Shown here piece by piece: positions 1 to 64,000 of a DNA stretch of 64,000 bases. The stretch is from an uncultured Eubacteriales bacterium. Its GTDB lineage: Bacteria; Acidobacteriota; Aminicenantia; Aminicenantales; Aminicenantaceae. The stretch covers positions 15,040 to 79,039 of the forward strand of contig CAYTTR010000004.1 of the NCBI GenBank assembly GCA_964440805.1, written 5' to 3'. A program made the translations under genes and the position numbers. Numbering within the stretch: the first letter of the stretch is position 1; each line of letters opens with the position of its first letter. Below the pieces are notes generated by a model. That model was not told the DNA's origin. It searched no databases and saw nothing but the letters and a program-made list of their open reading frames with translations.

Positions 1-103
1 AACCAATTTTTAGCAATAAAAAATCTTTTTCTTCATCTTCTGTTTTAATTACTATTCTCAGGCCACCGATTATTATTTTCGTACAAGTTGACTCTGATTG
101 CAT
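1..103 (-). CDS. hypothetical protein, N-terminal fragment running off the left edge
   Basis: There are 34 stop-free codons from ATG at 103 (MQSESTCTKIIIGGLRIVIKTEDEEKDFLLLKIG) in AT-rich DNA, divergent from the kinase gene. No recognisable motif and no clear SD. Confidence 0.2.
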   Translation of the reverse strand, partial: MQSESTCTKIIIGGLRIVIKTEDEEKDFLLLKIG

Positions 104-147
104 CCGGTGTTATTTTAGCATGAGCCTTTTTTAAAGAAGTAGGAACA

Positions 148-972
148 GTGGATAAGGAATTTCCAAGCCGGCCTGTAGCAGTAGCCGGTTATTCAGGCAG
201 GATTCATTCTGATTTTAATACTTCCCCTTTTTTGAAAAAACTGGCTTCCATTGACACTCTGCTTGATTCGCCTGAAGCCAGGATTCTTCTGAAGGGACGA
301 AACAGAGTAGCCGCGGTAAGTTTTCCGGTTTCTTCCGGAAAAACAAACGAGATTATAATTAAGGAATTCAGGCTCAGAGGAGTAAATCTTCTTAAAACCC
401 TAATTCTTCCTTCCAAGGCAAAAAAGGCTTGGAGAGGGAGTGTCGGCTTGGTTCAGAGAGAAATTCCCACTTCTTTTCCGGTAGCTTATCTTGAACAAAA
501 AAAGGGATTAATGGTGGAAAAGTGTTTTTTCCTCTCCCGCAAGATTCCTTTTTTTCAGGAAATCCGGTTTCTTTTCCGCGACCTGAAAGGTAAAGCCCTG
601 GAAGACCTGCTCCTTCACTTGGCTGCTTTTCTCCGCCAAATTCACCGGCAGGGAGTGCTGCACCGCGATCTTTCAGACGGGAACATCCTGGTCAGACGTG
701 AAGGCAGCGGCTATACTTTTTTTCTAGTAGATACAAACCGTATCCGGTTCCGGAAGCGAGTCGGTCTCTATTCAGGAATTAAAAGTCTTGTCCGGTTGGG
801 GATTGCGTCTCATTACCAGCGTTTTTTCCTTGAGAAATACAGGGGCAATATAGGATTGAGCCGGACTGTATGGCTGTGGTATAAGCTGGGGAAAAATACT
901 TTCTCAGCTTATCTCAGAGTTAAAAAAGCACTCGGTTTAAAAAAGTTAGCCCGAAAGCTCGGAGTCCAATAA
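148..972 (+). CDS. lipopolysaccharide kinase family protein (Kdo/WaaP/InaA type)
   Basis: 274-aa ORF with a GTG start after AGGAA. It has the protein-kinase catalytic loop HRDLSDGNILV followed by FLVDTNRIRF, and a length and pattern typical of LPS core kinases. Confidence 0.7.
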   Translation: MDKEFPSRPVAVAGYSGRIHSDFNTSPFLKKLASIDTLLDSPEARILLKGRNRVAAVSFPVSSGKTNEIIIKEFRLRGVNLLKTLILPSKAKKAWRGSVGLVQREIPTSFPVAYLEQKKGLMVEKCFFLSRKIPFFQEIRFLFRDLKGKALEDLLLHLAAFLRQIHRQGVLHRDLSDGNILVRREGSGYTFFLVDTNRIRFRKRVGLYSGIKSLVRLGIASHYQRFFLEKYRGNIGLSRTVWLWYKLGKNTFSAYLRVKKALGLKKLARKLGVQ

Positions 973-973
973 G

Positions 974-2266
974 ATGGAAGATTTCTCTTGGAACCCCTAT
1001 GCCGACCAGCCGCACAATATAGCACCCAAAAAAGATCGCTGGCGGCTTCATCTCAAATATGCCGGAAGCTACCTCAGCCTGCTTCCTTCAAATTTGGCCA
1101 AGCTTTCCCCCTCCCTTTTTCTCTACTGGAAATACAGGCAAGAACTTTACACTAAAACTGTATTTCTGGAAGATTGCTTTGCCGTTTCTGTCTCCATGGA
1201 AGAAACCCGGGAGAAAACAAAAAGAATAATATCCTCTTTAAAAGAGTTGGGAGTGGCTCATACTCTTTTTCGCCTCCCTTCCTGGGAAAAAGAAAAGATG
1301 GAACGCTTCCTGGAATTAGCCGAAATTCTTGATGGAGAGGGATTTTCTTTAACGCTTGCTCTCCTCCAGTGCCGCCGCGATGTTTTGGATTCCGGCCGCT
1401 GGAAAGAATTTCTGGAAGAGGTGTTTTACAGGTTCAAGGGATTGGTTTCTTTTTTTGAAATCGGTCATGCTTGGAACCGGACCAAATGGGGACTCTGGAG
1501 CTGGAAAGAGTATCTCAAGCTTATGGAACCCGCTTCTGAGCTCTCTTCAAGGAAAGGCGTTAAATTAGTAGGGCCGGCAGTCATCGATTTTGAATTTCAT
1601 CTTTATCCACCCCTCTTATCCCGATATTCCTTTGATAAGGTGTCTTCTCTCCTTTATGTTGACCGGGGAGGGGCTCCGGAGAATACCCAGTTCGGCTGGG
1701 ATACTTCCCGCAAAGTAGCTTTGTTGAAAGCAATTGTTGATTCCTGCCGGGGAGGGCCGAAAGATCTCTGGGTAACCGAAGTTAACTGGCCTCTTCGAGG
1801 CACCGGACCTTATTCGCCGGCTTCAGGAAAACCCAATGTCAGTGAAGAAGAACAGGCAAATTATTTGGTACGCTACTATGTCCTTACCTTGGCCACAGGC
1901 TTAGTGGAGAGAGTTTACTGGTGGCAGTTGGCAGCCCCTGGATACGGTCTGGTGGATAACCGGGGTGATGGCTGGAGAAAGAGGCCTTCTTATCTTGCTC
2001 TGAAAACTTTAATTGATCTCCTTAAAGATAGCCGTTTCCTTAAAAAAATTCCCCATCCGGAAGCTTATATTTTTGTTTTTTCCAAAAATGACCACATTCT
2101 GGCTGTTGCCTGGAGAAAAGCCGGAGGGGGCAAGGTTGATTTTCCTTTTGAGGTGAAACAGATTGTTACACGTGATGGACAAGTAAAACCGGCGAGATTC
2201 AGAAAAATTTTTATTGACACAAGCCCCTGTTATCTGATTTTAAAAGAAGAAGAAAAAATATTATGA
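974..2266 (+). CDS. hypothetical protein, possibly a clan GH-A TIM-barrel glycoside-hydrolase-like enzyme
   Basis: 430-aa ORF starting 1 nt after the upstream stop. The segments VTEVNWP and ERVYWWQL resemble nucleophile-strand regions of GH-A hydrolases. The assignment is weak. Confidence 0.45.
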   Translation: MEDFSWNPYADQPHNIAPKKDRWRLHLKYAGSYLSLLPSNLAKLSPSLFLYWKYRQELYTKTVFLEDCFAVSVSMEETREKTKRIISSLKELGVAHTLFRLPSWEKEKMERFLELAEILDGEGFSLTLALLQCRRDVLDSGRWKEFLEEVFYRFKGLVSFFEIGHAWNRTKWGLWSWKEYLKLMEPASELSSRKGVKLVGPAVIDFEFHLYPPLLSRYSFDKVSSLLYVDRGGAPENTQFGWDTSRKVALLKAIVDSCRGGPKDLWVTEVNWPLRGTGPYSPASGKPNVSEEEQANYLVRYYVLTLATGLVERVYWWQLAAPGYGLVDNRGDGWRKRPSYLALKTLIDLLKDSRFLKKIPHPEAYIFVFSKNDHILAVAWRKAGGGKVDFPFEVKQIVTRDGQVKPARFRKIFIDTSPCYLILKEEEKIL

Positions 2267-2931
2267 CCGCAGAAGTGAAAAGCCGGCCATTCGAAGATTA
2301 CCAGGTTGATGAGTACGAAAAAAAACGTTACCGTGGGCTTGACCAGCGGTTGGTTGATAGCCGGGAGAAGGCGATTGTTAAAAAAATTTATAAAAAAATT
2401 ACCCCTTCGGCCGGTCTTCTTCTTGATCTTCCCTGCGGCTACGGCCGTTTTTCAGCCCTTTCCTCAGGGACCGGTTTTTATCTTGTCCAAAGCGATATCT
2501 CTTTAGCCATGGTTAAAAGAGCTCTTAACCGGCCTTTGAAAGAAAATTTATTCAGGGCCGGAGCTGTGGCTGATGCAATCTTTGGGCTTCCCTTCAAAGA
2601 AAACGTCTTTCAAGCGGTTCTTTCCATGCGTTTTTTTCATCATCTACATCAAAGAGAAGACCGCCTAACTGTTTTAACTGAGTTTCACCGGGTGAGTTCC
2701 TCTTGGGTTGTTCTTTCTTTTTACCGGTCCAATTTCCTTCACATCTTTCAGAGAAAGTTGCGGCGGAGGATTAAAAAAAGCCGGACCAGGATCAAAATGC
2801 TTACTTGGCGGGAATTCAAAAAAGAGCTATCCGGGGCCGGGTTTAAAGTGAAGAAAAAGTTCTCGCTTTTTCCCGGTCTTCACGGCCAGCAGATAGTCTG
2901 GCTTGAGAAAATAAAAGATAATAATATTTAA
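2263..2931 (+). CDS. class I SAM-dependent methyltransferase
   Basis: 222-aa ORF with a 4-nt ATGA overlap with the upstream gene. It has the SAM motif I-like LLDLPCGYGRF and the post-I acidic residue (VQSDIS). Confidence 0.75.
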   Translation: MTAEVKSRPFEDYQVDEYEKKRYRGLDQRLVDSREKAIVKKIYKKITPSAGLLLDLPCGYGRFSALSSGTGFYLVQSDISLAMVKRALNRPLKENLFRAGAVADAIFGLPFKENVFQAVLSMRFFHHLHQREDRLTVLTEFHRVSSSWVVLSFYRSNFLHIFQRKLRRRIKKSRTRIKMLTWREFKKELSGAGFKVKKKFSLFPGLHGQQIVWLEKIKDNNI

Positions 2932-2953
2932 AATTTGAAAGGAGAAGTCTGAA

Positions 2954-4801
2954 GTGAAGAAAAAATTCTTAGGCACTATGATTATCGTTTCAATTATTTT
3001 CTTGGGTGGTGTTTCCAACGGCTTGACCGGAGAGCAACCTGTAACTACTAACAAAGACAAACTTTTAACCATTGCCGTTCAGGGTAAAATTGCTCCGGCA
3101 GAACCTTCCAGGGGTTATGTCACTACCTGGAACGGAAAACCCAAAATGGCCATCGGAACCGGAGGTATCAATTACAATTTGAAGCTAAGAGAAAAAGTTT
3201 TCGGCTGGGCAAGTGGTGACCGGGCAACCTTGGGAGTGGCGGTAAGCGGAGCCGGAGAAGAACGTTACGGCGGCGCCTGGCTTAATTTTACCTCTATCGG
3301 AAACGAAGTTAAGCTTCTTAGCGGAGAAGCAAGAGGAGAAAAAGGGATTGTTATTGGAAAATTCGGTAGTTATGTTCTGGCTCATTTTGAAGACCGGGTG
3401 CTGGAGAAACTTGCAGTAGGAGATCTTATGCAGGCTAAAGCCTGCGGTGTCGGCTTGAAAATAAATGGATTTGATGATGTTTTTACTCACGGACTTTCTC
3501 CCCACATATTAGAAAAGATAGCGGTTCAAGATGAAGAAGGAAAGATTGTTGTTCCGGTGGTAAAGGAGATTCCCGCCGAAATAGTGGGCCAAGGTGCGGG
3601 TAGATCAAGTCTCAGCGGGCACTGGCATATTCAGACCTGCTACCCCCCTGATATTGAGAAATACGGGCTGAATGAACTCCGGTTCGGTGATTTGGTTCTA
3701 CTAAGAGACATTCAAACTGATTATGGAAAAGGATATTACAAGGGAGGCGCCACAGTTGGTGTTGTCTGCAGCGGGCCGAGTGATATTTCAGGCCTGGGAA
3801 TAGGAGTAACCCCAATTCTCTCCTGCCGCACCGGAAAACTTAAAGGCCGGCTTGATCCTGAAGCCAATATAGCAAAATACTTAGGAATAAAGATGAGCGC
3901 AAAGGATGCCGGGTCAACCGAAACTTCTGCCTCTTTTAAAACCAACAAGGAAAGCCTGATAGAGACAGCTGTTGAAGGAGTGGTCCAACCGGCCGGAAGC
4001 CGGGATTATTCTACAACCTATGAGGGGACCCCCAAGCTCAGTATCGGCATGGCCTCTATTAACTATACAGTTTCCATGGGCGATCCGGCTTACGGCTGGG
4101 CTGAGGCCGATCATGTGGAACCCGATGTTACTATCCAGGGCCGGGATAAAGACAGGCCCAGTGATTGCGCCCTGGCTATTTTAGCCTGTATCGGCAATGA
4201 GGCAAAAGTTGTTTCCGGGGAAGCCAAGGGCGCCCGAGGCTTCTATATAGGAAGACATGCTGGATCGGATGATCTTGTTTGGTTTCCCAAGGAGGTTCTG
4301 GAGAATTTGGCTGTTAACGACCGGATACAGGTCAAGGCCAAGGGAGTAGGATTGAAGATAGAAGGCTTTGAGGACGTCAGAGTAAACAAGCTTTCTCCCG
4401 AGCTTTTAGAAAAAATGGGCATCACGGTCAAGAACGGCCGCTTAGTGGTTCCGGTAGTGATGGAAATTCCGGGGCACATCATGGGTTCCGGATTGGGGGG
4501 TTCTTTTATAGAAACGGTTGATTACGATATTCAGACCACCTGTCCGGAAACAGTAGAAAAATACGGCCTTAAAAAACTTCGTTTAGGCGATCTGGTAGCC
4601 ATTCGTGATCACTACAACTACTACGGCCGGGGGAGATATGAAGACGCAGTCACCATCGGCGTCTGTATTCACGGCTGGAGCGATTATGCCGGCCACGGTC
4701 CCGGCTTGAATCCTGTGCTTAGTGCTCTTCCCGGAAAAATAGAGGTAAAAATTGACCCGGAAGCTAATATTGCTTACTATCTGGGTCTAAAGCAAAAGTG
4801 A
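2954..4801 (+). CDS. secreted protein made of two homologous ~290-aa halves (possibly DUF4438-like)
   Basis: GTG start after AAAGGAGAAG, with an N-terminal signal/anchor (KKFLGTMIIVSIIFLGGVS). Residues ~30-320 and ~327-615 align along their whole length (e.g. GKPKMAIGTGGINYN / GTPKLSIGMASINYT; KACGVGLKINGFDDV / KAKGVGLKIEGFEDV; DPEANIAKYLGIK / DPEANIAYYLGLK). Confidence 0.6.
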   Translation: MKKKFLGTMIIVSIIFLGGVSNGLTGEQPVTTNKDKLLTIAVQGKIAPAEPSRGYVTTWNGKPKMAIGTGGINYNLKLREKVFGWASGDRATLGVAVSGAGEERYGGAWLNFTSIGNEVKLLSGEARGEKGIVIGKFGSYVLAHFEDRVLEKLAVGDLMQAKACGVGLKINGFDDVFTHGLSPHILEKIAVQDEEGKIVVPVVKEIPAEIVGQGAGRSSLSGHWHIQTCYPPDIEKYGLNELRFGDLVLLRDIQTDYGKGYYKGGATVGVVCSGPSDISGLGIGVTPILSCRTGKLKGRLDPEANIAKYLGIKMSAKDAGSTETSASFKTNKESLIETAVEGVVQPAGSRDYSTTYEGTPKLSIGMASINYTVSMGDPAYGWAEADHVEPDVTIQGRDKDRPSDCALAILACIGNEAKVVSGEAKGARGFYIGRHAGSDDLVWFPKEVLENLAVNDRIQVKAKGVGLKIEGFEDVRVNKLSPELLEKMGITVKNGRLVVPVVMEIPGHIMGSGLGGSFIETVDYDIQTTCPETVEKYGLKKLRLGDLVAIRDHYNYYGRGRYEDAVTIGVCIHGWSDYAGHGPGLNPVLSALPGKIEVKIDPEANIAYYLGLKQK

Positions 4802-5187
4802 ATAACAAAAAGCACATCCCGCTGGGGATAATCGTTATTTCCGTCATTATGTTTTTTGCGGCTCTGGCTACAAATATTTTCTGGATAGCCAAGCTTTTGG
4901 GAAAAGACTTTCCGGCTACTATTCAGGTTGATGAAAAAATTTATAATGCCTTTGCTGCCCCTGATCTTCTGATGTCTATTTTTCTTTATGTTGGAGCCAT
5001 CGGCCTCCTTAGAGGCCGCAAGTACGGCTTAGCAGCCACTTTTTTAGCCATGGGCATGTGGCTCTTTGATTCTCTTCTGGTGCTTGGAATCACCAAATTA
5101 GACCGGATTAATATTGTTGGACCCTGTTTGTTTTTCGTCTGTTTTACTGTAATTTATCTCTGGAGAAAACAGGCCTTTTTCGATTGA
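4798..5187 (+). CDS. small integral membrane protein (4 predicted TM segments)
   Basis: 129-aa hydrophobic ORF whose start overlaps the upstream stop (GTGA). Confidence 0.55.
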   Translation: MNNKKHIPLGIIVISVIMFFAALATNIFWIAKLLGKDFPATIQVDEKIYNAFAAPDLLMSIFLYVGAIGLLRGRKYGLAATFLAMGMWLFDSLLVLGITKLDRINIVGPCLFFVCFTVIYLWRKQAFFD

Positions 5188-5241
5188 TTACTCTATTTCT
5201 GAACCGGTTCCAGGTTGTCGGCAGCTCATCCATTTCAAGGC

Positions 5242-5304
5242 AACAAACGCAAGTAAAGCAATGAACTCAATAAACACGATAAACGCAACTAACGCTATCA
5301 ACGC
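5242..5304 (+). repeat. 9-nt periodic repeat array (7 units), locus R1 of a dispersed family
   Basis: The units read aacaaacgc aagtaaagc aatgaactc aataaacac gataaacgc aactaacgc tatcaacgc. The array lies in a convergent intergenic gap. Confidence 0.8.
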
Positions 5305-5307
5305 AAA

Positions 5308-6504
5308 TTAGAAGCGGAACCGGAGCCCTGCTTTAACGGTTATGCCGGAGAAAGAGACCACAGCTTCCTTAACATCAGAGACCCCTGCTTCTCCGGGCTT
5401 CTGTCTGCTTATAAAGAGCAGGGGATAAGATTTTTGGGCTGAAACTCGAGCCTGATAAATGTACAAAGTTCCCTTTTCTTCTGAAGTTTCTCCATCTGAT
5501 TCAATATAAATGTTGGTACCTTTGAATCCACTAATTTCAGCGTATTGCCCGGAAGCTTCAACGAACAGCCCAAGAAAAGAACCGAGCCAGGCTATAATAC
5601 CGGCACTTCCTCTAAATCCGCTACCTCTTGTGGTAGCTTCTCCCTGCCATCTGATCCAATCTTCACCTGTCTGGATGTGATAGTAATAGCTTGCCTTGGC
5701 GAAGTAGTAATCGACTCCAGCTTTTAAGTAAAAGAAATCGACAGGAGAATAAACGAGAGAAAAACGGAGGGGAAAAGCCTTAATTTCAGGCCTGGTGGTG
5801 AAGATGTCCTTTCGCGTTCCCTTCATAAGTTCAACCTGGCTCTCTTTTTCTCCGCTAAGATAATCAAGTCCGATGCCAAGAGATACCTGACGTGAAAGAG
5901 TAATATTCAGCTCTGCACCGACATTGTAACTAAGACGAAGAGGAGAAACCGTTCCAGTGGCTGTTGCCCCCAACGAATCTTTATAGAATCCAGCTAATCC
6001 CTCTGAGCCCCGGTTGAGGTCTCCTCCACCAAGGATGTTTCCTCCTCCTGTTAGAGAAAACTGAGCGGAAGGGAATTGGGCCGGGAGTTGAATTGAAGAT
6101 CTTTTTTCGGGACGGACTATTTGTTTTTCCTTGACAGGAGGAGGCTTTTCTTCTGCTTTCTCTTGGGGCAATTTTATTTTTTCTGGCCTTTTTTCTTCAT
6201 CAACATCAGGTTCTATCATCATGACTAAGCTCTCATGAACATAGCCGGAGCCTTCTTCTCCTTCATCTGAGACGAAGTCAACTTTATACCATTCGCCTTC
6301 TTTTTCCAGCAAGCTCAGGTAGCTTCCCAGGGGAGCCTGATAAATAATTAGGCTTGTTATATCCGGTTTCAAACGAATGTTTGCCTGTTCTGCCACTACC
6401 TTGAGTTGAATGTTTGACGGCTGGGTCAAAGCAGGCGTTAGAAAAAGAAAGTTTGCCAAAAGGAAAACAATACCGGTTTTAGTAATATTTTTCATTTTTC
6501 CCAC
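5308..6504 (-). CDS. outer-membrane beta-barrel protein with an N-terminal bacterial SH3-like domain
   Basis: It has a signal peptide and an SH3b-like segment (ANIRLKPDITS...EWYKVDF...GYVHESLV). A Pro/Glu/Lys-rich linker follows, then alternating-hydrophobic beta-strand sequence ending in ...AGLRFRF with an aromatic C-terminus. Confidence 0.65.
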   Translation of the reverse strand: MGKMKNITKTGIVFLLANFLFLTPALTQPSNIQLKVVAEQANIRLKPDITSLIIYQAPLGSYLSLLEKEGEWYKVDFVSDEGEEGSGYVHESLVMMIEPDVDEEKRPEKIKLPQEKAEEKPPPVKEKQIVRPEKRSSIQLPAQFPSAQFSLTGGGNILGGGDLNRGSEGLAGFYKDSLGATATGTVSPLRLSYNVGAELNITLSRQVSLGIGLDYLSGEKESQVELMKGTRKDIFTTRPEIKAFPLRFSLVYSPVDFFYLKAGVDYYFAKASYYYHIQTGEDWIRWQGEATTRGSGFRGSAGIIAWLGSFLGLFVEASGQYAEISGFKGTNIYIESDGETSEEKGTLYIYQARVSAQKSYPLLFISRQKPGEAGVSDVKEAVVSFSGITVKAGLRFRF

Positions 6505-6582
6505 CGGATAGATTCATCTTCATTCTTTTTGATTATAGGAGAATTCCCGGCTCCTGGCAAATACAACTTGTACAGTAAAACT

Positions 6583-6993
6583 AATTACCCATGGCGGCCT
6601 GGCCGCCTGTTGTCTTTCTCGGTCTATTTTGGGATCGCCATTGCCACTAAGCGGCCTTGCGATGACATGGAAATTAAGTCACTTCGCCCATCTCAACTGT
6701 TAATTTTGTTTTTCTCGTTTATTTAGTTTGTCTCGTACAATCTTTCAAAACCAAACAAACTAAATAAGCTGGATAAACCAAATGAACCATATAAACGCTA
6801 TTAACGCAATCAACTCTATTAACGCTTTTTACTTGTCTCGCTCTCATCGACCATCTTTTTTTTATTTAACTGAATTAACTGAACAGACCGAATAAACGAA
6901 ATAGACAGAAAGGACTGAACAGACAGAACAGACATCTATAATTGTTTTTCTTCAGGGAAAGGGGTGTCCCTTTGGGGGAACGTCCCCCTTTTT
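6583..6993 (+). repeat. composite intergenic repeat element, locus R2 (longest copy): head ATTACCCA, two 9-nt periodic arrays, double hairpin plus T5
   Basis: Array B lies at ~6751-6826 (...tggataaac caaatgaac catataaac gctattaac gcaatcaac tctattaac). Array D lies at 6881-6934 (gaacagacc gaataaacg aaatagaca gaaaggact gaacagaca gaacagaca). The hairpin module at 6948-6993 reads aaagggGTGTcccttt gggggAACGTccccc ttttt. R2 is collinear with R4 at 15485-15768. Confidence 0.8.
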
Positions 6994-6996
6994 GAT

Positions 6997-8304
6997 TCAG
7001 CGGAATAATAATGTACTGCTGGTATAGAAAGTTCCGGCTATGGCTCCGGTCATAAGGCAAGCCAGAGTGGCTGCCAGGAGCGCTTTAAATCCCAGGCGGC
7101 TTATGTCTTTAATCCGGTCCGGAGCCAGGGCTCCCACCCCTCCTACAAAAATGGCCAGTGAGGCTATATGGGCAAAACCGCAAAGAGCATAAGAAGTAAT
7201 GATGGCTGAGCGGGGATGAATCAGTTTCCCTTCAGCAATAAGTTCGGCCAGGTGCTGGTAAGCCACTACTTCGGTAGCCACAGTTCTTTCTCCTATGACC
7301 TTAGCTGCGGTCATGGCATCTTGGGGAGGAATCCCCAGGGCCAGGGTAAGAGGATAAAACACAACTCCCAGAAGCGATTCCAGCGACCATTGGAAATTGA
7401 GACCCAGCAAGCGATTAAGATAGCCGCCTGAAAATCCCAGAATAAGATCAAAGAGAGCCAGAAGTCCCAGGAAAGCCAGGAGAAGGGTTACTATCCCTCC
7501 CAGGAGTTTCAGCCCGCTGTTAGCTCCTTCGATTATGGCCATAATAAGATTGTCAGGCCTCTCATAATAGGGTTTGATGCTGAGCCCCAGAGTTTTTGGT
7601 TGTTCTGATTCAGGAACAATGAGTTTGGCCATTATCACAGCAGCAGGCACCGAAAGAAAAGAAGCCGAAACCAGGTGCCCGGCTATGGTGGGAAGGTTTT
7701 CCCGCAGGGCAAATACATAAAGAGCCAGGACCGTGGAAGCAATGGTTCCCATTCCCGCTGAAAGCACCGTAACCAGTTCAGACCGGGTCATATCTTTTAG
7801 GTGAGGCCTGATAACCAGAGCAGACTCTACTCCTACGAACATGTTGCTGGAAGCGGCCAGGGATTCGGCTCCGCTTATTCTCATTAGCCTGGTGAAAAGG
7901 AAGGAAAATCCCTTGATCAAGAGAGGCATGATTTTTAAATAATAGAGGGCGCTGATAAGAGCGGCAAAAAAGATGATGGTGGGTAAAGCCTGAAAGGCCA
8001 GGAAATATCCCAATGAAGTTTCTCCTGCTTCATTAACCGCTCCAGGAGGCAAGGCCAGCCGGCCGAAAAGAAATCTGGTGCCGGCTTGAGCGGAATCAAG
8101 GACTATAACTACCACCTTGTTTAGAAAAAGAAACAGCTTTGTTCCCGCAGGAACCAGGAAGATGAAGACGGCAAATAGAATCTGAATGGTGATCCCCCAG
8201 CTTACCACTCTCCAGTTTATCAGGCGCCTGTGTTCAGAAAAAAGCCAGGCAATAAAAACCATGACGAATATTCCCAGAAAGCTAATTAAGTTGTATGTTT
8301 CCAT
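6997..8304 (-). CDS. nupC: NupC/CNT family concentrative nucleoside transporter
   Basis: 435-aa polytopic protein. It carries the CNT signature region SGAESLAASSNMFVGVESALVIRPHL and the C-terminal ALCGFAHIASLAIFVGG. Confidence 0.85.
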   Translation of the reverse strand: METYNLISFLGIFVMVFIAWLFSEHRRLINWRVVSWGITIQILFAVFIFLVPAGTKLFLFLNKVVVIVLDSAQAGTRFLFGRLALPPGAVNEAGETSLGYFLAFQALPTIIFFAALISALYYLKIMPLLIKGFSFLFTRLMRISGAESLAASSNMFVGVESALVIRPHLKDMTRSELVTVLSAGMGTIASTVLALYVFALRENLPTIAGHLVSASFLSVPAAVIMAKLIVPESEQPKTLGLSIKPYYERPDNLIMAIIEGANSGLKLLGGIVTLLLAFLGLLALFDLILGFSGGYLNRLLGLNFQWSLESLLGVVFYPLTLALGIPPQDAMTAAKVIGERTVATEVVAYQHLAELIAEGKLIHPRSAIITSYALCGFAHIASLAIFVGGVGALAPDRIKDISRLGFKALLAATLACLMTGAIAGTFYTSSTLLFR

Positions 8305-8359
8305 TATTCCGCTATCCGGCCTTATTTTTTGTTAAAACAACATTTTTTTTATTTATAAA

Positions 8360-8554
8360 ACTAATTTCCCATTGCATCCTTGTCACCCATAACGATTGAA
8401 AATGATCATTTTCCATTTTTGAGGGTGCCGGTTGTTTTTCTTGCTCATCTAATCCAATCTTAAACTCAATAAACACGATAAACACTATTAACGCAAGAAA
8501 CGCTATAAACGCATTTCTTCAGGGAAAGGGGTGTCCCTTTGGGGAACGTCCCCC
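8360..8554 (+). repeat. intergenic repeat element, locus R3 (head, one 9-nt array, double-hairpin module)
   Basis: Its head taaaactaatttccca compares with R2 taaaactaattaccca. The array at 8459-8512 reads cttaaactc aataaacac gataaacac tattaacgc aagaaacgc tataaacgc. The module ttcttcagggaaaggggtgtccctttggggaacgtcccc is near-identical to R2 6948-6988. Confidence 0.8.
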
Positions 8555-8802
8555 TATTCCTCTACAGAGAAGATCTTGTTCCGGGATGAAGCTCCTTTTA
8601 CTACTTTTAACCGGGAAGGAGGGATTCCTAAGTAGTCGGCGAGAAGTTCAGCGGCCTCCTGGTTGGCTTTCCCTTTTTCAGGAGCTGAAACCACTCGTAT
8701 AAAAAACCGGTCTGAAGCTTTTCTCTGGAGGGATTGGAATTTTGAACGGGGCTGGACTTTAACTTTAATCAGTCTAACCGGTGGATTCTTTTCTTTCGGC
8801 AT
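8554..8802 (-). CDS. DUF167 (YggU) family protein
   Basis: 82-aa ORF with the pattern VKVQPRSK...VSAPEKGKAN...L, located directly downstream of yggT as in many bacteria. Confidence 0.75.
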   Translation of the reverse strand: MPKEKNPPVRLIKVKVQPRSKFQSLQRKASDRFFIRVVSAPEKGKANQEAAELLADYLGIPPSRLKVVKGASSRNKIFSVEE

Positions 8803-8808
8803 TTAATT

Positions 8809-9132
8809 TTAAAAAGCCAATGTCTGCTGCCTTAGTAACTGCATCCCGTAAAGGGAGATAGATTTAACCAGGAATGAATCAATGAATATGATAGCCAGGA
8901 TTGCCAGAATGGGGCTTATATCGATTCCACCCAGTTTATAAGGAGGGACGAAACGGCGCAGAGGCCTCAGAACCGGCTCAGTTAGGTAGTATAGAATCAC
9001 TGTAACCTGGTAGAGGGAGGGAACCTGTATCCAGGAAAGTATAGCCCGGATCAAGATCACCCAGATATAGGTCATCAGGATAATGTGAAGTATTTTAGCT
9101 GCAGATATCAAAAAATTGGCTGCCAGAATCAT
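8809..9132 (-). CDS. yggT: YggT family membrane protein
   Basis: 107 aa with two hydrophobic halves and the YggT-like segment [26 protein letters not shown]. Confidence 0.8.
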
Positions 9133-9161
9133 TTTGTTATTCCTTCAAAGATCGAAGTTAT

Positions 9162-9947
9162 TCATCTAATATCGAGAAGAGATTTATATTTTTCAAAAAG
9201 TTCTTTGAGCTGTTTTCTGGTTACCACATAGCCGCTGATATAAACAGAGAGGTTGCGGCGGATTGGGTCGTTTGATTTCAACAGAATATATTCTCTGATC
9301 AGGCCCGGGTTGTTGCGGGGTGGGATTTTAACGGTCAGAGAAACTTCTTTTTTTGCCGGGATGCGGAGTGAAGTAACTTTGACCTTTCCGGTCAGGAATT
9401 CGGCTTCTTTGTGAGAAAGTTCGACTTCCAATACTTTTTCCCCGCTGTTCCTTACTTTAAACTCAGCCGATATCGGTTCTCCTTCAAGGAGGATCCCCCC
9501 GTCAAGACTGAAGCGGTCAACTTCGATTTTCGGCCTGGGAGGAACATTAATGGAGGCACTGACGGTCAACTGTTTCCGGGGGGTCCGGGAGTCGTTTGAT
9601 TCTACATAAATGTACTTGGATTGATTTCCTTCATAACCGCGGGTATTGAAAGTGACTTTGATTTCACCCTTTTCACCCGGATTGAGCTTTTTGTTGGAGA
9701 CAAGAGCGGCAGCACAACCGCAGGATGTTCGCACTTTTTCGATTTGCAGAGGAGAATCTCCAATGTTTTCAAAAATGAAGACATGGTTAAGAACAGTTCC
9801 TTCCTTAACACTACCGAAATCCCAGCTATCCTCCTTGAATTTGATTCTGGGACCTTCATTTTTAGGAAGAGAGAGGGGATGAAGCAGCAATGGGGATACA
9901 ATTAAGCAAGAGATGAGGAGAAGAAAAAGTTTACTACCTCTGTGCAT
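9162..9947 (-). CDS. DUF1573 domain-containing protein (two Ig-like repeats), secreted
   Basis: It has a signal peptide, the DUF1573 hallmark FDFGSVKEG...FENIGDSPLQI..VRTSCGCA, and a second degenerate repeat. Confidence 0.75.
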   Translation of the reverse strand: MHRGSKLFLLLISCLIVSPLLLHPLSLPKNEGPRIKFKEDSWDFGSVKEGTVLNHVFIFENIGDSPLQIEKVRTSCGCAAALVSNKKLNPGEKGEIKVTFNTRGYEGNQSKYIYVESNDSRTPRKQLTVSASINVPPRPKIEVDRFSLDGGILLEGEPISAEFKVRNSGEKVLEVELSHKEAEFLTGKVKVTSLRIPAKKEVSLTVKIPPRNNPGLIREYILLKSNDPIRRNLSVYISGYVVTRKQLKELFEKYKSLLDIR

Positions 9948-10009
9948 GGCGACTCCTTTTTATTTATTTAAAATAATACCATCTTTAGAGAAAAATTGGC
10001 AAGCTCAAC

Positions 10010-10219
10010 GTAAGCATCTCTAAAGCCGTGATAAGAGGAAGGGTATGGGATTCGTCACCCGCTCGATTCCCCGGCGAGGAATCTCGCTCCCATTCGGGCT
10101 TCGCTCTCCTCTCCTCCGGAGAGGAACCATGCCCGCTCAGCCCTCATAGTGGATTCCTCATCCCATACCCTTCCTCTTTTTTATCTAAACAATCTATATC
10201 ACGGAATTAGAGATGCTTC
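10010..10219. mobile_element. MITE-like element: ~24-50 bp imperfect terminal inverted repeats flanked by a 10-bp direct repeat
   Basis: The direct repeat caagctcaac occurs at 10000-10009 and 10220-10229. The left end is gtaagcatctctaaagccgtgata, and the reverse complement of the right end is ggaagcatctctaattccgtgata (21/24 matches). A further inner inverted repeat pairs agaggaagggtatggga with tcccatacccttcctct. The core is GC-rich, contains an 8-bp hairpin (tcctctcc tcc ggagagga), and has no credible ORF. Confidence 0.6.
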
Positions 10220-10315
10220 CAAGCTCAACTCTCCAGGTACCTCTTGTCTTTTTCTTTTATCCTGATAAAATAGACCTGCCTTAAAAGAGAACAGTATTTC
10301 AGGGAGAGTAAAATT

Positions 10316-11194
10316 ATGCCGGAATTAATTAAAAAGATTCTTTGGGCGACTGATTTTTCTGACGAAGCCAATGAGGCTTTAGTTTATGCCAATATCTTCG
10401 CTCAGGCCTTTAAGTCAGAGCTAACGGCACTTCATATAATTCCTGATTTTTCCCCGTCACTCTATAATACAGCCGCAGCCTTGAGAGGAGAGTTGTCCCA
10501 AAGAGTCGGCCAGGCTAAAAAAGTTATCAAAAAAAAATTAGAAACCCTGCAGGAGAAAAAAGAGATTTCTTTCAAGGTCCTGGTAAAGGAAGGAACCGCA
10601 GCCAAAGTTATTGCTGAAATAGCCAAGAAGGAAAAAATTGATCTTATCGTTATGGGAAAAAGAGGGCAATCAGCTATTGAAAAGTTTTTTATTGGAAGTG
10701 TTACCAGCCAGGTCCTCCGCTGTTCCCCGGCTCCTGTCCTGGTTACAAAGAAGAAAAGCGGACTGCCCCGGGTTAAGAAAATTCTTGTTCCTACGGATTT
10801 TTCCGAACAAGAAGAGAAAGAAAGAGATTTTGCTTGGATGCTGGCCAAGAAACTAAATGCATCTCTTACTCTCCTCCACGTCATGGAACTCCATGACTAT
10901 GAGTTTTCACCCAAGGTGCTTGAAGAAACATTCAATAAATTGATGAGTAGGTTGAAAAGAAGGAAAAAAAGAGAAAAAGAAGATATTAGCGTTAAAGAAG
11001 ATGTGACCCGGGCGGTAAATGCTGCTGTTGGTATTGTCGACTATGCTGAAACGCATAAATTAGATATGATCGTTATGTCCACCTATGTTCACAGCAAACT
11101 GGAGAGGTTTTTCCTGGGAAGCACCACGGAAAAAGTGATCGGATACAGCCATATCCCGGTTTTTGCTATCCCGCCGGAGTGTTACCGGAAATAA
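10316..11194 (+). CDS. universal stress protein, tandem UspA domains
   Basis: 292 aa with two Usp repeats, each ending in a (D/H)L(I/M)VMG..G......F(F/I)(I/L)GS(V/T)(T/S)..V motif (DLIVMGKRGQSAIEKFFIGSVTSQVL; DMIVMSTYVHSKLERFFLGSTTEKVI). Confidence 0.85.
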   Translation: MPELIKKILWATDFSDEANEALVYANIFAQAFKSELTALHIIPDFSPSLYNTAAALRGELSQRVGQAKKVIKKKLETLQEKKEISFKVLVKEGTAAKVIAEIAKKEKIDLIVMGKRGQSAIEKFFIGSVTSQVLRCSPAPVLVTKKKSGLPRVKKILVPTDFSEQEEKERDFAWMLAKKLNASLTLLHVMELHDYEFSPKVLEETFNKLMSRLKRRKKREKEDISVKEDVTRAVNAAVGIVDYAETHKLDMIVMSTYVHSKLERFFLGSTTEKVIGYSHIPVFAIPPECYRK

Positions 11195-12305
11195 AAATCA
11201 AGTGGAGGATTTGTTACAATACTGGATTGCTTTAAATCTTGTTCTGGCGGAGAAGATAAAAGAAGCGGCTCTGATTCGCCGTGTTTACCCGGATATTTCC
11301 CAATTGTTCAAGGCCGGAAAAAGTGAGCTGACTGCCCTGGGCCTCAAAGATGAGCTAGTAAAGGCCTTGACTGTTTCCCAGACATTGCATAAAGCCGAAA
11401 GAATACTACAAAAATGCCGCCGGGAGGGAGTGGATATTCTTACCCGGAATGATAGCCGGTATCCGGACAGGCTTCGAGAAATATTTGATCCGCCGGACGT
11501 CCTGTACTGTAAAGGAAAATTGGAAGTGCTTCAAAAACCATCAGTGGCCGTTGTGGGTTCCAGAAAACCCACCGCCTACGGAAGAATGATGGCCGAACGA
11601 CTAACGGAAGATCTGTCTTCGGGGGGATTAGTGGTGGTCAGTGGGCTGGCTCACGGGATTGATTCTGCTGCTCACTGGGGAGCTCTCCGGGGAGGAGAGA
11701 CAGTTGCGGTGCTTGGCTCAGGAATGGAACAAATTTATCCAAAGGAAAACTTAAGGCTGGCTTCCAAGGTTGCAGAAAAAGGAGTCGTGGTTACAGAGTA
11801 TCCTCCTCGCAGCCGCCCCCTGGGATATCATTTTCCTTTGAGAAATCGAATTATCAGCGGCCTTTCCTTAGCCTGTATTGTGGTGGAAGCCGCCCGGCGC
11901 AGCGGTTCTTTAATAACAGCCAGGCTTGCCCTGGAACATGGAAGAGAGGTCATGGCTGTCCCGGGAAATGTAACTTCTGAGTTAAGCTGGGGGCCGCACT
12001 GGTTAATTCAGTCTGGGGCAAAACTTATCCGGAACTGGGAAGATGTGGCCGAAGAGCTTCCTTCGCCCTGGAGAGAAGATCTTTTAACCAAGAAGGAGGC
12101 AAAACCTGCCTCAAGGCCGGACTTGACAACTGAGGAGCAGAATATATTAGCTAAAATAAGCTCTGACTCGACAGTCCATATTGATGAACTGGTGGAAGGA
12201 AGTAAATGGTCCGTCTCGGAGATGCTTACTCATCTTCTTAATCTGGAGCTAAAAGGATACGTTATACAACTGGCTGGGAAAAATTTCATTGGCAAGGATA
12301 GCTAA
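11163..12305 (+). CDS. dprA: DNA-processing protein DprA (Smf)
   Basis: DprA Rossmann core motifs are present: VAVVGSRKPTAYG, SGLAHGIDSAAH, AVLGSGMEQIYP, RRSGSLITA. The start is uncertain: TTG 11163 overlaps usp, and an in-frame GTG at 11202 lies just after the usp stop. Confidence 0.9.
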   Translation: MLSRRSVTGNKNQVEDLLQYWIALNLVLAEKIKEAALIRRVYPDISQLFKAGKSELTALGLKDELVKALTVSQTLHKAERILQKCRREGVDILTRNDSRYPDRLREIFDPPDVLYCKGKLEVLQKPSVAVVGSRKPTAYGRMMAERLTEDLSSGGLVVVSGLAHGIDSAAHWGALRGGETVAVLGSGMEQIYPKENLRLASKVAEKGVVVTEYPPRSRPLGYHFPLRNRIISGLSLACIVVEAARRSGSLITARLALEHGREVMAVPGNVTSELSWGPHWLIQSGAKLIRNWEDVAEELPSPWREDLLTKKEAKPASRPDLTTEEQNILAKISSDSTVHIDELVEGSKWSVSEMLTHLLNLELKGYVIQLAGKNFIGKDS

Positions 12306-12307
12306 TA

Positions 12308-14566
12308 ATGAAACTGGTTATTGTTGAATCGCCGGCTAAGGCCAAGACGGTCAATCGTTATTTAGGAAAAGACTTCCGGGTTATGGCCACTATGGGTCAT
12401 ATCCAGGATCTTCCCAAGACGAGCCTGGGAGTGGATATTGAGAAAGATTTCAAACCTAAATTTAAAATAATTGATGGCCGTAAGAAGATCGTTTACCAGT
12501 TGACTAAAGCCGCTGAAGAAGCTGCTGCTGTTTATCTTGCGGCTGACCCGGACCGGGAAGGAGAAGCCATTTGCTGGCATCTTTCGGAAATCCTTAACAA
12601 GGTTAATCCAAACATTAACCGGGTTCTTTTCCATGAAATAACCAAAAACGCTATTTCCGAGTCTTTCCAGGAAGGGGGGCAGCTCGACAGGGGAAAAATC
12701 GATGCTCAACTAACCAGAAGGATTCTGGACAGGCTTGTTGGTTACCTGATCAGCCCTCTTCTTTGGGAGAAAGTGGGCAAAGGATTAAGTGCAGGCCGGG
12801 TTCAATCTATTTCCCTGCGCCTTATTTGTGAGCGGGAAAAAGAGATAAAAAACTTTGTTCCCCAGGAATACTGGACCATTACCGCTGCCCTTAAAGCATC
12901 TTCTCCTCCTCTTTTCAAAGCATCCTTGGCCAAAATCGAGGGAAAAAAAGTCCGGGTGAAAACAGGCGAGGAGGCCAAGACCATTGTTTCAGAGCTGGAA
13001 AAACTTCCCTTTATTTTAAAAAACATTGTCCGTAAACAGAAGAAAAAAACTCCTCCTCCTGCTTACATTACCAGTACCCTCCAGCAGGATTGTTTTAGAA
13101 TTTTCCGTTATCCAGTTAAAAAAACCATGTCTGTGGCCCAGCGTCTTTATGAAGGGTTGGATGTGGGCAAGAGAGGCCGGACAGGATTAATAACTTACAT
13201 GAGAACTGATTCGGTTCGAGTTTCGCCCCTGGCATTGTCTTTAGCCAGAAAATATATAGCTGAAAATTTTCCTGCACAGTACCTTCCTGCCAAAGCCAGA
13301 ATCTACAGGAATAAAAAGAAAACCCAGGATGCCCATGAAGCCATTCGGCCGACCCATTTCGCTCTTCCCCCGGAAAAAGTCAAACCTTATCTCAAAAAGG
13401 ATGAATACAATCTCTATTCATTGATTTGGAAACGGTTCCTTGCTTCTCAGATGAGCCAGGCCATTATTGATGAAACGGAATTTAAGATTGAGGCCGGGAA
13501 ATATGGTTTTTCCGCTAAGGGAGAGGTGATCCGGTTTGACGGATTCATGGCCCTTTATTCCAGGCAGAAAGAAGATAAGGCTCTGCCGCCGGCCAGGGAA
13601 GGGGAAACCCTATCCCTTCTGGAGCTGGAGCCGAAGCAGAATTTCACTCAGCCTCCTCCCCGGTATACAGAAGGCTCGCTGGTCAAGGAGCTGGAAGCCC
13701 GTGGGATAGGAAGGCCCAGTACCTATGCTCCGATTATTGCCACCCTCCAGGACAGGGTTTACGTGGTTAAAGAGGCTGGGAAGTTTGTTCCTACTGATTT
13801 GGGCCTCTTTGTCACGGATTTTCTGATCAAGCATTTTCCCGATCTTATGGAATTCGAGTTTACAGCCCTCTTAGAGGAGGAATTAGACCGGGTAAGCCAA
13901 GGCGAACTCGACTGGAAAGAATCATTGAAATCTTACTATGCTCTTCTTGAAAAAGACCTGAATGAAGCCCGGAAAGAGGAAAGCATAAAGGCCAATGGCA
14001 TACCTGTTGAAGATGTCTGTCCCCATTGTGGGAAGAGATTGGTGATTAAGGAGGGCCGGTACGGCCGCTTTAAAGCCTGTTCAGGTTACCCAGAGTGTAC
14101 ATACAAGGAAAGTCTGGTCAAGAAGGAAGTCAAGACATTAGAGGAAAACTGTCCTTTGTGTGGAGCTCATCTGGTTGTCCGTAAGGGAAAATATGGAACT
14201 TTCATAGCCTGTTCCGATTATCCCAAGTGCCGTTACACCAAGAAAGAAAAGGAAGATACAGGGCTTCCCTGTCCCCTGGATTGCGGAGGGACTTTAGTTA
14301 AAAGAAAAACCAGGCGCGGTAAAGAGTTTACCGGATGCAGCAACTTTCCTCGTTGCCGCTTTGCCACCTGGGGCATTCCAGAGGAAAGAACCTGTCCTCA
14401 GTGTGGGCGGAAGGTGCTCTTTTTCAAAAGGGAAAAGGGAAAGTCCCGGCGTTACTGTGCTTCAGAAGACTGCGGTTATCAAGAGGAAATTTCCTCTGAT
14501 TCTAAAAAGAAGCCAAAAGCTATTTCTTCCGGGGAGATCAAGACAGAGAATCCGGAAGCCCAATGA
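12308..14566 (+). CDS. topA: DNA topoisomerase I
   Basis: 752 aa with a Toprim N-terminus (MKLVIVESPAKAKT, DPDREGEAI), the active-site Tyr region ITYMRTDS, and four C-terminal CxxC...CxxC zinc ribbons. Confidence 0.95.
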   Translation: MKLVIVESPAKAKTVNRYLGKDFRVMATMGHIQDLPKTSLGVDIEKDFKPKFKIIDGRKKIVYQLTKAAEEAAAVYLAADPDREGEAICWHLSEILNKVNPNINRVLFHEITKNAISESFQEGGQLDRGKIDAQLTRRILDRLVGYLISPLLWEKVGKGLSAGRVQSISLRLICEREKEIKNFVPQEYWTITAALKASSPPLFKASLAKIEGKKVRVKTGEEAKTIVSELEKLPFILKNIVRKQKKKTPPPAYITSTLQQDCFRIFRYPVKKTMSVAQRLYEGLDVGKRGRTGLITYMRTDSVRVSPLALSLARKYIAENFPAQYLPAKARIYRNKKKTQDAHEAIRPTHFALPPEKVKPYLKKDEYNLYSLIWKRFLASQMSQAIIDETEFKIEAGKYGFSAKGEVIRFDGFMALYSRQKEDKALPPAREGETLSLLELEPKQNFTQPPPRYTEGSLVKELEARGIGRPSTYAPIIATLQDRVYVVKEAGKFVPTDLGLFVTDFLIKHFPDLMEFEFTALLEEELDRVSQGELDWKESLKSYYALLEKDLNEARKEESIKANGIPVEDVCPHCGKRLVIKEGRYGRFKACSGYPECTYKESLVKKEVKTLEENCPLCGAHLVVRKGKYGTFIACSDYPKCRYTKKEKEDTGLPCPLDCGGTLVKRKTRRGKEFTGCSNFPRCRFATWGIPEERTCPQCGRKVLFFKREKGKSRRYCASEDCGYQEEISSDSKKKPKAISSGEIKTENPEAQ

Positions 14567-15447
14567 AAAAGCAGATAGAAAAATTTATCGACTATCTCCA
14601 GCATGAAAGAAATGCCTCTTCCCACACAGTGAATAGTTACCGGAGAGATCTGCAACAATTTGAACGCTACTTGAAACAGAAAAAAGTTGGATTCCGGGAG
14701 GTGGATAATACAGTTTTAAGAGGATTCCTGGCATCTCTTTACCTCCAGCAGCTGAAAAAAACTTCTGTTTCCAGAAAATTGGCAGCTATCCGGTCTTTTT
14801 TCCAATTTTGTCTCCAGAAGAAAATTGTTAAAGACAATCCAGCCAAGATTGTTTCCACTCCCCGCCTTGAGAAACATGTTCCTTCTTTTCTCACCGAGGA
14901 AGAAATAAGCCTGTTTTTGGATTTTCCGGTTTCGAATAAGTCTCTCGACCGCAGGGATGATGCCCTTCTTGAGCTCCTTTATGCCACCGGCATTAGAGTG
15001 AGTGAATTAGTGGGTATTAATCTCGATGACCTTAATTTTGAGGAACGGTTTATCCGTATCAGAGGGAAAGGAAAGAAAGAAAGGCTGGTTCCCTTTGGGG
15101 CAAGAGCCGATGAGAAACTCAGCCGCTACCTCAAAATAAGGCAGCAGATTAATGAGGGAAAAATTGATGAGAAAGCACTTTTTCTTAATTATAAGGGATC
15201 AAGGATTTCGCCCCGCTCAGTGGAAAGGATTGTTAAGAAGGCTTTAAACAGGACAGCTATAAAAAGAAATATCAGTCCTCATTCTTTAAGACATTCTTTT
15301 GCCTCCCATCTTCTCAGCCGGGGAGCTGATTTAAGAGTAATTCAGGAGCTTTTAGGCCATGAAAGTTTGGCCACAACTCAAAAATACACGCATCTGGATC
15401 TTAAAAAGCTTCTGGAAACCTATAAAAAAACTCACCCCCGGTCATAA
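14563..15447 (+). CDS. xerC: tyrosine recombinase XerC/XerD family
   Basis: 294 aa with a 4-nt overlap with topA. It has the catalytic pattern ATGIRVSEL, HSLRHSFASHLL, LGHESLATTQKYTH. dprA-topA-xer is a common arrangement. Confidence 0.9.
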   Translation: MKKQIEKFIDYLQHERNASSHTVNSYRRDLQQFERYLKQKKVGFREVDNTVLRGFLASLYLQQLKKTSVSRKLAAIRSFFQFCLQKKIVKDNPAKIVSTPRLEKHVPSFLTEEEISLFLDFPVSNKSLDRRDDALLELLYATGIRVSELVGINLDDLNFEERFIRIRGKGKKERLVPFGARADEKLSRYLKIRQQINEGKIDEKALFLNYKGSRISPRSVERIVKKALNRTAIKRNISPHSLRHSFASHLLSRGADLRVIQELLGHESLATTQKYTHLDLKKLLETYKKTHPRS

Positions 15448-15484
15448 ATTTTCTGCTTTAAAATTCACTCTAAGTGCAGCCGAT

Positions 15485-15768
15485 TACCCACAGCATCCTC
15501 ATCGTCTGTGACGGGAAAACATGGATTTCATGGCATGTTTAGGACCGAGCGAAGCCGAGTGATGTGGAAATTGCCACACTTCGCCCATATCACCCCACTA
15601 TCTTGTTTATTTAGTTTCACCCTTTTCAAACCGAACAAACCAGATAGACCAGATGAACGCTATAAACGCAAAAACGCTATTAACGCGATTAACTATTCCT
15701 GTTTTTCTCGCTCCCCATTTATTTAACTTAATCAACTGAACAGACCGAATAGACGGAATAGACTGAGC
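15485..15768 (+). repeat. intergenic repeat element, locus R4 (head, two 9-nt arrays), collinear paralogue of R2
   Basis: R4 gtgatgtggaaattgccacacttcgcccatatca corresponds to R2 gatgacatggaaattaagtcacttcgcccatctca. Shared segments are tttatttagttt, cttttcaaacc, ataaacgc, tattaacgc, tttttctcgctc, atttatttaact and aactgaacagaccgaata. The arrays lie at 15632-15693 and 15738-15764. Confidence 0.8.
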
Positions 15769-15921
15769 TACCTCTGTTGACGGTATTTTTCCGAGACTTG
15801 TCTATCTTCGAATAAGTTAGGGCCCCTAATTAATGATAATATTTTGATAATAAATAAGTTAAAAATTCACTCTTCCTGGTCTGGAGTTTGCACTTATTAT
15901 TCCCGAAAGGAGGTTTCAACG

Positions 15922-16221
15922 ATGATATTATCAAAGAAAAAATTATTTGCCGGGAGTGTGCTAGTTTGTTTTCTTTTTTCTTTATGCTTTCTGGCTGTTC
16001 CGTCAGTCCAGGCTCAGTCAGGCAGCAAGATCAATATCAATAACGCCACAGCGGCTGAACTGGAAAGCCTGCCCCGGATAGGACCCAAAGTGGCTCAGAG
16101 AATTATTGACTTCCGGGAAAAAAACGGAAAGTTCAACCGGATTGAAGACATTATGAAAGTCCCGGGAATCGGGGAAAAGGTTTTCGAACAAATCAAGGAC
16201 AAAATTACGGTAGGGGATTAG
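15922..16221 (+). CDS. ComEA-like helix-hairpin-helix DNA-binding protein
   Basis: ATG 15922 follows AAAGGAGG. The protein has a signal/TM segment and then tandem HhH motifs (INNATAAELESLPRIGPKVAQRIIDFR; IEDIMKVPGIGEKVFEQI). The 5' extension of the track ORF is unsupported. Confidence 0.8.
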   Translation: MILSKKKLFAGSVLVCFLFSLCFLAVPSVQAQSGSKININNATAAELESLPRIGPKVAQRIIDFREKNGKFNRIEDIMKVPGIGEKVFEQIKDKITVGD

Positions 16222-16250
16222 ACCCAGCGGGATGGTTGATTAATAAATGG

Positions 16251-16285
16251 GAGAAGGGAAGCTTCCACAGAAGACTTCCCTTCTC
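16251..16285. terminator. bidirectional stem-loop between convergent genes
   Basis: A perfect 11-bp stem gagaagggaag / cttcccttctc encloses a 13-nt loop. It lies 30 nt after the comEA-like stop, and the minus-strand reading is followed by TTTATT. Confidence 0.55.
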
Positions 16286-16473
16286 TTCCCCTCCCAGAAA
16301 AAATATCATCTTCGGTCTGTTTTTTTGCTTTTTGTGGATGATAAGTTTACTTTGAGGATTGGTTAATGAGGCTCTCTTCCATTTTGTGTGGGGAAAATCA
16401 TTGAATATGAGAGCATCGGGCATACCTTATGCTCTTTAGTTCTTTAAGCATACTTACAAAAAATAGAAGAAAA

Positions 16474-17076
16474 TTATTTAAGGTAATTTTTTAAAAATTC
16501 CCGCAGCTTTGTTAAAGCCCGGCCCCGGTGGCTAACCTTGTTTTTTACTTCCGGTTCAAGCTCAGCCAAGGTTTTGTCAAGCGGAGGATAGTAAAAGATG
16601 GGATCATAGCCGAACCCCCATCTTCCTTTTTGTTCAAAGGTAATATAACCTTCCACTTTTTCTGTGATTTCAGTAAGAACTCTTTCCTGGCTGGCAAGCA
16701 CCATGGAGCAGACAAAACGGGCGGTCCTTTTTTCAAAGGGGGTGTTTTTCAAAAGACTCAAAACCTTCTCGATGTTTCGCTCATCACTGGCATTAGGAAC
16801 TGAAAAACGGGCAGAGTAGATTCCGGGTGCTCCTCCCAGCTCATCCACTACCAGCCCGGAATCTTCAGCCAGGGTAAGACCATTCCATAAAGAACGGTAA
16901 AAAAGACTTTTTTGCCTGGCATTTTCCAGAAAACTTTTTCCGGATTCAGGACAGGTCTCCTTAATCTTCAAATCAGAGAGACTAAATATCCTGATGCTTA
17001 AGGGTGAAAGATACCTTAGCAGCTCTCTTTTTTTGCCTGGATTCCAGGTGGCCAAGAGAAGGCGGGTCTCATTCAA
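16474..17076 (-). CDS. rdgB: dITP/XTP pyrophosphatase (RdgB/Ham1 family)
   Basis: Motifs LLLATWNPGKKREL, FGYDPIFYYP and SHRGRAL are present. The track ORF (248 aa) overextends into mgtC, whereas TTG at 17076, 2 nt after the mgtC stop, gives ~200 aa as expected for the family. Confidence 0.85.
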   Translation of the reverse strand: MNETRLLLATWNPGKKRELLRYLSPLSIRIFSLSDLKIKETCPESGKSFLENARQKSLFYRSLWNGLTLAEDSGLVVDELGGAPGIYSARFSVPNASDERNIEKVLSLLKNTPFEKRTARFVCSMVLASQERVLTEITEKVEGYITFEQKGRWGFGYDPIFYYPPLDKTLAELEPEVKNKVSHRGRALTKLREFLKNYLK

Positions 17077-17716
17077 TGTTAATTTCCAGAATCCCCTCGA
17101 TTTGCAAAAGAAGTTGGTTGAAATTTTGTTCCTTTTCGTCTGTTGTGGAAAAACTGAGCCGTAAGAGATGGTAATCCTTTCCTTTTTTGAGAGATATTTC
17201 CCGGAATTTAATTCCTTCATGAAGGGCGAATTTCTTAATTTTCAGGAGGGCATCTTTGCTCGGATCCAGTTTCAGGTTATAGATGAAGAGAGATTTTCTT
17301 AGATAGAATTCTTCAATCCGCCTGAACAAGACCAAGGTAAGCATAATAATAATGGAAAAAATCAAGCCGGCCATATAATAGCCGGCTCCAATTAGTAATC
17401 CTAAGCCGGCTACAACCCAGAGGGTGGCAGCGGTGGTCAGCCCGATAACCGTACCCCTTGATTGAATAATTGTTCCGGCTCCAATAAAACCGATGCCGGT
17501 TATAACACCGGCTGCAATTCTGGCTGCTTCACTGGAAGCAATATCGTGTTCCCCGATAAGGAGGCCGGCTAAAATCATCATCATTGTTGCTCCCAGACAA
17601 ATCAAGATGTTTGTCCTGAAACCGGCCGGTTTATGGCTGGATTCTCTTTCCAGGCCGATAAGACCGCCCAAGGCAACTGCCAGAAAGAGTTTTAAAATGA
17701 TTTCCATAAGTTCCAT
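17069..17716 (-). CDS. MgtC/SapB family protein
   Basis: 215 aa with an N-terminal membrane domain (ALGGLIGLERE, GFRTNILICLGA, TAATLWVVAGLGLLIGAG) and a soluble C-terminal domain. Confidence 0.85.
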   Translation of the reverse strand: MELMEIILKLFLAVALGGLIGLERESSHKPAGFRTNILICLGATMMMILAGLLIGEHDIASSEAARIAAGVITGIGFIGAGTIIQSRGTVIGLTTAATLWVVAGLGLLIGAGYYMAGLIFSIIIMLTLVLFRRIEEFYLRKSLFIYNLKLDPSKDALLKIKKFALHEGIKFREISLKKGKDYHLLRLSFSTTDEKEQNFNQLLLQIEGILEINIE

Positions 17717-17786
17717 TAGATTCTTCTCAAAATCAATTTAAGGTCAATTTATCATACTTCATCTTCCTTAATCAATCAGCCGGGGA

Positions 17787-18695
17787 TCAATTGCCGGCCC
17801 GGTCAAAAAGGAAGGCCACCAGAAAACAAAGGAGAAGAAAAAGGGTATAGAGAAAAAATCGCCGGTGCCTGAGCAGTCTTTCCGGCTCTTCCATCACTTC
17901 TTTTTCTCGAAGAGTTTTGCGGATGATGAGGATAAAAAATAAAAGGACCGGAAAGGCCAGAATAAAGAAAGATTCAAGCCTGAACCGGATAGCGAAGATG
18001 AAATAAGCGGTAAAAAAAACTGCAGCACTGATTATCATTCCGGCCAGCAGGTTTTGTTTGGAATAGCGCTTCAGGGAAGAACGGTACTTTCCCGCGGTTT
18101 CTTTCAGAAAACGGAATTCAGACAGCCTCTTGGCCACCATCAGAAAATTACCGAAAGCCCACCAGGCTAAAAGAAGTGAAACCGGAGGCAGGAAGTGAGA
18201 AGGCGAATAAGTGAACCAGCCGATGAAAAAACGGATGGGATTATTGGCTGACTCGGAAACAGAATCCAGGAAAGGGATATCCTTGGTCCTGATTGGTCTT
18301 ACATTGTAGAGGAAGCCGGCAATAAGCAGAGAGAGAAGAGAAATAAAAAAATAAATATTATAAATCAGAAAGGCAACAATCAGGCAGGCGGCAGTTAAGA
18401 TTATCCCTGAAAAAACCAGGAGCTTAAGATCTATTTCTCCTCTTACTAAAGGACGGTTTTTCTTGGTGGGATGATGGATATCGAAAGGAGCATCCACGAT
18501 TTCATTAATGATATAATTGGATGTAGATATTCCCCAGGTAAGAAAAAAAGCCAGTACGCCTTTCCATAAAAAGGTGATAAGGTTAAATTCCTGGATAGCG
18601 GCTGGATAAAGAAAAAAGAAGGCAGCGCTGCCTATAAAAATAACCAGGCTCCGGGGCCACCTCTCCGGCCGCATCGCCTTAAAATAAGAATGCAT
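17787..18695 (-). CDS. UbiA family prenyltransferase
   Basis: 302-aa polytopic protein with the Asp-rich motif NYIINEIVDAPFD. It overlaps the upstream methyltransferase gene by 1 nt. Confidence 0.7.
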   Translation of the reverse strand: MHSYFKAMRPERWPRSLVIFIGSAAFFFLYPAAIQEFNLITFLWKGVLAFFLTWGISTSNYIINEIVDAPFDIHHPTKKNRPLVRGEIDLKLLVFSGIILTAACLIVAFLIYNIYFFISLLSLLIAGFLYNVRPIRTKDIPFLDSVSESANNPIRFFIGWFTYSPSHFLPPVSLLLAWWAFGNFLMVAKRLSEFRFLKETAGKYRSSLKRYSKQNLLAGMIISAAVFFTAYFIFAIRFRLESFFILAFPVLLFFILIIRKTLREKEVMEEPERLLRHRRFFLYTLFLLLCFLVAFLFDRAGN

Positions 18696-19621
18696 TATTT
18701 CATCACTTTCTTAGCGTAAACTTCCAGAGAATCGCCAAGGGCTAATTTTACCGGATATTTCCGGCAAAAAGAAGCCAATTTTCCTTTTTGTAACAATGGT
18801 TGTAAGAAAGAAAAACGGGAGAGAAGGTAGTACAGGCTGAAAGTCCAGGAATACCGGTGGACAATAAGCGGTTGGAAACCGCACCTACGGAGAAGGAAGA
18901 ACAGGCTTTTGGTTGTAAAGAAAGCCAAGTGAGCTGGGCGGTAATGCCACCATCGCTTGCCTGCCAAGCGGGCAGCTAAACTCTGAATATCTGGAGTTAC
19001 CAGACAGATTACAGCCTCCGGCTTTAAAAGAAGGGAAGCTTTCCGGCAAGCAGCTAAAGGATCAAGGATATGCTCTATAAAATCTACCATGGTCAGGGCA
19101 TCGAAAGACTCTGGCTTCAAGGCTGTTTCCTCAAAAGGACTTCCTATAAGTTTTATCCTGTGCTTTCTTAAGGCTACCTCAGCAGCCCACTCGCTTGGCT
19201 CTACTCCTTCAACCTTCCAGTTTCTGTCCCTGGCCAGATCGAGAAGAATGCCGGTGGCTGCTCCCACATCTAAAAGTTTCCCTTTTTCCGGGCAAAGAAT
19301 TTCCAAACGATTAAGGATAGGAATGAAGTTTTTCGCTCTACCTCCTGCTTCTTCTTCGTAAACGGGATCTTCAACCAAGCTGTATAGTTTATTTATTGTT
19401 TCCGGGAAAGGGGCGGGATTGGCAAAGATATGACTGCAACGGCGGCAGCAATAAAGATCCCAGATTCTGCCATAGCCGCTTGCTGTTATTTTTATGGATT
19501 TCTCATCCAGCGCCTCAGGCTGAAGATTTCCTTTTTTGAAAAATTCAATATTTTCACTTGAACAAACCGGGCATTTTTTTAACCAGTGCCACTTTTCCAT
19601 CTTCAATTTCTTGGACATCAA
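18695..19621 (-). CDS. class I SAM-dependent methyltransferase with an N-terminal zinc ribbon
   Basis: CPVCSS...CCRRCSH forms the zinc ribbon. SAM motif I is KLLDVGAATGILLD, followed by the acidic residue VEGVEPS. Confidence 0.75.
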   Translation of the reverse strand: MMSKKLKMEKWHWLKKCPVCSSENIEFFKKGNLQPEALDEKSIKITASGYGRIWDLYCCRRCSHIFANPAPFPETINKLYSLVEDPVYEEEAGGRAKNFIPILNRLEILCPEKGKLLDVGAATGILLDLARDRNWKVEGVEPSEWAAEVALRKHRIKLIGSPFEETALKPESFDALTMVDFIEHILDPLAACRKASLLLKPEAVICLVTPDIQSLAARLAGKRWWHYRPAHLAFFTTKSLFFLLRRCGFQPLIVHRYSWTFSLYYLLSRFSFLQPLLQKGKLASFCRKYPVKLALGDSLEVYAKKVMK

Positions 19622-19664
19622 TATAGCTTACTCAGTAAAAAAAACTCAATAAATACATCTTGCC

Positions 19665-22580
19665 TTAATTTTTACAAGGCTGATATTCCTGGAGAAAATT
19701 GAAAAAATTGATCTCATTGGCTTCAAGGCCGTAAGTATAAATATAACGGCTGGCCAAGCGGGAAGCGAAGATGGCTTTCAAATAGGAATCAGGGACTTTT
19801 TGGAGAATCTTTTCCAGGCCGATTTCTTCGACCAGGATCATGGGGCAGCAGCATTTGATAACATTTTTAAACAGCTCCTTGTTCCGGCTCAGATTGGACT
19901 CATAGATGGAGTCGGTTACAGCATTTATTTTTTCGCTTATTATGTCCGAAAGAATGGAGCGGGCAATCTTTGTTTTTTGGTTTTCCCGCCAGATGATTTC
20001 AAACTCTAAGGAAGCGTTTTCCTTGATAATCCTGATTATTTCCTGGATGTAGTGCTGCCTGAAGGCCGGGATCTTCCTGTTTTTAACGCACATTAAACGG
20101 CTGTATTCTTCGTCAGTCAGGGCTAAACTACCGAAGACTTCCAAGGATGAAGAAGTGACTCCACCTTTATTGGCTGAGGCATCTTTATAGATGATGACGC
20201 CTTTTTCTTCCAGCCTCAATCTTGCCTGCTGGGTTAAGAAAAGATTGGCTCCTTCGACAATGTATTTAAAACGGGGTTCTCCCCTTTCCGTGATGAAACT
20301 CTTCCAGTTGTTGATGTTTATGGAGGCAGGACGGCCGCCGCAGGGTACGAAAAGATCGGCTGAAAAACGGTGATCGAGATGGAAAGTATTACGAAATTCC
20401 AGGCCGCTCACTACTTTTTCTCCCCCGGGGAGGGTAATGTTTTCATCCTGAATCCTAACCAGGAATCCGTTGTTGGAAAGAAGATCTTTCTTGAAGTGTT
20501 CGACTGGAAGGCGAGCCTTGGCTAAACGTATTAGTTCCTTCCGGTCAATTCCTTGCAGATCATAAAGTACGCCGGAGCCGTCAATTATAGCCAGAATTTT
20601 ATCCTTGGAAATCAGAATTTCGTTGCTTCCCAGATCTCCATCAGGGCCCCCAGTCATAACTTTAGTTATATCTTTTTCTTTGCGTCCAACTTTTTCCAAT
20701 ATGTTTAAAACGAACTGGTGCACAGAATTAGTGGTCATGCCGTAGATGTCATGGGGAATCCCTCCTATGGTAACCGGTTTTCCGGTGGAAAAGGCTTTCC
20801 AGTAAGGATAATTTCTTTTTCCGGCACATTCGGCAGCCCAGGCCATGAGCTCAGCTGTTCCTTCGTCAGGTCCCAGGAATAGAATAATTTCCTGACCATA
20901 GCCGTCAAGGATTTCTTCAGAGGGAAGAAGGAGATCAAGAAGTCCGTGAATGTATTTCTTGAAAGCTGTTTCTGTCTGATCCTGATAATCCCAGCGGAGG
21001 AGGACTGTTCCTTTGGAGCCACCCTCGGGAATGTCCTTGTTTTTTCTTTGTTGGGTCCGGGCAAGGTTGTAGTTTTCATCGAAAATAAAGTCAGAATTGA
21101 AAAGGTAGTTCTGCAGATTGTTGGAACTAACCACCCTGATACCGCCGCGGGAGATGTCGCGGAACCGGATGTGAAAACCTCTCATTTCAGCTGCGATGAC
21201 ATGGAAGATTCCAAATGGAGTTTCCGGATAGTCCACCTGGTTAAGAAATCCAGGTTTGTACATAAAGGCCAAAGAGACCTTGTGTTTCTTAAAGAAATTG
21301 GTACGGAGGATTGAGGTGATGAAAAGAAGTACAGCCCGGAATATATCCCTGTCTATATCAGTTGGAATATATCGTTTCAACTGGCCTTCTATCCCGGCTA
21401 AGTCTTTGGAGATATTATGACTTTGATGATAGGAATTAAATTTTTTGTCAAAAAGATGAAAAAGTTTTTTCAAAAAATCCGGATAGGCCAGCAAAGCATC
21501 CCAAACCCGTTGCTCGGTATAGGTGTCCTTGGCCAGGTTGACCTTCATGTCGCGCAGAAGTCCCAGCATTTCGGGAGAATCTTTCAGATGTTCGGCCAGT
21601 TTCAAATATTCTTCATTGTGAGTGGTAAGAAACTGATGAGCAAAGCTCCAGGCAGAAACTCCAAAAACAGTTTCCTGAGCCGTAAGTTTACCGGACCGGA
21701 AAAGTTCCGAGAGAGGACTTTCCGGGATAACATAAATCAGGCTGATATCGTCCACCAGGTCCTGGATTAGAGCTTTGTTTTTTATATCGGGAAGATAAAA
21801 GACGAAAATGGTTTTACCGTTGGCGAATTGCTCAACATATTTGCGGTTGGAAACAAGGTTGTGTGAATTGAAAACATCGGAAACATTAATTAAAAACCGG
21901 CGGCTTGCCTTTCTGTCCAGGACAACCATTATTCTCAATTCTCCAGTTTCTTCTTTATGGGAGACATCAATCTGCGGGGTTTCTCCTTCAATAGATTTTG
22001 CCAGCATCTCCCGGTATCTCTGGATAGTCTCTTCGGTTGAGGTTTCCAGAAACTCCTTGTCTGAGATTTTCTGGATTTCGGTTTCTCGGTCTTTGATTTT
22101 TTCAAGGGGAAAGGAGGGCTTGGTTACAATGTACATTCGGAGATGTTCAATACCGGCTACTTTTCTCTGCGTTCGGTAGGATTGAACCCTGAAAAAGGGA
22201 TATTTTTCCTCGATCCTTTTTTCAATCTCTACTGCCCGGAAATGATGGTCATCTACTAAATAGACAGCTTCGTCTGTTCCTTCGGTTCCGTAATCTATTT
22301 TGAGGGCTTTTTCTTTCTGGAGTCCGGCAATGATTTCAGCAGACTTGAGAGCTTCAATATGACCGGCGATGGTTTCCAAGGGAGTTGTTTCGAAATAATA
22401 ATCAGCCATTCCCAGCCGGGTGCAAAAGAGATTTATTTCACTGCGAACAGTCTCAGGCCGGAAATGGCCGTGACTGAGAATTATGTTATCTATTTTCCGG
22501 AGATTTTCTTCGCTCAGGGGAGAGTTTTTTGCGATTTCGCTTAGAGGTTTCATTAAAGACTCCTTTTGACTTTTTTTCAA
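19665..22580 (-). CDS. large NAD-specific glutamate dehydrogenase (~110 kDa class)
   Basis: 971 aa. It has a Glu/Leu/Phe/Val dehydrogenase catalytic region (IPEGGSKG, LGPDEGT) and dinucleotide-binding segments GGPDGDLGSNE and VEGANLF. The long N-terminal extension matches large GDHs. Confidence 0.8.
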   Translation of the reverse strand: MKKSQKESLMKPLSEIAKNSPLSEENLRKIDNIILSHGHFRPETVRSEINLFCTRLGMADYYFETTPLETIAGHIEALKSAEIIAGLQKEKALKIDYGTEGTDEAVYLVDDHHFRAVEIEKRIEEKYPFFRVQSYRTQRKVAGIEHLRMYIVTKPSFPLEKIKDRETEIQKISDKEFLETSTEETIQRYREMLAKSIEGETPQIDVSHKEETGELRIMVVLDRKASRRFLINVSDVFNSHNLVSNRKYVEQFANGKTIFVFYLPDIKNKALIQDLVDDISLIYVIPESPLSELFRSGKLTAQETVFGVSAWSFAHQFLTTHNEEYLKLAEHLKDSPEMLGLLRDMKVNLAKDTYTEQRVWDALLAYPDFLKKLFHLFDKKFNSYHQSHNISKDLAGIEGQLKRYIPTDIDRDIFRAVLLFITSILRTNFFKKHKVSLAFMYKPGFLNQVDYPETPFGIFHVIAAEMRGFHIRFRDISRGGIRVVSSNNLQNYLFNSDFIFDENYNLARTQQRKNKDIPEGGSKGTVLLRWDYQDQTETAFKKYIHGLLDLLLPSEEILDGYGQEIILFLGPDEGTAELMAWAAECAGKRNYPYWKAFSTGKPVTIGGIPHDIYGMTTNSVHQFVLNILEKVGRKEKDITKVMTGGPDGDLGSNEILISKDKILAIIDGSGVLYDLQGIDRKELIRLAKARLPVEHFKKDLLSNNGFLVRIQDENITLPGGEKVVSGLEFRNTFHLDHRFSADLFVPCGGRPASININNWKSFITERGEPRFKYIVEGANLFLTQQARLRLEEKGVIIYKDASANKGGVTSSSLEVFGSLALTDEEYSRLMCVKNRKIPAFRQHYIQEIIRIIKENASLEFEIIWRENQKTKIARSILSDIISEKINAVTDSIYESNLSRNKELFKNVIKCCCPMILVEEIGLEKILQKVPDSYLKAIFASRLASRYIYTYGLEANEINFFNFLQEYQPCKN

Positions 22581-22702
22581 GGTTAATAAATCAAATTAAA
22601 TTATATCATGAGCCTGAAAATAGTCCATTTAGTTTATGCGCATTTTTATTTCCGTGATAGAGATTATATAGTTAAAAAAGAGGGAGGGGAAAAGTGGTCC
22701 TT

Positions 22703-23050
22703 TCATTCTATTTCAAGTTCCACTTTTTCAACCAGGATATCTGTGCCTTCCATGGTCTCCAAATCTGTGGACCGGCAATGGCCACAGGTAAAGACAATGT
22801 CTTCCTGGATTGTTTCCTGGCTGCATTGGCGGCAGCGAAACCGGAGAGGAACCTTTTCGATTTCCAGTCGGGCTTGAGAAGCAATGGTCCCCTTTTTGTA
22901 AAGCTGGAAGGCTGTTTCCAGAAGTTCCGGGACGGCTCCGGAAAGCATTCCTACTTTAAGCTTGACCCCGGTAATCTTAACCGCTTTTTTTTCTTTCGCC
23001 TGTTCCTCCAGGATATCGAAAAGATTGCTGATTATAGAAAGTTCATGCAT
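22703..23050 (-). CDS. hypA: hydrogenase nickel-insertion protein HypA
   Basis: 115 aa with the MHELS N-terminus and a zinc site CRQC-N14-CGHC. Confidence 0.9.
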   Translation of the reverse strand: MHELSIISNLFDILEEQAKEKKAVKITGVKLKVGMLSGAVPELLETAFQLYKKGTIASQARLEIEKVPLRFRCRQCSQETIQEDIVFTCGHCRSTDLETMEGTDILVEKVELEIE

Positions 23051-23714
23051 TTTCCCGGAGCAGTCTCTTTAGTTTATCGATCAGAAAACGGCGAAATTCA
23101 TCTATGCCGTTGCCTTGGACGGCAGAGGTCTGAAAAATCTTCAGCTTGGGATTAAGCTCCAAGGCTTCTGCAGCCGCTTTTTCCGGATTAAACGGGACGT
23201 GGGGGATAAGGTCTGCTTTGGTTATGACAAGACAGTCGGAAGTAGTAAAAGCTTTAGGGTATTTTTTGGGTTTGTCATCTCCTTCAGGCGATGAGAGCAG
23301 CACACAGCGAATACTTTCGCCCAAGTCATATCCGGCCGGGCAGACCAGGTTGCCCACATTTTCAATGAACAGAAAATCAAGGTCGGAGGGAATTTTGGAA
23401 AACAGTTGACCGATCATTTTAGCTTCAAGATGACAGGCTCCGCCGGTGGTGATTTGCCAGGCAGGAATGCCTTTGGCTTTGATGCGTTCAGCATCCCTTT
23501 CGGTTTCGATGTCTCCTTCAATTACGGCCATTTTATATTCCGGCTGAAAGGCTTCGGCCAATTTTTCCAACAAGCTGGTTTTACCTGCTCCTGGGGAGCT
23601 GAGAAAATTTATGGTCAGAATGCCTTTTCCGGTTAATTTTTCCCGTATTTCCGAGGCGATTTTTTTGTTGGAACCCAATAAATCTTTGAGGACTAAAACT
23701 TCTTTTTTCTTCAT
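23043..23714 (-). CDS. hypB: hydrogenase nickel-incorporation GTPase HypB
   Basis: The P-loop SSPGAGKTS and the motifs ENVGNLVCP and ITKADL are present. It overlaps hypA by 8 nt. Confidence 0.9.
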   Translation of the reverse strand: MKKKEVLVLKDLLGSNKKIASEIREKLTGKGILTINFLSSPGAGKTSLLEKLAEAFQPEYKMAVIEGDIETERDAERIKAKGIPAWQITTGGACHLEAKMIGQLFSKIPSDLDFLFIENVGNLVCPAGYDLGESIRCVLLSSPEGDDKPKKYPKAFTTSDCLVITKADLIPHVPFNPEKAAAEALELNPKLKIFQTSAVQGNGIDEFRRFLIDKLKRLLRENA

Positions 23715-24193
23715 TTTTTGCCTTCTGACAAGAGAGTGAAGAGAATATCTATAATTCGGGGTACGGCTTTTTCCATTTCGGGGGTTAAGTCTTCCCCCAG
23801 CCTAAAGATATTCTTGGCTTCAACAGCGATAACTTTCACCTCACCCGGAACATCCAGGCCGGTTTTCCGGCCTATTTCCAGCATTTGAGGGAAAGAAATA
23901 TAATGAGGTGAAGGCCCGGGAATGTGACGGAGATCTTTTCCATCGAGGACAGAGATTTTGCCTGTTACCGGATTATCTGCCTTGACGGTATCGATAATGA
24001 TGAGCCGGTCGAATCCCACAATTATATCCAGAAGAGAGAGACCGGAAAGGGAGCTGGCTTCAAGGGAGATCGACTGTCCGTTATCAATTAGTTTCCGGAA
24101 GGTCGGATCCTGCTTCACCTTTTCAATGACATGGATTCCCACCCCATCGTCACCGTAGAGTTCATTTCCTAAACCAAGTACCAGAGTTTTCAT
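23711..24193 (-). CDS. stand-alone [NiFe]-hydrogenase maturation endopeptidase (HyaD/HybD/HoxW family)
   Basis: 160 aa with LGLGNELYGDDGVG, LIIIDTV and SPHYISF, which match the positions of the three metal ligands of the family. Confidence 0.85.
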   Translation of the reverse strand: MKTLVLGLGNELYGDDGVGIHVIEKVKQDPTFRKLIDNGQSISLEASSLSGLSLLDIIVGFDRLIIIDTVKADNPVTGKISVLDGKDLRHIPGPSPHYISFPQMLEIGRKTGLDVPGEVKVIAVEAKNIFRLGEDLTPEMEKAVPRIIDILFTLLSEGKK

Positions 24194-24215
24194 TAATCCT
24201 CGTTTGAATCAGCCT

Positions 24216-24917
24216 TCAGGAAGATTTTTTCTGCGAAGAAGATGCTTTGGGCAGGAAAACAGTGAAACAACTTCCCTTCCCCGGCTCGCTTTCTACTTCA
24301 ATCCGGCCGTTGAGAGCATCCACGATTTTTTTGGCGATGGTCAGGCCCAAGCCTGTGCCCGTATGTTTTTCTTCACCTTCGGCTTTTATCCGGTAGAATT
24401 GGTCGAAGAGATAAGGAAGATGTTCCTTCTCCATTCCTATTCCTGTATCTTTGACAGACACGGTGATGAAGCTATTTTTATCTTCAATAGAAACTTCTAC
24501 TTTTCCGTCTGGCTGGTTGTATTTTATGGCGTTGTTTATTAGATTGGAGAAAATTTGTTCCAGAGTATCCGGGTCTCCTTGAGCCAGATCATCCCCTTCA
24601 GGTTTTAATAATTCAAGAGTAACCTTGTTTTCTTCGGCAAAAGGCCGGTTGAATTCAACAATATTTTCCAGAATTTCTGTCAGATGAATCGTCTTCATTT
24701 TTTCAACTATCTGGCCTTTATTCATCCTGGCTACATCGAGCCAGTCATTGATCAATTTAATCAATCCTTCCAGCCGTTCCTTGGCTCTCAAGAGCATGTC
24801 TTTCTTTTTCTGCTCGTCCTTGATGATGTCGCTGAGAATGACTTCAAAATACTGAAGAATAACTGCAATCGGGCTTTTCAGTTGGTGAGAGACCATGGTT
24901 ATAAAATTTTCTTCCAT
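24216..24917 (-). CDS. histidine kinase catalytic core (HisKA + HATPase_c) without a sensor domain
   Basis: It has the H-box MVSHQLKSP, N-box NLINNAIKY, G1 DTGIGM and G2 GTGLGLTI. The reading frame stays open for 24 codons upstream of the ATG, with a coiled-coil-like linker EKDKRAQTLEKEKRA. Confidence 0.85.
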   Translation of the reverse strand: MEENFITMVSHQLKSPIAVILQYFEVILSDIIKDEQKKKDMLLRAKERLEGLIKLINDWLDVARMNKGQIVEKMKTIHLTEILENIVEFNRPFAEENKVTLELLKPEGDDLAQGDPDTLEQIFSNLINNAIKYNQPDGKVEVSIEDKNSFITVSVKDTGIGMEKEHLPYLFDQFYRIKAEGEEKHTGTGLGLTIAKKIVDALNGRIEVESEPGKGSCFTVFLPKASSSQKKSS

Positions 24918-25087
24918 GGCCCTTTTTTCTTTCTCCAGAGTTTGAGCTCTTTTATCTTTTTCAGGCCTGATTCGCCGTCCGGAGCGGTTTCAGTCTTATA
25001 TCCTTCCTTGGCCAAGATAAGACTGCAGGAATCCCGCATGGATTCCTCATCATCAATAACCAGAATCAACGGCTTTTTTTCGGACAT
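24899..25087 (-). pseudogene. receiver-domain N-terminal fragment (first ~45 residues), out of frame with the downstream kinase core
   Basis: PLILVIDDEESMRDSCSLILAKEGYKTETAPDGESGLKKIKE is a canonical REC beta1-alpha2 segment. It then runs into non-REC sequence and a stop, overlapping the kinase ORF by 19 nt in another frame. Confidence 0.5.
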
Positions 25088-25141
25088 AAAGGAAGCCTCT
25101 CTTTCTTTACCAGATGTCCGTGAGGACTTTTATATTTTATT

Positions 25142-25369
25142 TTACTTTAAAATACCTTCTATTTCAGCAAAAATTTCTTTATCTGTAAAATGTCTGGCCG
25201 TTGCTGCTGATGACGGACAAGCTGCTGCACAGGTGCCGCACTGGATACATTTTTTAAGGCTTTCTCCTCCCGGAATATTTTCTACTTGGAGGAGAAATGA
25301 TTTTATGAGTTTTTGATCGTTTTTTCCGGAATTGCCTTTAAATTTTTCTTGAGTCAGCTCACCTTTCAT
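25142..25369 (-). CDS. small single-motif [4Fe-4S]-type protein related to the HdrC N-terminus and HdrA C-terminal tail
   Basis: 75 aa. CIQCGTCAAACPSSAATARHFTDKEIFAEIEGILK compares with the tail of the 42833-44590 protein ([36 protein letters not shown]) and with HdrC CIQCGTCSSSCP. It overlaps the upstream REC gene by 4 nt. Confidence 0.5.
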   Translation of the reverse strand: MKGELTQEKFKGNSGKNDQKLIKSFLLQVENIPGGESLKKCIQCGTCAAACPSSAATARHFTDKEIFAEIEGILK

Positions 25370-25773
25370 CTCTCCAAAAGCCTTTCGATGCGGGAAATTA
25401 GAACATCCGGTTTAACAGGTTTATCAAGATAATCATCCGGGCCGGTAAGACCCTGTTCTTCTGCTTTGAATTGGAAACGGGAGCCGGTCATTTCTTTTAC
25501 TGCTGATACAAAGATGATGGGAGTGTCTTTGACCGGTTTGAATTCTTTGCTCGTCTTGACGTCATGGCAAAGAGAGAAACAGTCGAAAAGGCTGTCCATC
25601 ATAATGTCCAGAAGTACTAAATCAGGTTTTTCGGAAAGAATTTTCTTATTTCCTTCGGCGGGATCTCTGGCAGTGACTACTTCATAAAGAGCTGAGTGAA
25701 GAATGGAGGTCACAGCTTCGCGGAAATCGGGATCGTCGTCGATAACCAGAATTTTTCCTTTTGACTTTTCCAT
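25366..25773 (-). CDS. single-domain response regulator (receiver only)
   Basis: ILVIDDDPDF, the phospho-acceptor context DLVLLDIMMD, IIFVSA and YLDKP are present. Confidence 0.85.
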   Translation of the reverse strand: MEKSKGKILVIDDDPDFREAVTSILHSALYEVVTARDPAEGNKKILSEKPDLVLLDIMMDSLFDCFSLCHDVKTSKEFKPVKDTPIIFVSAVKEMTGSRFQFKAEEQGLTGPDDYLDKPVKPDVLISRIERLLER

Positions 25774-25784
25774 ATTGTCCTCCT

Positions 25785-26156
25785 TTATTGTCTGAAGGCG
25801 TTTGAGATCGCCAGTTTAAGTTCGTCCTTGCCGAAAGATTTTATAAAGTAGAAGAAGATATCCTGTTCCCGGACCTTGGCTTCAAGCCGCTTGGAGTTTT
25901 TCCGGGTGGTCATGATGATCTTGATATTGGGATCGATGTTTTTGATGATGGATACTGCCTCATAACCTTTCATTTCGGGCAGGTTGACTTCTATAATCAG
26001 GCAGTCATATTTTCCTCCGGATATCTTCCGGATAGCATCAGTGACTCCTTTGCCGGTTTCCACTTGGAATTTTTCATTTTTCAGAAATTTAGCCAGATCT
26101 TCCCTTTCTTTTCTTTCAGGGTCAATTATAAGGATTCTTCCTTCGAAATCAATCAT
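25785..26156 (-). CDS. atypical single-domain receiver (phospho-acceptor Asp replaced by Glu)
   Basis: The start is chosen at ATG 26156 (GAGG 7 nt upstream) because the longer ORF would begin inside the sigma-54 promoter. The motifs are ILIIDPERKE (DD pocket becomes DP), CLIIEVNLPEMKG (D becomes E), IIMTT and YFIKSF. Confidence 0.7.
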   Translation of the reverse strand: MIDFEGRILIIDPERKEREDLAKFLKNEKFQVETGKGVTDAIRKISGGKYDCLIIEVNLPEMKGYEAVSIIKNIDPNIKIIMTTRKNSKRLEAKVREQDIFFYFIKSFGKDELKLAISNAFRQ

Positions 26157-26181
26157 GGTTTTAGCCTCAAGCATGAAGGAA

Positions 26182-26198
26182 TGCAATTATTGTGCCAA
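26182..26198 (-). promoter_or_regulatory. sigma-54 (-24/-12) promoter of the receiver/kinase/hyp operon
   Basis: The minus strand reads TTGGCACaataaTTGCA, an exact fit to TGGCAC-N5-TTGCW. It lies ~25 nt upstream of the ATG at 26156. Confidence 0.65.
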
Positions 26199-26393
26199 GT
26201 AAGGAAAAAGATAGTTGTAAACATAAAACATTTAAGTTGTTATATTTACATTAATTAGAAGGAATTAAAAAAAGAGAGGAATGAATATTCAAAACCGAGG
26301 AATTTTTCCTGGGGAATTACTCCCTACTGGTGGGGAAATGGGGGACAATAATTAAAACAAAAGGTAGAGGAAATTCGGGTGCAGCGACAAGGA

Positions 26394-26753
26394 TTAAATA
26401 TAGGCAGCGGCAACAATCAGGGAAGATAGTAAACCCAGAATAATAAGATTGAAGAAGCGGTAAAAAAATCCGGCTAAAGAAGGAGAAACTGATATCAACC
26501 GCCCGCTCAGGCGGCAGCGCACATCAGAACCCAGAAGGAAAGGCGCGCTTAGCATTTTGTCCCACAAACCTTTCAGAAGTGTATTGAAAAATCTCAGGCT
26601 GCGCCTCTTTTTTTCTCTAAGAGAGGAAGAAAAAAAAGCTCCAAAAGATAAGGGAATAAGGAGAATAACAGCACTGGTAAAAGTTATGATAAAAAGGAAG
26701 AGAGAAAAGATTAAGAATTGCTTTTTTTGTTTTTTAGCAGCGCAGCAGGCCAT
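26394..26753 (-). CDS. hypothetical membrane protein
   Basis: 119-aa ORF with three hydrophobic segments and basic loops. No recognisable family. Confidence 0.4.
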   Translation of the reverse strand: MACCAAKKQKKQFLIFSLFLFIITFTSAVILLIPLSFGAFFSSSLREKKRRSLRFFNTLLKGLWDKMLSAPFLLGSDVRCRLSGRLISVSPSLAGFFYRFFNLIILGLLSSLIVAAAYI

Positions 26754-26778
26754 TTGAGCCCTCCTTATCTATTTTCAC

Positions 26779-28008
26779 TCAGCGGAAATATTTTATGATT
26801 TGTTTAAAAGTGTCGATGAATGCATCGATTTCAGTAAAAGTGTTATAGGCCGAAAAGGAAATTCTAAGTGAATCAGAAATCTTCCGGGAGTTATAAAAAG
26901 AATGGACACAGTGTTTGCCTGAGCGAACCATAATATTGCGGCTTTCATTGAGAATTTTGGCAGCATCACTGACATTCAGTCCATCCACAATGAAATTGAG
27001 GATGCTGTTTCTGGCTGAGTGATCCTGGGGGCCGAGGATGCTTACACCTGGAATTTGTTTGATCTTCTCAGTGGCAAGGTGATTGAGTTTTATCACCTGG
27101 TTGAGGATGGTAGTTTTCCCCACTTTTCTAATATAATCCACAGCGACACCAGCCCCAATGACTCCGGCGTAATCCTGAAGCCCGGCTTCGAATTTATCGG
27201 GGAGCCCGGCTAAGGTGGCTGAAGTGTGGGTAGTATCGACTACAGTTTCTCCACCGGTTAGAAACTGAGGGAGGCTTTCAAGAAGGGATTTTTTTCCGTA
27301 GAGAATACCGATTCCTGTGGGTCCCCACATTTTATGGACGGATAAAACCAGAAAGTCAACATCCCAAGCTCTGACATCGAGAGGATGAGACAGTGCGCTC
27401 TGGGCTGCATCGACACAAACCAAAGCACCGGCCTGGTGAGAGGCTTCGATAATGTCTCTTACAGGAAAAGCGACTCCGGTGAGATTGGAGTGAGAAAGGA
27501 TTGAAACCAGTTTGACCCGTGGAGCGAAGGAAGTCAATTTTTTTCTGAAATGATTCAGGTCAAAGGAAGTATCGGGCAGAGTGGAAATAATAATCCTTTG
27601 GATACCTTTCTTTTTTTCCACCGCCTGCCAGGGAAGAAGATTAGAGTTATGCTCTATGTCTGAGGAAAAAATGATATCGCCTTTGGCCAAAGGGAGAATG
27701 TGAGCCAGCAAGTTAAGGCCTTCGGTGGCGTTACGGAGAAAGATGATTTCGTCAGAGTGGGCAGCATTGAGAAATTTCTGGAATTTTTTTCTTGAATTTT
27801 CATATTTTTCTGTAGTTTCAGCTCCGAAATGATGATTGGTCCGGCCGTGACAACCGGGAAAGTTGAAGTAGTAATCTACAATGGCCTCAATCACAGACCG
27901 AGGTTTAAGAGTCATGCAGGCATTGTCAAGATAAATGACTGGTTTCTTGTTGATGATTCGGGACAGGGAGGGAAAATCTTCTCTAAGTTTGTCCAACTGA
28001 AAAGCCAT
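26779..28008 (-). CDS. cysteine desulfurase, SufS-like class V aminotransferase
   Basis: 409 aa with the PLP lysine context LSVHKMWGPTGIGILYG, the active-site Cys loop VRSGKHCVH and an N-terminal IYLDNA. Confidence 0.85.
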   Translation of the reverse strand: MAFQLDKLREDFPSLSRIINKKPVIYLDNACMTLKPRSVIEAIVDYYFNFPGCHGRTNHHFGAETTEKYENSRKKFQKFLNAAHSDEIIFLRNATEGLNLLAHILPLAKGDIIFSSDIEHNSNLLPWQAVEKKKGIQRIIISTLPDTSFDLNHFRKKLTSFAPRVKLVSILSHSNLTGVAFPVRDIIEASHQAGALVCVDAAQSALSHPLDVRAWDVDFLVLSVHKMWGPTGIGILYGKKSLLESLPQFLTGGETVVDTTHTSATLAGLPDKFEAGLQDYAGVIGAGVAVDYIRKVGKTTILNQVIKLNHLATEKIKQIPGVSILGPQDHSARNSILNFIVDGLNVSDAAKILNESRNIMVRSGKHCVHSFYNSRKISDSLRISFSAYNTFTEIDAFIDTFKQIIKYFR

Positions 28009-28486
28009 GTTTTTCCTTTGTCAAAATAAAATGAATTGTAACTGTAATGATTACCTTTGTCAATAAATACTATTATTACGATAAAATTACTTGACACACA
28101 TTTCCAAACTGCGGTTGGAACCGCTGTTCCTGAATAATCCGAGTCCGGGGAGAGGGCGGATATGCACCATGCCTTCCCATTCTTAACCTGACTTCAAAAT
28201 TAGGAAGAAATCGGGAAAATTAACCTTGACCTTTGTGTTAATTTTTCATAAATAAAAGAGATGAAACTACCTCTTCCGGCAGTTGATGAAGAAAACCTGC
28301 CAATTATGGTTAACGGATTGATGGATTATACTTATTCGGATATAATCACTCCATTAGTTAGTTTGTTTTCCATTTAATATATGGTAGAAGAATATTATAA
28401 CAACTCGGATACTCTTACAACCGGAGTTGCCGTAAGCCCAAATGAAAAGCAACAATTTTTTTGTTTTCAATGAGGAGGATTACTAA

Positions 28487-31400
28487 ATGAAAAAGAGATT
28501 GATTCCTTTTTTAGTCTTTTTTATTTTTTTACTCTTTTCTTTTCCAGCCGAAGCTGTGGACATAAATAATACATTAATGCTGACTCAACCTGCGGTGGGG
28601 CAAAATATGATTGCTTTCTCTTATGCCAATGATCTCTGGACAGCTGATCTCCAGGGGCAGAATGTCCGCCGGTTGACTTCTCATTCCGGAGAAGAATCCA
28701 ATCCTGTTTTCTCGCCCGACGGTAAATGGATTGCTTTCAGTGGACAGTATGACGGCAACACCGATGTTTATCTTGTCCCGGCTGAGGGAGGGATCCCCAA
28801 AAGGCTCACTTGGCATCCGGGCGAGGATATTGTCAGGGGTTTTACCCCGGACGGTTCAGCCGTTGTCTTCATGTCCTCCCGCCATTCATTCACCAGAGCC
28901 AGAAGCCGTTTATTTACTGTTTCTGTGGACGGAGGCATGCCCCAGCCCTTGGTGATTCCGTATGCTCATAAAGCATCCTATTCTCCGGATGGGACAAAGA
29001 TGGCCTACACTCCCTTTGGAGAAGCTTTTCAACAGTGGAAGAATTACCGGGGAGGAACGGTTTCCCGGGTCTGGATTTTTAATTTCAATGACAACTCAAT
29101 TGAAAAAATCCCTCAACCGGAAGGACGCTGCAACGACACTGATCCTATGTGGCTGGGCGATAAAATTTACTTTCGTTCAGATAGAAACGGTGAGTTTAAC
29201 CTTTTTTCCTTTGACCCCGGTACCCGGGAAATTCGCCAGTTGACCCAGCATGATGATTTTCCTGTTGTTAGTGCTTCGGCTGGAGGAGGAAAGATTATCC
29301 ATGAGCAGGCCGGGCAGCTCCATCTCTTTGACCCGGCCAAGGAGACTACAGCTTCTCTAACTATAGGCGTTGCAGCTGACCTCCTTGAGCTCCGGCCCCG
29401 TTATGTTAAGGGAGAGCGTTATATCCGCCATGCTGATATTTCTCCTTCAGGAGCCAGGGCTGTTTTTGAATTCAGGGGGGAGGTAGTTACTTTGCCGGCT
29501 GAAAAAGGAGACTTCAGGAATTTGACCGGTACCCCGGGGGTTCATGAAAGGGAGCCTGTTTGGTCGCCGGACGGCAAAAAAATAGCTTATTTCTCAGATG
29601 AATCGGGTGAATATGCTCTTCATGTGTTTTCCAGAGACAAAGAGGAAGTAAGGAAATTCGAGCTTCCCGGCGCCGGCTTTTATGAGAGATTAGTCTGGTC
29701 ACCGGACAGTAAGAAATTAACTTATACAGATAATTCCTGGAGTCTTTTCTGGATTGACCCCGAGACTGGAATTTCAGAAAAAATAGGTCAGGAATACCTC
29801 TACGGTCCATCCGGACTTAAAACATTGAAGGGCGTCTGGTCGCCTGATTCCCGCTGGATTGCTTATACCTTAAACACCAGGGCTTATATTCAGCGGGTTT
29901 ATGTTTATTCGCTGGAAGAGAAGAAATCCTACCCTATAACCGACGGATTGAGTGAAGTAAGTGAACCTGAATTCGACAGCAGCGGAAAATACCTCTATTT
30001 CTTTGCCTCCACTGATGCCGGTCCGGTTAAACACTGGTTCGCCATGTCCAGTGCTGACATGGAAATGAATCAGGCCCTTTATTTAGCTGTTCTGCAAAAA
30101 GGAACACCTTCTCCTCTGGCCAAGGAAAGCGATGAAGAGAAGCTTGAAGAAGAAGGAAAAGAAGAAGCAGAAAAAGGTGCCGGCGAAAAAGCTGAGAAAA
30201 CTTCAGAAGATTCTCAAGTCAAGATTGATTTTGAAGATTTAAACGAAAGAATAGTCTCTTTCCCCATTGAATCGGCCGGTTATTTCAATCTTCAGGTTGG
30301 CGGTGAAGGTCAGATATATTACTTGGAAGTTCTTCCCGGAAGCCGCGGTTTTGGGCAAGAAAGGTCAAAACTTCATCTTTTCGACCTAAAAAAACGGCAG
30401 GATGAGGTGCTTATTTCTGGAATCAATAATTACAAAATCTCTGCTGATAATAAAAAAATCCTATATTTATCACGAAACCTATGGGGGATAGTTGATGCCG
30501 GGAAAAAAGTTAATCCAGGAGAGGGGAAGCTAAATGTTGATTCCATCGAGGCCCGCATTAATCCTGCAAAAGAATGGCAACAGATTTTTGATGAAGCCTG
30601 GAGGATAAACCGTGATTATTTTTATGATCCCGCTATGCATGGAGTTGACTGGGAAAAAATGCGGGAGAAATACAGCTATTTCCTCTCTCATCTTTCCTGC
30701 CGCCAGGATCTTTCCCGGGTAATCCAATGGATGTGCCGCGAATTGAGGGTCGGTCATCACAGAACAGGTGGTGGAGATACTCTGGTGGAGGCAAAACGTA
30801 TTCCCGTGGGATTGCTGGGAGCCGATTATTCCGTTGAAAACAACCGTTTCAGATTCAAGAAGGTTTACGGCGGTCTTAATTGGAATCCGGAACTCCGGTC
30901 ACCCTTGACGGAACCGGGAGTAGAAGTTAAAGAAAGAGAATATTTGCTGGCGGTAAACGGCGAGGATGTTAAGTTCCCGGCAAATTTATATCAATATTTC
31001 GATAACACAGCCAGCCGGCTTATCGAGATTACAGTCGGCCCCTCGCCGGATGGAAAAGGAGCCCGTACTGTCCAGGTGGTTCCTCTTCCCAATGAATATA
31101 ACCTGAGAAACCGTGATTGGGTGGAAGGTAACATTGAGAAGATCAACAAAGCCACTGACGGAAAAGTAGCCTATGTCTATGTGCCCAATACAACCACTTT
31201 GGGCCATACTTACTTTAAAAGATATTTCTTCCCCCAATCACATAAGGATGCCATAATTGTTGATGAGCGTTTTAACGGAGGAGGACAGGTAGCTGATTAC
31301 TATATAGATATTCTCCGGCGTCCCTTTGTCTGTATGTGGAATATGCGCTATGGAGCTGATCTTAAAACACCCAGTGCTTCAATCCAGGGGCCTAAAGTTA

Positions 31401-31768
31401 TGCTCATCAATGAATCTGCTGGTTCGGGCGGGGATTTGCTTCCCTGGATGTTCCGCAAGTTTGAGGTGGGAACGCTTATCGGAACCAGGACCTGGGGCGG
31501 TCTGGTGGGAACATTGGGCTTTCCTTTATTAATGGACGGAGGCTATGTCACCGCACCCAATCTTGCCATCTGGACCGAAGACGGTTGGGTGGTAGAAAAT
31601 GAAGGAGTTCCCCCGGATATTGAAGTGGAACAGATTCCGGCTGAAGTTATTGACGGTCATGATCCCCAACTGGAAAGAGCTATTCAGGTTGTTTTGGAAG
31701 AACTGGAAAAGAATCCTCCCCGAAGGCTGGTCCGGCCTCCCTACCCGGATAAGGTAAAGAGGAAATAG
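28487..31768 (+). CDS. tricorn-type protease (beta-propellers + PDZ + S41 peptidase domain), secreted
   Basis: 1093 aa with a signal peptide. It has repeated TolB-like blades (PVFSPDGKWIAFS, ASYSPDGTKMAY, PVWSPDGKKIAYF, LVWSPDSKKLTY, GVWSPDSRWIAY), an acidic linker and a C-terminal S41 region INESAGSGGD. Confidence 0.85.
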   Translation: MKKRLIPFLVFFIFLLFSFPAEAVDINNTLMLTQPAVGQNMIAFSYANDLWTADLQGQNVRRLTSHSGEESNPVFSPDGKWIAFSGQYDGNTDVYLVPAEGGIPKRLTWHPGEDIVRGFTPDGSAVVFMSSRHSFTRARSRLFTVSVDGGMPQPLVIPYAHKASYSPDGTKMAYTPFGEAFQQWKNYRGGTVSRVWIFNFNDNSIEKIPQPEGRCNDTDPMWLGDKIYFRSDRNGEFNLFSFDPGTREIRQLTQHDDFPVVSASAGGGKIIHEQAGQLHLFDPAKETTASLTIGVAADLLELRPRYVKGERYIRHADISPSGARAVFEFRGEVVTLPAEKGDFRNLTGTPGVHEREPVWSPDGKKIAYFSDESGEYALHVFSRDKEEVRKFELPGAGFYERLVWSPDSKKLTYTDNSWSLFWIDPETGISEKIGQEYLYGPSGLKTLKGVWSPDSRWIAYTLNTRAYIQRVYVYSLEEKKSYPITDGLSEVSEPEFDSSGKYLYFFASTDAGPVKHWFAMSSADMEMNQALYLAVLQKGTPSPLAKESDEEKLEEEGKEEAEKGAGEKAEKTSEDSQVKIDFEDLNERIVSFPIESAGYFNLQVGGEGQIYYLEVLPGSRGFGQERSKLHLFDLKKRQDEVLISGINNYKISADNKKILYLSRNLWGIVDAGKKVNPGEGKLNVDSIEARINPAKEWQQIFDEAWRINRDYFYDPAMHGVDWEKMREKYSYFLSHLSCRQDLSRVIQWMCRELRVGHHRTGGGDTLVEAKRIPVGLLGADYSVENNRFRFKKVYGGLNWNPELRSPLTEPGVEVKEREYLLAVNGEDVKFPANLYQYFDNTASRLIEITVGPSPDGKGARTVQVVPLPNEYNLRNRDWVEGNIEKINKATDGKVAYVYVPNTTTLGHTYFKRYFFPQSHKDAIIVDERFNGGGQVADYYIDILRRPFVCMWNMRYGADLKTPSASIQGPKVMLINESAGSGGDLLPWMFRKFEVGTLIGTRTWGGLVGTLGFPLLMDGGYVTAPNLAIWTEDGWVVENEGVPPDIEVEQIPAEVIDGHDPQLERAIQVVLEELEKNPPRRLVRPPYPDKVKRK

Positions 31769-32034
31769 AAAAAAACTTTAATGAATAGCTGATTTAAGCA
31801 TAAATGATTTTTTGCCGGTTATCGGCAATTGATTAGGCCTGTCTTTTTTGGACAGTTTTATGTTGTGGATAATTTACTTCAGGTGATTTCTTTTTTTGAT
31901 GAGGAAACCGTCCGGCGGTGAAGGCCGGTTATTGAGGCAGGAAAAATGGCGGGAGTGATTATGATGAAATCACTTAAATCCTTCACTTTCCGGACGGTTT
32001 TATATATAAAGAAGGATCTCTTTTTTCTTTATAA

Positions 32035-33780
32035 TTAGTTTGTAATATTCTCCAGGATTTTTTCTGCCGCCCTCTTAACAGCAACAGATAAGTTTTTACC
32101 TTCCTCGAGTGTTTCCGGCTGTATGCCTAAAACATAAGTGTTTTTCATCTGGGCATAACTCATTTCGCCACATAAAAACGGACTAAACTTGTGGCTGAGA
32201 GAAGCGTTGTGCAGAACGCTAAGAAGGGGGATAAGAGAGACTTTCCCTGCTTTTGCTTTAAAGTCAACCGCATCCACAAAGATGACCGGCCGGTCTTTAC
32301 TGTTTCCGGAAAAAATTTCCCTGCCTTCAAGCTCTTTTTCCAGAAGGCTTTCTTTTCCTCCTTTCCTTAATTCATCAGCCAGAAAAATTCCGACGCCGTC
32401 ATCCGATCTCTCCGGATTGCCGATGCCGATAAAGAGAAGTTCCTCATCAGCCTGCAGTTCCTGAAGCCTTAGCTGCCAGTCGTTTTCTTCACCTTTTTTA
32501 ACTTCAGCCATGTGAACAGAGCAGCTAATGCAGGGATCGTAAGCTCTTACCAGAATATCCAAACGGTCCCGGATGGCATCTCCCTGACCTTTATCAAGGA
32601 GTGTCTGGGCTGCAATCAAGCCGTATCTTTCAATCTCTTCAGCGTTCTGGGCGGTGGGAGTTATGATATCGGCATAATCAACTACTCCGTCTTTAATCCG
32701 GTAATGATGAATAAGCAGCCCGCGGGGAGCTTCAACCAGGCCGGTGCCTTTACCTTCTTTATTTTCATAAGAAACTATGGCAGGATTTTCGCTTATGGCA
32801 AGGAGTTCATCGATGATTTCCTGGGTTCTTTCGAAAGCATAGACTATTTCCAGAGCCTGGGCAGCATTATTATAGAGTGGGTTGCGCTTCCAGTGCCGGT
32901 TGAAATACTTGCGGAACATTTCTCCTGCTTGTTTTTCCAACCGTTCTCCCAGGTTATTGACTCTGGCCAAGGCTCCCACTGAATAAGGTTTGTCATTATA
33001 ACGGCTTCTCTTGCAAAAGGAGTGAGAAACCACAAACTCGTTGGTAAGGTTCCGGTAGTCCTCGCGAAAGATTCTGTCGCCTGTGGAAAGAATTATTTCT
33101 TCTCCGGCAAAACCGTATTTTTCATCAGCCGGGTTGCAGCAGGCATAAATAGTATCATCCTCAGGGATATCCGGATAGTCTATGGTGCAGAAGAGGTCAA
33201 CAGTCTTCATCACAAAAGGCATAAACTGAAGCGCCCTGTTCTTGATCCAGGTAAGCTCGTCCCGGGCAGGCCATTGGCCGAAACCGCCGATTACTGGATT
33301 TTCTCCGTGGATAAAGCGGCCGCTTAAGGTTTTCATAATATGATTACCGAAATTTTTCATTTCCAGGGCTATCTTGACTTCAAATTCGTACTTGGAGGCC
33401 ATGGCAACAGCATTGGGGAAACCGAGGTAGTCAGGTAAGGCTAAGTAGAATGTGTGGAGTGAATGGCTCTCGATCATTTCTCCCATATGCGTCAATTCCC
33501 TGAGGAGCTGGACTTTTCGGGGAACTTTCACCTTGAGTGTATTTTCCATGGCCCTGATGGCGGCTATCTTGTGAGAGATAGAGCAGATGGCACAGATACG
33601 GGGAGCGAGACTGACGTCTTCCTCCGGGGTGCGGCCCAGAACCAGACGTTCAACGAGCCGCGGGCCTTCATTGATGATGAACTTAACATCTGTCACTACG
33701 TTTCCGTCTATAGTTGCTTCTATGCCACCGTTTCCTTCAACCCTTGGTAATTGTTCTATGGTTACCTTTTTCATTTTCAC
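32035..33780 (-). CDS. hydA: group-3b [NiFe]-hydrogenase large subunit (sulfhydrogenase alpha) fused to a maturation endopeptidase domain
   Basis: 581 aa. The N-terminal Ni-binding motif RICAICSISH and the C-terminal DPCISCSVH (His423) are present. A further 158 residues follow in frame, containing LFIGIGNPERSDDGVG, VIFVDAVD and SLSHKF. Confidence 0.85.
   Translation of the reverse strand: MKMKKVTIEQLPRVEGNGGIEATIDGNVVTDVKFIINEGPRLVERLVLGRTPEEDVSLAPRICAICSISHKIAAIRAMENTLKVKVPRKVQLLRELTHMGEMIESHSLHTFYLALPDYLGFPNAVAMASKYEFEVKIALEMKNFGNHIMKTLSGRFIHGENPVIGGFGQWPARDELTWIKNRALQFMPFVMKTVDLFCTIDYPDIPEDDTIYACCNPADEKYGFAGEEIILSTGDRIFREDYRNLTNEFVVSHSFCKRSRYNDKPYSVGALARVNNLGERLEKQAGEMFRKYFNRHWKRNPLYNNAAQALEIVYAFERTQEIIDELLAISENPAIVSYENKEGKGTGLVEAPRGLLIHHYRIKDGVVDYADIITPTAQNAEEIERYGLIAAQTLLDKGQGDAIRDRLDILVRAYDPCISCSVHMAEVKKGEENDWQLRLQELQADEELLFIGIGNPERSDDGVGIFLADELRKGGKESLLEKELEGREIFSGNSKDRPVIFVDAVDFKAKAGKVSLIPLLSVLHNASLSHKFSPFLCGEMSYAQMKNTYVLGIQPETLEEGKNLSVAVKRAAEKILENITN
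32038..32511 (-). other. in-frame C-terminal extension of HydA: hydrogenase maturation endopeptidase-like domain
   Basis: Residues 424-581 carry the GxGNxxxxDDGxG signature and Asp/His positions paralleling the stand-alone protease at 23711-24193 (LGLGNELYGDDGVG / IIIDTV / SPHYISF). Confidence 0.7.
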
Positions 33781-34556
33781 TTGCTCCCTTTGAGAAGTTC
33801 GAAAACTTCGGCTATTTTGGTTCCTGAATAGTTGGCCATCTTTTTCTTAATGAGCTCGATGTCGAATCCTTTATCCTTGAGAAGGTAGTATTCTGAGGTC
33901 CAGTTGGCTCCCTCAACCGGTCCCCAGCAGCCAACGCAAGGAAGATTATGGCTTGGACAAACGGCACTGCAACCGTCTTCTGTCAAGGGACCAAGGCAGA
34001 GGATGCCCTTTTTTAAAAGGCAATCATTCTCTTTGTATTTACAGGTGATACAAACTGGTTGAGGATAATGTTCCGGAGGATTGCCCCGGACTACCCGGGT
34101 GAAAAAATGGAGGAATTGTTCCTTACCTATGGGGCACCCTGGAAGATAGTAATCTACTTTAATATAAGCATCAATGGGTTTAGACTGAACCGGGCTGGTA
34201 TGAGCCATCCGGGTATCTCCATAAACATTTTTGTAATTTTCACTCCATTCATCTTTTTTTAGGAAACGGGCTTGAATTCCACCTACTGTGGCGCAGAGGC
34301 CGATAGCAACCACTATTTTGGCTCTTTCCCGGATTTCTTTAAGCTCTTCGATTTCTCTTTCTGTTGAGACCGATCCTTCAATAAGAGCTACATCCAGTTC
34401 GCCCTCAATGTTGTCGCTTTTTGCCATGAGGAAGGATTGGATGTCAACCGCCTGGAAGATATCCAGGAGTTCTTTTTCACAGTCCAGGATCAACAGGGCG
34501 TCTCCGGCACATCCGGTCAGTTCGTATATTCCTATTTTCAGTTTGTTCTCTTTCAT
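33777..34556 (-). CDS. hydD: group-3b [NiFe]-hydrogenase small subunit (sulfhydrogenase delta)
   Basis: ATG 34556 follows AAGGGGG and begins MKENKLKIGIYELTGCAGD. Fe-S cysteines (GLCATVGG, YYLPGCP, CVGCWGP) are present. The track ORF is 5'-overextended into hydG. Confidence 0.85.
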   Translation of the reverse strand: MKENKLKIGIYELTGCAGDALLILDCEKELLDIFQAVDIQSFLMAKSDNIEGELDVALIEGSVSTEREIEELKEIRERAKIVVAIGLCATVGGIQARFLKKDEWSENYKNVYGDTRMAHTSPVQSKPIDAYIKVDYYLPGCPIGKEQFLHFFTRVVRGNPPEHYPQPVCITCKYKENDCLLKKGILCLGPLTEDGCSAVCPSHNLPCVGCWGPVEGANWTSEYYLLKDKGFDIELIKKKMANYSGTKIAEVFELLKGSK

Positions 34557-34566
34557 TTTTTCCCCC

Positions 34567-35427
34567 TTAGATAAGCTCCCGCATATGGAGGACATCCCAA
34601 TAGGTAAAGACTGGTCCGTCAAGGCAGGTATAAATATAGTCAATAGCACAGTGGCCGCATTTTCCTACTCCGCATTTCATTCGTCTTTCCAGGGTCATTA
34701 AAATTTGGTCTTTGGGGATGTTCAGTTTAATGAATTCGTTAATGACAAACTTGTACATAACCGGCGGGCCGCAGACCAGGGCTACAGTGTTGGCCGGATC
34801 GATGTTTTTCAATTTGGGGAATAGAGTGGTTACCACTCCGGTGTTTTCTGTCCATTTTCCGGTATCATCTGCATCCACGGTGAGATAGCATTCAAGATCA
34901 TCCCTGTTTTTAAGAGAAAGAAATTCCTCGCGGAAAATCATCTCCACAGGTCTTTTGGCTCCGTGAAGCAGAATTACCCGCCTGAAGAGATCCCGGTTAT
35001 CTAAGCTATAGAAAAGAACCGAGCGGAGCGGAGCCACTCCCAGTCCGCCCATGACAATGAGCACATCCTTGCCTTTCATCTTTTCTACCGGAAAACCATC
35101 CCCATAAGGACCGCGCAGCCCGATTAAATCGTTTTCTTTCAACCTGAAGATGGCATTGGTTAATGTGCCTACCTTACGGATGCAGAATTCAAGAAGGCCG
35201 GGGCGAGAGGGGGTAGAAGAGATAGAGAAGGGAGCTTCGCCAGCACCGAGTACTGAAATCATGGCAAATTGGCCGGGCCTGTAACGGAAAGAAAGAGCCT
35301 TTTCCATGTCCACCAGTCGCACCTGGAAGAACTTAACGTCTTCTGTCAAATTATAGAGGCGGACAATCCGTGCTGCCTCAGGGAGGAAAGGATTGGTCCT
35401 ATTAATAGATTTATTTTCGCCGTTCAT
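34567..35427 (-). CDS. hydG: sulfhydrogenase gamma subunit (FAD/NAD(P)-binding, 2Fe-2S)
   Basis: 286 aa with ferredoxin-reductase-type RPGQFAMIS, GGLGVAP and the C-terminal cluster CGVGKCGHCAIDYIYTCLDGPVF. Confidence 0.85.
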   Translation of the reverse strand: MNGENKSINRTNPFLPEAARIVRLYNLTEDVKFFQVRLVDMEKALSFRYRPGQFAMISVLGAGEAPFSISSTPSRPGLLEFCIRKVGTLTNAIFRLKENDLIGLRGPYGDGFPVEKMKGKDVLIVMGGLGVAPLRSVLFYSLDNRDLFRRVILLHGAKRPVEMIFREEFLSLKNRDDLECYLTVDADDTGKWTENTGVVTTLFPKLKNIDPANTVALVCGPPVMYKFVINEFIKLNIPKDQILMTLERRMKCGVGKCGHCAIDYIYTCLDGPVFTYWDVLHMRELI

Positions 35428-36485
35428 TTTGTCACCTCTTTGGCCAGCCGGTTCCAGAAGGCCTCTACTTCTTCACCTTCCAGGGCGTGAGAAACTGTTT
35501 TTACATTGATATCCACCGGACAAGTGGTTACACAGCGGCCGCAACCCACACAGGCAGGTTTGCCGTATTTAGATATGTACGCCTGTAGTTTATGGGTGTA
35601 GTAGAGTTTGAGTCTTTGAGAGCGTTTCTCCCGGAAGTTTTCTCCTCCGGCTACTGCGGAGTAATTTTCCAGAGTACAGGCGTCCCAGCAGCGGCGAATT
35701 TCTGAAGTTTGCTTGCCCAGCAGCGGATGGTCTGTCATGTTGTAGCAGTTGCAGGTAGGGCAGACCATGCTGCAGGAACCGCAAGCTAAGCAGGCCTCTC
35801 CAAGTTTCTCCCATAGAGGATGATTGTAGCGTAGTTCTATTAAATCCGGCATGGCTACAAAGTCTATCTGTGCCTGAAAGGCTTTGTCACGCTCCTCGCG
35901 CCAGCGGATGTATTGCTGAATTTCATTTTCGCTGATTTCTTCTTCGAAGACGTCCGGTATTAGCCGGAGGGAGTCGTCTCCTTTACTTGAGCCGATCCAA
36001 ACTAAGTAGTAGGCATCGATTTCCGAGAAAAAGAGATCATACCCTTCTTCTACTATGTGGGTATGAGTTGATTTGCACAGACAGTGCTCATCAGGCCAAC
36101 ACGAATGCCCGAAAATAAGAGTGTTTTGACGGGCTTTCAAATAATAAGGATCTTCAAAGACTTGCTCGTGAAATCTGTTAAGAATGAGGAGTCCGTGGAT
36201 ATCACAGGGGTGAATACCGAAGATAACTTTCCGGCTGACATGAGAGAAATCTTCTTTATAACTTTGAGGGGTGGCTTCAAACATTTTGAACTGGGGCGGA
36301 ATGAACAATTTTTTGGGCGGCAGGATGGTTCGGTTGTAATCGAGATCAATTTGCGAAAAATCATCAATATACTGGAAGGCGTGCTTGTTCTCTCCTTTTT
36401 TGACTGGAGCGAAAAGCTCGACTTCTTTAGAGACCGCTTCCAGGAATAATGGAAGTTTTTCCTTCTTGAGTTTGACGACTTTCAT
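35424..36485 (-). CDS. hydB: sulfhydrogenase beta subunit (AsrA-like 4Fe-4S protein)
   Basis: 353 aa with CLACGSCSMVCPTCNC and CVGCGRCVTTCP. The gene order B-G-D-A is as in the Pyrococcus-type sulfhydrogenase. Confidence 0.8.
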   Translation of the reverse strand: MKVVKLKKEKLPLFLEAVSKEVELFAPVKKGENKHAFQYIDDFSQIDLDYNRTILPPKKLFIPPQFKMFEATPQSYKEDFSHVSRKVIFGIHPCDIHGLLILNRFHEQVFEDPYYLKARQNTLIFGHSCWPDEHCLCKSTHTHIVEEGYDLFFSEIDAYYLVWIGSSKGDDSLRLIPDVFEEEISENEIQQYIRWREERDKAFQAQIDFVAMPDLIELRYNHPLWEKLGEACLACGSCSMVCPTCNCYNMTDHPLLGKQTSEIRRCWDACTLENYSAVAGGENFREKRSQRLKLYYTHKLQAYISKYGKPACVGCGRCVTTCPVDINVKTVSHALEGEEVEAFWNRLAKEVTK

Positions 36486-36581
36486 GATTAATTCCTTATC
36501 TTACTTAATTTATTTAGCCAAAAGGATCGCTCTTGTGCCTTAGGACAAAAGCAATCCTCTTTCTTAGACAAAATATTAATA

Positions 36582-36597
36582 AGCAAAATTTGTGCCT
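36582..36597 (-). promoter_or_regulatory. sigma-54 (-24/-12) promoter of hydBGDA
   Basis: The minus strand reads AGGCACaaattTTGCT with correct GG-N10-GC spacing. It lies ~95 nt upstream of the hydB ATG and immediately downstream of the NtrC-type gene. Confidence 0.6.
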
Positions 36598-36606
36598 TAT
36601 CAATAC

Positions 36607-37845
36607 TTATATTACTGTAAAAGAATTGTAAATGTATATCTTACAGAAATTAAAGTAAATAGAAAATATTCTGAAGAAGGGAAAAAATCCCGGTTTTTTT
36701 TTAATAAAGAAGTAATGAGTATTTTTCCCACCCTCTCTGTAGAAATTTGGTACATTGGGAAAACGCGAAGCAGCCAGTGCTTTTTTTACTGAGGGGGAGA
36801 GGATCTTGATTCTCTTCTTAGCTTTTTTATTATATTTCTGGAGAAAGTGGTCCACTAAAAGTTGGATGTCTTCTTTTCTTCGTCTTAAAGGAGGAAGATG
36901 GATTGGAACCACGCTGAGGCGGTAAAATAGATCTTCTCTGAATTTTCCTTCCCTGACAGAATCAGACAGGTTCTGGTTGGTGGCAGCAATGATGCGGACA
37001 TCCACTTTTATAGGACGGGAACTGCCTATCCGGGTGACTTCCCTTTCCTGGATAACTCTTAGAAGTTTCGCTTGAATGTTAAGAGAAATGTTAGAGATCT
37101 CATCTAAGAATATAGTCCCTCCGTTAGCTACTTCGAAACGGCCGTGTTTGGTTTCATAGGCACCGGTAAAAGATCCTTTGACATGTCCAAACAGCTCACT
37201 TTCAAACAAGCTTTCCACAAGAGCGCCGCAGTCAACAACAACAAAAGGTGCTTTCTTTCTGGGACTGTGATTGTGGATTTCCCTGGCGAGGAGTTCTTTT
37301 CCGGTTCCGCTTTCTCCGGAGATAAGAACTGTACTTTCTGTAGGACTGACTTTTCGGAAAACTTCCATCACTTTTTGCATAGCCGGGCTGCGGCCTATCA
37401 CCATGTTGAAAGTACTGTTTTTTTCAGGAAATTGTCTCTCTTTTTGTCGCTCTTGGAGGTGTTTGCTTGAATCCAGGGCTTTTTTAACCATGACCCGGAG
37501 TTCTTCCGGGCTGAACGGCTTGGCTAAATAATCGAAAGCTCCTCTTTTAATTGTTTCTACCGCAGATTCAATGGAAGCATGCCCGGTAATGATAATAACC
37601 GGAAGGTCAGGTTGTTCTTTCTTGAGCCGGGAAAGGGCTTCAAATCCATTTAACTTGGGCAGCTTCAGGTCAAGAAGAACCAAATCAATTTTTTCTTTTT
37701 TAAAAAGGTCAAGGCCTTGAAGGGCATTTTCAGCCCCCATCACTTCATAACCGGCTCTTTTCAGTACCTGAGTACAGGAGTCGCGGATAGCTTCCTCGTC
37801 ATCTATAATTAAAATCCTGTTTTTCTTACTCATTATTGTCTTCAA
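36607..37845 (-). CDS. sigma-54-dependent response regulator (REC + AAA+), with no recognisable C-terminal HTH
   Basis: REC motifs are ILIIDDEEAIRD, DLVLLDLKLP and YLAKPF. AAA+ motifs are GESGTGKE, the GAFTGA variant GSFTGA and IFLDEI. After ...LSPSVKKALAASRFP the expected GNVRELxN and Fis-type HTH are absent, and the last ~45 codons are AT-rich and low-complexity. Confidence 0.75.
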   Translation of the reverse strand: MKTIMSKKNRILIIDDEEAIRDSCTQVLKRAGYEVMGAENALQGLDLFKKEKIDLVLLDLKLPKLNGFEALSRLKKEQPDLPVIIITGHASIESAVETIKRGAFDYLAKPFSPEELRVMVKKALDSSKHLQERQKERQFPEKNSTFNMVIGRSPAMQKVMEVFRKVSPTESTVLISGESGTGKELLAREIHNHSPRKKAPFVVVDCGALVESLFESELFGHVKGSFTGAYETKHGRFEVANGGTIFLDEISNISLNIQAKLLRVIQEREVTRIGSSRPIKVDVRIIAATNQNLSDSVREGKFREDLFYRLSVVPIHLPPLRRRKEDIQLLVDHFLQKYNKKAKKRIKILSPSVKKALAASRFPNVPNFYREGGKNTHYFFIKKKPGFFPFFRIFSIYFNFCKIYIYNSFTVI

Positions 37846-39154
37846 GCTTTACTGGTATAGTGACAGCAAAGGTTAAGCCTTTGCCTTGCTCGCTGTCCAC
37901 ATCGATTTTCCCCTCATGTTTCTGGATAATGCTGTAACTTATGGAAAGTCCCAGGCCGGTTCCTTTTCCCACTTCTTTGGTGGTGAAAAAAGGTTCAAAA
38001 ATTCGCCTTTTGTCTTCTTCACTCATTCCATGGCCGGTATCAGCGAAAGAAATGCGAATGTTTTTTCCATCATCATCAAGCTGGGTGGTTAAGGTAAGTG
38101 TACCCTTTCCGTCCATGGCTTCGGCTGCGTTGATTATGATGTTGGTGAATACTTGTTGTAATTGACCGCCGTCAGCAATAGTTCTGGGGAGATTAGAGTC
38201 ATAATTTCTTTTTATTTTAATATTTTGGAAAAGAACCTGTCTTTCCACAATGGAGAGAGATTTTTCTACAATTTCATTAATATCCACCGATGACATTTCC
38301 GGTTCCTTGGGCCGGGCAAATTCCAGGAGCCCCTTGACTATATCCTTGCAGCGGGATGTTTCCTTGACGATTTTTCTCAAATTTTCATAGTGAGGACTGT
38401 TTTTTTTGGTATCTTCAAGGAGAAGGTGACTGTAAATCAGGATTCCACCCAGAGGATTATTTATTTCGTGAGCGATTCCGGCAGCCAGTTTTCCCAGGGA
38501 GGCCAGTTTTTCCGATTGGACAAGATGGGTTTGCATGGCAGTAAGCTCCTTGGTCCTTTCTTCCACTTTTTTCTCCAGGGTTTTTCCCCACTCAAGAAGT
38601 TTTCTGTTAGCTTCCTTTAGGTTGTCTATCATAGAATTAAAGGATTCAGCTAAGTAGCCCAGTTCATCAGAAGAGCGGATTTCAACTTTGTGGGAGAGGT
38701 CGCCGTTGGCGATGCTTTTAGTGGCAGCCACCATTTTATGCAGGGGTTTGATGATGCGGGAGGTGGAAAAATTTAGAATTATGAGGAGAAGAACTACACA
38801 GAGAGAAGCCATAATAGTAAAAGTCAACATCAGACGGTTTGTAGTGTCAATGTAAGGTTTTTCCAGCATTCCAACATAAAGAATGCCGATAATTTTTCCG
38901 TTTATATTTCGGATAGGTTCATAGGCGGTGATATACCAGTCATTGACAACAAAGGCCCGGTCAATCCATGATTTTCCTTCCCGGAGAACGGCAGTGTTGA
39001 CTTCTTTGGAGACCCTTGTCCCTAAGGCTCTGGTTTCGTCTTTATTCCTGACATTGGTGGAAATGCGGAGGTCTTTTTGAAAGATGGTTACAGTTCCTAT
39101 TTCGCGGCCTTTATACTTTTTCCCTTTATAAACGATTTCCTTTACCCGGTCCAC
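37826..39154 (-). CDS. sensor histidine kinase, C-terminal part (distal Cache half, TM2, HAMP, HisKA, HATPase_c)
   Basis: GTG start. It contains GTVTIFQKDLRISTNV...AFVVNDWYITAYEPI (Cache), TM, HAMP, the H-box AAGIAHEINNPL, the N-box and G boxes DTGHGM and GTGLGLSI. Confidence 0.8.
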   Translation of the reverse strand: MDRVKEIVYKGKKYKGREIGTVTIFQKDLRISTNVRNKDETRALGTRVSKEVNTAVLREGKSWIDRAFVVNDWYITAYEPIRNINGKIIGILYVGMLEKPYIDTTNRLMLTFTIMASLCVVLLLIILNFSTSRIIKPLHKMVAATKSIANGDLSHKVEIRSSDELGYLAESFNSMIDNLKEANRKLLEWGKTLEKKVEERTKELTAMQTHLVQSEKLASLGKLAAGIAHEINNPLGGILIYSHLLLEDTKKNSPHYENLRKIVKETSRCKDIVKGLLEFARPKEPEMSSVDINEIVEKSLSIVERQVLFQNIKIKRNYDSNLPRTIADGGQLQQVFTNIIINAAEAMDGKGTLTLTTQLDDDGKNIRISFADTGHGMSEEDKRRIFEPFFTTKEVGKGTGLGLSISYSIIQKHEGKIDVDSEQGKGLTFAVTIPVKLEDNNE

Positions 39155-39158
39155 TATT

Positions 39159-39695
39159 TCATGATTGCGGTTTAGCAGTGGTTATGAATTCCATATAAGC
39201 CTGATTGGCTAATTGACTTCCTTCTTTGAGGAGCTCTTCTCTTGGGATTACTTGAGGAGAGGTGACCGCCTGTCCTTTAAGGGCTCGCCTTACAAATTCG
39301 TCTGTGGATTGATCATTCCCGGCTACTTCCGGATTCCTTGAGCGGAGAATAACTTTTCCCTGATGGTCGCAAATAGTGAGTGCATCCAATCCGTTTTCTT
39401 GCCTGACTTTTCCCAGAATTCTTAACAGTGCTTCCCGGTTTTGAACTCGAACCGCCTGATGAAGACTTTCCCTGGATGAGGTCATGGTCACAATGTCTTT
39501 GATATCATTTAGTTTGCCGTTAAAAACCAGCCAGGCGGCAGCCAGATCATGCCTTACTTTTGCTTGAGCCTGGGTTATAAGTGTATTTTTAACCAGACGC
39601 CAGCCAATGATAAGAGAGATCAATCCTCCAAAGATTATAACGAAGAGAAAACTAAGGATGATTTTTTTGCGAAGGGAAAGACGCAAAGGCTTCAT
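39159..39695 (-). CDS. sensor histidine kinase, N-terminal part (TM1 + proximal Cache half), separated from the rest by a frame change
   Basis: 178 aa with TM1 (ILSFLFVIIFGGLISLIIGW) followed by periplasmic sensor sequence. It stops 4 nt before the next ORF, and the downstream frame is already open as PLLNRNHEIVD over the same nucleotides. Confidence 0.65.
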   Translation of the reverse strand: MKPLRLSLRKKIILSFLFVIIFGGLISLIIGWRLVKNTLITQAQAKVRHDLAAAWLVFNGKLNDIKDIVTMTSSRESLHQAVRVQNREALLRILGKVRQENGLDALTICDHQGKVILRSRNPEVAGNDQSTDEFVRRALKGQAVTSPQVIPREELLKEGSQLANQAYMEFITTAKPQS

Positions 39696-39881
39696 TCTCC
39701 TGTTGACCGGTTCGAATTAAAAATTTTATCTTATCTGGATGAATAGCACAACATAAAAGTGTGGAGAAAATACCCACTTTCAGATTGTAACTATGTTGTT
39801 TCAGTCTGGGAAACCTTCCTTTGCTATTTCCCTTGGCTAAATATTTTTCTTTATTTTTTTAAAATTTCATTTTTTAAGGGA

Positions 39882-41342
39882 TTATTTCTTTAGCCTTTCG
39901 ATTAGCTCTCCGTGATGGTTGTAAATATTGATAACCAAAGGCATATCACCAGGAAGAGCATGAGTCCCGCAGGCATGACAGGGATCATAAGGCCGGAAAG
40001 CCATTTCTGCCAGGTTTAGTAAACCTTCGGAGACTTTACCGCCTTTAATAAAAGCTTTGGCAGCTTTTTCAACCGACATGGTGATAGCTGCTGCATTGTT
40101 TACGGTGGCCACGATTAAGTTGGCTTCGGTCAGGATGCCTTTGGAATCTGTTTTGTAGTGGTGGATGAGAGTTCCACGGGGTGCTTCCACAATTCCTACT
40201 CCTTCATCGGGTGTTTCTGTAGGGATGTTTCTAATATTGGGATCGGTTATATCCTTGTTTTCCAGTAATTGTACCATTGCTTCTGTAGCTTGAAGGGCCT
40301 CGATTAAGCGGGCCCAGTGAAAAGCCAAGGTATGGTGAGACGGTTTTCCTCCCAGGACTTCATACATTTTCTCGTAGGCCTCCTGGGCCAGAGGAGTAGC
40401 CATTCCGTCGGAAGCATTCAACCGGGCAAGGGGGGCCACCCGGTAGATGCCGCTGTCTTTACCTTCGCTGAATCCATTCCAACCCACTTTTTTCAAGAAG
40501 GGGAACTTAATGTAGGTCCAGGGCTCTACATGTTCTGAAATATGATCAAGGTATTCGCTGGGGGAAAACTTGGCGTATTCTTTTCCTGTTGGATCGACTA
40601 CCCGGACCGGTCCGTCGTAAAAGTTTACTTTGTTATTTTCATCAACCAGGCCCATGTAATAGGTTTCCATCTTGTAGGCGTCCCCTGTGACCAGGTCGAC
40701 ATACTCTTTGTTCTTGAGCACTACATCATCGAAAATCTGCAAAGCAAACTGAGCAAATTCAACAGCGAATTTGGCTGTTTCCAGGAACTTGAGGCGGTGT
40801 TCTTCATCCAGGCCCTTGGATACTCCTCCAGGGAGGCCGGAAACCGGATGAATGACTTTTCCGCATAAATGATTAAGAATATCCCGGCATTCTCTCCTGA
40901 CCCGGATGACTTTTCCTCCGATCTCCAGCCCCACTTTACCCAGCACGCCAAGAATATTTCGTTCGGCTGCAGGTGCCTGAGGCCCGACCACAAAGTCCGG
41001 TCCTCCGAGAAAAAAGAAATGGAGCGTATGGTCCTCCATCATGAAAGTATTGTAGATAAGTTCGCGAAGCATTTTGGCGGCGGGAGTAGGTTGAACATGA
41101 AACAGGTCGTCCAGGGTTTTGGTTGAAGCCATGTGGTGGGCAGTGGGGCAAACACCGCATATCCGCGGGGTAATGCGGGGCATTTCCTCAGCCGGACGGC
41201 CTACTGCGAACTGTTCGAATCCGCGAAGTTCCGGTATTTGAAGAAAAGCTCTTTCTACATCTCCTTTGTCATCCAGAAAGATTTCAATTTTTCCATGTCC
41301 TTCCAGACGGGTGATAGGGTCTATAGTTATGCGTTGGCTCAT
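39882..41342 (-). CDS. mvhA: group-3c [NiFe]-hydrogenase large subunit (MvhA-type)
   Basis: 486 aa with RICGVCPTAHH near the N-terminus and DPCHACGTH followed by a 25-aa cleavable extension. Confidence 0.9.
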   Translation of the reverse strand: MSQRITIDPITRLEGHGKIEIFLDDKGDVERAFLQIPELRGFEQFAVGRPAEEMPRITPRICGVCPTAHHMASTKTLDDLFHVQPTPAAKMLRELIYNTFMMEDHTLHFFFLGGPDFVVGPQAPAAERNILGVLGKVGLEIGGKVIRVRRECRDILNHLCGKVIHPVSGLPGGVSKGLDEEHRLKFLETAKFAVEFAQFALQIFDDVVLKNKEYVDLVTGDAYKMETYYMGLVDENNKVNFYDGPVRVVDPTGKEYAKFSPSEYLDHISEHVEPWTYIKFPFLKKVGWNGFSEGKDSGIYRVAPLARLNASDGMATPLAQEAYEKMYEVLGGKPSHHTLAFHWARLIEALQATEAMVQLLENKDITDPNIRNIPTETPDEGVGIVEAPRGTLIHHYKTDSKGILTEANLIVATVNNAAAITMSVEKAAKAFIKGGKVSEGLLNLAEMAFRPYDPCHACGTHALPGDMPLVINIYNHHGELIERLKK

Positions 41343-42319
41343 TTTGATTCCTCCATTTTGCGCCTTCTTAAGATGGATTTAGGCAGGCTGAAGCGGTAAA
41401 AAGTGCCGGCTGGATCTACAATGGTTTGAACCACTTTTTCAATTTCTTTTTCGTCGTCTGTGTCCAGAATTGAGGCAAAGGCAGCCAGGAATTTAGCTCC
41501 CTGGTCGAAGACCTGGTCGGTTGGTCCAAAGCAGCCCCGGCAGGGCATGTTGGCTTCAATGCAGCGCTCCCCGCATCCAGTCCGTGTAGCCGGGCCAAGA
41601 CAAACAACTCCCTGGGCGAGAAAACATTTCTCCGGGTCGAGCATAATTTCCCAGGGGCGTTTTATCTCTTTGACAGCCATTTTTTCCGGTTTTGATTCGT
41701 TGCGGTCGCAGTCGTCACAAAGTGATTTGTTGGGGGAGAGAACTGCACCCTTGGGAGGCAGCTTTCCTTCGAGAATAGCTTGAACCGCCTCCATGATTAA
41801 GTTTTTCGGGGGGGCACATCCCGGAAGATAATAATCCACGTCAATAACCTGGTCAAGGGCATAAACGGTATCATAAAAGCTGGGCAGATAAAGCTCTTTT
41901 CCATCAACGGTGCATTTTTCCTGAGGGACTACACCGTCAGGGTTGTCCGTAGAAGGAGTGGTATGATAAGATCGGTTAAAAATTGTTTCTTTGTCCCAAA
42001 AATTGGCCAGGCCAGGAACCCCTCCGAGATGGGCACAGGAGCCGAAGGCTACCACCAGTTGGGATTTCTTCCGGAGAAGATCAACCATTTCTTGTTGTTC
42101 AGACAGGCGGACGGCTCCGTTAATGAAGCTCACAGCAATAGAGCCATCGTCCATGGCCTCTACGTCTTTTTTCTTGAAGTCGAGAGCCACCGGCCAGAAG
42201 ACAATGTCCACTGCTTCAACCACTTTCAGAATGTCTTCGGCAAGGTCGACCACAGCCTCCTCGCATCCGCCGCAGGAGGCACACCAGTAAAAAGCAACTT
42301 TAGGTTTGTCATTACTCAT
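41339..42319 (-). CDS. mvhG: group-3c [NiFe]-hydrogenase small subunit (MvhG-type)
   Basis: 326 aa with N-terminal [28 protein letters not shown] and distal cluster cysteines. It overlaps mvhA by 4 nt. Confidence 0.85.
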
Positions 42320-42743
42320 TATGATTTCCTCCGTTCCAGGACAGGGGTCCTAATTTACGTATTTCTTCTGTGAATTCATTGCATACTTTCTGGAACTTTG
42401 CTCCTTCCGCCGCTGAAACCCATTCCAGGCGGAAGCGTTCTTTTTCGATTCCGAACTGTTCCAACATTTTAGAGAGTAATCTGTGCCTTCTTAAAGCTTT
42501 GTAGTTTCCCTCTTGGTAATGACAATCGCCGGGGTGACACCCAGAAATAAGGACACCGTCTGCGCCTTCTCTGAAAGCTTTGAGGACAAATTGAGGGTCT
42601 ACTCTACCGCTGCACATGACCCTGATAATCCGCATGTTGGGAGCATAGGTCATGCGGGCAGTGCCGGCGAGATCAGCGCCCGTATAAGAGCACCAATTGC
42701 ATAAAAAGCCAACCAATTTAGGGTCGAAGGCTTGCTCGCTCAT
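42312..42743 (-). CDS. mvhD: methyl-viologen-reducing hydrogenase delta subunit (MvhD/FlpD)
   Basis: 143 aa with [24 protein letters not shown] and [21 protein letters not shown]. Confidence 0.85.
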
Positions 42744-42832
42744 TTATTGGCCTCCTTCCAATTTTACGGTCGTCTCCTGAAGAGAAAACCTTGTATTATG
42801 GACGAATTGAATCGTTTATTCTACCACTTTTT

Positions 42833-44590
42833 TTATTCAATAAACAGGCCCTCGATCTCAGCAAAGATCTGGGCATCCCGGAAATGTTTCTGTTGCGAAG
42901 CAGCGCTGGGGCAGGCAGAAACACAGGTGCCGCATCCTTTGCAGAGGGCATCATTGATTTCAGAAATCCCCTTCTCTTTATTGAAGGTGATGGCGGTAAA
43001 AGGGCAAAGTCCCACGCAGAGCTGGCAGCCGGAGCAAAGTTCTTCATCTATTTCGGCTGTAATGGGTTCCAGCTCAAAGACACCCTTATCAGCTAAGGCC
43101 AAGGCTTCGGAAGCAGCTGCTCCTGCTTGAGCCACTGTATCAGGGATATCTTTGGGAGACTGGCAGGTTCCGGCCAGGAAAATTCCGTCGGAAAATGTTG
43201 AAACCGGAGCCAGTTTAGGATGGCGCTCGAGAAAGAAAGTGTCTTGACTGCAGGATATATTGAAAATGTGAGCCAATTCATTTTGCTCAATTCCCGGCTC
43301 AAGACCAGTGGCCAGTATAACCATGTCTACTGGAATCCGGCGGACCGCTCCTAACAAAGTATCTTCTACCCCGATTACAAGTTTTCCCTCTTCGCTTTCT
43401 GTCAGGGGGATATCGCTTATTTCTGATACTCTGCCCCGAATAAACTTGGTTCCTTCCTCGAGCAATCGATGATAGAACTCTTCGTACCCTTTTCCGAAAC
43501 AGCGCATATCGATGTAGAAGTCATATATATCAGCTTCTGTTTTTTCCTTGAGCAGATGGGCGAATTTAAGCGAGTACATGCAGCAGACCCTTGAGCAGTA
43601 TTCGTTGTAGTTTTCATCCCGCGAGCCAACGCAGTGAATAATGCCCACTGCTTTAGGTTCTTCTCCATTGGCCAAAAGAATGTTACCGCCGGTTGGACCT
43701 GAGGCATTAACCAGCTTCTCGAATTCTATGGCAGTTATGACATTAGGAAAGCGCCCGTAGCCGTAGGCCGGTATTTTCCGGGGATCAAAAGGTTTAAAGC
43801 CGGAGGCAAGGATAATGGATCCCACTTCAATCTCTTTTTCTTTCTCCTCCATTTCGTGGTTGATAGCCTCTTTTTCGCAGACTTTTTCACAGAGTTTGCA
43901 GTTTCCGGTTTTAAAATGAATGCAGGCTTCTTCGTCGATAAAGGGAACCATGGGAACAGCTTGTCTTATTGGAACCCGGACGGCGGTAAGGGGTCCTAAT
44001 AGGAGTTCTTCATGAATTACTTTGCGTCCGTGAAGATCTTCGACCGTAATGGCTTCAGTGGGACAAAAATAAGCGCAGGCGGCACAACCGATGCAAGCTT
44101 CTGATTCTTTACCGAAAGGAGGAGCTACTTCTCTATCTTTTCCCCGGTTGATGAAGCTAATAGCATTGGCTCCCACAACATCTTCACAGGTACGGACACA
44201 CAGCCCGCAGAGAATACATTTCTCATGGGGATCCTTGATTTCAAAACGGGTCTTTTCAATTCCCAGGTCCTCGGCAATTTTCTGAACAGGTTCAGCTGCC
44301 GGGGCTCGGGCCATCAGCATTTCTACATTTAGTTTTCTGGCTCTCAGGGCTCTTTCTGAGGAGGTCTCAACCATCATTCCGTCGCGGGCTTGGGTGTTGC
44401 ATGATGTAACCAGATCTTTTTCTCCATGAACATCGATTTCCACCACGCAAACCCGGCAGGCGGCATAAGGCTCAAGCAGCGGGTGATAGCAGAGAGTGGG
44501 GATGTGAACATCCGCCTTTTCCGCTGCTTGAAGAATAGTTGTTCCTTCCTCAACCTGAATTTTTTTTCCGTCTATGGTGATGTCGATCAT
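42833..44590 (-). CDS. chimeric Fe-S flavoprotein: NuoG/HydA-type N-terminus (2Fe-2S + 2x4Fe-4S) fused to the C-terminal two-thirds of HdrA
   Basis: Residues 1-185 contain [18 protein letters not shown]...LCYHP...CRVCVVEI...TSC and [12 protein letters not shown]...[12 protein letters not shown]. From ~205 onward the sequence is HdrA-like: [72 protein letters not shown], and a C-terminal ferredoxin [12 protein letters not shown]...[12 protein letters not shown]. Confidence 0.75.
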   Translation of the reverse strand: [585 protein letters not shown]

Positions 44591-44602
44591 GATTCCTCCT
44601 CC

Positions 44603-46435
44603 TTACTCAATTTTTACGGCTCCGAAATTGCAGACGTCAAAACAGACGCCACATTTAATACACTTATCCTGAACGATACGATGAAGCTGATTTTTTTCTC
44701 CTATAATAGCATCGGAAGCGCAGTTGCGGCGGCAGAGGTCGCAGCCGTGTCCGACTTCAACACAGATTTTTTCATCGATAGTGTAGGTGTTAAGCTCGCG
44801 GCAGACATGAGCCGGACATTTTTTATTGGTTATATGAGCTTCATATTCTTCCCTGAAATATCTCAAAGTGGTCAAAACTGGATTAGGAGCAGTTTTTCCC
44901 AGCCCGCAGAGGGCTGTATCTTTAATGGAAACAGCCAGGTCTTCCAGGAGATTCAGGTCTTCCATTGTCCCTTCACCCTTTGTAATCCGGTCCAGGATTT
45001 CCAGCATGGCTTTTGTCCCTTCCCGGCAGGGAGTACATTTGCCGCAGCTTTCATCCTGGGTGAAGGATAGGAAGTATTTGGCTATATCCACCATGCAGGT
45101 GTCCTCGTCCATGACCACCATTCCTCCTGAGCCCATCATGGAACCTGCGTCTGTCAGGCTTTCGTAGTCTATGGTGAGATCAATTTGTTCCTTGGGTATG
45201 CAACCTCCTGAGGGGCCTCCGGTCTGAACGGCTTTGAATTCTTTTCCTTGAGGAATACCCCCTCCGATTTCGTATATAATTTCTCTGAGGGTAATGCCCA
45301 TGGGGACTTCAACCAGGCCGGTGTTGTTGATTTTTCCTACTATGGAAAAGACTTTTGTTCCTTTGCTGGTTTTGGTGCCGATGTGGGAATACCAGTCAGC
45401 TCCCCGGTTGATAATGGGGGAAACATTGGCCCAGGTTTCCACATTGTTGATGCAGGTGGGCTGTCCGTAGAGTCCTTTCTGAGCAGGATAGGGGGGCCTG
45501 GGTCTGGGTTCACCTAATCTTCCTTCGATTGAGGCGAGAAGGGCTGTTTCCTCTCCGCAAACAAAGGCTCCAGCGCCGCGGGCTACTTTGATATCGAAAT
45601 CGAAGCCTGTTCCCAGAATATCCTCACCAAGAAGACCGTATTCCCTTGCTTGTTTGAGGGCTATATTTAGTCTTTTTAAAGCCAAAGGATATTCATTGCG
45701 GACATAAACATAACCCACACCGACTCCTATGGCCTTGGCTCCGATGACCATTCCCTCAATGACAGAATGTGGATCTGCCTCCAGAATGCTTCGGTCCATA
45801 AAGGCTCCCGGGTCACCTTCGTCACCGTTACAGACAATATACTTCATGCCTCCGTTAGAGGTTGAGGCAGCCCGGACGAATTCCCATTTAAGGCCGGTAG
45901 GAAAACCAGCTCCTCCCCGGCCGCGAAGACCGGATTTTTTTACCTCAGCGATGATTTCTTCCGGAGTCATTTTGGTTAAAGCCTTAACCACAGCCTGATA
46001 ACCGTCCCGGGCGATATATTCATCGATTTTTTCCGGATCAATGAGCCCCCGGTTACGTAAGGCAATAAGGACTTGTTTTTTGAAAAAATCAATTTCATTC
46101 AATACCGGAACCGCTTTTTCTTCCTCCGGCGGTCTGTACATTAGTTTTTGAACGGGGCGTCCTTTTAGAAAATGTTCCTCAACTAAGTGGGGAATGTCTT
46201 TTAAAGTAAGTTGCTGGTAAAAGATGTTTCCCGGCTGGACCACAAGCAAGGGGCCACGTTCACAAAAGCCGTTGCAGCCTGTGGTTACAACCAGAACTTC
46301 ATCTTCCAAGCCTTGTTCTTTGATTTCTTTTTCCAGGGTTTCCTTGATTTCAAACGAGCGGTTGGAAACGCAAGCTGTTCCGGCGCAAACCATTAAATGA
46401 ATCCGGTATCTTTTCTCTGTTGCTTTTTCGGGCAT
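44603..46435 (-). CDS. NuoF-like NAD(H)-binding flavoprotein subunit (HydB/HndC type)
   Basis: 610 aa. It has an N-terminal thioredoxin-like 2Fe-2S domain (VCAGTACVS...GCNGFCERGP), GRGGAGFPTGLKW, CGKCTPCREG and two C-terminal CxxCxxCxxxC motifs. Confidence 0.9.
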   Translation of the reverse strand: MPEKATEKRYRIHLMVCAGTACVSNRSFEIKETLEKEIKEQGLEDEVLVVTTGCNGFCERGPLLVVQPGNIFYQQLTLKDIPHLVEEHFLKGRPVQKLMYRPPEEEKAVPVLNEIDFFKKQVLIALRNRGLIDPEKIDEYIARDGYQAVVKALTKMTPEEIIAEVKKSGLRGRGGAGFPTGLKWEFVRAASTSNGGMKYIVCNGDEGDPGAFMDRSILEADPHSVIEGMVIGAKAIGVGVGYVYVRNEYPLALKRLNIALKQAREYGLLGEDILGTGFDFDIKVARGAGAFVCGEETALLASIEGRLGEPRPRPPYPAQKGLYGQPTCINNVETWANVSPIINRGADWYSHIGTKTSKGTKVFSIVGKINNTGLVEVPMGITLREIIYEIGGGIPQGKEFKAVQTGGPSGGCIPKEQIDLTIDYESLTDAGSMMGSGGMVVMDEDTCMVDIAKYFLSFTQDESCGKCTPCREGTKAMLEILDRITKGEGTMEDLNLLEDLAVSIKDTALCGLGKTAPNPVLTTLRYFREEYEAHITNKKCPAHVCRELNTYTIDEKICVEVGHGCDLCRRNCASDAIIGEKNQLHRIVQDKCIKCGVCFDVCNFGAVKIE

Positions 46436-46448
46436 ATCTCCCCTCCTC

Positions 46449-46838
46449 TCAATAATCGGTCTTTTCGCTGCCTATTCCCAGGGCATAGTCCTTGACCACA
46501 TTTCCACCGGTAATGTGTTTCTCAAAAATTTCCTTAACCTTTTTTTCGTCAAGGTCAACATATTTTACTGGAGGCTTTCCTTTGAGTTCCACTGTGGCCA
46601 TTGGTTCCCGGCTGCAGAGTCCGGCACAACCAGAAGTGGTGAGTAGGATATCAGTGATATCCTTTTCTTCGAGTTCCTTCATGAAAGTATTCATGATACT
46701 TCTGGCTCCGGCTGCTATGCCACAGGTTCCCATATGAACCGTGATTTTAGCCTTGTATTCTCCACCTTCTCGCAGTCCAGTTTGTTTTCGGGTTTTTTCC
46801 CGGATTTTTTCTAAATCTTCAAGGGTAAGTTTAGGCAT
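46449..46838 (-). CDS. thioredoxin-like (2Fe-2S) ferredoxin (HndB-like)
   Basis: ATG 46838 follows GAGGGGG. The motifs are HMGTCGIAAGA and TSGCAGLCSREP. Confidence 0.8.
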   Translation of the reverse strand: MPKLTLEDLEKIREKTRKQTGLREGGEYKAKITVHMGTCGIAAGARSIMNTFMKELEEKDITDILLTTSGCAGLCSREPMATVELKGKPPVKYVDLDEKKVKEIFEKHITGGNVVKDYALGIGSEKTDY

Positions 46839-46849
46839 TTTTCCCCCTC

Positions 46850-47302
46850 TCATTTTTGATATTTTTTAATGACACCCGGGACTTTCATCTGGGGAATCTT
46901 TCCATGAACTTCTTCTCCCACCATAACCACTGGCGCCAGTCCGCAGCATCCCACACAACGAACTGCGTCCAGGCTGAACTTTAAATCCTCAGTTGTTTCC
47001 CCGGTCTTAATCCCCAGTTCCCGTTCAAATTTTTCCAGAACCAATTGAGCCCCTCTGACATGGCAGGCCGTTCCCATGCAGACATGAATTGGGTTCTTCC
47101 CTCTGGGCACTAAGCTGAAAGCGTTGAAAAAAGTAGCCAGACTCAGTACCCGGCTTAAGGGGACATTGAGCTCCTTGGAGACTTGAACGAGTGTTTCTTT
47201 GGGGAGGTAACCATAATGTTCCTGGATGTCTTGGAGGATGGCAATTATTGAACTCTGTTGAGGTTCATAACGTTCGATTATTTCAGTGACTTTTTCCTCC
47301 AT
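46850..47302 (-). CDS. NuoE-like 2Fe-2S subunit (HydC/HndA type)
   Basis: 150 aa with HVCMGTACHVRGA and VRCVGCCGLAPV. Confidence 0.9.
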   Translation of the reverse strand: MEEKVTEIIERYEPQQSSIIAILQDIQEHYGYLPKETLVQVSKELNVPLSRVLSLATFFNAFSLVPRGKNPIHVCMGTACHVRGAQLVLEKFERELGIKTGETTEDLKFSLDAVRCVGCCGLAPVVMVGEEVHGKIPQMKVPGVIKKYQK

Positions 47303-47306
47303 GTTT

Positions 47307-47849
47307 TTACCTCCTTATTAGATCGGTTCCTTCTTTTAAGTTGTTTATGATAAATGACATGACTCCTGGAGAGTTCAAAGGTTGTCCATTAAATCTGGTC
47401 CTGATATCCTTGGTGGAAAAGGTGAACTCCTGGCCGTCTTTTTGGTGGATATAAACAATATCCACTTCCGGATGACCCATTATCAGGGTAGCCAATGTTT
47501 GAGGGATATCTCCAAGAGGTTTCATGTCCCAGTGATCTGTTTTAAAGGTGGCCCTGACTTTTGTCCCCCGGCCGGGAGAGGATTCAATTGAGAAATGTCC
47601 CCCTGCAGCCCGGGCCGCTTCAGCCAGCAGAGAAAGCCCCAGTCCAACTTTCCGGGTAGTCCGGGAAGTAAAGAAAGGATCCACAGCTTTTTTTAAAGTT
47701 TCTTTATCCATCCCTTGTCCGTTGTCTTCTATACTTAGGATAAGTAGATTGCCGGCAATATTTTCTTCCAGACGGATTATTATTCTGGAAGCCTGAGCAG
47801 AAATAGAATTCTCGGCAATGTCAAGCAGATGCAATGACAAGTCTTCCAT
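47307..47849 (-). CDS. histidine-kinase-like ATPase (HATPase_c only)
   Basis: 180 aa with LLDIAENSISA (N-box-like), IEDNGQGMD (G1) and VGLGLSLL (G2). There is no HisKA or H-box. Confidence 0.75.
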   Translation of the reverse strand: MEDLSLHLLDIAENSISAQASRIIIRLEENIAGNLLILSIEDNGQGMDKETLKKAVDPFFTSRTTRKVGLGLSLLAEAARAAGGHFSIESSPGRGTKVRATFKTDHWDMKPLGDIPQTLATLIMGHPEVDIVYIHQKDGQEFTFSTKDIRTRFNGQPLNSPGVMSFIINNLKEGTDLIRR

Positions 47850-47856
47850 TTTTCCT

Positions 47857-48585
47857 TTAATTTAAAAGCCTTCTTCCGTTTTTATTTAATAAAGCTAATT
47901 TAATTTCTTCTATAGAAACTTTTTCCAGTTGAAAAAAAGTAAATCTCCGGCCGATTTCCTCCGGGCGGTGAGCATCTGATGAAGCTGTCATGGGTAATGA
48001 AGGAGAAAACTTTCTCCGGGCATCTTTAATAGAGATAAGAGGCGAGGTTTCCAGAGCGTCCAGGGCAAGCTCAGGAGGGATGAATCCCAGTTGGCTGAAG
48101 ATGCTGAAAGCCCCCCGGTCGATATGGGAGGCCATTGCCAGTCCACCTAAAGAATGGATGGCATCGACCGTCTCATTGATGGTAAGAGCGCAGGCACCAA
48201 TGAGGAGACGAGGATTGAAATTCAGAACTTCGCCTTTTTCATTGACTACTGCCTGGAGCCCGAAAGCTTTTTCATCGTTTTCACCGGGAAGATGGGCGTA
48301 AATCATTTCCTGGAGTCCGAAGGCCTGGCGGGCATTATCGAAAAGTCCCAAAAGATGAATTTCTTCCTGGGTGGTCACTTCAATCCCGGGAAAGATGAAA
48401 ATCTTATTGCTTTTGGCGGCGTCGGTAACGGCAGGAACATTCTCGGCTGAATTGTGGTCACAAATGCCCAGGATATCTAACTCTTCTTTAAGGGCTCTTT
48501 CCACAATAGCCCGGGGGGACATGCTCAATTCAGCGCAAGGAGAAAGGCAGGTATGAATGTGGAGATCAGCTTTGAAACTCTTCAC
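47857..48585 (-). CDS. PHP-domain phosphoesterase
   Basis: 242 aa with ADLHIHTCLSPCA, ICDHNS, ASHID and SSDAH, the metal-binding His/Asp series of PHP domains. Confidence 0.8.
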   Translation of the reverse strand: MKSFKADLHIHTCLSPCAELSMSPRAIVERALKEELDILGICDHNSAENVPAVTDAAKSNKIFIFPGIEVTTQEEIHLLGLFDNARQAFGLQEMIYAHLPGENDEKAFGLQAVVNEKGEVLNFNPRLLIGACALTINETVDAIHSLGGLAMASHIDRGAFSIFSQLGFIPPELALDALETSPLISIKDARRKFSPSLPMTASSDAHRPEEIGRRFTFFQLEKVSIEEIKLALLNKNGRRLLN

Positions 48586-48931
48586 GCTTTTTTTCTCCTT
48601 CTTTAAGCAATTGATAAAGTTTGCCTGAGGCGGTAAAGGCCGTTTCCTGGCTAAGGAGAAGAGGCACTCCTTCTTCTCCGGCTTTTTTTACGGCTGCATC
48701 CTCAGGCATCCGTCCGTTGACCAGGATAATTCCGCTCAATTCCTTCAATACCGCCACAGCCACAATATTCTGATGGATTTGAAGAGTTATCCACAGATTT
48801 TTCGCTTTGCTGTTGGCCATGACGTCGCTAAGAAGATCTGAGGTATAACCGCTGGAGACCTCGATGTCCAGCCGGTCTTCAGCGGTCAGGGCCTCAAGAC
48901 CCAGTTGTTTTATAATGGTTTTTAACTTCAT
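48566..48931 (-). CDS. DRTGG domain protein
   Basis: 121 aa, a paralogue of 50734-51102 (SDLLSDVMANSKAKNLWITLQ / SDLMSDVLAFGKPGLLLLTGL; GRMPEDAAVKKAGEEGVPLL / GKKPDKEAVELAERKNISLL). Confidence 0.7.
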   Translation of the reverse strand: MKLKTIIKQLGLEALTAEDRLDIEVSSGYTSDLLSDVMANSKAKNLWITLQIHQNIVAVAVLKELSGIILVNGRMPEDAAVKKAGEEGVPLLLSQETAFTASGKLYQLLKEGEKKREEFQS

Positions 48932-50301
48932 TTTTTTCCGGCCTTTCTTTTTTTCTTAGAGCCTTGATTCCTGGGAGAATAAGCCTTCTGGGTTTTTTCA
49001 AGCATTTTAATTAGTTCTGTGGAAAGCTTCTTGAAATGTTGAGGGACCATGGCAAAACAATCTGTTAGTTCCGCCTCTCCCCTGACTAAATCCTCGGCAA
49101 AAATAGGACAACTGGGAGAACCGCAGGCTCCGCAATCAATTTTAGGAAGCTTTTTATAGATTTCATCTTTTTCTTTCTTTTTTTGAATGGCTAAGGAGAG
49201 ATCATCATAAAGAGGCTTCAACGGCCGGGGCTTGAGCTCTCCTTCTATAAAAAAGCTTCCTTCCCGGTAGCGTTTGCGGATGCTGACGATATCCGGACAG
49301 GCCTTGACTTTTTCCAGTTCAAGAGTTTCCAGAAGCTGAACTATTTTGTTATAGGAGATATAAAGATTTTCTACGGTTAATGAACCGCCCACGCATCCCT
49401 GGGGACAGGAATAAGCTTCAATGAAGTCGATATGACTTAGTTTGCCTCGCTCGATATCTTCAAAAACCTTAGTGATTTCTGCAATACCCGATACTGCCAG
49501 TGAATTCTTCAGTTTGAGGGTGCGACGGATACCTCCGGCAATAGCCCAGCCCAAACCCAGAATGCATATTTTTTCCAGAGAATCTCCCTCATCTTTCTTG
49601 TCCATGTTTTCTATAGCAGAAAGCAGAGGGCCGTAAATATCAGAAACAGCAATAGCTCCATCAAGATGGGATTTGCCTTTTTCAGCAGGCTGTTTAATGG
49701 ATATCATTTTAACTGGGCAAGGTGTAATGTAAAAAGCCCCGATTTCTTTTTCTTTAAGTCCGAGCTGACTTGATTTCTTTTTCTTTATTTCTCTTCCTGC
49801 AAGTTCTCTGGGAATATCAATGGGAGTGACATGCTGGACAAGAGAAGGATATTTTACTTGAATCAATCTGACTACAGTAGGGCAGACATTGGAAATGATT
49901 GGACGGGGACCTTTATTTTCTCTTAAATATTCCTGCATAGCTAAGCTTACCTCACCGCAGGTAAAAGCCAAGTCATAGGCATCGTCGAATCCAAGGCGGC
50001 GCAGTCCGCGGAGGATTTTACCTGGTAGAATCTCCTGGCCAAACTGGGCATAAAGAGCCGGTGAAGGGACAGCCACTGTGTAACGGAACCTGGTTAGTTC
50101 TCCTACCGGATCAGTTAAAGGAACAATTGCATTTGAGGGACAGGCGGTGATACATTCGCCGCAGTCGATGCACTTATCTTCCAGAATATGGGCTTTTCCT
50201 CCTCTGACCCGTATGGCCTGGGTAGGGCAAGCTCTCATGCAGCTCATCCGGCCTCGACACTTTTCTGTATCAATGCGAATAGTGTGGAAATATTCAGTCA
50301 T
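48928..50301 (-). CDS. [FeFe]-hydrogenase-like protein (2x4Fe-4S + H-cluster-domain-like core + C-terminal CxxCxxxxC Fe-S motif), putative sensor
   Basis: 457 aa with CMRACPTQAI...CIDCGECITACP. Its counterparts of the H-cluster motifs are degenerate: SNVCP (versus TSCCP), TPCPVK (versus MPCxxK) and SCPQGCVGG (versus CxxGCxxGG). The C-terminal motif is CGACGSPSCP...C. It lacks a NuoG-like N-terminus. Confidence 0.7.
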   Translation of the reverse strand: MTEYFHTIRIDTEKCRGRMSCMRACPTQAIRVRGGKAHILEDKCIDCGECITACPSNAIVPLTDPVGELTRFRYTVAVPSPALYAQFGQEILPGKILRGLRRLGFDDAYDLAFTCGEVSLAMQEYLRENKGPRPIISNVCPTVVRLIQVKYPSLVQHVTPIDIPRELAGREIKKKKSSQLGLKEKEIGAFYITPCPVKMISIKQPAEKGKSHLDGAIAVSDIYGPLLSAIENMDKKDEGDSLEKICILGLGWAIAGGIRRTLKLKNSLAVSGIAEITKVFEDIERGKLSHIDFIEAYSCPQGCVGGSLTVENLYISYNKIVQLLETLELEKVKACPDIVSIRKRYREGSFFIEGELKPRPLKPLYDDLSLAIQKKKEKDEIYKKLPKIDCGACGSPSCPIFAEDLVRGEAELTDCFAMVPQHFKKLSTELIKMLEKTQKAYSPRNQGSKKKRKAGKK

Positions 50302-50737
50302 GGTTCTTTTCCAGAAAAAAAATCATCCTGAGGAATGTTCCTTCTCCGGGAATAGAGGTTATGGTAAAAAGATCGGCATTTTTCTTTATATTAGGAAGAC
50401 CCATGCCGGCACCGAAGCCCATCTCTCTCATTTCCTCGGTGGCGGTGGAGTAACCTTCCTGCATGGCCAATTCAATATTTTCTATGCCCTGCCCTTGATC
50501 ATCGACCTCGATCTTGATTGCTCTGGGATTGAGCACCAGAGATAATTCTCCTTCTTGGGCATACATAACAACGTTCATTTCTGCCTCATAGGAGGCGATA
50601 GCCACCCTGCGTATGATTTCAGGAGCGATCCCGATTTCCCTGAGAATTTCTTTGACTTCTGTGGAAACATTTCCTGCCCGGTTGAAGTCTCCTCCCTTAA
50701 TGGAAAAAGATTGGAATAATTCATCCTTCCTTGTCAT
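50294..50737 (-). CDS. anti-sigma-factor-type Ser/Thr kinase-like ATPase (HATPase_c only)
   Basis: 147 aa with ASYEAEMNVVMY, DDQGQGIEN and GFGAGMGLPNI. Confidence 0.7.
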   Translation of the reverse strand: MTRKDELFQSFSIKGGDFNRAGNVSTEVKEILREIGIAPEIIRRVAIASYEAEMNVVMYAQEGELSLVLNPRAIKIEVDDQGQGIENIELAMQEGYSTATEEMREMGFGAGMGLPNIKKNADLFTITSIPGEGTFLRMIFFLEKNHD

Positions 50738-51102
50738 CCTGTTTTTTTTTCAGCCGTAGAAAATACTCCCGGAATCCCGGATTTATATAAAATACCGCAG
50801 GCTTCGTACATCATAAAATTAGTGCAGAGAAGAGAAATGTTTTTTCTCTCGGCTAATTCCACTGCTTCTTTATCAGGTTTTTTGCCGCGGACATAAACGA
50901 TGGCCTTGGCTTCGATGATATCGGCGGTGCGCACCGATTGCTGGTTGGACAATCCGGTGAGAAGAAGAAGGCCCGGTTTCCCAAAAGCCAGGACATCGCT
51001 CATCAGATCAGAACCGCCGGCAAAAGAGATTTCCTGATCGAGAAGGCTGTCTCCGGAAATGACTTCAGCCTTGAGAAGTTCTTTTATTTTTCTGAGATTC
51101 AT
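50734..51102 (-). CDS. DRTGG domain protein
   Basis: 122 aa, a paralogue of 48566-48931, with a 4-nt overlap with the downstream gene. Confidence 0.7.
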   Translation of the reverse strand: MNLRKIKELLKAEVISGDSLLDQEISFAGGSDLMSDVLAFGKPGLLLLTGLSNQQSVRTADIIEAKAIVYVRGKKPDKEAVELAERKNISLLCTNFMMYEACGILYKSGIPGVFSTAEKKTG

Positions 51103-51107
51103 TACTT

Positions 51108-51959
51108 TTAATGTTCTTTTTGAACTTTTTTAAAAATTGTCTTTCCTTTCCTGATAATTCTTTCCGATGGACTGACAATAGTGGGGCAGTTTTCCCAGCA
51201 AGCGCCGCAGCCGTTGCATGTGTCCACATCGACAAAGCGGGCTTTTTTCTTGATTCTGGCCTTGAAATTTCCCACATGACCGGAAATTTCTTCCACTTCG
51301 CTCCAGGTTAAAAGCTGGATATTGGGATGTTTGCCCACTTCGGTCATTTTAGGAGTAAGAATGCAGGCGGAGCAGTCCAGGGTGGGGAAAGTTTTATCCA
51401 GCATGGACATGTGGCCGCCGATGGAAGGCTCTTTTTCTACCAAGTAAACTTTTTTTCCTGAATTAGCATAAGTAAGGGCAGCATGAATGCCGGCAATGCC
51501 GCCTCCGACAATCAGAATTTCCGGTCTTACCGGAACTTCTTTTTTCATTAACGGATCATGGAGAGCCACCCGGCGCACTGCGGCTGAAATCAAGGCTTTG
51601 GCTTTCTTGGTGGCTTTGTCGGGATCCTTGGTAACCCAGGAAACATGTTCCCGGATATTGGACATTTGAAAGAAAAAGGGATTAAGTCCTCCCTCAGCCG
51701 TTGCCCCACGGAAAGTAGGTTCGTGCATTAAAGGTGAACAGGAGGCCACTACTACCCGGTTCAGGTTATGATCTCTAATATTTTGTTTTATAAGTTCCTG
51801 GCCAGGATCCGAGCACATGAATTTATGCTCCTTGGCTACAATCACGTTATCCAACTTGGAGGCGAATTCGGCCGCTTCATAGACATTAACTTTTCCGGCA
51901 ATATTGGTGCCGCAGTGGCAGACAAAAACTCCGATTCTTGGTTGGCCGTTTTCTTGCAT
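51108..51959 (-). CDS. hdrA: HdrA N-terminal fragment (N-terminal Cys domain + first part of the FAD domain + first ferredoxin-insert motif)
   Basis: 283 aa with IGVFVCHCGTNIAG...VVVASCSP...NIREHVSWV, the FAD site ILIVGGGIAGIHAA, LVEKEPSIGGHM, DKTFPTLDCSACILTPKM and CNGCGACWENCP. It stops 24 codons after that last motif. Confidence 0.8.
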   Translation of the reverse strand: MQENGQPRIGVFVCHCGTNIAGKVNVYEAAEFASKLDNVIVAKEHKFMCSDPGQELIKQNIRDHNLNRVVVASCSPLMHEPTFRGATAEGGLNPFFFQMSNIREHVSWVTKDPDKATKKAKALISAAVRRVALHDPLMKKEVPVRPEILIVGGGIAGIHAALTYANSGKKVYLVEKEPSIGGHMSMLDKTFPTLDCSACILTPKMTEVGKHPNIQLLTWSEVEEISGHVGNFKARIKKKARFVDVDTCNGCGACWENCPTIVSPSERIIRKGKTIFKKVQKEH

Positions 51960-51960
51960 G

Positions 51961-52845
51961 TTATCCTCCTATCTGGATTCTTGACCACATATTATTCAGG
52001 GGAATTATGGAGCGGTTAAAGCCCAACTCTTCCCTCGGAAGGCCGAAAGCTAATCCCATGAGCTGGGAAAAATAGAGAATGGGGAGCTTAAAATCTTCTT
52101 TAAAAGCCTTGGCCACCTTGCTCTGGATTATCTCCAAGTTGAACTGGCACAGCGGACAAATGGTCACAATAACATCAGCCTTTTTCCGGCGAGCTTCTTT
52201 GAGCAGGACATAGTTGAGCTGAGTGCCCACTTCCTCAATGGTTCCTGTTAAAGAGCCTCCGCAGCATTTGGTCTTGGCTGCATAATCAACAGGAGAAGCT
52301 CCCAGGGTTTCCATAAGTGAATCAAGGCTTGTTGGATAATCAGGATCATCGAAATCAGTGTATGGCCTGACAAGCTGGCATCCGTAATAGCAGGCAATTC
52401 GGAGTCCAACCAAAGGGTTTTGAACTTTTGTCTGGATAGTTTTAAAGCCGACTTCATTCACCAGCACATCGAGAGGGTGTTTTACTTCCACTCCACCCTT
52501 ATACTCACAACTTGAGTTTTTAAGGTCATCAAGGATTTTTTTTGCTTGGTTGCTTCCTTCTTTGAGAAAATGGTTGGATTTTTTTAAGGTCAGAAAGCAG
52601 CCGGCACAGGGAGCCAGAATATCCTTGCCTGTTTTTTCAGCAATGGATAAATTCCGGCCGCAGATGGCAGCAGCCATTTTGTCGTCAACAGAGAAGTAAG
52701 CGGTTGCCCCGCAGCAATTCCAATCCTCCATCTCCTCCGTTTCCAGTCCCAGTGTTTTTAATACCGGAAGCAGAGACTCTTCATAATGCTTGGCGTTTCC
52801 CTGCATGGAACATCCGGGATAATAAACATAATCTTTCATCTTCAT
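51961..52845 (-). CDS. hdrB: heterodisulfide reductase subunit B (two CCG domains)
   Basis: 294 aa with YYPGCS...WNCCGA...APCAGC and YYGCQ...KCCGGS...CPLCQ. Confidence 0.9.
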   Translation of the reverse strand: MKMKDYVYYPGCSMQGNAKHYEESLLPVLKTLGLETEEMEDWNCCGATAYFSVDDKMAAAICGRNLSIAEKTGKDILAPCAGCFLTLKKSNHFLKEGSNQAKKILDDLKNSSCEYKGGVEVKHPLDVLVNEVGFKTIQTKVQNPLVGLRIACYYGCQLVRPYTDFDDPDYPTSLDSLMETLGASPVDYAAKTKCCGGSLTGTIEEVGTQLNYVLLKEARRKKADVIVTICPLCQFNLEIIQSKVAKAFKEDFKLPILYFSQLMGLAFGLPREELGFNRSIIPLNNMWSRIQIGG

Positions 52846-53417
52846 TCCTCCTTGGCTGCCTTTAATATCCGGCGAAGCTGTCTGGTATTTTTAATTTTTT
52901 CTTTTTTTAAGCTCATTCGTCCGGTCTTCATCAGGCTCATACCCATTGGGGCCATTTTGAGAAGCCCCATTGGATTTTTGGATTTAAGGTATAGATTGAG
53001 GACAAGCCAGGTTTCAGAGTTGCGGCCGTTTTTGGCAATCAGGCGGTGCATTTCCCGGGCCAGAACGGGCATGGAAAACTTGGAGGGATAAACTCCTTCT
53101 TCTATAGCTTTTCTTTTCAGAGCGTACATGACATCGGTTATTTTGATTTTAGAAGGGCAGCGGACCTGACAGGTGTAACATGACGGGCAGAGCCAGATGG
53201 TAAAACTTTTTAAGGCTTCTTCTTTAAATCCGTTTTTTATGAATGAGATGATTTTACGAGGGGGATAATCCATATAAATAGCCATTGGACAGGAACTGCT
53301 GCAAGTGCCGCATTGAATACAGCGGTCTATTTCCTCGCAGTGGGACATCTCCTTGATTTCGTCAAGGAAATTTCTGTCCAGTTCCTCTTCAAACTTAACT
53401 TTTCTCTGGATTTCCAT
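52842..53417 (-). CDS. hdrC: heterodisulfide reductase subunit C
   Basis: 191 aa with CIQCGTCSSSCP and CPSCYTCQVRCP. It overlaps hdrB by 4 nt. Confidence 0.85.
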   Translation of the reverse strand: MEIQRKVKFEEELDRNFLDEIKEMSHCEEIDRCIQCGTCSSSCPMAIYMDYPPRKIISFIKNGFKEEALKSFTIWLCPSCYTCQVRCPSKIKITDVMYALKRKAIEEGVYPSKFSMPVLAREMHRLIAKNGRNSETWLVLNLYLKSKNPMGLLKMAPMGMSLMKTGRMSLKKEKIKNTRQLRRILKAAKEE

Positions 53418-53634
53418 AAATCCTCCTTTTTTGAGATTTATATAGGGAAAGGGTAGGGAGGGAATGTCTTAAGGAAGGGACGGAAAACTACAGCCTTTTT
53501 TTTAGTAATTATAGTACATCCAAAATTGCGGAAGGCAGAACACGCTTATTAAGCGTATGATTTTAAAAATTCCTGCATCAATAAAACATATAATAATTAT
53601 CGGAAAACTATTGATTTCCCGAAAATTACGTTAA

Positions 53635-53663
53635 ATAATATTTTTTATAACAGGCCTTGTCAA
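53635..53663 (-). promoter_or_regulatory. candidate sigma-70 promoter for the hdr-nuoEF-mvh operon
   Basis: The minus strand reads TTGACA-N17-TATTAT, ~220 nt upstream of hdrC. It lies in AT-rich DNA, so a chance match is possible. Confidence 0.3.
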
Positions 53664-53792
53664 CATAAAATTCAAAATTATCTTAAATTCCAACTTTTAA
53701 TAGAAAAACTCAAGATGTAATAATTTTTTTTCGGGGAAAAAGCAAAAAAATAAATTAAAAAATTATTTGTGGTTATAAAAAAGATAGATATT

Positions 53793-53830
53793 AAAAAAAG
53801 AAGGGGGGAGAAGCCCTCTGCTTCTCCCCT
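53793..53830 (-). terminator. rho-independent terminator after the LTXXQ gene
   Basis: On the minus strand a 9-bp GC-rich stem GGGGAGAAG / CTTCTCCCC encloses a 7-nt loop and is followed by TTCTTTTTTTAA. It lies 30 nt after the stop at 53862. Confidence 0.75.
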
Positions 53831-53861
53831 CCGATCGGCTTGAGACAATTCTTTTTTTGTA

Positions 53862-54383
53862 TTATCTCTTGTGGAAGAATCCGCGGTCTTTCATTCTGAT
53901 TCCACGGTGGTGACCCATATAGCCATGACCGCAACCGGCAGCACAGGCTCCCATACAGCTTCTGCTACCCATGAAATGGCCGGGAGTCATTTTGTCGAAG
54001 ATTTTCTTCTGGTCTTCGGTCAGAACATTTCTGATTTCCTGACGGTGGGCATAGGCTTTTTTCTGCATTTCAGCTCGTGCTTTGGCGATTTCATCTATCA
54101 TGGCGTTTATTTTGGCGGAATCAGCCTTGTCCATGGTCAGAGCTCGAAGGTCAAGCATTTTGGCCTTGAGTTCTGTCTGCATAGTCAGCCTTTCTTTTTG
54201 AAATACGAGCTTCATTTTCTGAATTTTTTCCATCTGTTCCGTGGTCAGATTTAACTGCGTCTTACACATCATTTCCTGACCCTTAATCGGTTTTTCTTCC
54301 TGAGCTTTTTGGGCAGACAGCGGAACCATAGCTGCCAAAGCAATGATTAGAGCCCCTACCGTAATTCGATTTAGTTTTTTCAT
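53862..54383 (-). CDS. periplasmic Spy/CpxP-family (LTXXQ) protein with a Cys/His/Met-rich tail
   Basis: It has a signal peptide, LTXXQ motifs (LNLTTEQMEKI, VLTEDQKKIF) and the tail CMGACAAGCGHGYMGHHRG. Confidence 0.7.
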   Translation of the reverse strand: MKKLNRITVGALIIALAAMVPLSAQKAQEEKPIKGQEMMCKTQLNLTTEQMEKIQKMKLVFQKERLTMQTELKAKMLDLRALTMDKADSAKINAMIDEIAKARAEMQKKAYAHRQEIRNVLTEDQKKIFDKMTPGHFMGSRSCMGACAAGCGHGYMGHHRGIRMKDRGFFHKR

Positions 54384-54416
54384 TTTTTACCTCCTATTTT
54401 ACCTCCTATTAAATTT

Positions 54417-54971
54417 TTAATGGTATACCATGGTTTTCATGATCGATTTATTTCTATTCTTTTCTATTTTTCTGCCCTCTGCGGGCGGTTTTTCGGATGG
54501 ATGGTGATCTTTTATGGTCCGGCCGCAGACATGGCGTTCGAACATTGAGAAATAGTGTTTCCTTTGTCTCTGGTCCAGGATAGATTTCTCCTGGAGAAGA
54601 TTCATAACCGCTTTTTTCTGGATTTCCGCCTGGAGAAGGCTTATCTCATCGATCAATTTGTTGATTCTGGTCATATCCGGCTTTTCGCTCCGGATTTCTT
54701 CAATAAGAACTCTTTTTTTCTCCTGGATTTCCTGGATTTCAGGTCTTATTTGCTGCCTGTAGGAAAGTCTCCGGACTCTTAATTTTTGGATTTGTCCCGG
54801 CGTCAGGCCGAGTTCTTTTCTGACTGATTCAACGGTTTCGCCTGGATCAGGTGGAGCAAAGGGTTTTTCCTGGGAAAACAGCCGGTTGTAACTTAGGGTA
54901 AAAAGAGCAGTCAAATTGACGGCGATAAGAAAAACTAAGATATATGTCAAATGTTTATTCTTTTTTTTCAT
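54417..54971 (-). CDS. membrane-anchored LTXXQ-motif periplasmic protein
   Basis: It has an N-terminal TM anchor, LGLTPGQIQKL and a coiled-coil-like remainder. It overlaps the anti-sigma gene by 4 nt. Confidence 0.6.
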   Translation of the reverse strand: MKKKNKHLTYILVFLIAVNLTALFTLSYNRLFSQEKPFAPPDPGETVESVRKELGLTPGQIQKLRVRRLSYRQQIRPEIQEIQEKKRVLIEEIRSEKPDMTRINKLIDEISLLQAEIQKKAVMNLLQEKSILDQRQRKHYFSMFERHVCGRTIKDHHPSEKPPAEGRKIEKNRNKSIMKTMVYH

Positions 54972-55462
54972 GACCGGCCCTCCTCAGCTACATTATTAGT
55001 GTTTAGATAAAGATAAGCATCAGCCAATGAATCTGAAGGAATCTCTTCGAACTTGTTGAAGTATTCAGATACAAACTCAGAAGTCTTATCTTGGCTGATT
55101 TTGGATGGAGAGTAGGCAAGTTGGATTCCAGTAATAATGCCCAGGAGGATGAGTGCTGTGACTGGAACTGCCCGAAGCAAGGGTTTCAACCCGGTTAGAA
55201 TTTTTTTTGGAGCAGCTTCTTGATGTTCATATTCTTCGATTTTGTTTATAAGCCTGCTTAAAAAATAAGGAGAAGGTTCTATTTCTGTCGGTGATTCAAT
55301 CCTGTTCCATAATAGAGAGAAATCCTTTATCAGCCGGGAACATTGAGGACAGGAGTCCAAGTGAGCCCGGAGTATCTCTTCGGGAAGTGATGGGATTTTC
55401 TTTTTTTCCGCGATGTCCACCAGGTGAGCTTTCACCAAGCGGCAGGTTTTGTTTTTTTTCAT
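54968..55462 (-). CDS. anti-sigma factor (zf-HC2 type), single-pass membrane protein
   Basis: An N-terminal H/C pattern (CRLVKAH...HLDSCPQC) and a central TM (AVPVTALILLGIITGIQLA) are present, and it lies directly downstream of the ECF sigma gene. Confidence 0.7.
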   Translation of the reverse strand: MKKNKTCRLVKAHLVDIAEKKKIPSLPEEILRAHLDSCPQCSRLIKDFSLLWNRIESPTEIEPSPYFLSRLINKIEEYEHQEAAPKKILTGLKPLLRAVPVTALILLGIITGIQLAYSPSKISQDKTSEFVSEYFNKFEEIPSDSLADAYLYLNTNNVAEEGRS

Positions 55463-55516
55463 TTTTCCAACCTTTACATTTAATTAGACACAGGTTTTTC
55501 CAAAAAACTTGCGTCG

Positions 55517-56110
55517 CTATTTATTTTTTTCCATAACCTCAAGGAGAATATCGCGAAGGGCATTTTTTGCCCGGTGAATTCTCGACTCAACCGAGGATAG
55601 TGACGTATTTAAAATTTCGGCAATCTCCCGGTAAGAAAGGCCTTCCCAGTAATGAAGAATGAAAGCCGTCCTTTGTTTTTCCTGGAGAGAGTCGAGAGCT
55701 TTATTTATAAATTTTCTTTCTTCTTTTTTCTCAAATGCTTCCTCCGGCGATTGATTGGGAAATGACTGTAAGATGTCAACATGCCTGGTTCTGCTTTCCT
55801 GTTCATCAACAGATGATTTATTCTGGGAAAATCTTTTTTGCTTTCTATTGAAGTTCAGCGAGCGGTTGACGGCAATCCGGTAGAGCCAGGTGGACAGTTT
55901 ACTCCGGCCGCGAAAGCTTTTTGCCTGCCGGTAGACTTGGAAAAAAACTTCCTGAGCCACATCTTCTGCATTTTCCCTGTCTCCGGTAAGGCGAAAGCAA
56001 GTGTTGAGGATAAGGCTCTGATAGCGGTTAACCAGTTCCTGGAATGCCAGCAGGTCCTTTTGGGCAATTTTCTGCATGAGTTTAAAATCATTTCCCAAAG
56101 ACTGTTTCAT
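55517..56110 (-). CDS. ECF-type RNA polymerase sigma-70 family factor
   Basis: Region 2 is AEDVAQEVFFQVY and STWLYRIAVNRS. Region 4 is LSYREIAEILNTSLSSVESRIHRAKNAL. Confidence 0.9.
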   Translation of the reverse strand: MKQSLGNDFKLMQKIAQKDLLAFQELVNRYQSLILNTCFRLTGDRENAEDVAQEVFFQVYRQAKSFRGRSKLSTWLYRIAVNRSLNFNRKQKRFSQNKSSVDEQESRTRHVDILQSFPNQSPEEAFEKKEERKFINKALDSLQEKQRTAFILHYWEGLSYREIAEILNTSLSSVESRIHRAKNALRDILLEVMEKNK

Positions 56111-56204
56111 AAATTAATTATCCGCCTTAATTTCTATTATTATGACAGTTTAAGTAAAAAATATCCATTTATCGGCCGATAACAATCAAGGCCCACCAAT
56201 TTTT

Positions 56205-56345
56205 CTTCTAATTAATTACCCAAGACAGTCATGCGGCCGGCTTCAGATAAAAAATGATAAACGAGATGAACCAGATAAACTAAACAAACCGGCCAAACCA
56301 AATAAACTAAATAGACGATATAAACTAAATAGACTGAACAGACAG
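56205..56345 (+). repeat. intergenic repeat element, locus R5 (head + uninterrupted 10-unit 9-nt array)
   Basis: The head is taattaattaccca. The array at 56256-56345 reads gataaacga gatgaacca gataaacta aacaaaccg gccaaacca aataaacta aatagacga tataaacta aatagactg aacagacag. Confidence 0.8.
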
Positions 56346-56350
56346 ACCAT

Positions 56351-57886
56351 TTAAATATATTTTCTTACAATATGGGATAAATTACCTATCAGGACTACGA
56401 TGGCTCCTCCTATAATTACATAAAGAGTCCAGGCAACAGCCAGCCCTTCACCAGGCAGAATTTGCTGTGCCGGTCCTTTTACCAGAAAGAGCAGAGCCGT
56501 CAATCCGGAAAAAAAGCCGATAAGGGCATCCCGGCGGTCTACCTTTCGGGAAAGCATTCCCAAGGCGAAAGCTCCCAATAAACCGCCGTAAGTGTAGGAA
56601 GCGATACCCAGTCCGAGCTCAACAGCAGCCGGTCTTTCTCCCATAGATTTCAATTGAATCAGAGCAAATATAAAAGCAGAACTGGTGATTATTAATCCCC
56701 AGAAACCGGTAATTATTCTGGAAATGCGGAGATCCTTTTTAACGGAGTTGTTTTTTCCCCAGTAAGGTTTATAGATGTCCATAGTGGTGGCTGAGGCTAA
56801 GGAATTTATGGATGAAGAAAGAGTGCTCATGGCTGCTGCCAGAACAGCAGCAACTATCAAGCCGGAAAGTCCGGGGGGCATTTGCTCCACGATGAATTTG
56901 GCAAAAATTTCATCATGGGTAGCCAGCCCTAATTGAGCCGGAGTTTTACCGGCATAAAAACTGAAAAGAAGAAGACCGATAAACATGAAAAAAGCATATT
57001 GGGCAAAGACCACCAATCCGCTGACTGTCAAGGCTTTCTGGCTTGCTCTCATGCTCCTGGTAGCAAGCAGGCGCTGGACTATGAGTTGGTCGGTTCCATG
57101 GGAAGCCACTGAGAAAACCGCTCCGCCGATTACGGCTGTTATCAGAGTATAGGGTTGAGCCAGAAAGTCACTCCAACTGAGGTCAAAGCCCAGGTAGAAA
57201 AGTTTCAATTTGCCGGAACTTTGAGCCGCAGTTATTACTCCGGTTAATCCTTGCGGCAGGCGGGTTAATATTATCAAAGCTGCCATTATGGCTCCGCCGA
57301 TATAGACACCCATCTGGACAACATCCATCCAGACAACTGCTTTTATTCCGCCCAGACAGGTATAAACAAGAGTGGCTAAGGATATTATAAATATGGAAAG
57401 AAGGTAAATGCTCAGAGCGGGAATCTTTATGCCAGCCAGCCTGAGAATAATGGCCACCGGGATGGCTGAGGCAAAAAGACGGACTCCATCTGCCAGCAGG
57501 CGGGTTACCATGAAGGTGGTGCTGGTTATATTCCTCATGCTGTTACCGAAACGCTGCCCCAGGTATTGATAGGCAGTGGACATTTCGCCTTTATAAAATT
57601 TCGGCAGAAATAAAAGGCTGACCGCAATCCGGCCCAGAATATAGCCCATGGCTATTTGGAGAAAAGTTAAATTTCCGGTATAAGCTACGGCCGGGATGCT
57701 GATAAAGGTCAGAGTACTGGTTTCGGTAGCTACAACCGAAAAAAGAACAGCCCACCAGGGTATTTTATGGCCTCCTAAAAAATAATCCTCCGGGCTACGT
57801 TGCTTTCCTGAAACCATGATACCGAAGAAGCTTACTCCGAGCAGGTAAAGAGCAACAATGACATAATCGATAACCGCAAATCCCAT
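56351..57886 (-). CDS. sodium:solute symporter family transporter
   Basis: 511-aa polytopic protein with SSF-like segments (WWAVLFSVVATETSTLTFISIP; GGIKAVVWMDVVQ). Confidence 0.8.
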   Translation of the reverse strand: MGFAVIDYVIVALYLLGVSFFGIMVSGKQRSPEDYFLGGHKIPWWAVLFSVVATETSTLTFISIPAVAYTGNLTFLQIAMGYILGRIAVSLLFLPKFYKGEMSTAYQYLGQRFGNSMRNITSTTFMVTRLLADGVRLFASAIPVAIILRLAGIKIPALSIYLLSIFIISLATLVYTCLGGIKAVVWMDVVQMGVYIGGAIMAALIILTRLPQGLTGVITAAQSSGKLKLFYLGFDLSWSDFLAQPYTLITAVIGGAVFSVASHGTDQLIVQRLLATRSMRASQKALTVSGLVVFAQYAFFMFIGLLLFSFYAGKTPAQLGLATHDEIFAKFIVEQMPPGLSGLIVAAVLAAAMSTLSSSINSLASATTMDIYKPYWGKNNSVKKDLRISRIITGFWGLIITSSAFIFALIQLKSMGERPAAVELGLGIASYTYGGLLGAFALGMLSRKVDRRDALIGFFSGLTALLFLVKGPAQQILPGEGLAVAWTLYVIIGGAIVVLIGNLSHIVRKYI

Positions 57887-57887
57887 T

Positions 57888-59993
57888 CTAAAAATTCTCC
57901 GGCGGTGATTTTTTCAGCATCGATTTTGGCAGAAGGAAGTCTGGATTAAGCCGGGAGAGGTAGTTTTCAAGCCCTTCTTTTTCTGAAGTGGACATAGCCT
58001 CTTCCCAGCTTACATAACTTTTTTTCTTCATGGCTTCAAGTATCCTTATTATAGAGAGGGTAACTTCGCTGGCAAGGCATTTTTTTCGGCCGGTAAATTC
58101 CAGAGCATCGAAAAGAACAGCATTTGCCTGGGCATAGGAGACCGGGGTTTGCCGGCCGTAGTGCTGGCTCCAATTTGAGCTTCCCAGGACATCATTGACA
58201 TGACTTTTAATAAGATAGGTTGCCCGGCCGATAAGTTTGAGGTTGCTGGGATTAACGCTGGTCATAGTGTTTCCCACTATTTTTCCCAGGACAGCCATTA
58301 CTCCTGTTGAATGGGTATTGAGCAGCATTTTAAGAAGCACCTGTTTTCTTAGTCCTAAAGGATCCGATACTCCCTTCAAAGGAAGGTAAAGAAGGCCATT
58401 TTTATTGGAATCAAAAAGTGATTTATTAACAGCCGGTTTGCTTGACTCCGAAGCGGAGTCGGTTAGAAGAATTAAGCTCAGGGCGGCTTTGTTTTTTTTC
58501 AAAATCCGGATAAATTTTAAAAATGAAGATTCTTTTTTATTGAGCTCTTCCAGTTCTTCATCCTGGAGGATTATAACTCCCAGGTCTCCTTTTTTGGGAC
58601 ACCTTGATTTTATGTTTTTTTCTGAAAAGGAGAAGTCATAAAGCTCAGCCTGGTTTTTTCCGGCTTTGGCCAAGCTTTTAATTGCCGTTTCTTTGAGATA
58701 AGTGTCTTTGACCTTATTGACAAGATGGGATCTGTAAAATGAATCTTTGAGGCCTCTGAATGACCTGCCTAATAAAATAGTCCAGGCATTGCTGCTGTCC
58801 TGAGCTTCAGTCCAGACCTGAATCCAGCTTAGAGTTTTTTTTGCACCAACAGGGTCCAGAGGATGGAGATGAAAGGTGGGGTTTCTTTCAGCGCAGTCGA
58901 CAAAAACTGTGGAAAGAGCTTTTTTAGCGAAATAAGTTGTCCGTTTGCCTTTACGGTAGGTTTGAGCCTCTTTATAAGTAAGTTCGGCCAGATCATCTAT
59001 TTTGGAAGAAAGGAGGTTTTTTAGTTTATTGAACGAAATAATTTTTTCACTAAGGCTTGTCGACGGTTGAAAGCCCAAACCGGTCAATTCACTTTCGGTC
59101 ACGAAGCTTTCAAGAAAAGCTTGGATCCCGCTTTCTATAATTACTCCCAGGATAAAGGTTTCCGATGTAGCCGCCTGCATTCGGGTTGAGCCGGTTACGG
59201 CCTGAGGGCCTGTAGTCAGATTTATTTTGGTAACGGCCGGATTTTCCAGCACTCGCCGGCTTCGCTCCAAGGGCATTAATACTTCTTCAGGGTTGTTGAA
59301 AATAAAATAAATATTATTTTTTGCCTCGGCCGTTTTTTCTTGAGTTAACCTTCCGTAAAGCTTAACCGCACCCAAGACGGCTCCGATAACAGAGGAGGTT
59401 TCTCCCCCTTCGGTTATACAGAAAACAACATCGCCTCTCTCAATTCTTCTTTCAGCCAGTTGAAGCTCTCCCATTATTTCCAGGTCTTCGAAGCCTTCAA
59501 GAGCGCTGATGAAAGCTCTGTCTCCACCGGTTATTTCACCTATAAGAAGCTCTTCGATATGTTCTGAAACGAAAGGGGCTAATTTTTGCCGGATAGGACT
59601 TTTTTTAGTTTTTTTCCAAAAGGGCCGCCAAATGGCACTTTCCATTTGTTTGGCCAGCCTGCCGGTGGAGCCGCAGCCGTAGATAAAGATTTTTTTCTTT
59701 TCCCTTATAGCCCGGGTTACGGCCCAGCCTGCCTGCTCTATAAGGCCTAACATTTTTTCATCGCCGGCTATTTTGTTGAATTTCAAGGAAATATCTTCAT
59801 CCACAGAAAGAATCTGGTTCAACCCCTCTTTAATATTTTTTTTGATAGTAAAAGTCAGATTCCAGGTTCGTGGATGTCTTTGTTCGGTAATCAGAGAATG
59901 GAGTTGGTATTGTTTTTTGTTTTTTACATAGCCCTTAGATTGGGGCAAAGGAGTTATCTTTAAAAGAGACAGGACATCTGGAGTTTTGTTCAT
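57888..59993 (-). CDS. double-SIS protein of the MurQ / glucokinase-regulator (GckR) type
   Basis: 701 aa. MurQ-like segments are SLITEQRHPRT, KIFIYGCGSTGRLA, CITEGGETSSVIG and the late LKMLLNTHSTGVMAVLGKIVGNTMTSVNPSNLKLIGRA. It ends 1 nt before the symporter gene. Confidence 0.55.
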   Translation of the reverse strand: MNKTPDVLSLLKITPLPQSKGYVKNKKQYQLHSLITEQRHPRTWNLTFTIKKNIKEGLNQILSVDEDISLKFNKIAGDEKMLGLIEQAGWAVTRAIREKKKIFIYGCGSTGRLAKQMESAIWRPFWKKTKKSPIRQKLAPFVSEHIEELLIGEITGGDRAFISALEGFEDLEIMGELQLAERRIERGDVVFCITEGGETSSVIGAVLGAVKLYGRLTQEKTAEAKNNIYFIFNNPEEVLMPLERSRRVLENPAVTKINLTTGPQAVTGSTRMQAATSETFILGVIIESGIQAFLESFVTESELTGLGFQPSTSLSEKIISFNKLKNLLSSKIDDLAELTYKEAQTYRKGKRTTYFAKKALSTVFVDCAERNPTFHLHPLDPVGAKKTLSWIQVWTEAQDSSNAWTILLGRSFRGLKDSFYRSHLVNKVKDTYLKETAIKSLAKAGKNQAELYDFSFSEKNIKSRCPKKGDLGVIILQDEELEELNKKESSFLKFIRILKKNKAALSLILLTDSASESSKPAVNKSLFDSNKNGLLYLPLKGVSDPLGLRKQVLLKMLLNTHSTGVMAVLGKIVGNTMTSVNPSNLKLIGRATYLIKSHVNDVLGSSNWSQHYGRQTPVSYAQANAVLFDALEFTGRKKCLASEVTLSIIRILEAMKKKSYVSWEEAMSTSEKEGLENYLSRLNPDFLLPKSMLKKSPPENF

Positions 59994-60139
59994 TTTCGAT
60001 TTTTTATAAGGTGATAAGCCTTGGTTAAAGAAAATAAAATTCCCCTTCTTAACCTGAGTAAATGGATTTGCAGGAATTTATAATCCACTCACTTTCTCTC
60101 AGTAACGTTGAGACCATTAACACCATAAGGCTGTTTATG

Positions 60140-61309
60140 TCAAGTTGGAGAACTCGAATTTTCTTTTTTGACAAATAGTAAAAGGATCCCTGCAACAATA
60201 GTTAGAAATAGAGAGAAAATGAATGGGGCTAACATTCCCCAGGATTCCCAGAGAATACCAGCCAGGAAAGAAGCAGGGAAAGTACACAAGCCAGTGATCA
60301 TCTGGTATCCTCCCAGAGCGCTGGCTCTGAAAGACTGAGGAGCCAGCTCACAGACAAAAGTTGTCTGGACAGGTTCAAAGGCACCTTTATGGGCACCGTA
60401 TAAAACAAATCCCGCTGCGACCAGGGCAATGCTTTCCCCCAGAATAAAGCAGGTCAAAACCAAGGCCCAAAGAAGAAAAGAAAAGAGGAGGACCGGTTTT
60501 CTGCCGATTCTGTCAGAAATTTTCCCCATGGGAGTGGAAAAAAGTGAGGCTACTGCAGTAAAAATAAGATAAAGCACCGGAACAAAAGCTGGTTTGAAAC
60601 CGGTTTCCTTAGCATAAATTAGCAAGAATGAATAGCTGAATGCTCCCAAAGTAAAAACAGCGCTTAAAGATAAAAACAATTTAAAATTCTTATTCAGGTC
60701 TTTTAAGGTAATCCCTTTATAGAGTTTAATTTTTTCCGTTTTTCTTTCTTTAATGAGAAAAAAGACCAAACCGGCACTGATTAAAGAAGGAACGGCGGCC
60801 AAGGCGAAAAGCAAGCGGTAACCGAGGAGATTAAAAAAAGCTATACAAATCAGAACACCGCAAAAAGCTCCCAGATGATCCATGGCCCTGAGGAGGCCGA
60901 AATTTTTCCCCCGTTCTTCGGCTGAAGAAATATCTGCTACCAAGGCATCCCGGGGAGAGCTGCGGATTTTTCCGCTTCTGTCCAGAATGCGGAAAGGAAT
61001 TAAATGAGTCCAGACTGATGAAGCAGCATAGCCCAAGCGGGAGAGAGAACCGAAAAGATACCCTGTCCAGATAAAAATTTTCCTCCTTTTAAGTCGGTCT
61101 GAAAAATAGCCGGAGGCAAATTTGGAAAGAGAGACTAAGGCTTCTCCCAGCCCATCCAGGAAGCCGAGGGCGGTCATGTTAGCCCGCAATATCTGGGTTA
61201 CAAAAAGGGGCCAAATAGGATAAATGATATCTGAACCCAGGTCATTCAGAAATGAGGCAGCGGCGAAAGTCCTGACTACTTTTTTGGGTGTTTCTTTATT
61301 CTTGGTCAA
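60140..61309 (-). CDS. MFS transporter
   Basis: 389 aa with ~12 TM segments and an MFS loop 2-3 motif-like GYFSDRLKRRKIF plus a second GKISDRIGRKPV. Confidence 0.75.
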   Translation of the reverse strand: MTKNKETPKKVVRTFAAASFLNDLGSDIIYPIWPLFVTQILRANMTALGFLDGLGEALVSLSKFASGYFSDRLKRRKIFIWTGYLFGSLSRLGYAASSVWTHLIPFRILDRSGKIRSSPRDALVADISSAEERGKNFGLLRAMDHLGAFCGVLICIAFFNLLGYRLLFALAAVPSLISAGLVFFLIKERKTEKIKLYKGITLKDLNKNFKLFLSLSAVFTLGAFSYSFLLIYAKETGFKPAFVPVLYLIFTAVASLFSTPMGKISDRIGRKPVLLFSFLLWALVLTCFILGESIALVAAGFVLYGAHKGAFEPVQTTFVCELAPQSFRASALGGYQMITGLCTFPASFLAGILWESWGMLAPFIFSLFLTIVAGILLLFVKKENSSSPT

Positions 61310-61781
61310 AGTGTTTTTTCCCGGATCTTTGATTTTAGAAGTGAATTTTACAAGATGTCTGAATATATTTCATCTCCTGATTCATCCTGATAGGAAGCTT
61401 TATTTTGCTGAAAGATTTTATTTGCTGTAAAAAGGGGAAGCTGATCCAGGAGGAGTTCATTGGATTTCTGTATTTTCAGTTGTAATTCCAGATTTTACTG
61501 CAATCTGCAAGAGGAAAACTTAAAGAGAAAATTGCTTCGCTGGCTGTGAGAAAGAGCAAGGTCTTTGACTTAAAGAATTTATTTATTTATCTTGAAATAC
61601 AATGCATTTTTTGAGCTTGTCTTCTAAATCTTCTTTATTTGGCAAAGAACAAGTTCGACTTATTCTTTATAAAAACCGTTTCAGCGGATTATAATCATTT
61701 TCCTCCCTCTTACTTTTAATTGATTTTGATCTTTCTTTAGTTGAGAAAACATTTAGGTTTTTTTATTAGCTGGAGGAAAAA

Positions 61782-62960
61782 ATGCAAAAAGTAATCATCC
61801 TTGGGGCCGGACTTGTTGGCGGTCCCATGGCTTTGGATTTGGCTGCCGATCCGGATATTATGGTTTGGACAGTGGACAAGGATAAAGAGGCTCTTAAAAG
61901 GCTTAATGTATCCGGTTCAATTCGAACCATCCGTTCAGATCTTTCCCGGAGAGAAAATGTTAAGAAACTCGTCCAGGATTTTGATTTTGTAATTAGTGCT
62001 GTACCTGGAGCTATGGGCTTTGAAACATTGAAAACTGTAATCGAAACCGGAAAAAAGGTGGTAGATATTTCCTTTTTTCCGGAAGATGTCTTTCTTCTGG
62101 ATGAGTTAGCAAAAAAAAAGGGAGTCACTGCTGTAGTGGATTGCGGAGTTGCGCCTGGAATGACCAACTTGTTGGCTGGGTATGTTGATCAGATTCTTGA
62201 CAATACCGAGTCTTTAACCATTTATGTGGGCGGTTTGCCTGAGGAACGCAAGTGGCCTTATGAGTATAAAGCCGGCTTTTCTCCCTATGACGTAATTGAG
62301 GAGTACCTGCGTCCGGCAAGATACGTGGAATGGGGAAAGGTTGTGGTTAAGCCGGCTCTTTCAGAACCAGAGCTAATCAATTTTCCTGGGATTGGGACTT
62401 TAGAGGCTTTCAACACAGACGGTTTACGTACTCTTATTAAAACTCTTTCTATTCCCAACATGAAAGAAAAAACCCTGAGATATCCCGGACATATTGAGAA
62501 AATGGCAATGCTTAGAGACACCGGCTTTTTTGGCCAAAAAGAAGTTCAGATAGGGGAAGTAAAGATAAGGCCGATTGACCTCACAGCTAAACTTCTATTT
62601 CCCAAATGGAAAATGAACTTAGGTGATCGCGATATTACGGTGCTGAAGATGATGGTTGAAGGAAAAAAAGCGAATCAGACAGTTCGTTATTCCTATGAAC
62701 TTCTGGATAGATATAATCCAGAGACCGGAATTCATTCTATGGCCCGGACAACAGGCTATACAGCCACCCTTATGCTGCGCCTGCTTGCTAAAGGTCTTTA
62801 TGAACGAAAGGGAATATCTCCGCCTGAGTATATCGGACGAAATCCTGATTGTGTGGATTTCATTCTTCAAGGTTTAAGGAAACGGGGCGTTTACTACAAG
62901 GAGGCGGTTGAAAATTTATCCTCTGAGACGACCATAAGGAAACAAAAAAAGGAGAAATAA
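61782..62960 (+). CDS. saccharopine dehydrogenase-like NAD(P)-binding oxidoreductase
   Basis: 392 aa with an N-terminal Rossmann fold (KVIILGAGLVGGP), VDCGVAPGMTN and a C-terminal Sacchrp_dh-like region. Confidence 0.65.
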   Translation: MQKVIILGAGLVGGPMALDLAADPDIMVWTVDKDKEALKRLNVSGSIRTIRSDLSRRENVKKLVQDFDFVISAVPGAMGFETLKTVIETGKKVVDISFFPEDVFLLDELAKKKGVTAVVDCGVAPGMTNLLAGYVDQILDNTESLTIYVGGLPEERKWPYEYKAGFSPYDVIEEYLRPARYVEWGKVVVKPALSEPELINFPGIGTLEAFNTDGLRTLIKTLSIPNMKEKTLRYPGHIEKMAMLRDTGFFGQKEVQIGEVKIRPIDLTAKLLFPKWKMNLGDRDITVLKMMVEGKKANQTVRYSYELLDRYNPETGIHSMARTTGYTATLMLRLLAKGLYERKGISPPEYIGRNPDCVDFILQGLRKRGVYYKEAVENLSSETTIRKQKKEK

Positions 62961-62962
62961 TA

Positions 62963-63826
62963 ATGAAAAGATTTTTTATTGTAATGGTTGCGGGGTTTGT
63001 ACTGTTATCGCTCAACCTTCCTGCCGATAAAAGTGCCGAAGGATATCTTTTTATAATCGGTGGAGGGAATCGTCCGGAACAAATGATGGAAAATTATGTG
63101 TCATTAGCCCAAAAAAATCCCCAAAAGAAAACAGTTGTTTTTCCCATGGCCAGTGGTTCGCCCGAGGAAGCCGGCCAGGCCATGAAAGAAGAATTAACCG
63201 GGCTCGGTTTGCCGGAGGTGGAATATCATGTTTTGAGTAGAGATCAGGCAGAAAATCAGGAAACCCTCAAGATTCTGGATGGAGTGGGTTCCATTTATTT
63301 CACCGGAGGAGATCAAAGCCGGTTGACCAAAGCACTGGTTGGGGCCCCAATCCAGGAAAGACTTCTCGAAATTTATAAACAAGGGGGTGTAATTGGAGGA
63401 ACCAGTGCCGGAGCAGCGGTCATGAGTGAATTAATGATTACCGGCAATGAAAAAATACCTGTTGAAGACGACCGGGCTTTTGAGAGAATCATGGCCGATA
63501 ATATTGAGGTTATTCCGGGTTTAGGATTCATTAAAACAGCAATTATAGATCAACATTTTGTGACCCGCAAAAGACACAACCGTTTGATAAGCCTGGTTCT
63601 GGAAAATAAAGATCTCCTGGGGATCGGAATTGATGAATCCACGGCGATTATAGTTAAACCCGGCAGAACTTTTGAAGTTGTGGGAGAACAAAATGTCATC
63701 GTCTATGATGCTTCAGGAGCAGCCATAGAAATCAGGCCTGATAAAATCCTGAGCGGGCATAATGTCGTAATGCATGTCCTTAAACCGGGTGACAAATTCG
63801 ATTTAAAAACAAAAGAGCCGATTTAA
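62963..63826 (+). CDS. cyanophycinase (peptidase S51) with a signal peptide
   Basis: It has the N-terminal hydrophobic leader FFIVMVAGFVLLSL. S51 motifs are FIIGGGN, FTGGDQSRL, GGTSAGAAVMS (nucleophile Ser) and IDQHFVTRKRHNRL. Confidence 0.8.
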   Translation: MKRFFIVMVAGFVLLSLNLPADKSAEGYLFIIGGGNRPEQMMENYVSLAQKNPQKKTVVFPMASGSPEEAGQAMKEELTGLGLPEVEYHVLSRDQAENQETLKILDGVGSIYFTGGDQSRLTKALVGAPIQERLLEIYKQGGVIGGTSAGAAVMSELMITGNEKIPVEDDRAFERIMADNIEVIPGLGFIKTAIIDQHFVTRKRHNRLISLVLENKDLLGIGIDESTAIIVKPGRTFEVVGEQNVIVYDASGAAIEIRPDKILSGHNVVMHVLKPGDKFDLKTKEPI

Positions 63827-64000
63827 AAGGGCCCCCAATTCATAAGAATAGGAGGAATCAGAGCGATCAAGCTGAAGACAATAAGAATCATCATCAGGGG
63901 CAGGAACCATCTGGCCCATTTTTCCCAAGGAATATGGGCCACGCCAAGGACTCCCATAGTCACTGCCGAGGTAGGCAGAATAGGATTGATAACTTCGCAT
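63823..64000 (-). CDS. C-terminal end of a polytopic transporter (YfcC/DcuC-like?), partial
   Basis: A frame not listed in the track reads ...CEVINPILPTSAVTMGVLGVAHIPWEKWARWFLPLMMILIVFSLIALIPPILMNWGPF-stop. It is hydrophobic and protein-like, unlike the listed 63803-64000 frame. The family call is tentative. Confidence 0.4.
   Translation of the reverse strand, partial: CEVINPILPTSAVTMGVLGVAHIPWEKWARWFLPLMMILIVFSLIALIPPILMNWGPF

Follow-up and report, generated by a model that had tools for sequence, protein, structure and literature searches.

The locus described here raises the question of why a set of genes resembling the sensory cassettes of [FeFe] hydrogenases lies inside an operon for a [NiFe]-Hdr enzyme, and what it may do there. 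The window, that is, the whole stretch analyzed, comprises 64,000 nt from an uncultured Eubacteriales bacterium (GCA_964440805.1, CAYTTR010000004.1:15040-79039), and all positions follow its numbering. The cassette occupies 51102-47307 on the minus strand and consists of six genes, in the order DRTGG_a, HATPase_a (ATPase_a), a 457-aa HydS-like protein, DRTGG_b, PHP and HATPase_b (ATPase_b); the domain content and location given for them in the first-pass annotation were confirmed. According to our analysis, these genes very probably represent a group D cassette associated with Bfu enzymes, and the best overall explanation, to which we assign a probability of roughly 55%, is that the cassette is an H2/redox sensor controlling the Bfu core post-translationally.

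The cassette is contained in an operon of 16 tightly packed genes on the minus strand (53417 to 39882), with overlaps of 4-8 nt between adjacent genes. As had been noted earlier, it is placed between the genes of a [NiFe]-Hdr system, with hdrCB and the N-half of hdrA on one side and nuoE/fdx/nuoF/hdrA-C/mvhDGA on the other, the complete order being hdrCB–hdrA(N-half)–cassette–bfuC–fdx–bfuB–[bfuA::hdrA C-half]–mvhDGA. A consensus scan revealed only one good promoter, 5' of hdrC; this candidate sigma-70-like sequence (53635..53663, minus strand; TTGACA-17-TATTAT) was the best match at 11/12, as judged by consensus only, and is found some 220 nt ahead of hdrC, shortly after a strong terminator (53829-53805). 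The promoter and both operon ends are contained in the window, and no catalytic HydA was found in the operon, in agreement with the first-pass annotation.

The genes around the cassette, all on the minus strand, encode a composite Hdr-Bfu-Mvh enzyme. Its Hdr part is formed by HdrC (52842-53417; 4Fe-4S dicluster in Pfam), HdrB (51961-52845; two Pfam CCG domains) and a split HdrA. The first HdrA gene (51108..51959, 283 aa) represents the N-terminal 40% of the protein, matching residues 3-263 of M. thermolithotrophicus HdrA (PDB 5ODC_A, E 9e-100) and positions 1-258 of the NCBIfam HdrA2 model. The Bfu part is a HydBC-type NADH/ferredoxin bifurcating core, composed of BfuC, BfuB and the FeS wire of BfuA, which is joined to the C-half of HdrA. 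BfuC is a HydC/NuoE-like [2Fe-2S] subunit of 150 aa (46850..47302; Pfam 2Fe-2S_thioredx, 5e-49), followed by a HydD-like small thioredoxin-like [2Fe-2S] ferredoxin of 134 aa (46449..46853; Pfam and NCBIfam) and by BfuB, a HydB/NuoF-like FMN-NADH subunit of 610 aa (44603..46435; Pfam) with a [2Fe-2S] domain at the N-terminus and two [4Fe-4S] clusters at the C-terminus. BfuB is homologous over its full length to a proven bifurcating subunit, and its best PDB match is NiFe-HydABCSL of Acetomicrobium mobile (E 1e-261). In the chimeric BfuA::HdrA protein (42833..44590, 585 aa; PDB and NCBIfam matches), residues 1-194 correspond to the N-terminal FeS wire of BfuA/HydA (PDB 9MQX_A, 8A6T_A, 7T2R_A) and residues ~198-583 to the C-terminal two-thirds of HdrA (8RVU_a 276-652; 5ODC_A 244-650; NCBIfam HdrA2 265-639); the split falls within the inserted ferredoxin domain, and nine genes lie between the halves. 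The Mvh part is a group 3c [NiFe] hydrogenase made up of MvhD (42312-42743; Pfam FlpD, 3e-58), an MvhG-like small subunit (41339-42319; Pfam Oxidored_q6) and the large subunit MvhA (39882-41342; Pfam NiFeSe_Hases; NCBIfam VhuA, 6e-127).

The 457-aa protein (48928-50301, minus strand) matched the Pfam families Fe_hyd_lg_C (6e-28), FeS (1e-12) and Fer4 dicluster, as well as PDB structures, and comprises an N-terminal ferredoxin-like two-cluster domain, an H-domain and a C-terminal Cx2Cx4Cx16C cluster. Its three H-cluster motifs, S137-N-V-C140-P, T193-P-C195-P-V-K198 and S298-C299-P-Q-G-C303-V-G-G306, had been regarded as degenerate; they instead match the signature published for group D and are retained throughout the family. 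The locus was compared with 80 other genomes, and 81 HydS homologues were aligned, including 15 from the Hdr/NiFe context and 20 from the [FeFe] context. Decay of the motifs was rejected, as the four H-cluster cysteines were invariant (81/81) and the motif-2 lysine, K198 (= K358), was kept in 79 of 81. The additional C-terminal motif reported previously is present (C390-G-A-C393-G-S-P-S-C398-P) and runs on to C415, giving an exact Cx2Cx4Cx16C. This architecture, without PAS, agrees with group D of Land 2020, and the comparison with that study revealed the group D substitutions at position C299 (to V) and M353 (to T). On these sequence features, the protein carries the signature of the group D (M2e) "HydS" putative sensory [FeFe] hydrogenases. 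A Thermoanaerobacteraceae orthologue in the set (L048) has the published TamHydS substitutions (A, S, L) and belongs to the same family. In the clade of the 457-aa protein the second cysteine of the first ferredoxin motif is lost (R18).

No HydA, HydE or HydG homologue was found in the 64-kb window by tblastn and motif scans, and HydEFG were absent from the window and from the 10-kb flanks of every Hdr/NiFe-type locus; organisms with Hdr/NiFe-type loci may therefore lack the [2Fe] subcluster. A rather unlikely alternative is a redox rather than an H2 sensor, in which, in lineages lacking HydEFG, the H-site would hold only [4Fe-4S] clusters, as in eukaryotic Nar1/NARF-type proteins, and the redox state of ferredoxin or NADH would be relayed to the same ATPase/DRTGG/PHP switch. 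It is favored by the lack of any HydE/G/F-like gene in the window or the Hdr/NiFe-type flanks, whereas HydG/HydE adjoin the Firmicutes cassettes L065 and L030, by the joining of the cassette to non-H2 enzymes of the Fdh-like and Nfn-like Bfu types, and by V, F or A in place of the proton-relay cysteine. However, the residues of the [2Fe] subsite, as opposed to those of the cubane (Lys198 (K358), Pro194, Thr193, ExxxCxxGCxGG for the former), are equally strictly conserved in the two contexts: K198 and P194 are invariant in 15/15 Hdr/NiFe-context and 20/20 [FeFe]-context proteins and deviate in one or two of the others, and T193 and E295 are present in all 15 Hdr/NiFe-context proteins. Moreover, TamHydS binds [2Fe]adt (Land 2020), and the lack of hydEFG in 20-kb neighbourhoods says little about whole genomes.

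DRTGG_a (50734-51102, minus strand, 122 aa; Pfam DRTGG, 2e-4) and DRTGG_b (48566-48931, minus strand, 121 aa) scored 21.6 and 21.2 bits, just under the Pfam cut-off of 25.2, but the assignment is upheld by their paralogy (34% identity, E 4e-15 in BLASTP), by the match of a 49-sequence family profile to the DRTGG domain of the CBS-pyrophosphatase structures 3L2B/3L31 and of AF_1212 (2IOJ was also matched), and by fused homologues that score above the cut-off. Among 55 orthologues of DRTGG_a, D32, S35, D36, T49-G-L, R58-T59 and R72-G-K-x-P76 are conserved, the invariant Ser35 lying within a shared D-L-x-S-D-V motif. DRTGG_b, the start of which overlaps the HydS stop by 4 nt, is located where group C sensors have their PAS domain. 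ATPase_a (50294-50737, minus strand, 147 aa; Pfam HATPase_c_2, 2e-9; NCBIfam spoIIAB, 1.5e-12) is a stand-alone GHKL ATPase of the SpoIIAB/RsbW (serine-kinase anti-sigma) type with intact N, G1 and G2 boxes, and its family profile matched SpoIIAB (PDB 1TIL/1L0O/1TH8, E ~6e-11) over the whole protein. The PHP protein (47857-48585, minus strand, 242 aa; Pfam PHP 8e-8, PHP_C 2e-7) keeps all metal-ligand motifs (H9, H11, D43-H44, E69, H77, H154 and D204-x-H206, invariant in 59 orthologues) and is assigned by sequence to the metal-dependent phosphoesterases. ATPase_b (47307-47849, minus strand, 180 aa; Pfam HATPase_c, 4e-18) consists of a histidine-kinase-type catalytic (CA) domain and a conserved C-terminal extension without DHp/H-box, and corresponds to the gene named "HisK" in the NiFe-HydABCSL operon of A. 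mobile. As had been proposed, HisKA/H-box domains are absent from both ATPases in Pfam and NCBIfam. Searches of the cassette revealed no output or DNA-binding domain, no Rex or other transcription factor, and no STAS protein, PP2C phosphatase or sigma factor.

The entire Hdr-cassette-Bfu-Mvh layout is found again in at least 10 further genomes of several lineages (loci L003, L008, L009, L010, L011, L012, L015, L024, L027 and L047), and the tree of sensor proteins splits by partner type, with the sensors of this layout forming their own clade; the suggestion of a one-off co-option is thus not upheld. The reported link with bifurcating [FeFe] hydrogenases of Firmicutes is borne out by at least 20 Firmicutes-type loci in which the cassette is accompanied by NuoE-ATPase-Fdx-NuoF-HydA (see also PMC3608648). 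Partners of the Bfu core found alongside the cassette were FeFe, molybdopterin/Fdh-like, Nfn-like, HdrA-fused and NiFe. Since the cassette also joins Fdh-like, Nfn-like and NiFe-type Bfu enzymes, its constant partner is not [FeFe] HydA; judging from gene neighbourhoods, it is the BfuBC (NuoEF-like) core across bacteria, whatever the catalytic subunit. The term "orphan" used in the first-pass annotation is therefore apt only in that HydA and HydE/G are lacking from the 64 kb, whereas the usual neighbours, the HydC/HydB homologues BfuC/BfuB, sit immediately downstream. Among the 41 loci with full flanks, DRTGG and ATPase_a were found in 39 and NuoF within 10 kb in 28; ATPase_b tracks NuoF (26/28 loci with it vs 2/13 without), and the 13 loci without nearby NuoF count against the proposed control of the Bfu core.

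The same co-occurrence, independent of the catalytic partner, could be expected of an assembly or maturation machine, in which the GHKL ATPases, the PHP phosphoesterase, the nucleotide-binding-like DRTGG proteins and an FeS scaffold would carry out ATP-dependent building or repair of the BfuBC core (FMN, unusual FeS clusters). The lack of an output domain and the occurrence of chaperones among GHKL ATPases fit this explanation, and Feng 2022 allows "maturation and/or regulation" for HisK, HydD and HydP. We nevertheless consider it improbable: ATPase_a is specifically similar to the SpoIIAB/RsbW regulatory kinases, in 11 of the 13 stand-alone cassettes ATPase_b is missing and NuoF does not occur within 10 kb, and a scaffold would not need strictly conserved H-cluster residues. 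Active HydABC has, moreover, been made heterologously without the cassette genes.

Gene fusions bear on whether the HydS-like protein might be an additional catalytic or electron-transfer subunit. DRTGG_a::ATPase_a fusions occur in six loci, PHP::ATPase_b in L024, L027 and L047, and HydS with DRTGG_b at its C-terminus in P0147, P0161 and P0165; DRTGG::HydS and HATPase_c_2 (ATPase)::HydS were also seen. Together they indicate that the predicted proteins form a single multiprotein module. In the 10 fused HydS homologues examined, the partners were DRTGG or SpoIIAB-like ATPase domains and never Bfu or hydrogenase subunits, which argues against a second [FeFe]-type H2 site or FeS relay on Hdr-Bfu-Mvh, resembling the archaeal hybrid hydrogenases. 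Such a hybrid [FeFe]/[NiFe] enzyme would be consistent with the translationally coupled HydS-like gene within the operon, the N-terminal ferredoxin domain as a typical electron entry, the reversible H2/H+ conversion by TamHydS (Land 2020) and the existence of hybrid FeFe-NiFe complexes in archaea (PMC11216029). However, the HydS-like protein lacks the proton pathway, group D enzymes turn over slowly (Land 2020), and cassette proteins are absent from purified FeFe-HydABC and NiFe-HydABCSL (PMC8880783), which makes this explanation highly improbable.

We therefore return to the sensor of the Bfu core; the cassette probably serves signalling and not catalysis or maturation. The HydS-like protein would bind the H-cluster, or failing that its [4Fe-4S] part, and report H2 pressure or redox state, in one complex with DRTGG_a, the SpoIIAB-like ATPase_a and DRTGG_b, the last replacing the group C PAS. 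A change of sensor state would switch ATP-dependent binding or serine phosphorylation among the small cassette proteins, the invariant Ser35 of the D-L-x-S-D-V motif being the best candidate site, and the switch would be reset by the PHP phosphoesterase together with ATPase_b. The output would most likely be post-translational gating of the bifurcating core, because no DNA-binding domain is encoded in the cassette and ATPase_b accompanies bfuC/bfuB. A specific phospho-switch acting on the enzyme is only a tentative suggestion. The slow H2 turnover of TamHydS and the unresponsiveness of its C-terminal cluster to H2 (PMC13104023) count against the sensor explanation, as do the ferredoxin-motif cysteine replaced by R18, the absence of HydEFG noted above and the lack of an output domain, and the signalling mechanism, as stated in the first-pass annotation, is still unresolved in the literature (PMC13104023). 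If true, such gating would here adjust how a [NiFe] enzyme oxidizes or produces H2.

Among known systems, TamHydS of Thermoanaerobacter mathranii (group D/M2e) shares the two-cluster ferredoxin domain, the H-domain, the Cx2Cx4Cx16C motif, the absence of PAS, the substitution class (position 299 not Cys, M353 Ser/Thr) and a location upstream of bifurcating genes, in its case HydABC. It differs in identity (~37-39%), in having Ala and Leu where the 457-aa protein has Val (299) and Tyr (497), and in lacking the Arg for the second Cys of the first ferredoxin motif; the downstream enzyme here has no HydA, but a split HdrA and the [NiFe] Mvh hydrogenase. Here, ATPase_b is placed before bfuC; its position in Firmicutes is between hydC and hydD. 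In the group C sensors (T. maritima HydS, R. albus HydS), a sensor-type H-domain and a C-terminal [4Fe-4S] cluster are likewise found close to the genes of a bifurcating hydrogenase, together with a kinase and a phosphatase, but these have PAS, a Ser/Thr kinase and PP2C, in comparison to separate or fused DRTGG for PAS and PHP for PP2C in the present cassette.

The earlier description of the switch as "partner-switching-like" is a fair analogy, because ATPase_a is SpoIIAB-like; as in SpoIIAB-SpoIIAA-SpoIIE and RsbW-RsbV-RsbU, a full-length GHKL protein of this type is encoded next to a small invariant-serine protein, with a phosphoesterase in addition. Membership of these modules does not follow, as the STAS antagonist, PP2C and sigma factor are lacking and the role of antagonist would fall to a DRTGG protein, which in some loci is fused to the ATPase. 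Regarding the enzyme, A. mobile NiFe-HydABCSL also employs a BfuABC core to drive a [NiFe] hydrogenase, and its operon contains the kinase-like HisK and the small ferredoxin HydD, neither of which is in the purified holoenzyme (PMC8880783); the A. mobile texts consulted name HisK, HydD and HydP only, whereas the present operon contains all six genes of the HydS cassette, uses a group 3c Mvh accompanied by MvhD and HdrABC as its [NiFe] module and joins BfuA to HdrA in a single protein. The HdrA bifurcating flavoprotein with a BfuABC module is shared with Bam-Bfu (class II benzoyl-CoA reductase, BamB-I), the tungsten and benzoyl-CoA modules of which are absent here, and all the MvhAGD-HdrABC parts are shared with the methanogen Mvh-Hdr; in contrast to both, HdrA is cut in two in the present operon, with the BfuA FeS wire joined to its C-half.

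According to our analysis, sixteen genes on the minus strand between positions 53417 and 39882 are predicted to form one operon, with spacers of 89 nt at the widest and overlaps of 4–20 nt at the tightest. In order of transcription, their products are HdrC, HdrB, a 283-aa N-terminal piece of HdrA, DRTGG_a, a 147-aa ATPase (ATPase_a), a 457-aa [FeFe]-hydrogenase-like protein, DRTGG_b, a PHP protein, a 180-aa ATPase (ATPase_b), a NuoE-like protein, a small [2Fe-2S] ferredoxin, a NuoF-like protein, a 585-aa FeS/flavoprotein, MvhD, and the small and large subunits of a [NiFe] hydrogenase. The six genes from DRTGG_a to ATPase_b (51102–47307) are referred to here as the cassette. A candidate sigma-70-like promoter (53663–53635; 11/12 consensus match, the best in the region) lies about 220 nt before hdrC, and the strong terminator of the preceding operon stands just ahead of it. 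Rfam and tRNA scans of the 64-kb window gave no matches. The window sequence is contained in microbial-mat metagenomes, and the names of its closest protein relatives point to an Aminicenantes-type organism of the Acidobacteriota.

The operon appears to encode a HydABC-type NADH/ferredoxin bifurcating (Bfu) core, for which bifurcation is predicted. By Pfam analysis, BfuC is a NuoE-like [2Fe-2S] protein, and the NuoF-like BfuB combines the FMN/NADH site with a [2Fe-2S] domain at its N-terminus and two [4Fe-4S] clusters at its C-terminus; BfuB also matches 7T2R_B over its full length (E 1e-261). The FeS wire is provided by the BfuA part of the 585-aa protein. The group 3c MvhAGD-HdrABC set is complete as well (MvhA, MvhG, MvhD, HdrA, HdrB, and HdrC), with HdrA present only as two pieces. 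The 283-aa ORF (51108–51959, minus strand) corresponds to HdrA residues 3–263 (5ODC_A, E 9e-100). The 585-aa ORF (42833–44590, minus strand) is a BfuA::HdrA fusion, in which residues 1–194 represent the HydA/NuoG-type N-terminal FeS wire of BfuA/HydA, and residues from about 198 to 583 correspond to HdrA from about 244/276 to 652. The two pieces sit nine genes apart, and the split is kept in all related operons (N-terminal piece 280–296 aa, fusion 583–594 aa). The break falls within the inserted ferredoxin domain of HdrA. It would be most simply explained by the insertion of a hydC-hydD-hydB-hydA(N) block, along with the regulatory cassette, into the hdrA gene of an hdrCBA-mvhDGA operon. Such an insertion would wire the ferredoxin-side branch of HdrA straight into the Bfu core; the predicted substrates are H2, NAD+, ferredoxin, and some disulfide.

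Another [NiFe] hydrogenase operon in the window (32035–36485, minus strand; Shy/Hyd beta, gamma, delta, and alpha) is of the sulfhydrogenase type, group 3b; its 581-aa alpha subunit carries a HycI-type maturation protease as a C-terminal fusion (residues about 449–580). The stretch between this operon and the first (36607–39695, minus strand) encodes a sigma-54-dependent two-component system, which consists of an AtoS-like kinase (442 aa), an NtrC/AtoC-like regulator (412 aa), and a 178-aa membrane protein with no family match; one of the two operons may be under the transcriptional control of this system. Genes for HypA, HypB and a hydrogenase maturation endopeptidase are located at 22703–24917 (minus strand), followed by a 233-aa histidine kinase core (HisKA and ATPase) without a sensor domain and two small receiver-like ORFs.

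Group D [FeFe] hydrogenases were defined by an H-domain preceded by an N-terminal two-cluster domain, a C-terminal Cx2Cx4Cx16C motif not accompanied by a PAS domain, the loss of the proton-relay Cys299, and the replacement of Met353 by Ser/Thr (Land et al., PMC8163306). In the 457-aa protein, Pfam recognized the H-domain (Fe_hyd_lg_C, 6e-28) and a C-terminal FeS cluster domain (1e-12; C390-x2-C393-x4-C398-x16-C415), and there was no Pfam match to a PAS domain. Val139 occupies the position of residue 299 (CpI numbering) and Thr193 that of residue 353; the family as a whole has A/F/V and T/S, respectively, at these positions. The four H-cluster ligands, C140, C195, C299, and C303 (C300, C355, C499, and C503 in CpI), and the cysteines of the C-terminal cluster are invariant in 81 homologues. 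Neither the equivalent of Lys358 nor the Pro that precedes the second Cys varies in the Hdr/NiFe- and [FeFe]-context proteins (the rest of the 81 include one or two exceptions), and the Hdr/NiFe-context proteins (n = 15) match the HydA-adjacent ones (n = 20) in conservation at the Lys, Pro, and cluster-Cys positions. An orthologue from Thermoanaerobacteraceae (locus L048) has the exact substitutions (Ala, Ser, Leu) published for TamHydS, the group D (M2e) enzyme of Thermoanaerobacter mathranii; the 457-aa protein aligns over its full length with this TamHydS-like orthologue at 37–39% identity, and both cluster in one tree of the family. Group A HydA is only about 25% identical to the 457-aa protein, over part of the H-domain. 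The assignment of the 457-aa protein to the group D (M2e) HydS family is sound as far as sequence features can establish it. The first-pass annotation had described its H-cluster motifs as degenerate; since the 457-aa protein and the L048 orthologue fit the published group D features, these motifs are better understood as the signature of the family.

The N-terminal Fer4 dicluster domain was detected, and its second motif is complete (C44, C47, C50, and C54). The first motif reads C15-x5-C21-x3-C25; its second Cys is replaced by Arg18 in this clade, and by His or Ser in some relatives. All relatives that lack this second Cys have Cys335, and most of those that keep it have no Cys335; the protein of locus L013 has both. 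The pattern may reflect either a swap of ligands or a 3Fe cluster. Within the Aminicenantes clade, two further cysteines are invariant, Cys115 and Cys246. An AlphaFold2 model of the 457-aa protein, built with 43 close homologues, was poor (mean pLDDT 57.7).

The 457-aa protein may bind the HydEFG-dependent [2Fe] subcluster and react with H2. The main alternative is that the HydS-like protein is an FeS-only redox sensor devoid of the [2Fe] subcluster, as would apply if the maturases were absent from the genome. In its favor, neither HydE/G-type radical-SAM nor HydF-type GTPase genes were found within the 64-kb window, and no HydE/F/G genes were revealed in the 10-kb flanks of the Hdr/NiFe-type loci; in contrast, HydG and HydE genes adjoin the Firmicutes cassettes of loci L065 and L030. 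Two further alternatives, a maturation-factor role of the cassette and an extra-subunit role of the HydS-like protein, we consider less likely than a sensor function.

As for the other cassette proteins, all the domains named by the first-pass annotation were recovered in the six genes. Both DRTGG proteins score slightly under the Pfam threshold; their assignment is nevertheless secured by their clear paralogy (34% identity, E 4e-15), by the match of a profile of 49 orthologues to the DRTGG domain of the solved structures 3L2B/3L31 and 2IOJ, and by fused homologues whose DRTGG domain scores above the cut-off. A D-L-x-S-D-V motif, in which Asp32 and Ser35 are invariant, occurs in both paralogues, as does Thr49. 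Each ATPase consists of a catalytic domain alone, in which the N, G1, and G2 boxes are intact; the H-box is lacking, as had been noticed earlier, and so is a DHp/HisKA domain. Neither is a two-component sensor histidine kinase, which would carry a DHp/HisKA domain with a phospho-accepting His. Against the PDB, single-sequence queries with ATPase_a and DRTGG_a returned only noise, and the informative results came from family profiles: that of ATPase_a matched SpoIIAB (1TIL/1L0O/1TH8) along its whole length at E about 6e-11 and RsbW (6M36) at 0.02. Together with the NCBIfam spoIIAB hit (1.5e-12, under the cut-off of that family), this places ATPase_a among the SpoIIAB-type serine kinase/anti-sigma ATPases. 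The PHP protein keeps a complete set of metal ligands, and a DNA-binding domain was found in none of the six proteins.

Directly upstream of the operon, beyond the strong terminator, an operon on the minus strand (53862–56110) encodes an ECF sigma factor, a zinc-finger anti-sigma-like protein, and two Spy/CpxP-like periplasmic proteins. Its sigma/anti-sigma genes (54968–56110) were rejected as a target of ATPase_a, because the terminator, followed by a separate promoter, lies between the two operons and the pairing was not seen in related loci.

To place the cassette in its genomic context, 80 loci encoding HydS relatives, one genome per species, were collected by a locus scan from a 12-sequence alignment; neighbors were annotated with the window proteins as queries, and a sample of loci was rechecked by Pfam. 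The Firmicutes-type order, DRTGG-ATPase-HydS-DRTGG-PHP-NuoE-ATPase-Fdx-NuoF-HydA, includes a confirmed HydA (Fe_hyd_lg_C at 1e-105 and a small-subunit domain) and was already known for Thermoanaerobacter (PMC3608648). The exact layout of the window (hdrC, hdrB, hdrA N-half, cassette, nuoE, fdx, nuoF, bfuA::hdrA C-half, mvhDGA) recurs in loci L003, L008, L009, L010, L011, L012, L015, L024, L027, and L047, whose record titles name Terriglobia, Solibacteraceae, Bryobacterales, Vicinamibacterales, and Ignavibacteria, with some bins labeled Clostridiales/Eubacteriales; L013, titled Bacteroidetes, shows the hdr-cassette portion and then reaches the contig end. Elsewhere, the cassette precedes NuoEF with a molybdopterin (formate-dehydrogenase-like) BfuA (L017, L019, L023, L026, and L070), NuoEF with an Nfn/GltD-like BfuA (L020), or NuoEF with a NiFe-Bfu (L033). 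Aminicenantes genomes can hold extra cassette copies (L001; L033 and L062), including a more distant one (41% identity) beside NiFe-Bfu; in L001 (GCA_012974965.1, 481-kb contig), the cassette comes straight after the genes of a HoxYH-type [NiFe] hydrogenase and of its protease, with no NuoEF.

Among the 41 loci with at least 8 kb on either side of the sensor, DRTGG and ATPase_a adjoin it in 39, and NuoF occurs within 10 kb in 28. ATPase_b is present in 26 of these 28, as against 2 of the 13 loci without NuoF. The constant partner of the cassette is the HydBC-type core, not an [FeFe] hydrogenase. In a neighbor-joining tree of the sensor, the Hdr/NiFe-context proteins form a clade of their own, beside the Fdh-context clade and away from the Firmicutes [FeFe] clade; the sensor has therefore diversified together with the type of Bfu enzyme that it accompanies. 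The cassette had earlier been taken for an orphan in a [NiFe]/Hdr operon; our results replace this interpretation: it is the group D sensor cassette of a Bfu core and lies, here, within a conserved Hdr-Bfu-Mvh [NiFe] operon. At four loci by Fdh-like Bfu genes (L016, L017, L022, and L023), we observed a reduced cassette, which lacks PHP and ATPase_b and consists of HydS, DRTGG_b, and a DRTGG_a::ATPase_a fusion. The existence of such cassettes suggests that these components are the core of the module and that PHP with ATPase_b is an add-on.

Natural fusions are the strongest clue to which cassette proteins touch. DRTGG_a::ATPase_a fusions occur in six loci and PHP::ATPase_b fusions in three, and among distant homologues from a representative search, DRTGG is fused to the N-terminus (P0125 and P0194) or the C-terminus (P0147, P0161, and P0165) of HydS, and a SpoIIAB-type ATPase is fused to HydS in P0154. 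The same search yielded a 4122-aa protein unrelated to the cassette (P0175), with seven tandem HydA large- and small-subunit units followed by flavodoxin and FAD-binding domains; it may be a eukaryote-type or misassembled polyprotein.

The fusions, conserved residues and folds are consistent with a model in which HydS, the DRTGG proteins, the ATPases, and PHP form one sensor complex. H2 or the redox state would shift the H-cluster site and thereby alter ATP-dependent binding or serine phosphorylation among ATPase_a and the DRTGG proteins, PHP together with ATPase_b would reset the switch, and the Bfu core itself would be the target of the output. The C-terminal cluster of TamHydS was recently found to keep its redox state under H2 (PMC13104023, published in 2026), which fits a conformational relay to a docked DRTGG domain better than an electron relay. 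The likeness to partner switching suspected in the first-pass annotation holds in part: the module would work like a partner switch, with a SpoIIAB-like ATPase_a, but it stands outside that family, because no STAS antagonist, PP2C phosphatase, or sigma factor domain is encoded in the cassette or the operon, where DRTGG and PHP proteins are found instead.

The most far-reaching interpretation, to which we assign a probability of about 0.3, is that group D HydS with the DRTGG proteins, SpoIIAB-like ATPase, and PHP is a general post-translational regulator of the BfuBC core, and that here it controls a [NiFe] hydrogenase in an undescribed double-bifurcating Hdr-Bfu-Mvh supercomplex, born when a HydABC-type block with its regulators entered the ferredoxin domain of hdrA. 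If the sensor regulates the BfuBC core, it would therefore control in this operon another class of enzyme than an [FeFe] hydrogenase.

What the widespread group D “[FeFe] hydrogenases” do, and which proteins they interact with, is recognized as an open question, and finding these partners has been called critical (PMC13104023). The present analysis ties the sensor cassette to the NADH/ferredoxin bifurcating core; the cassette also serves [NiFe]/Hdr, formate-dehydrogenase-like, and Nfn-like enzymes. The fusions name the DRTGG proteins and the SpoIIAB-like ATPase as likely direct partners, with PHP paired with the second ATPase, which makes it possible to address the question of signaling experimentally on a few small proteins. 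The split of HdrA and its fusion to BfuA suggest that, in abundant bacteria of sediments and mats, two bifurcating modules are wired to a [NiFe] hydrogenase in a new way. Furthermore, fermentative H2 production, for instance by Aminicenantes or Ignavibacteria, may be overstated in metagenome surveys that score the HydS gene as that of an [FeFe] hydrogenase producing H2; papers on these groups mention “FeFe” or “Mvh/Hdr” hydrogenases in generic terms only. Literature searches returned no account of DRTGG/PHP proteins with hydrogenases, of this type of operon, or of the fusions. The group D sensor family itself is known; what is new here, as far as the searchable literature goes, is the association of the cassette with Bfu and the fusions.

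Several known systems offer points of comparison. In group C sensors, a PAS domain occupies the position held by the C-terminal DRTGG in the HydS::DRTGG fusions (PMC8163306). The NiFe-HydABCSL complex of A. mobile, a bifurcating enzyme of known structure, has a subunit B that is matched end to end by BfuB of the window, and its operon also encodes “HisK” and “HydD,” which are absent from the purified enzyme (PMC8880783). For the combination of HdrA and Bfu modules, the only published parallel that we found is Bam-Bfu (PMC9304861).

Follow-up and report, generated by a model that had tools for sequence, protein, structure and literature searches.

Can an hdrA gene that lies in two pieces still encode HdrA, and what is the other protein to which one of these pieces is joined? 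The question is raised by a locus in the window analysed here, a stretch of 64,000 nucleotides. [quoted passage not shown] The ways in which bifurcating modules can be combined are a current question, and the first structure of a coupled pair, that of class II benzoyl-CoA reductase (BCRII), is a 2026 preprint. We find that HdrA is encoded in this locus by two conserved genes and that its second half is fused to a Bfu/HydABC-type iron-sulfur wire.

The first piece is the 283-aa ORF at 51108-51959 on the minus strand. Aligned to HdrA of M. thermolithotrophicus (5odc_A), it matches residues 3-263 without large gaps (E 9e-100) and carries the motifs IGVFVCHCGTNIAG, GGGIAGI, DKTFPTLDCSACILTPKM and CNGCGACWENCP, the last being the first of the two Cys motifs in the inserted ferredoxin domain (motif 1). 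Its TAA stop (51108-51110) lies exactly 24 residues past the CP of motif 1, in agreement with a previous sequence-only reading of this DNA. The second piece belongs to a 585-aa protein (42833-44590, minus strand), of which residues ~164/198-583 match HdrA residues 244/276-650 (E 1e-112 to 1e-118). The solved HdrA is covered in a complementary manner, 3-263 by the N piece and 244/276-650 by the C piece, so that the two parts together make up all of HdrA and the gene is indeed split at motif 1, as had been proposed. Identity to methanogen HdrA is roughly 55-60%, judged by eye from the alignments. With both E-values below 1e-99 and the arrangement present in 33 independent loci, the match is far beyond chance. 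The two pieces are separated by 6518 bp, the ~6.5 kb noted earlier.

The split runs through two domains of HdrA. The TrxR-like FAD domain is divided between two polypeptides: GGGIAGI and the first half are on the 283-aa protein, whereas the part from CVGSRD..CSRVCC.. to about residue 500, with a [4Fe-4S] site (C320, C332, C336, C337), is on the 585-aa protein. The inserted ferredoxin domain is divided likewise, its motif 1 belonging to the N piece and its motif 2′ to the C piece. The flanking domains are whole. Cysteines C14, C16, C49, C74, C196 and C199 of the HdrA N-terminal domain are invariant in split and intact relatives. C519-C529 and C550-C560 of the C-terminal 2x[4Fe-4S] ferredoxin domain (Pfam Fer4 513-564) are invariant too, and mvhD is the gene that follows. 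The pieces score 376 (N) and 440 bits (C), below the NCBIfam HdrA cutoffs of 1100-1400 bits; NCBIfam has no dedicated model for either piece, hence their generic names in public genomes. AF2 models of the single pieces, built on shallow alignments, are of low confidence (pLDDT 58.6 and 49.7), only residues 1-130 of the BfuA domain exceeding 85.

This BfuA domain occupies the N-terminal part of the 585-aa protein. Over residues 2-188 it aligns colinearly with WorA, a BfuA of type 2 (9mqx_A, E 2e-38), and it contains a [2Fe-2S] site (C34, C45, C48, C64), motif A (C125-C135) and motif B (C166-C176-P). All 12 of its 12 cysteines are invariant, and the A1 [2Fe-2S] and A2/A4 [4Fe-4S] sites of BfuA proteins are all present. 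As in type-2 Bfu, the His-ligated A3 cluster is absent, and there is no H-cluster domain. The cassette had been described as headed by hydA: it is of the HydABC (Bfu) family with a NuoG/HydA-like domain, but since this domain has neither the His cluster nor an H-cluster and is colinear with WorA, the name HydA fits only loosely. BfuA homology extends to about residue 188-194 and HdrA homology begins at about 190-198. The sequence-only reading was right that HdrA resumes in this protein; the Cys motif CIGCAACAYFCP, which it called analogous, is part of BfuA's own 2x[4Fe-4S] domain, the partner of CILCGLCVRTC, and no substitute for motif 1. Motif 1 of HdrA would consequently have to be contributed in trans by the 283-aa protein, and for four motifs to form four clusters, trans pairing of motif 1 with motif 2′ would be required.

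Both pieces are part of a minus-strand cluster, 53417-39882, which has the layout of a single operon, with tight gene spacing and one strong promoter-like site upstream of hdrC (Table 1). A terminator-like hairpin (53805-53829) closes the preceding LTXXQ gene, and the promoter-like site comes after it. In NCBIfam, HdrC scores best against CoB-CoM heterodisulfide reductase subunit C but does not reach the curated cutoff. The hydrogenase is of group 3c (MvhAGD), with Pfam NiFeSe_Hases, Oxidored_q6 and FlpD; the VhuA and VhuG scores of MvhA and MvhG are below the equivalog cutoffs. BfuB residues 10-607 match the bifurcating NiFe-HydB 7t2r_B (residues 4-594) over the full length, and FeFe-HydB 7q4v_B is also matched full length. 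BfuB has the FMN/NADH core, the Trx-like [2Fe-2S] B5, the [4Fe-4S] B1 and the 2x[4Fe-4S] B3/B4, and BfuC is NuoE-like with its [2Fe-2S]. Four of the five B2/Zn ligands of A. mobile (C438, C476, H525, C531, C536) are conserved in BfuB; the position of C476 is T in the window and T, K or A in 40 related sequences. Between hdrA-N and bfuC lie six regulator genes of a kind typical of HydABC-type clusters. They are a lineage-specific addition, with conserved synteny in Aminicenantes and Eiseniibacteriota but missing from the Chloroflexota version.

Table 1. Features of the hdr-bfu-mvh cluster (positions in the window)
Feature	Position	Strand	Remarks
Promoter-like site TTGACA-17-TATTAT	53635..53663	-	11/12; upstream of hdrC; consensus scan only, putative
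hdrC	52842..53417	-	191 aa, 2x[4Fe-4S]; Pfam Fer4_8/17
hdrB	51961..52845	-	294 aa, two CCG domains; Pfam CCG x2, E 7e-31; NCBIfam best HdrB
hdrA N piece	51108..51959	-	N-terminal Fe-S domain, first FAD (TrxR-like) half, Cys197-equivalent region, motif 1, 24-aa tail
Motif 1, inserted ferredoxin domain, CNGCGACWENCP	51183..51218	-	C248, C251, C254, C258
N-piece C-terminal tail TIVSPSERIIRKGKTIFKKVQKEH	51111..51182	-	conserved; purifying selection
Six-gene regulatory cassette	47307..51102	-	between hdrA-N and bfuC
Cassette: DRTGG	50734..51102	-	
Cassette: HATPase_c_2	50294..50737	-	
Cassette: [FeFe]-hydrogenase-like Fe-S protein	48928..50301	-	
Cassette: DRTGG (second)	48566..48931	-	
Cassette: PHP phosphoesterase	47857..48585	-	
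Cassette: HATPase_c	47307..47849	-	
bfuC / nuoE-like	46850..47302	-	150 aa, [2Fe-2S]; Pfam 2Fe-2S_thioredx E 5e-49, full length; NCBIfam best HoxE, NuoE
Small thioredoxin-like [2Fe-2S] ferredoxin	46449..46853	-	134 aa, HydD-like
bfuB / nuoF-like	44603..46435	-	610 aa; N-terminal [2Fe-2S], FMN/NADH core, [4Fe-4S], C-terminal 2x[4Fe-4S]
BfuA-like N-terminal domain	44021..44590	-	residues 1-~190 of the 585-aa protein; NuoG/HydA-N-terminal-like Fe-S domain
HdrA C part	42833..44020	-	residues ~190-585; motif 2′, second FAD half, C-terminal 2x[4Fe-4S] ferredoxin domain
Motif 2′, inserted ferredoxin domain	43877..43924	-	on C piece; C223, C231, C234, C238
mvhD	42312..42743	-	143 aa; Pfam FlpD, E 3e-58
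mvhG	41339..42319	-	[NiFe]-hydrogenase small subunit, 326 aa; best NCBIfam VhuG, E 2e-66
mvhA	39882..41342	-	[NiFe]-hydrogenase large subunit, 486 aa; best NCBIfam VhuA, E 6e-127

The split form is widely conserved. At least 120 protein clusters were found for each piece, 281-288 aa long for the N piece and 584-591 aa for the C piece. Synteny is identical in 33/33 loci covering both sides, which are independent assemblies, two complete chromosomes among them, from Aminicenantes, Eiseniibacteriota (70% identity) and Chloroflexota (58% identity); at least three further unassigned lineages also have the split form. For both pieces pN is 0.07-0.12 against a saturated pS of 0.7-0.9, giving a pN/pS of about 0.1; for the N-piece tail it is about 0.15-0.25, and in Eiseniibacteriota, Chloroflexota and two unassigned lineages the tail has the motif P-[SA]-x-[RK]-h-I-[RK]-x-G in common with that of the window. 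No cluster cysteine varies among the split pieces, and the four of motif 1 and the four of motif 2′ are invariant in intact forms as well. The earlier suggestion that all cofactor motifs survive in a functional split HdrA is borne out by the purifying selection on both pieces, by the invariance of the cysteines and by the conservation of the split form in several phyla. A stand-alone 283-aa family with its own complete fold, which would have contradicted this suggestion, was considered and rejected: the 283-aa form is common but lacks the second FAD half and is always accompanied by the C piece in cis.

These data do not fit the proposal that the split arose by local recombination at the Cys motif, since the arrangement is found across Aminicenantes, Eiseniibacteriota, Chloroflexota and further lineages. 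Nor was the small duplication suspected at the breakpoint (RKGKTIFKKVQ versus VRVPIRQAVP) supported statistically, the tail being no more similar to the corresponding segment of intact HdrA than expected from shuffles (p = 0.25-0.6). The only element common to the two segments is a short P-S/N-E. Relatives with an intact locus, for which the earlier reading had suggested searching, do exist. An intact hdrA followed by mvhDGA is found in Anaerolineae, Thermoleophilia and Hadarchaeota, with hdrCB directly upstream in Thermoleophilia only; the latter thus have a full hdrCBA-mvhDGA locus, while Anaerolineae loci have either hdrA-mvhDGA or hdrCBA-mvhD. The intact hdrA-mvhDGA loci show the ancestral-like state. 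In locus L073, the N and C pieces are adjacent and overlapping, without bfuCB between them and with an unrelated gene instead of hdrBC directly upstream; BfuBC may therefore not always belong to the system. Locus L077 encodes an in-frame fusion of HdrA-N and NuoE/BfuC (P0243), and the genes that come next are bfuB and bfuA::hdrA-C. Given such adjacent and fused variants in other lineages, the 6.5 kb spacing is a lineage-specific state and not the footprint of an event. Judging from these comparisons, the split hdrA is an old inherited architecture, not the result of local recombination. A neighbour-joining tree of HdrA gives no clear support for a single origin of the split forms (46/100 bootstrap).

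The locus echoes several characterised systems without being equivalent to any of them. MvhAGD-HdrABC of hydrogenotrophic methanogens (5ODC, 8RVU, 7BKB) has the same subunits HdrA, B, C and MvhA, G, D, and its hdrCBA-mvhDGA gene order is that of the intact relatives. Every domain and cluster motif of methanogen HdrA is matched by the two window pieces together, but there HdrA is one 650-aa polypeptide. In methanogens the inserted ferredoxin domain lies free at the surface, where it passes electrons to soluble ferredoxin, whereas here it is flanked by the BfuA wire. Moreover, unlike methanogens, the host is a bacterium without CoM and CoB.

The closest known system is BCRII of Geobacter metallireducens, Bam[(BC)2DEFGHI]2, in which the HydBC/Bfu-type BamGHI is coupled to the HdrA-type BamE, the MvhD-like BamF and the HdrBC-like BamD (bioRxiv 10.64898/2026.04.10.717634; PMC9304861); in the literature searched we found no other characterised complex coupling modules of these two types. 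The wiring differs. All BCRII subunits are encoded by separate genes, while here the Bfu module is covalently joined to HdrA-C. The Bfu module of BCRII feeds the input side of HdrA, that is the C-terminal ferredoxin domain and the MvhD-like adaptor, and low-potential electrons reach the tungsten enzyme by way of the inserted ferredoxin domain; here Bfu is grafted onto that output domain and the input side keeps its [NiFe]-hydrogenase. BamB/C are absent: no AOR-like gene of the tungsten BamB type occurs in the cluster (39882-53417).

On the Bfu side, NiFe-HydABCSL of Acetomicrobium mobile (7T2R) and FeFe-HydABC share with our locus BfuB with all its domains, BfuC and the N-terminal BfuA domain; the NiFe enzyme gives the best structural-database match of BfuB (E 1e-261) and also has a [NiFe]-hydrogenase in its cluster. 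However, in those enzymes the hydrogenase docks directly on BfuA via cluster A3 and there is no HdrABC, whereas here BfuA has neither A3 nor any C-terminal domain and runs on into HdrA, and the C476-equivalent cysteine of BfuB is missing. WorABCSL (9MQX) and other type-2 Bfu enzymes likewise have A1, A2 and A4 without A3. At its end, however, WorA has a Zn finger and a helix by which WorS, a separate subunit, is recruited, while here the partner HdrA-C is in the same polypeptide. Finally, ANME-1 HdrA9-11 (PMC9012536) and a Planctomycetota locus (L052) have an NfnB/GltD-like insertion at the same HdrA site. The logic is the same, an NAD(P)H-linked flavoprotein module on the low-potential exit, but such an HdrA is a single polypeptide of ~1100 aa with a one-domain insertion, without gene split or BfuBC core.

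From gene content, we estimate at roughly 0.6 the probability that 53417-39882 encodes one composite redox complex, MvhAGD-HdrA(N+C)BC-BfuABC(D), whose Bfu part is a NuoEFG-like NAD(H)/ferredoxin module. The HdrA-N::NuoE fusion of L077 and the overlapping neighbours of L073 would provide Rosetta-stone support for it, and the fusion of HdrA-C to the Bfu wire suggests a so far undescribed complex joining two different electron-bifurcating machines. HdrA is cut right behind motif 1. Its N and C pieces would reassemble into the HdrA fold and bind FAD where they meet, and cysteines of both polypeptides would ligate each [4Fe-4S] in the inserted ferredoxin domain. This domain is the low-potential output of HdrA (PMC9012536; bioRxiv 10.64898/2026.04.10.717634), and the electron path of BfuA runs A4-A2-A1 (PMC12318220). 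The Bfu core would thus be grafted onto HdrA's low-potential exit, the inserted ferredoxin domain being hard-wired via A4-A2-A1 to the flavin/Fe-S core of BfuBC. The electron direction and substrates that we infer for this Mvh-Hdr-Bfu system are the following: the HdrA FAD would bifurcate, high-potential electrons reducing a disulfide at HdrBC and low-potential electrons passing to the Bfu core, then to NAD+ and ferredoxin. More tentatively, and at somewhat less than even odds, the supercomplex may be 'double-bifurcating', the low-potential electrons of HdrA never leaving as free ferredoxin but passing through the two-polypeptide ferredoxin domain into the mechanistically different FMN/Fe-S core of BfuBC. 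Some relatives have a GltD/NfnB-like module instead of the BfuB C-terminal ferredoxin domain, and the set of acceptors may accordingly differ between lineages.

Alternatively, the same complex could run toward H2, as a [NiFe] analogue of HydABC: NADH and reduced ferredoxin produced by fermentation would be confurcated at BfuBC and electrons passed via BfuA and HdrA to MvhAGD, while the HdrBC branch would stand idle, have a regulatory role or work under some conditions only. Bfu enzymes are reversible and NiFe-HydABCSL does exactly such chemistry (PMC9304861), the NiFe-Bfu subunit of A. mobile being the best BfuB match. Fermentative HydABC-type clusters typically contain a regulator cassette like the one here, which includes an [FeFe]-hydrogenase-like sensor (PMC11406978), and the description of Aminicenantes MAGs as fermentative H2 producers (PMC10766756) could also favour H2 evolution. 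We nevertheless consider this direction unlikely. Electrons would have to enter HdrA by what is the low-potential output branch of all characterised HdrA-type enzymes, and thiol-driven H2 formation is, by our own estimate, thermodynamically poor. In addition, hdrBC with intact CCG domains are strictly co-conserved upstream in those Aminicenantes, Eiseniibacteriota and Chloroflexota (L038) loci that reach far enough, which argues for a working disulfide branch.

Still less probable is the absence of any double bifurcation, with HdrA-C as a structural or electron-wire adaptor of MvhAGD to BfuABC (a NiFe-Bfu), HdrA-N and HdrBC separate or accessory, and a non-bifurcating FAD. One HdrA-like half of BamE in BCRII has such a non-bifurcating, mainly structural FAD (bioRxiv 10.64898/2026.04.10.717634), and the L073 pieces, with neither hdrBC directly upstream nor bfuCB between them, would also fit. 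But the FAD-binding GxGxxG lies on the N piece and the remainder of the FAD domain on the C piece, so that neither piece can hold FAD by itself. Furthermore, motif 1 and the cysteines of the Cys197 region are invariant, purifying selection is as strong on the N piece as on the C piece, and in L077 the N piece is fused to BfuC itself. As for a sequencing or assembly artefact or a recent hdrA pseudogene, for which nothing speaks but the unusual gene structure, its probability is negligible, comparative data refuting it: more than 100 protein clusters and 33 loci, including the two complete chromosomes, retain the stop at 51108 and the lengths, pN/pS is ~0.1, and the DRTGG gene starts 5 nt past the stop in another frame, so that read-through would not merge it with the N piece.

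The literature searched, Appel et al. 2021 (BBA) not included, describes neither a split HdrA nor an Hdr-Bfu fusion. The locus is a second natural HdrA-Bfu combination, wired differently from BCRII and fixed by gene fission and fusion, so that the sequence itself shows how the modules are physically linked. It offers a test case for a split flavin domain, for [4Fe-4S] clusters shared between polypeptides and for the substrate of bacterial HdrBC. Were double bifurcation true, hierarchical coupling of bifurcation modules would be known in a second case, the first to have Bfu on the output side. H2 oxidation together with disulfide reduction would then give both NADH and reduced ferredoxin, perhaps where the H2 partial pressure is very low. 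The split architecture seems to occur commonly in Aminicenantes, a group abundant in subsurface sediments, and it is conserved in several uncultured phyla dominating anoxic sediments.

The hdrC to mvhA genes are packed tightly on the minus strand of the window, and their products include two that share HdrA between them: a 283-aa HdrA-like protein (the N piece) and a 585-aa protein joining a BfuA-like N-terminal domain to the HdrA C part (BfuA::HdrA-C). In a search against solved structures, the N piece aligned with HdrA residues 3-263 (5odc_A, E 9e-100) and residues 164/198-583 of the 585-aa protein with HdrA residues 244/276-650 (E 1e-112 to 1e-118), the first ~190 residues of the latter being a Fe-S domain of NuoG/HydA-N-terminal type. 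The N piece ends at a TAA stop 24 residues past CNGCGACWENCP, and the next gene starts 5 nt further in a different frame. The structure matches, the stop and the frame confirm the split hdrA and the coordinates of the sequence-only reading. Both CCG domains of HdrB are intact (Pfam).

Features of the hdr-mvh region and of its surroundings in the window
Feature	Position	Strand	Remark
Terminator-like hairpin	53829-53805	-	upstream of the hdrC promoter-like site; pattern match only
Near-consensus promoter-like site	53663-53635	-	upstream of hdrC, after the hairpin; pattern match only
hdrC	53417-52842	-	first in transcription order; Pfam
hdrB	52845-51961	-	Pfam
HdrA-like ORF, 283 aa (N piece)	51959-51108	-	
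Six regulator-type genes: DRTGG, HATPase, [FeFe]-hydrogenase-like Fe-S protein, DRTGG, PHP, HATPase	51102-47307	-	Pfam
nuoE-like	47302-46850	-	Pfam
Small [2Fe-2S] ferredoxin	46853-46449	-	Pfam
nuoF-like	46435-44603	-	Pfam
585-aa protein (BfuA::HdrA-C)	44590-42833	-	
mvhD, mvhG, mvhA	42743-39882	-	Pfam
Regulators between both hydrogenase clusters	36607-39695	-	178-aa dCache ORF; 442-aa sCache-HAMP-HisKA-HATPase kinase; 412-aa sigma-54-dependent response regulator
Second [NiFe]-hydrogenase cluster, sulfhydrogenase/group 3b type	32035-36485	-	
Tricorn-protease-like protein, 1093 aa	28487-31768	+	PD40 repeats, Tricorn_C1, PDZ_Tricorn, Peptidase_S41

Protein searches returned at least 120 clusters for the N piece (81-93% identity, 281-288 aa) and at least 120 for the fusion (77-93%, 584-591 aa), and the majority of those named are assigned to Candidatus Aminicenantes. 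One genome per species was scanned, giving 72 loci, whose ORFs were extracted after mapping by tblastn. All 33 loci containing both sides, among them one Eiseniibacteriota genome (L031, 70% identity) and two Chloroflexota MAGs (L037 and L038, 58%), share the split, the gene order and the sizes. Comparison of the window with six Aminicenantes relatives shows saturation at synonymous sites (pS 0.70-0.89) but few non-synonymous differences: pN is 0.07-0.09 in the N piece and 0.11-0.21 in its 24-aa tail, and within the fusion it is 0.08-0.12 in the HdrA part and 0.10-0.19 in the BfuA part. The cluster cysteines are all invariant. Because of these conserved loci and lengths, the low pN against saturated pS and the invariant cysteines, sequencing error, an origin of the stop that the earlier reading had itself raised, and pseudogene formation are both excluded. 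Judged by this conservation, the split hdrA is genuine, ancient and maintained by selection, and the survival of the cofactor motifs makes a functional split plausible, as had been suggested.

Alignment with intact relatives clarifies the breakpoint. In intact HdrA, motif 1 of the inserted ferredoxin domain, C-x2-C-x2-C-x3-C-(P), is followed after ~8 residues by G-x-G-x-RKA-x-Y-x-PFPQAVP and, C-terminal of this segment, by motif 2', C-x7-C-x2-C-x3-C. The N piece ends with motif 1 and its tail. The fusion carries BfuA motif A (CILCGLCVRTC), motif B (CIGCAACAYFCP), then HEELLLGPLTAVRVPIRQAVP and motif 2' (CIHFKTGNCKLCEKVC). It is colinear with the type-2 BfuA WorA (9mqx_A) up to residue ~188, skipping the His-ligated A3 cluster of HydA, and HdrA homology starts at ~190-198; motif B is therefore assigned to the 2x[4Fe-4S] domain of BfuA, where it pairs with motif A, and is no substitute for HdrA motif 1. 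The 'analogous' Cys motif noticed at the border is thus present before the HdrA part, but as BfuA's own. Four motifs give four clusters only if motif 1 pairs with motif 2' in trans, and motif counting and conservation suggest such a pairing across the two polypeptides. FAD binding would likewise need both proteins, because the GxGxxG element lies on the N piece and the remainder of the FAD domain on the fusion. The small duplication proposed at the breakpoint finds no support, the similarity of the N-piece tail to the segment following motif 1 in intact HdrA being not significant against shuffles (p 0.25-0.6).

Relatives with an intact hdrA exist, as a single gene of 653-676 aa in Anaerolineae, Thermoleophilia, Hadarchaeota and a further archaeon. 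It is followed by mvhD in nearly all loci and by mvhDGA in most; hdrCB lies directly upstream in some (L067, L071), and L063 has hdrCBA-mvhD only. By gene content these loci are of the same type as the one in the window, with hdrA unsplit. Two from Anaerolineae (L063, L066) have an in-frame TGA at the second Cys of TLDC-x-x-C-ILTPKM (read 'TLDCAA*ILTPKM'), probably a selenocysteine codon at the Cys197-region ligand. In a Planctomycetota locus (L052:7685-11074), a 1129-aa HdrA holds a GltD/NfnB-like NAD(P)H-flavoprotein module within the inserted ferredoxin domain, at the split site of the window, the same modification as that known from ANME-1 HdrA9-11 (PMC9012536). By eye, its N-terminal part closely resembles cluster representative P0243, which carries a Bfu insertion instead.

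The 50%-identity representative library held two more short N-piece clusters (P0241, P0244) and the 436-aa P0243; their contigs add three arrangements to those above. In L073, an 8-nt overlap joins the N piece to the start of a 589-aa BfuA::HdrA-C gene, nuoEF being absent between the two; in L079, a DRTGG gene follows the N piece as in the window; L077, the contig of P0243, reads hdrC-hdrB-[HdrA-N fused in frame to NuoE]-nuoF-[BfuA::HdrA-C]-mvhD-mvhG-mvhA-hycI-hypA-hypF, a kinase and sigma-54 regulator pair lying upstream of hdrC. The Chloroflexota version is without the regulator cassette and has NuoF fused to a GltD/NfnB-like module. In some split forms the N piece stands alone and carries a conserved tail motif, P-[SA]-x-[RK]-h-I-[RK]-x-G; in others it is joined to BfuC. 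BfuA::HdrA-C, present in the window type, L073 and L077, is thus their common denominator. The distance of ~6.5 kb between the parts is correct for the window but specific to its lineage. An NJ tree of HdrA parts does not resolve one origin for all split forms (46/100).

The NuoF-like protein matches bifurcating BfuB/HydB structures over its full length (7t2r_B, E 1e-261, then 7q4v_B, 9n5u_B, 9mqx_B, 8a6t_B and 7p5h_B), including N-terminal [2Fe-2S] and C-terminal 2x[4Fe-4S] domains that NuoF of complex I lacks. Homology assigns the inserted module to the Bfu (HydABC) type. The BfuB B2/Zn site keeps four of its five ligands; T485 occupies the position of A. mobile BfuB C476, and T, K or A was found there in 40/40 Hdr-associated BfuB checked. 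C476 is one of the five ligands of this debated [2Fe-2S]/Zn site. In L038:6802-9969 and in eight Aminicenantes loci (L003, L004, L007, L010, L017, L032, L036, L044) the NuoF/BfuB match extends only to ~residue 548. In the 1055-aa L038 protein a ~490-aa GltD/NfnB-like domain replaces the C-terminal 2x[4Fe-4S] ferredoxin domain, and the eight others have a ~1.4-kb uncharacterised stretch after the shortened match; this pattern suggests a subtype using NADPH instead of, or besides, ferredoxin.

Within the regulator cassette, a 457-aa [FeFe]-hydrogenase-like protein (48928-50301, minus strand) combines Fe_hyd_lg_C, PF04060 'FeS' and an N-terminal 2x[4Fe-4S] domain; on visual inspection its H-cluster motifs appear degenerate (e.g. 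NVCPTVV, TPCPVKM, SCPQGCVGG). With DRTGG, GHKL-ATPase and PHP genes as neighbours, it probably serves as a sensory/regulatory unit like those next to HydABC-type clusters. The terminator-like matches that the pattern scan listed on the minus strand from hdrC to mvhA, with 3-4 G-C pairs, are all weaker than the upstream hairpin. The group 3b-type cluster, which in many Aminicenantes loci lies ~6 kb downstream from mvhA, encodes subunits of 353 aa (Fer4_22 Fe-S), 286 aa (FAD/NAD-binding) and 290 aa (small), together with a large subunit whose 581-aa call begins at a GTG; since this is longer than expected for the type, the start may be wrong. The dCache ORF, separated by 4 nt from the sensor kinase that precedes the response regulator, might be part of a single sensor broken by a frameshift, or the two may be a genuine pair. 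Intergenic regions around two minus-strand genes (5308-6504, 6997-8304) contain short tandem arrays whose periods are 18 nt and 9 nt (5240-5306, 6699-6736, 6877-6928, 8461-8513).

Every component family is already known, as are the insertion of an NfnB-like module into HdrA at this position and, from class II benzoyl-CoA reductase (BCRII), the coupling of Bfu to HdrA-type modules. The published Bfu survey, which excluded metagenomic sequences, has no Hdr/Mvh fusion among its members. The literature searched, which did not include Appel et al. 2021, holds no description of hdrA fission, of the covalent BfuA::HdrA-C fusion or the HdrA-N::BfuC fusion of one lineage, of Bfu on the output side with Mvh kept on the input side, or of their wide distribution among Aminicenantes and further uncultured lineages; these features appear to be undescribed. 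Neither piece satisfies an NCBIfam model, and their public names are generic.

In BCRII, the inserted ferredoxin domain is the low-potential output and electrons reach the input side from a HydBC-type BamGHI module (preprint 10.64898/2026.04.10.717634), whereas in the window it is the hydrogenase that remains at the input, the Bfu wire being fused to the output domain; we therefore propose a single complex. The fissions and fusions of L077 and L073, with strict co-conservation, support such a joint Mvh-Hdr-Bfu complex. Single-chain structure models of both pieces were unreliable. The electron direction and acceptors of the complex are what we infer, the rivals being a reverse, H2-evolving direction and HdrA-C as a non-bifurcating adaptor. 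BfuA is known to pass third-substrate electrons via A4/A3-A2-A1 to BfuBC, the core that acts on NAD(H) and ferredoxin (PMC9304861, PMC12318220). In the proposed H2-oxidizing direction, H2-derived electrons would enter and be bifurcated by the HdrA FAD; the high-potential ones would reduce a disulfide at HdrBC, and the low-potential ones would travel by way of the two-polypeptide ferredoxin domain and then BfuA to BfuBC, for the reduction of NAD+ and ferredoxin there.
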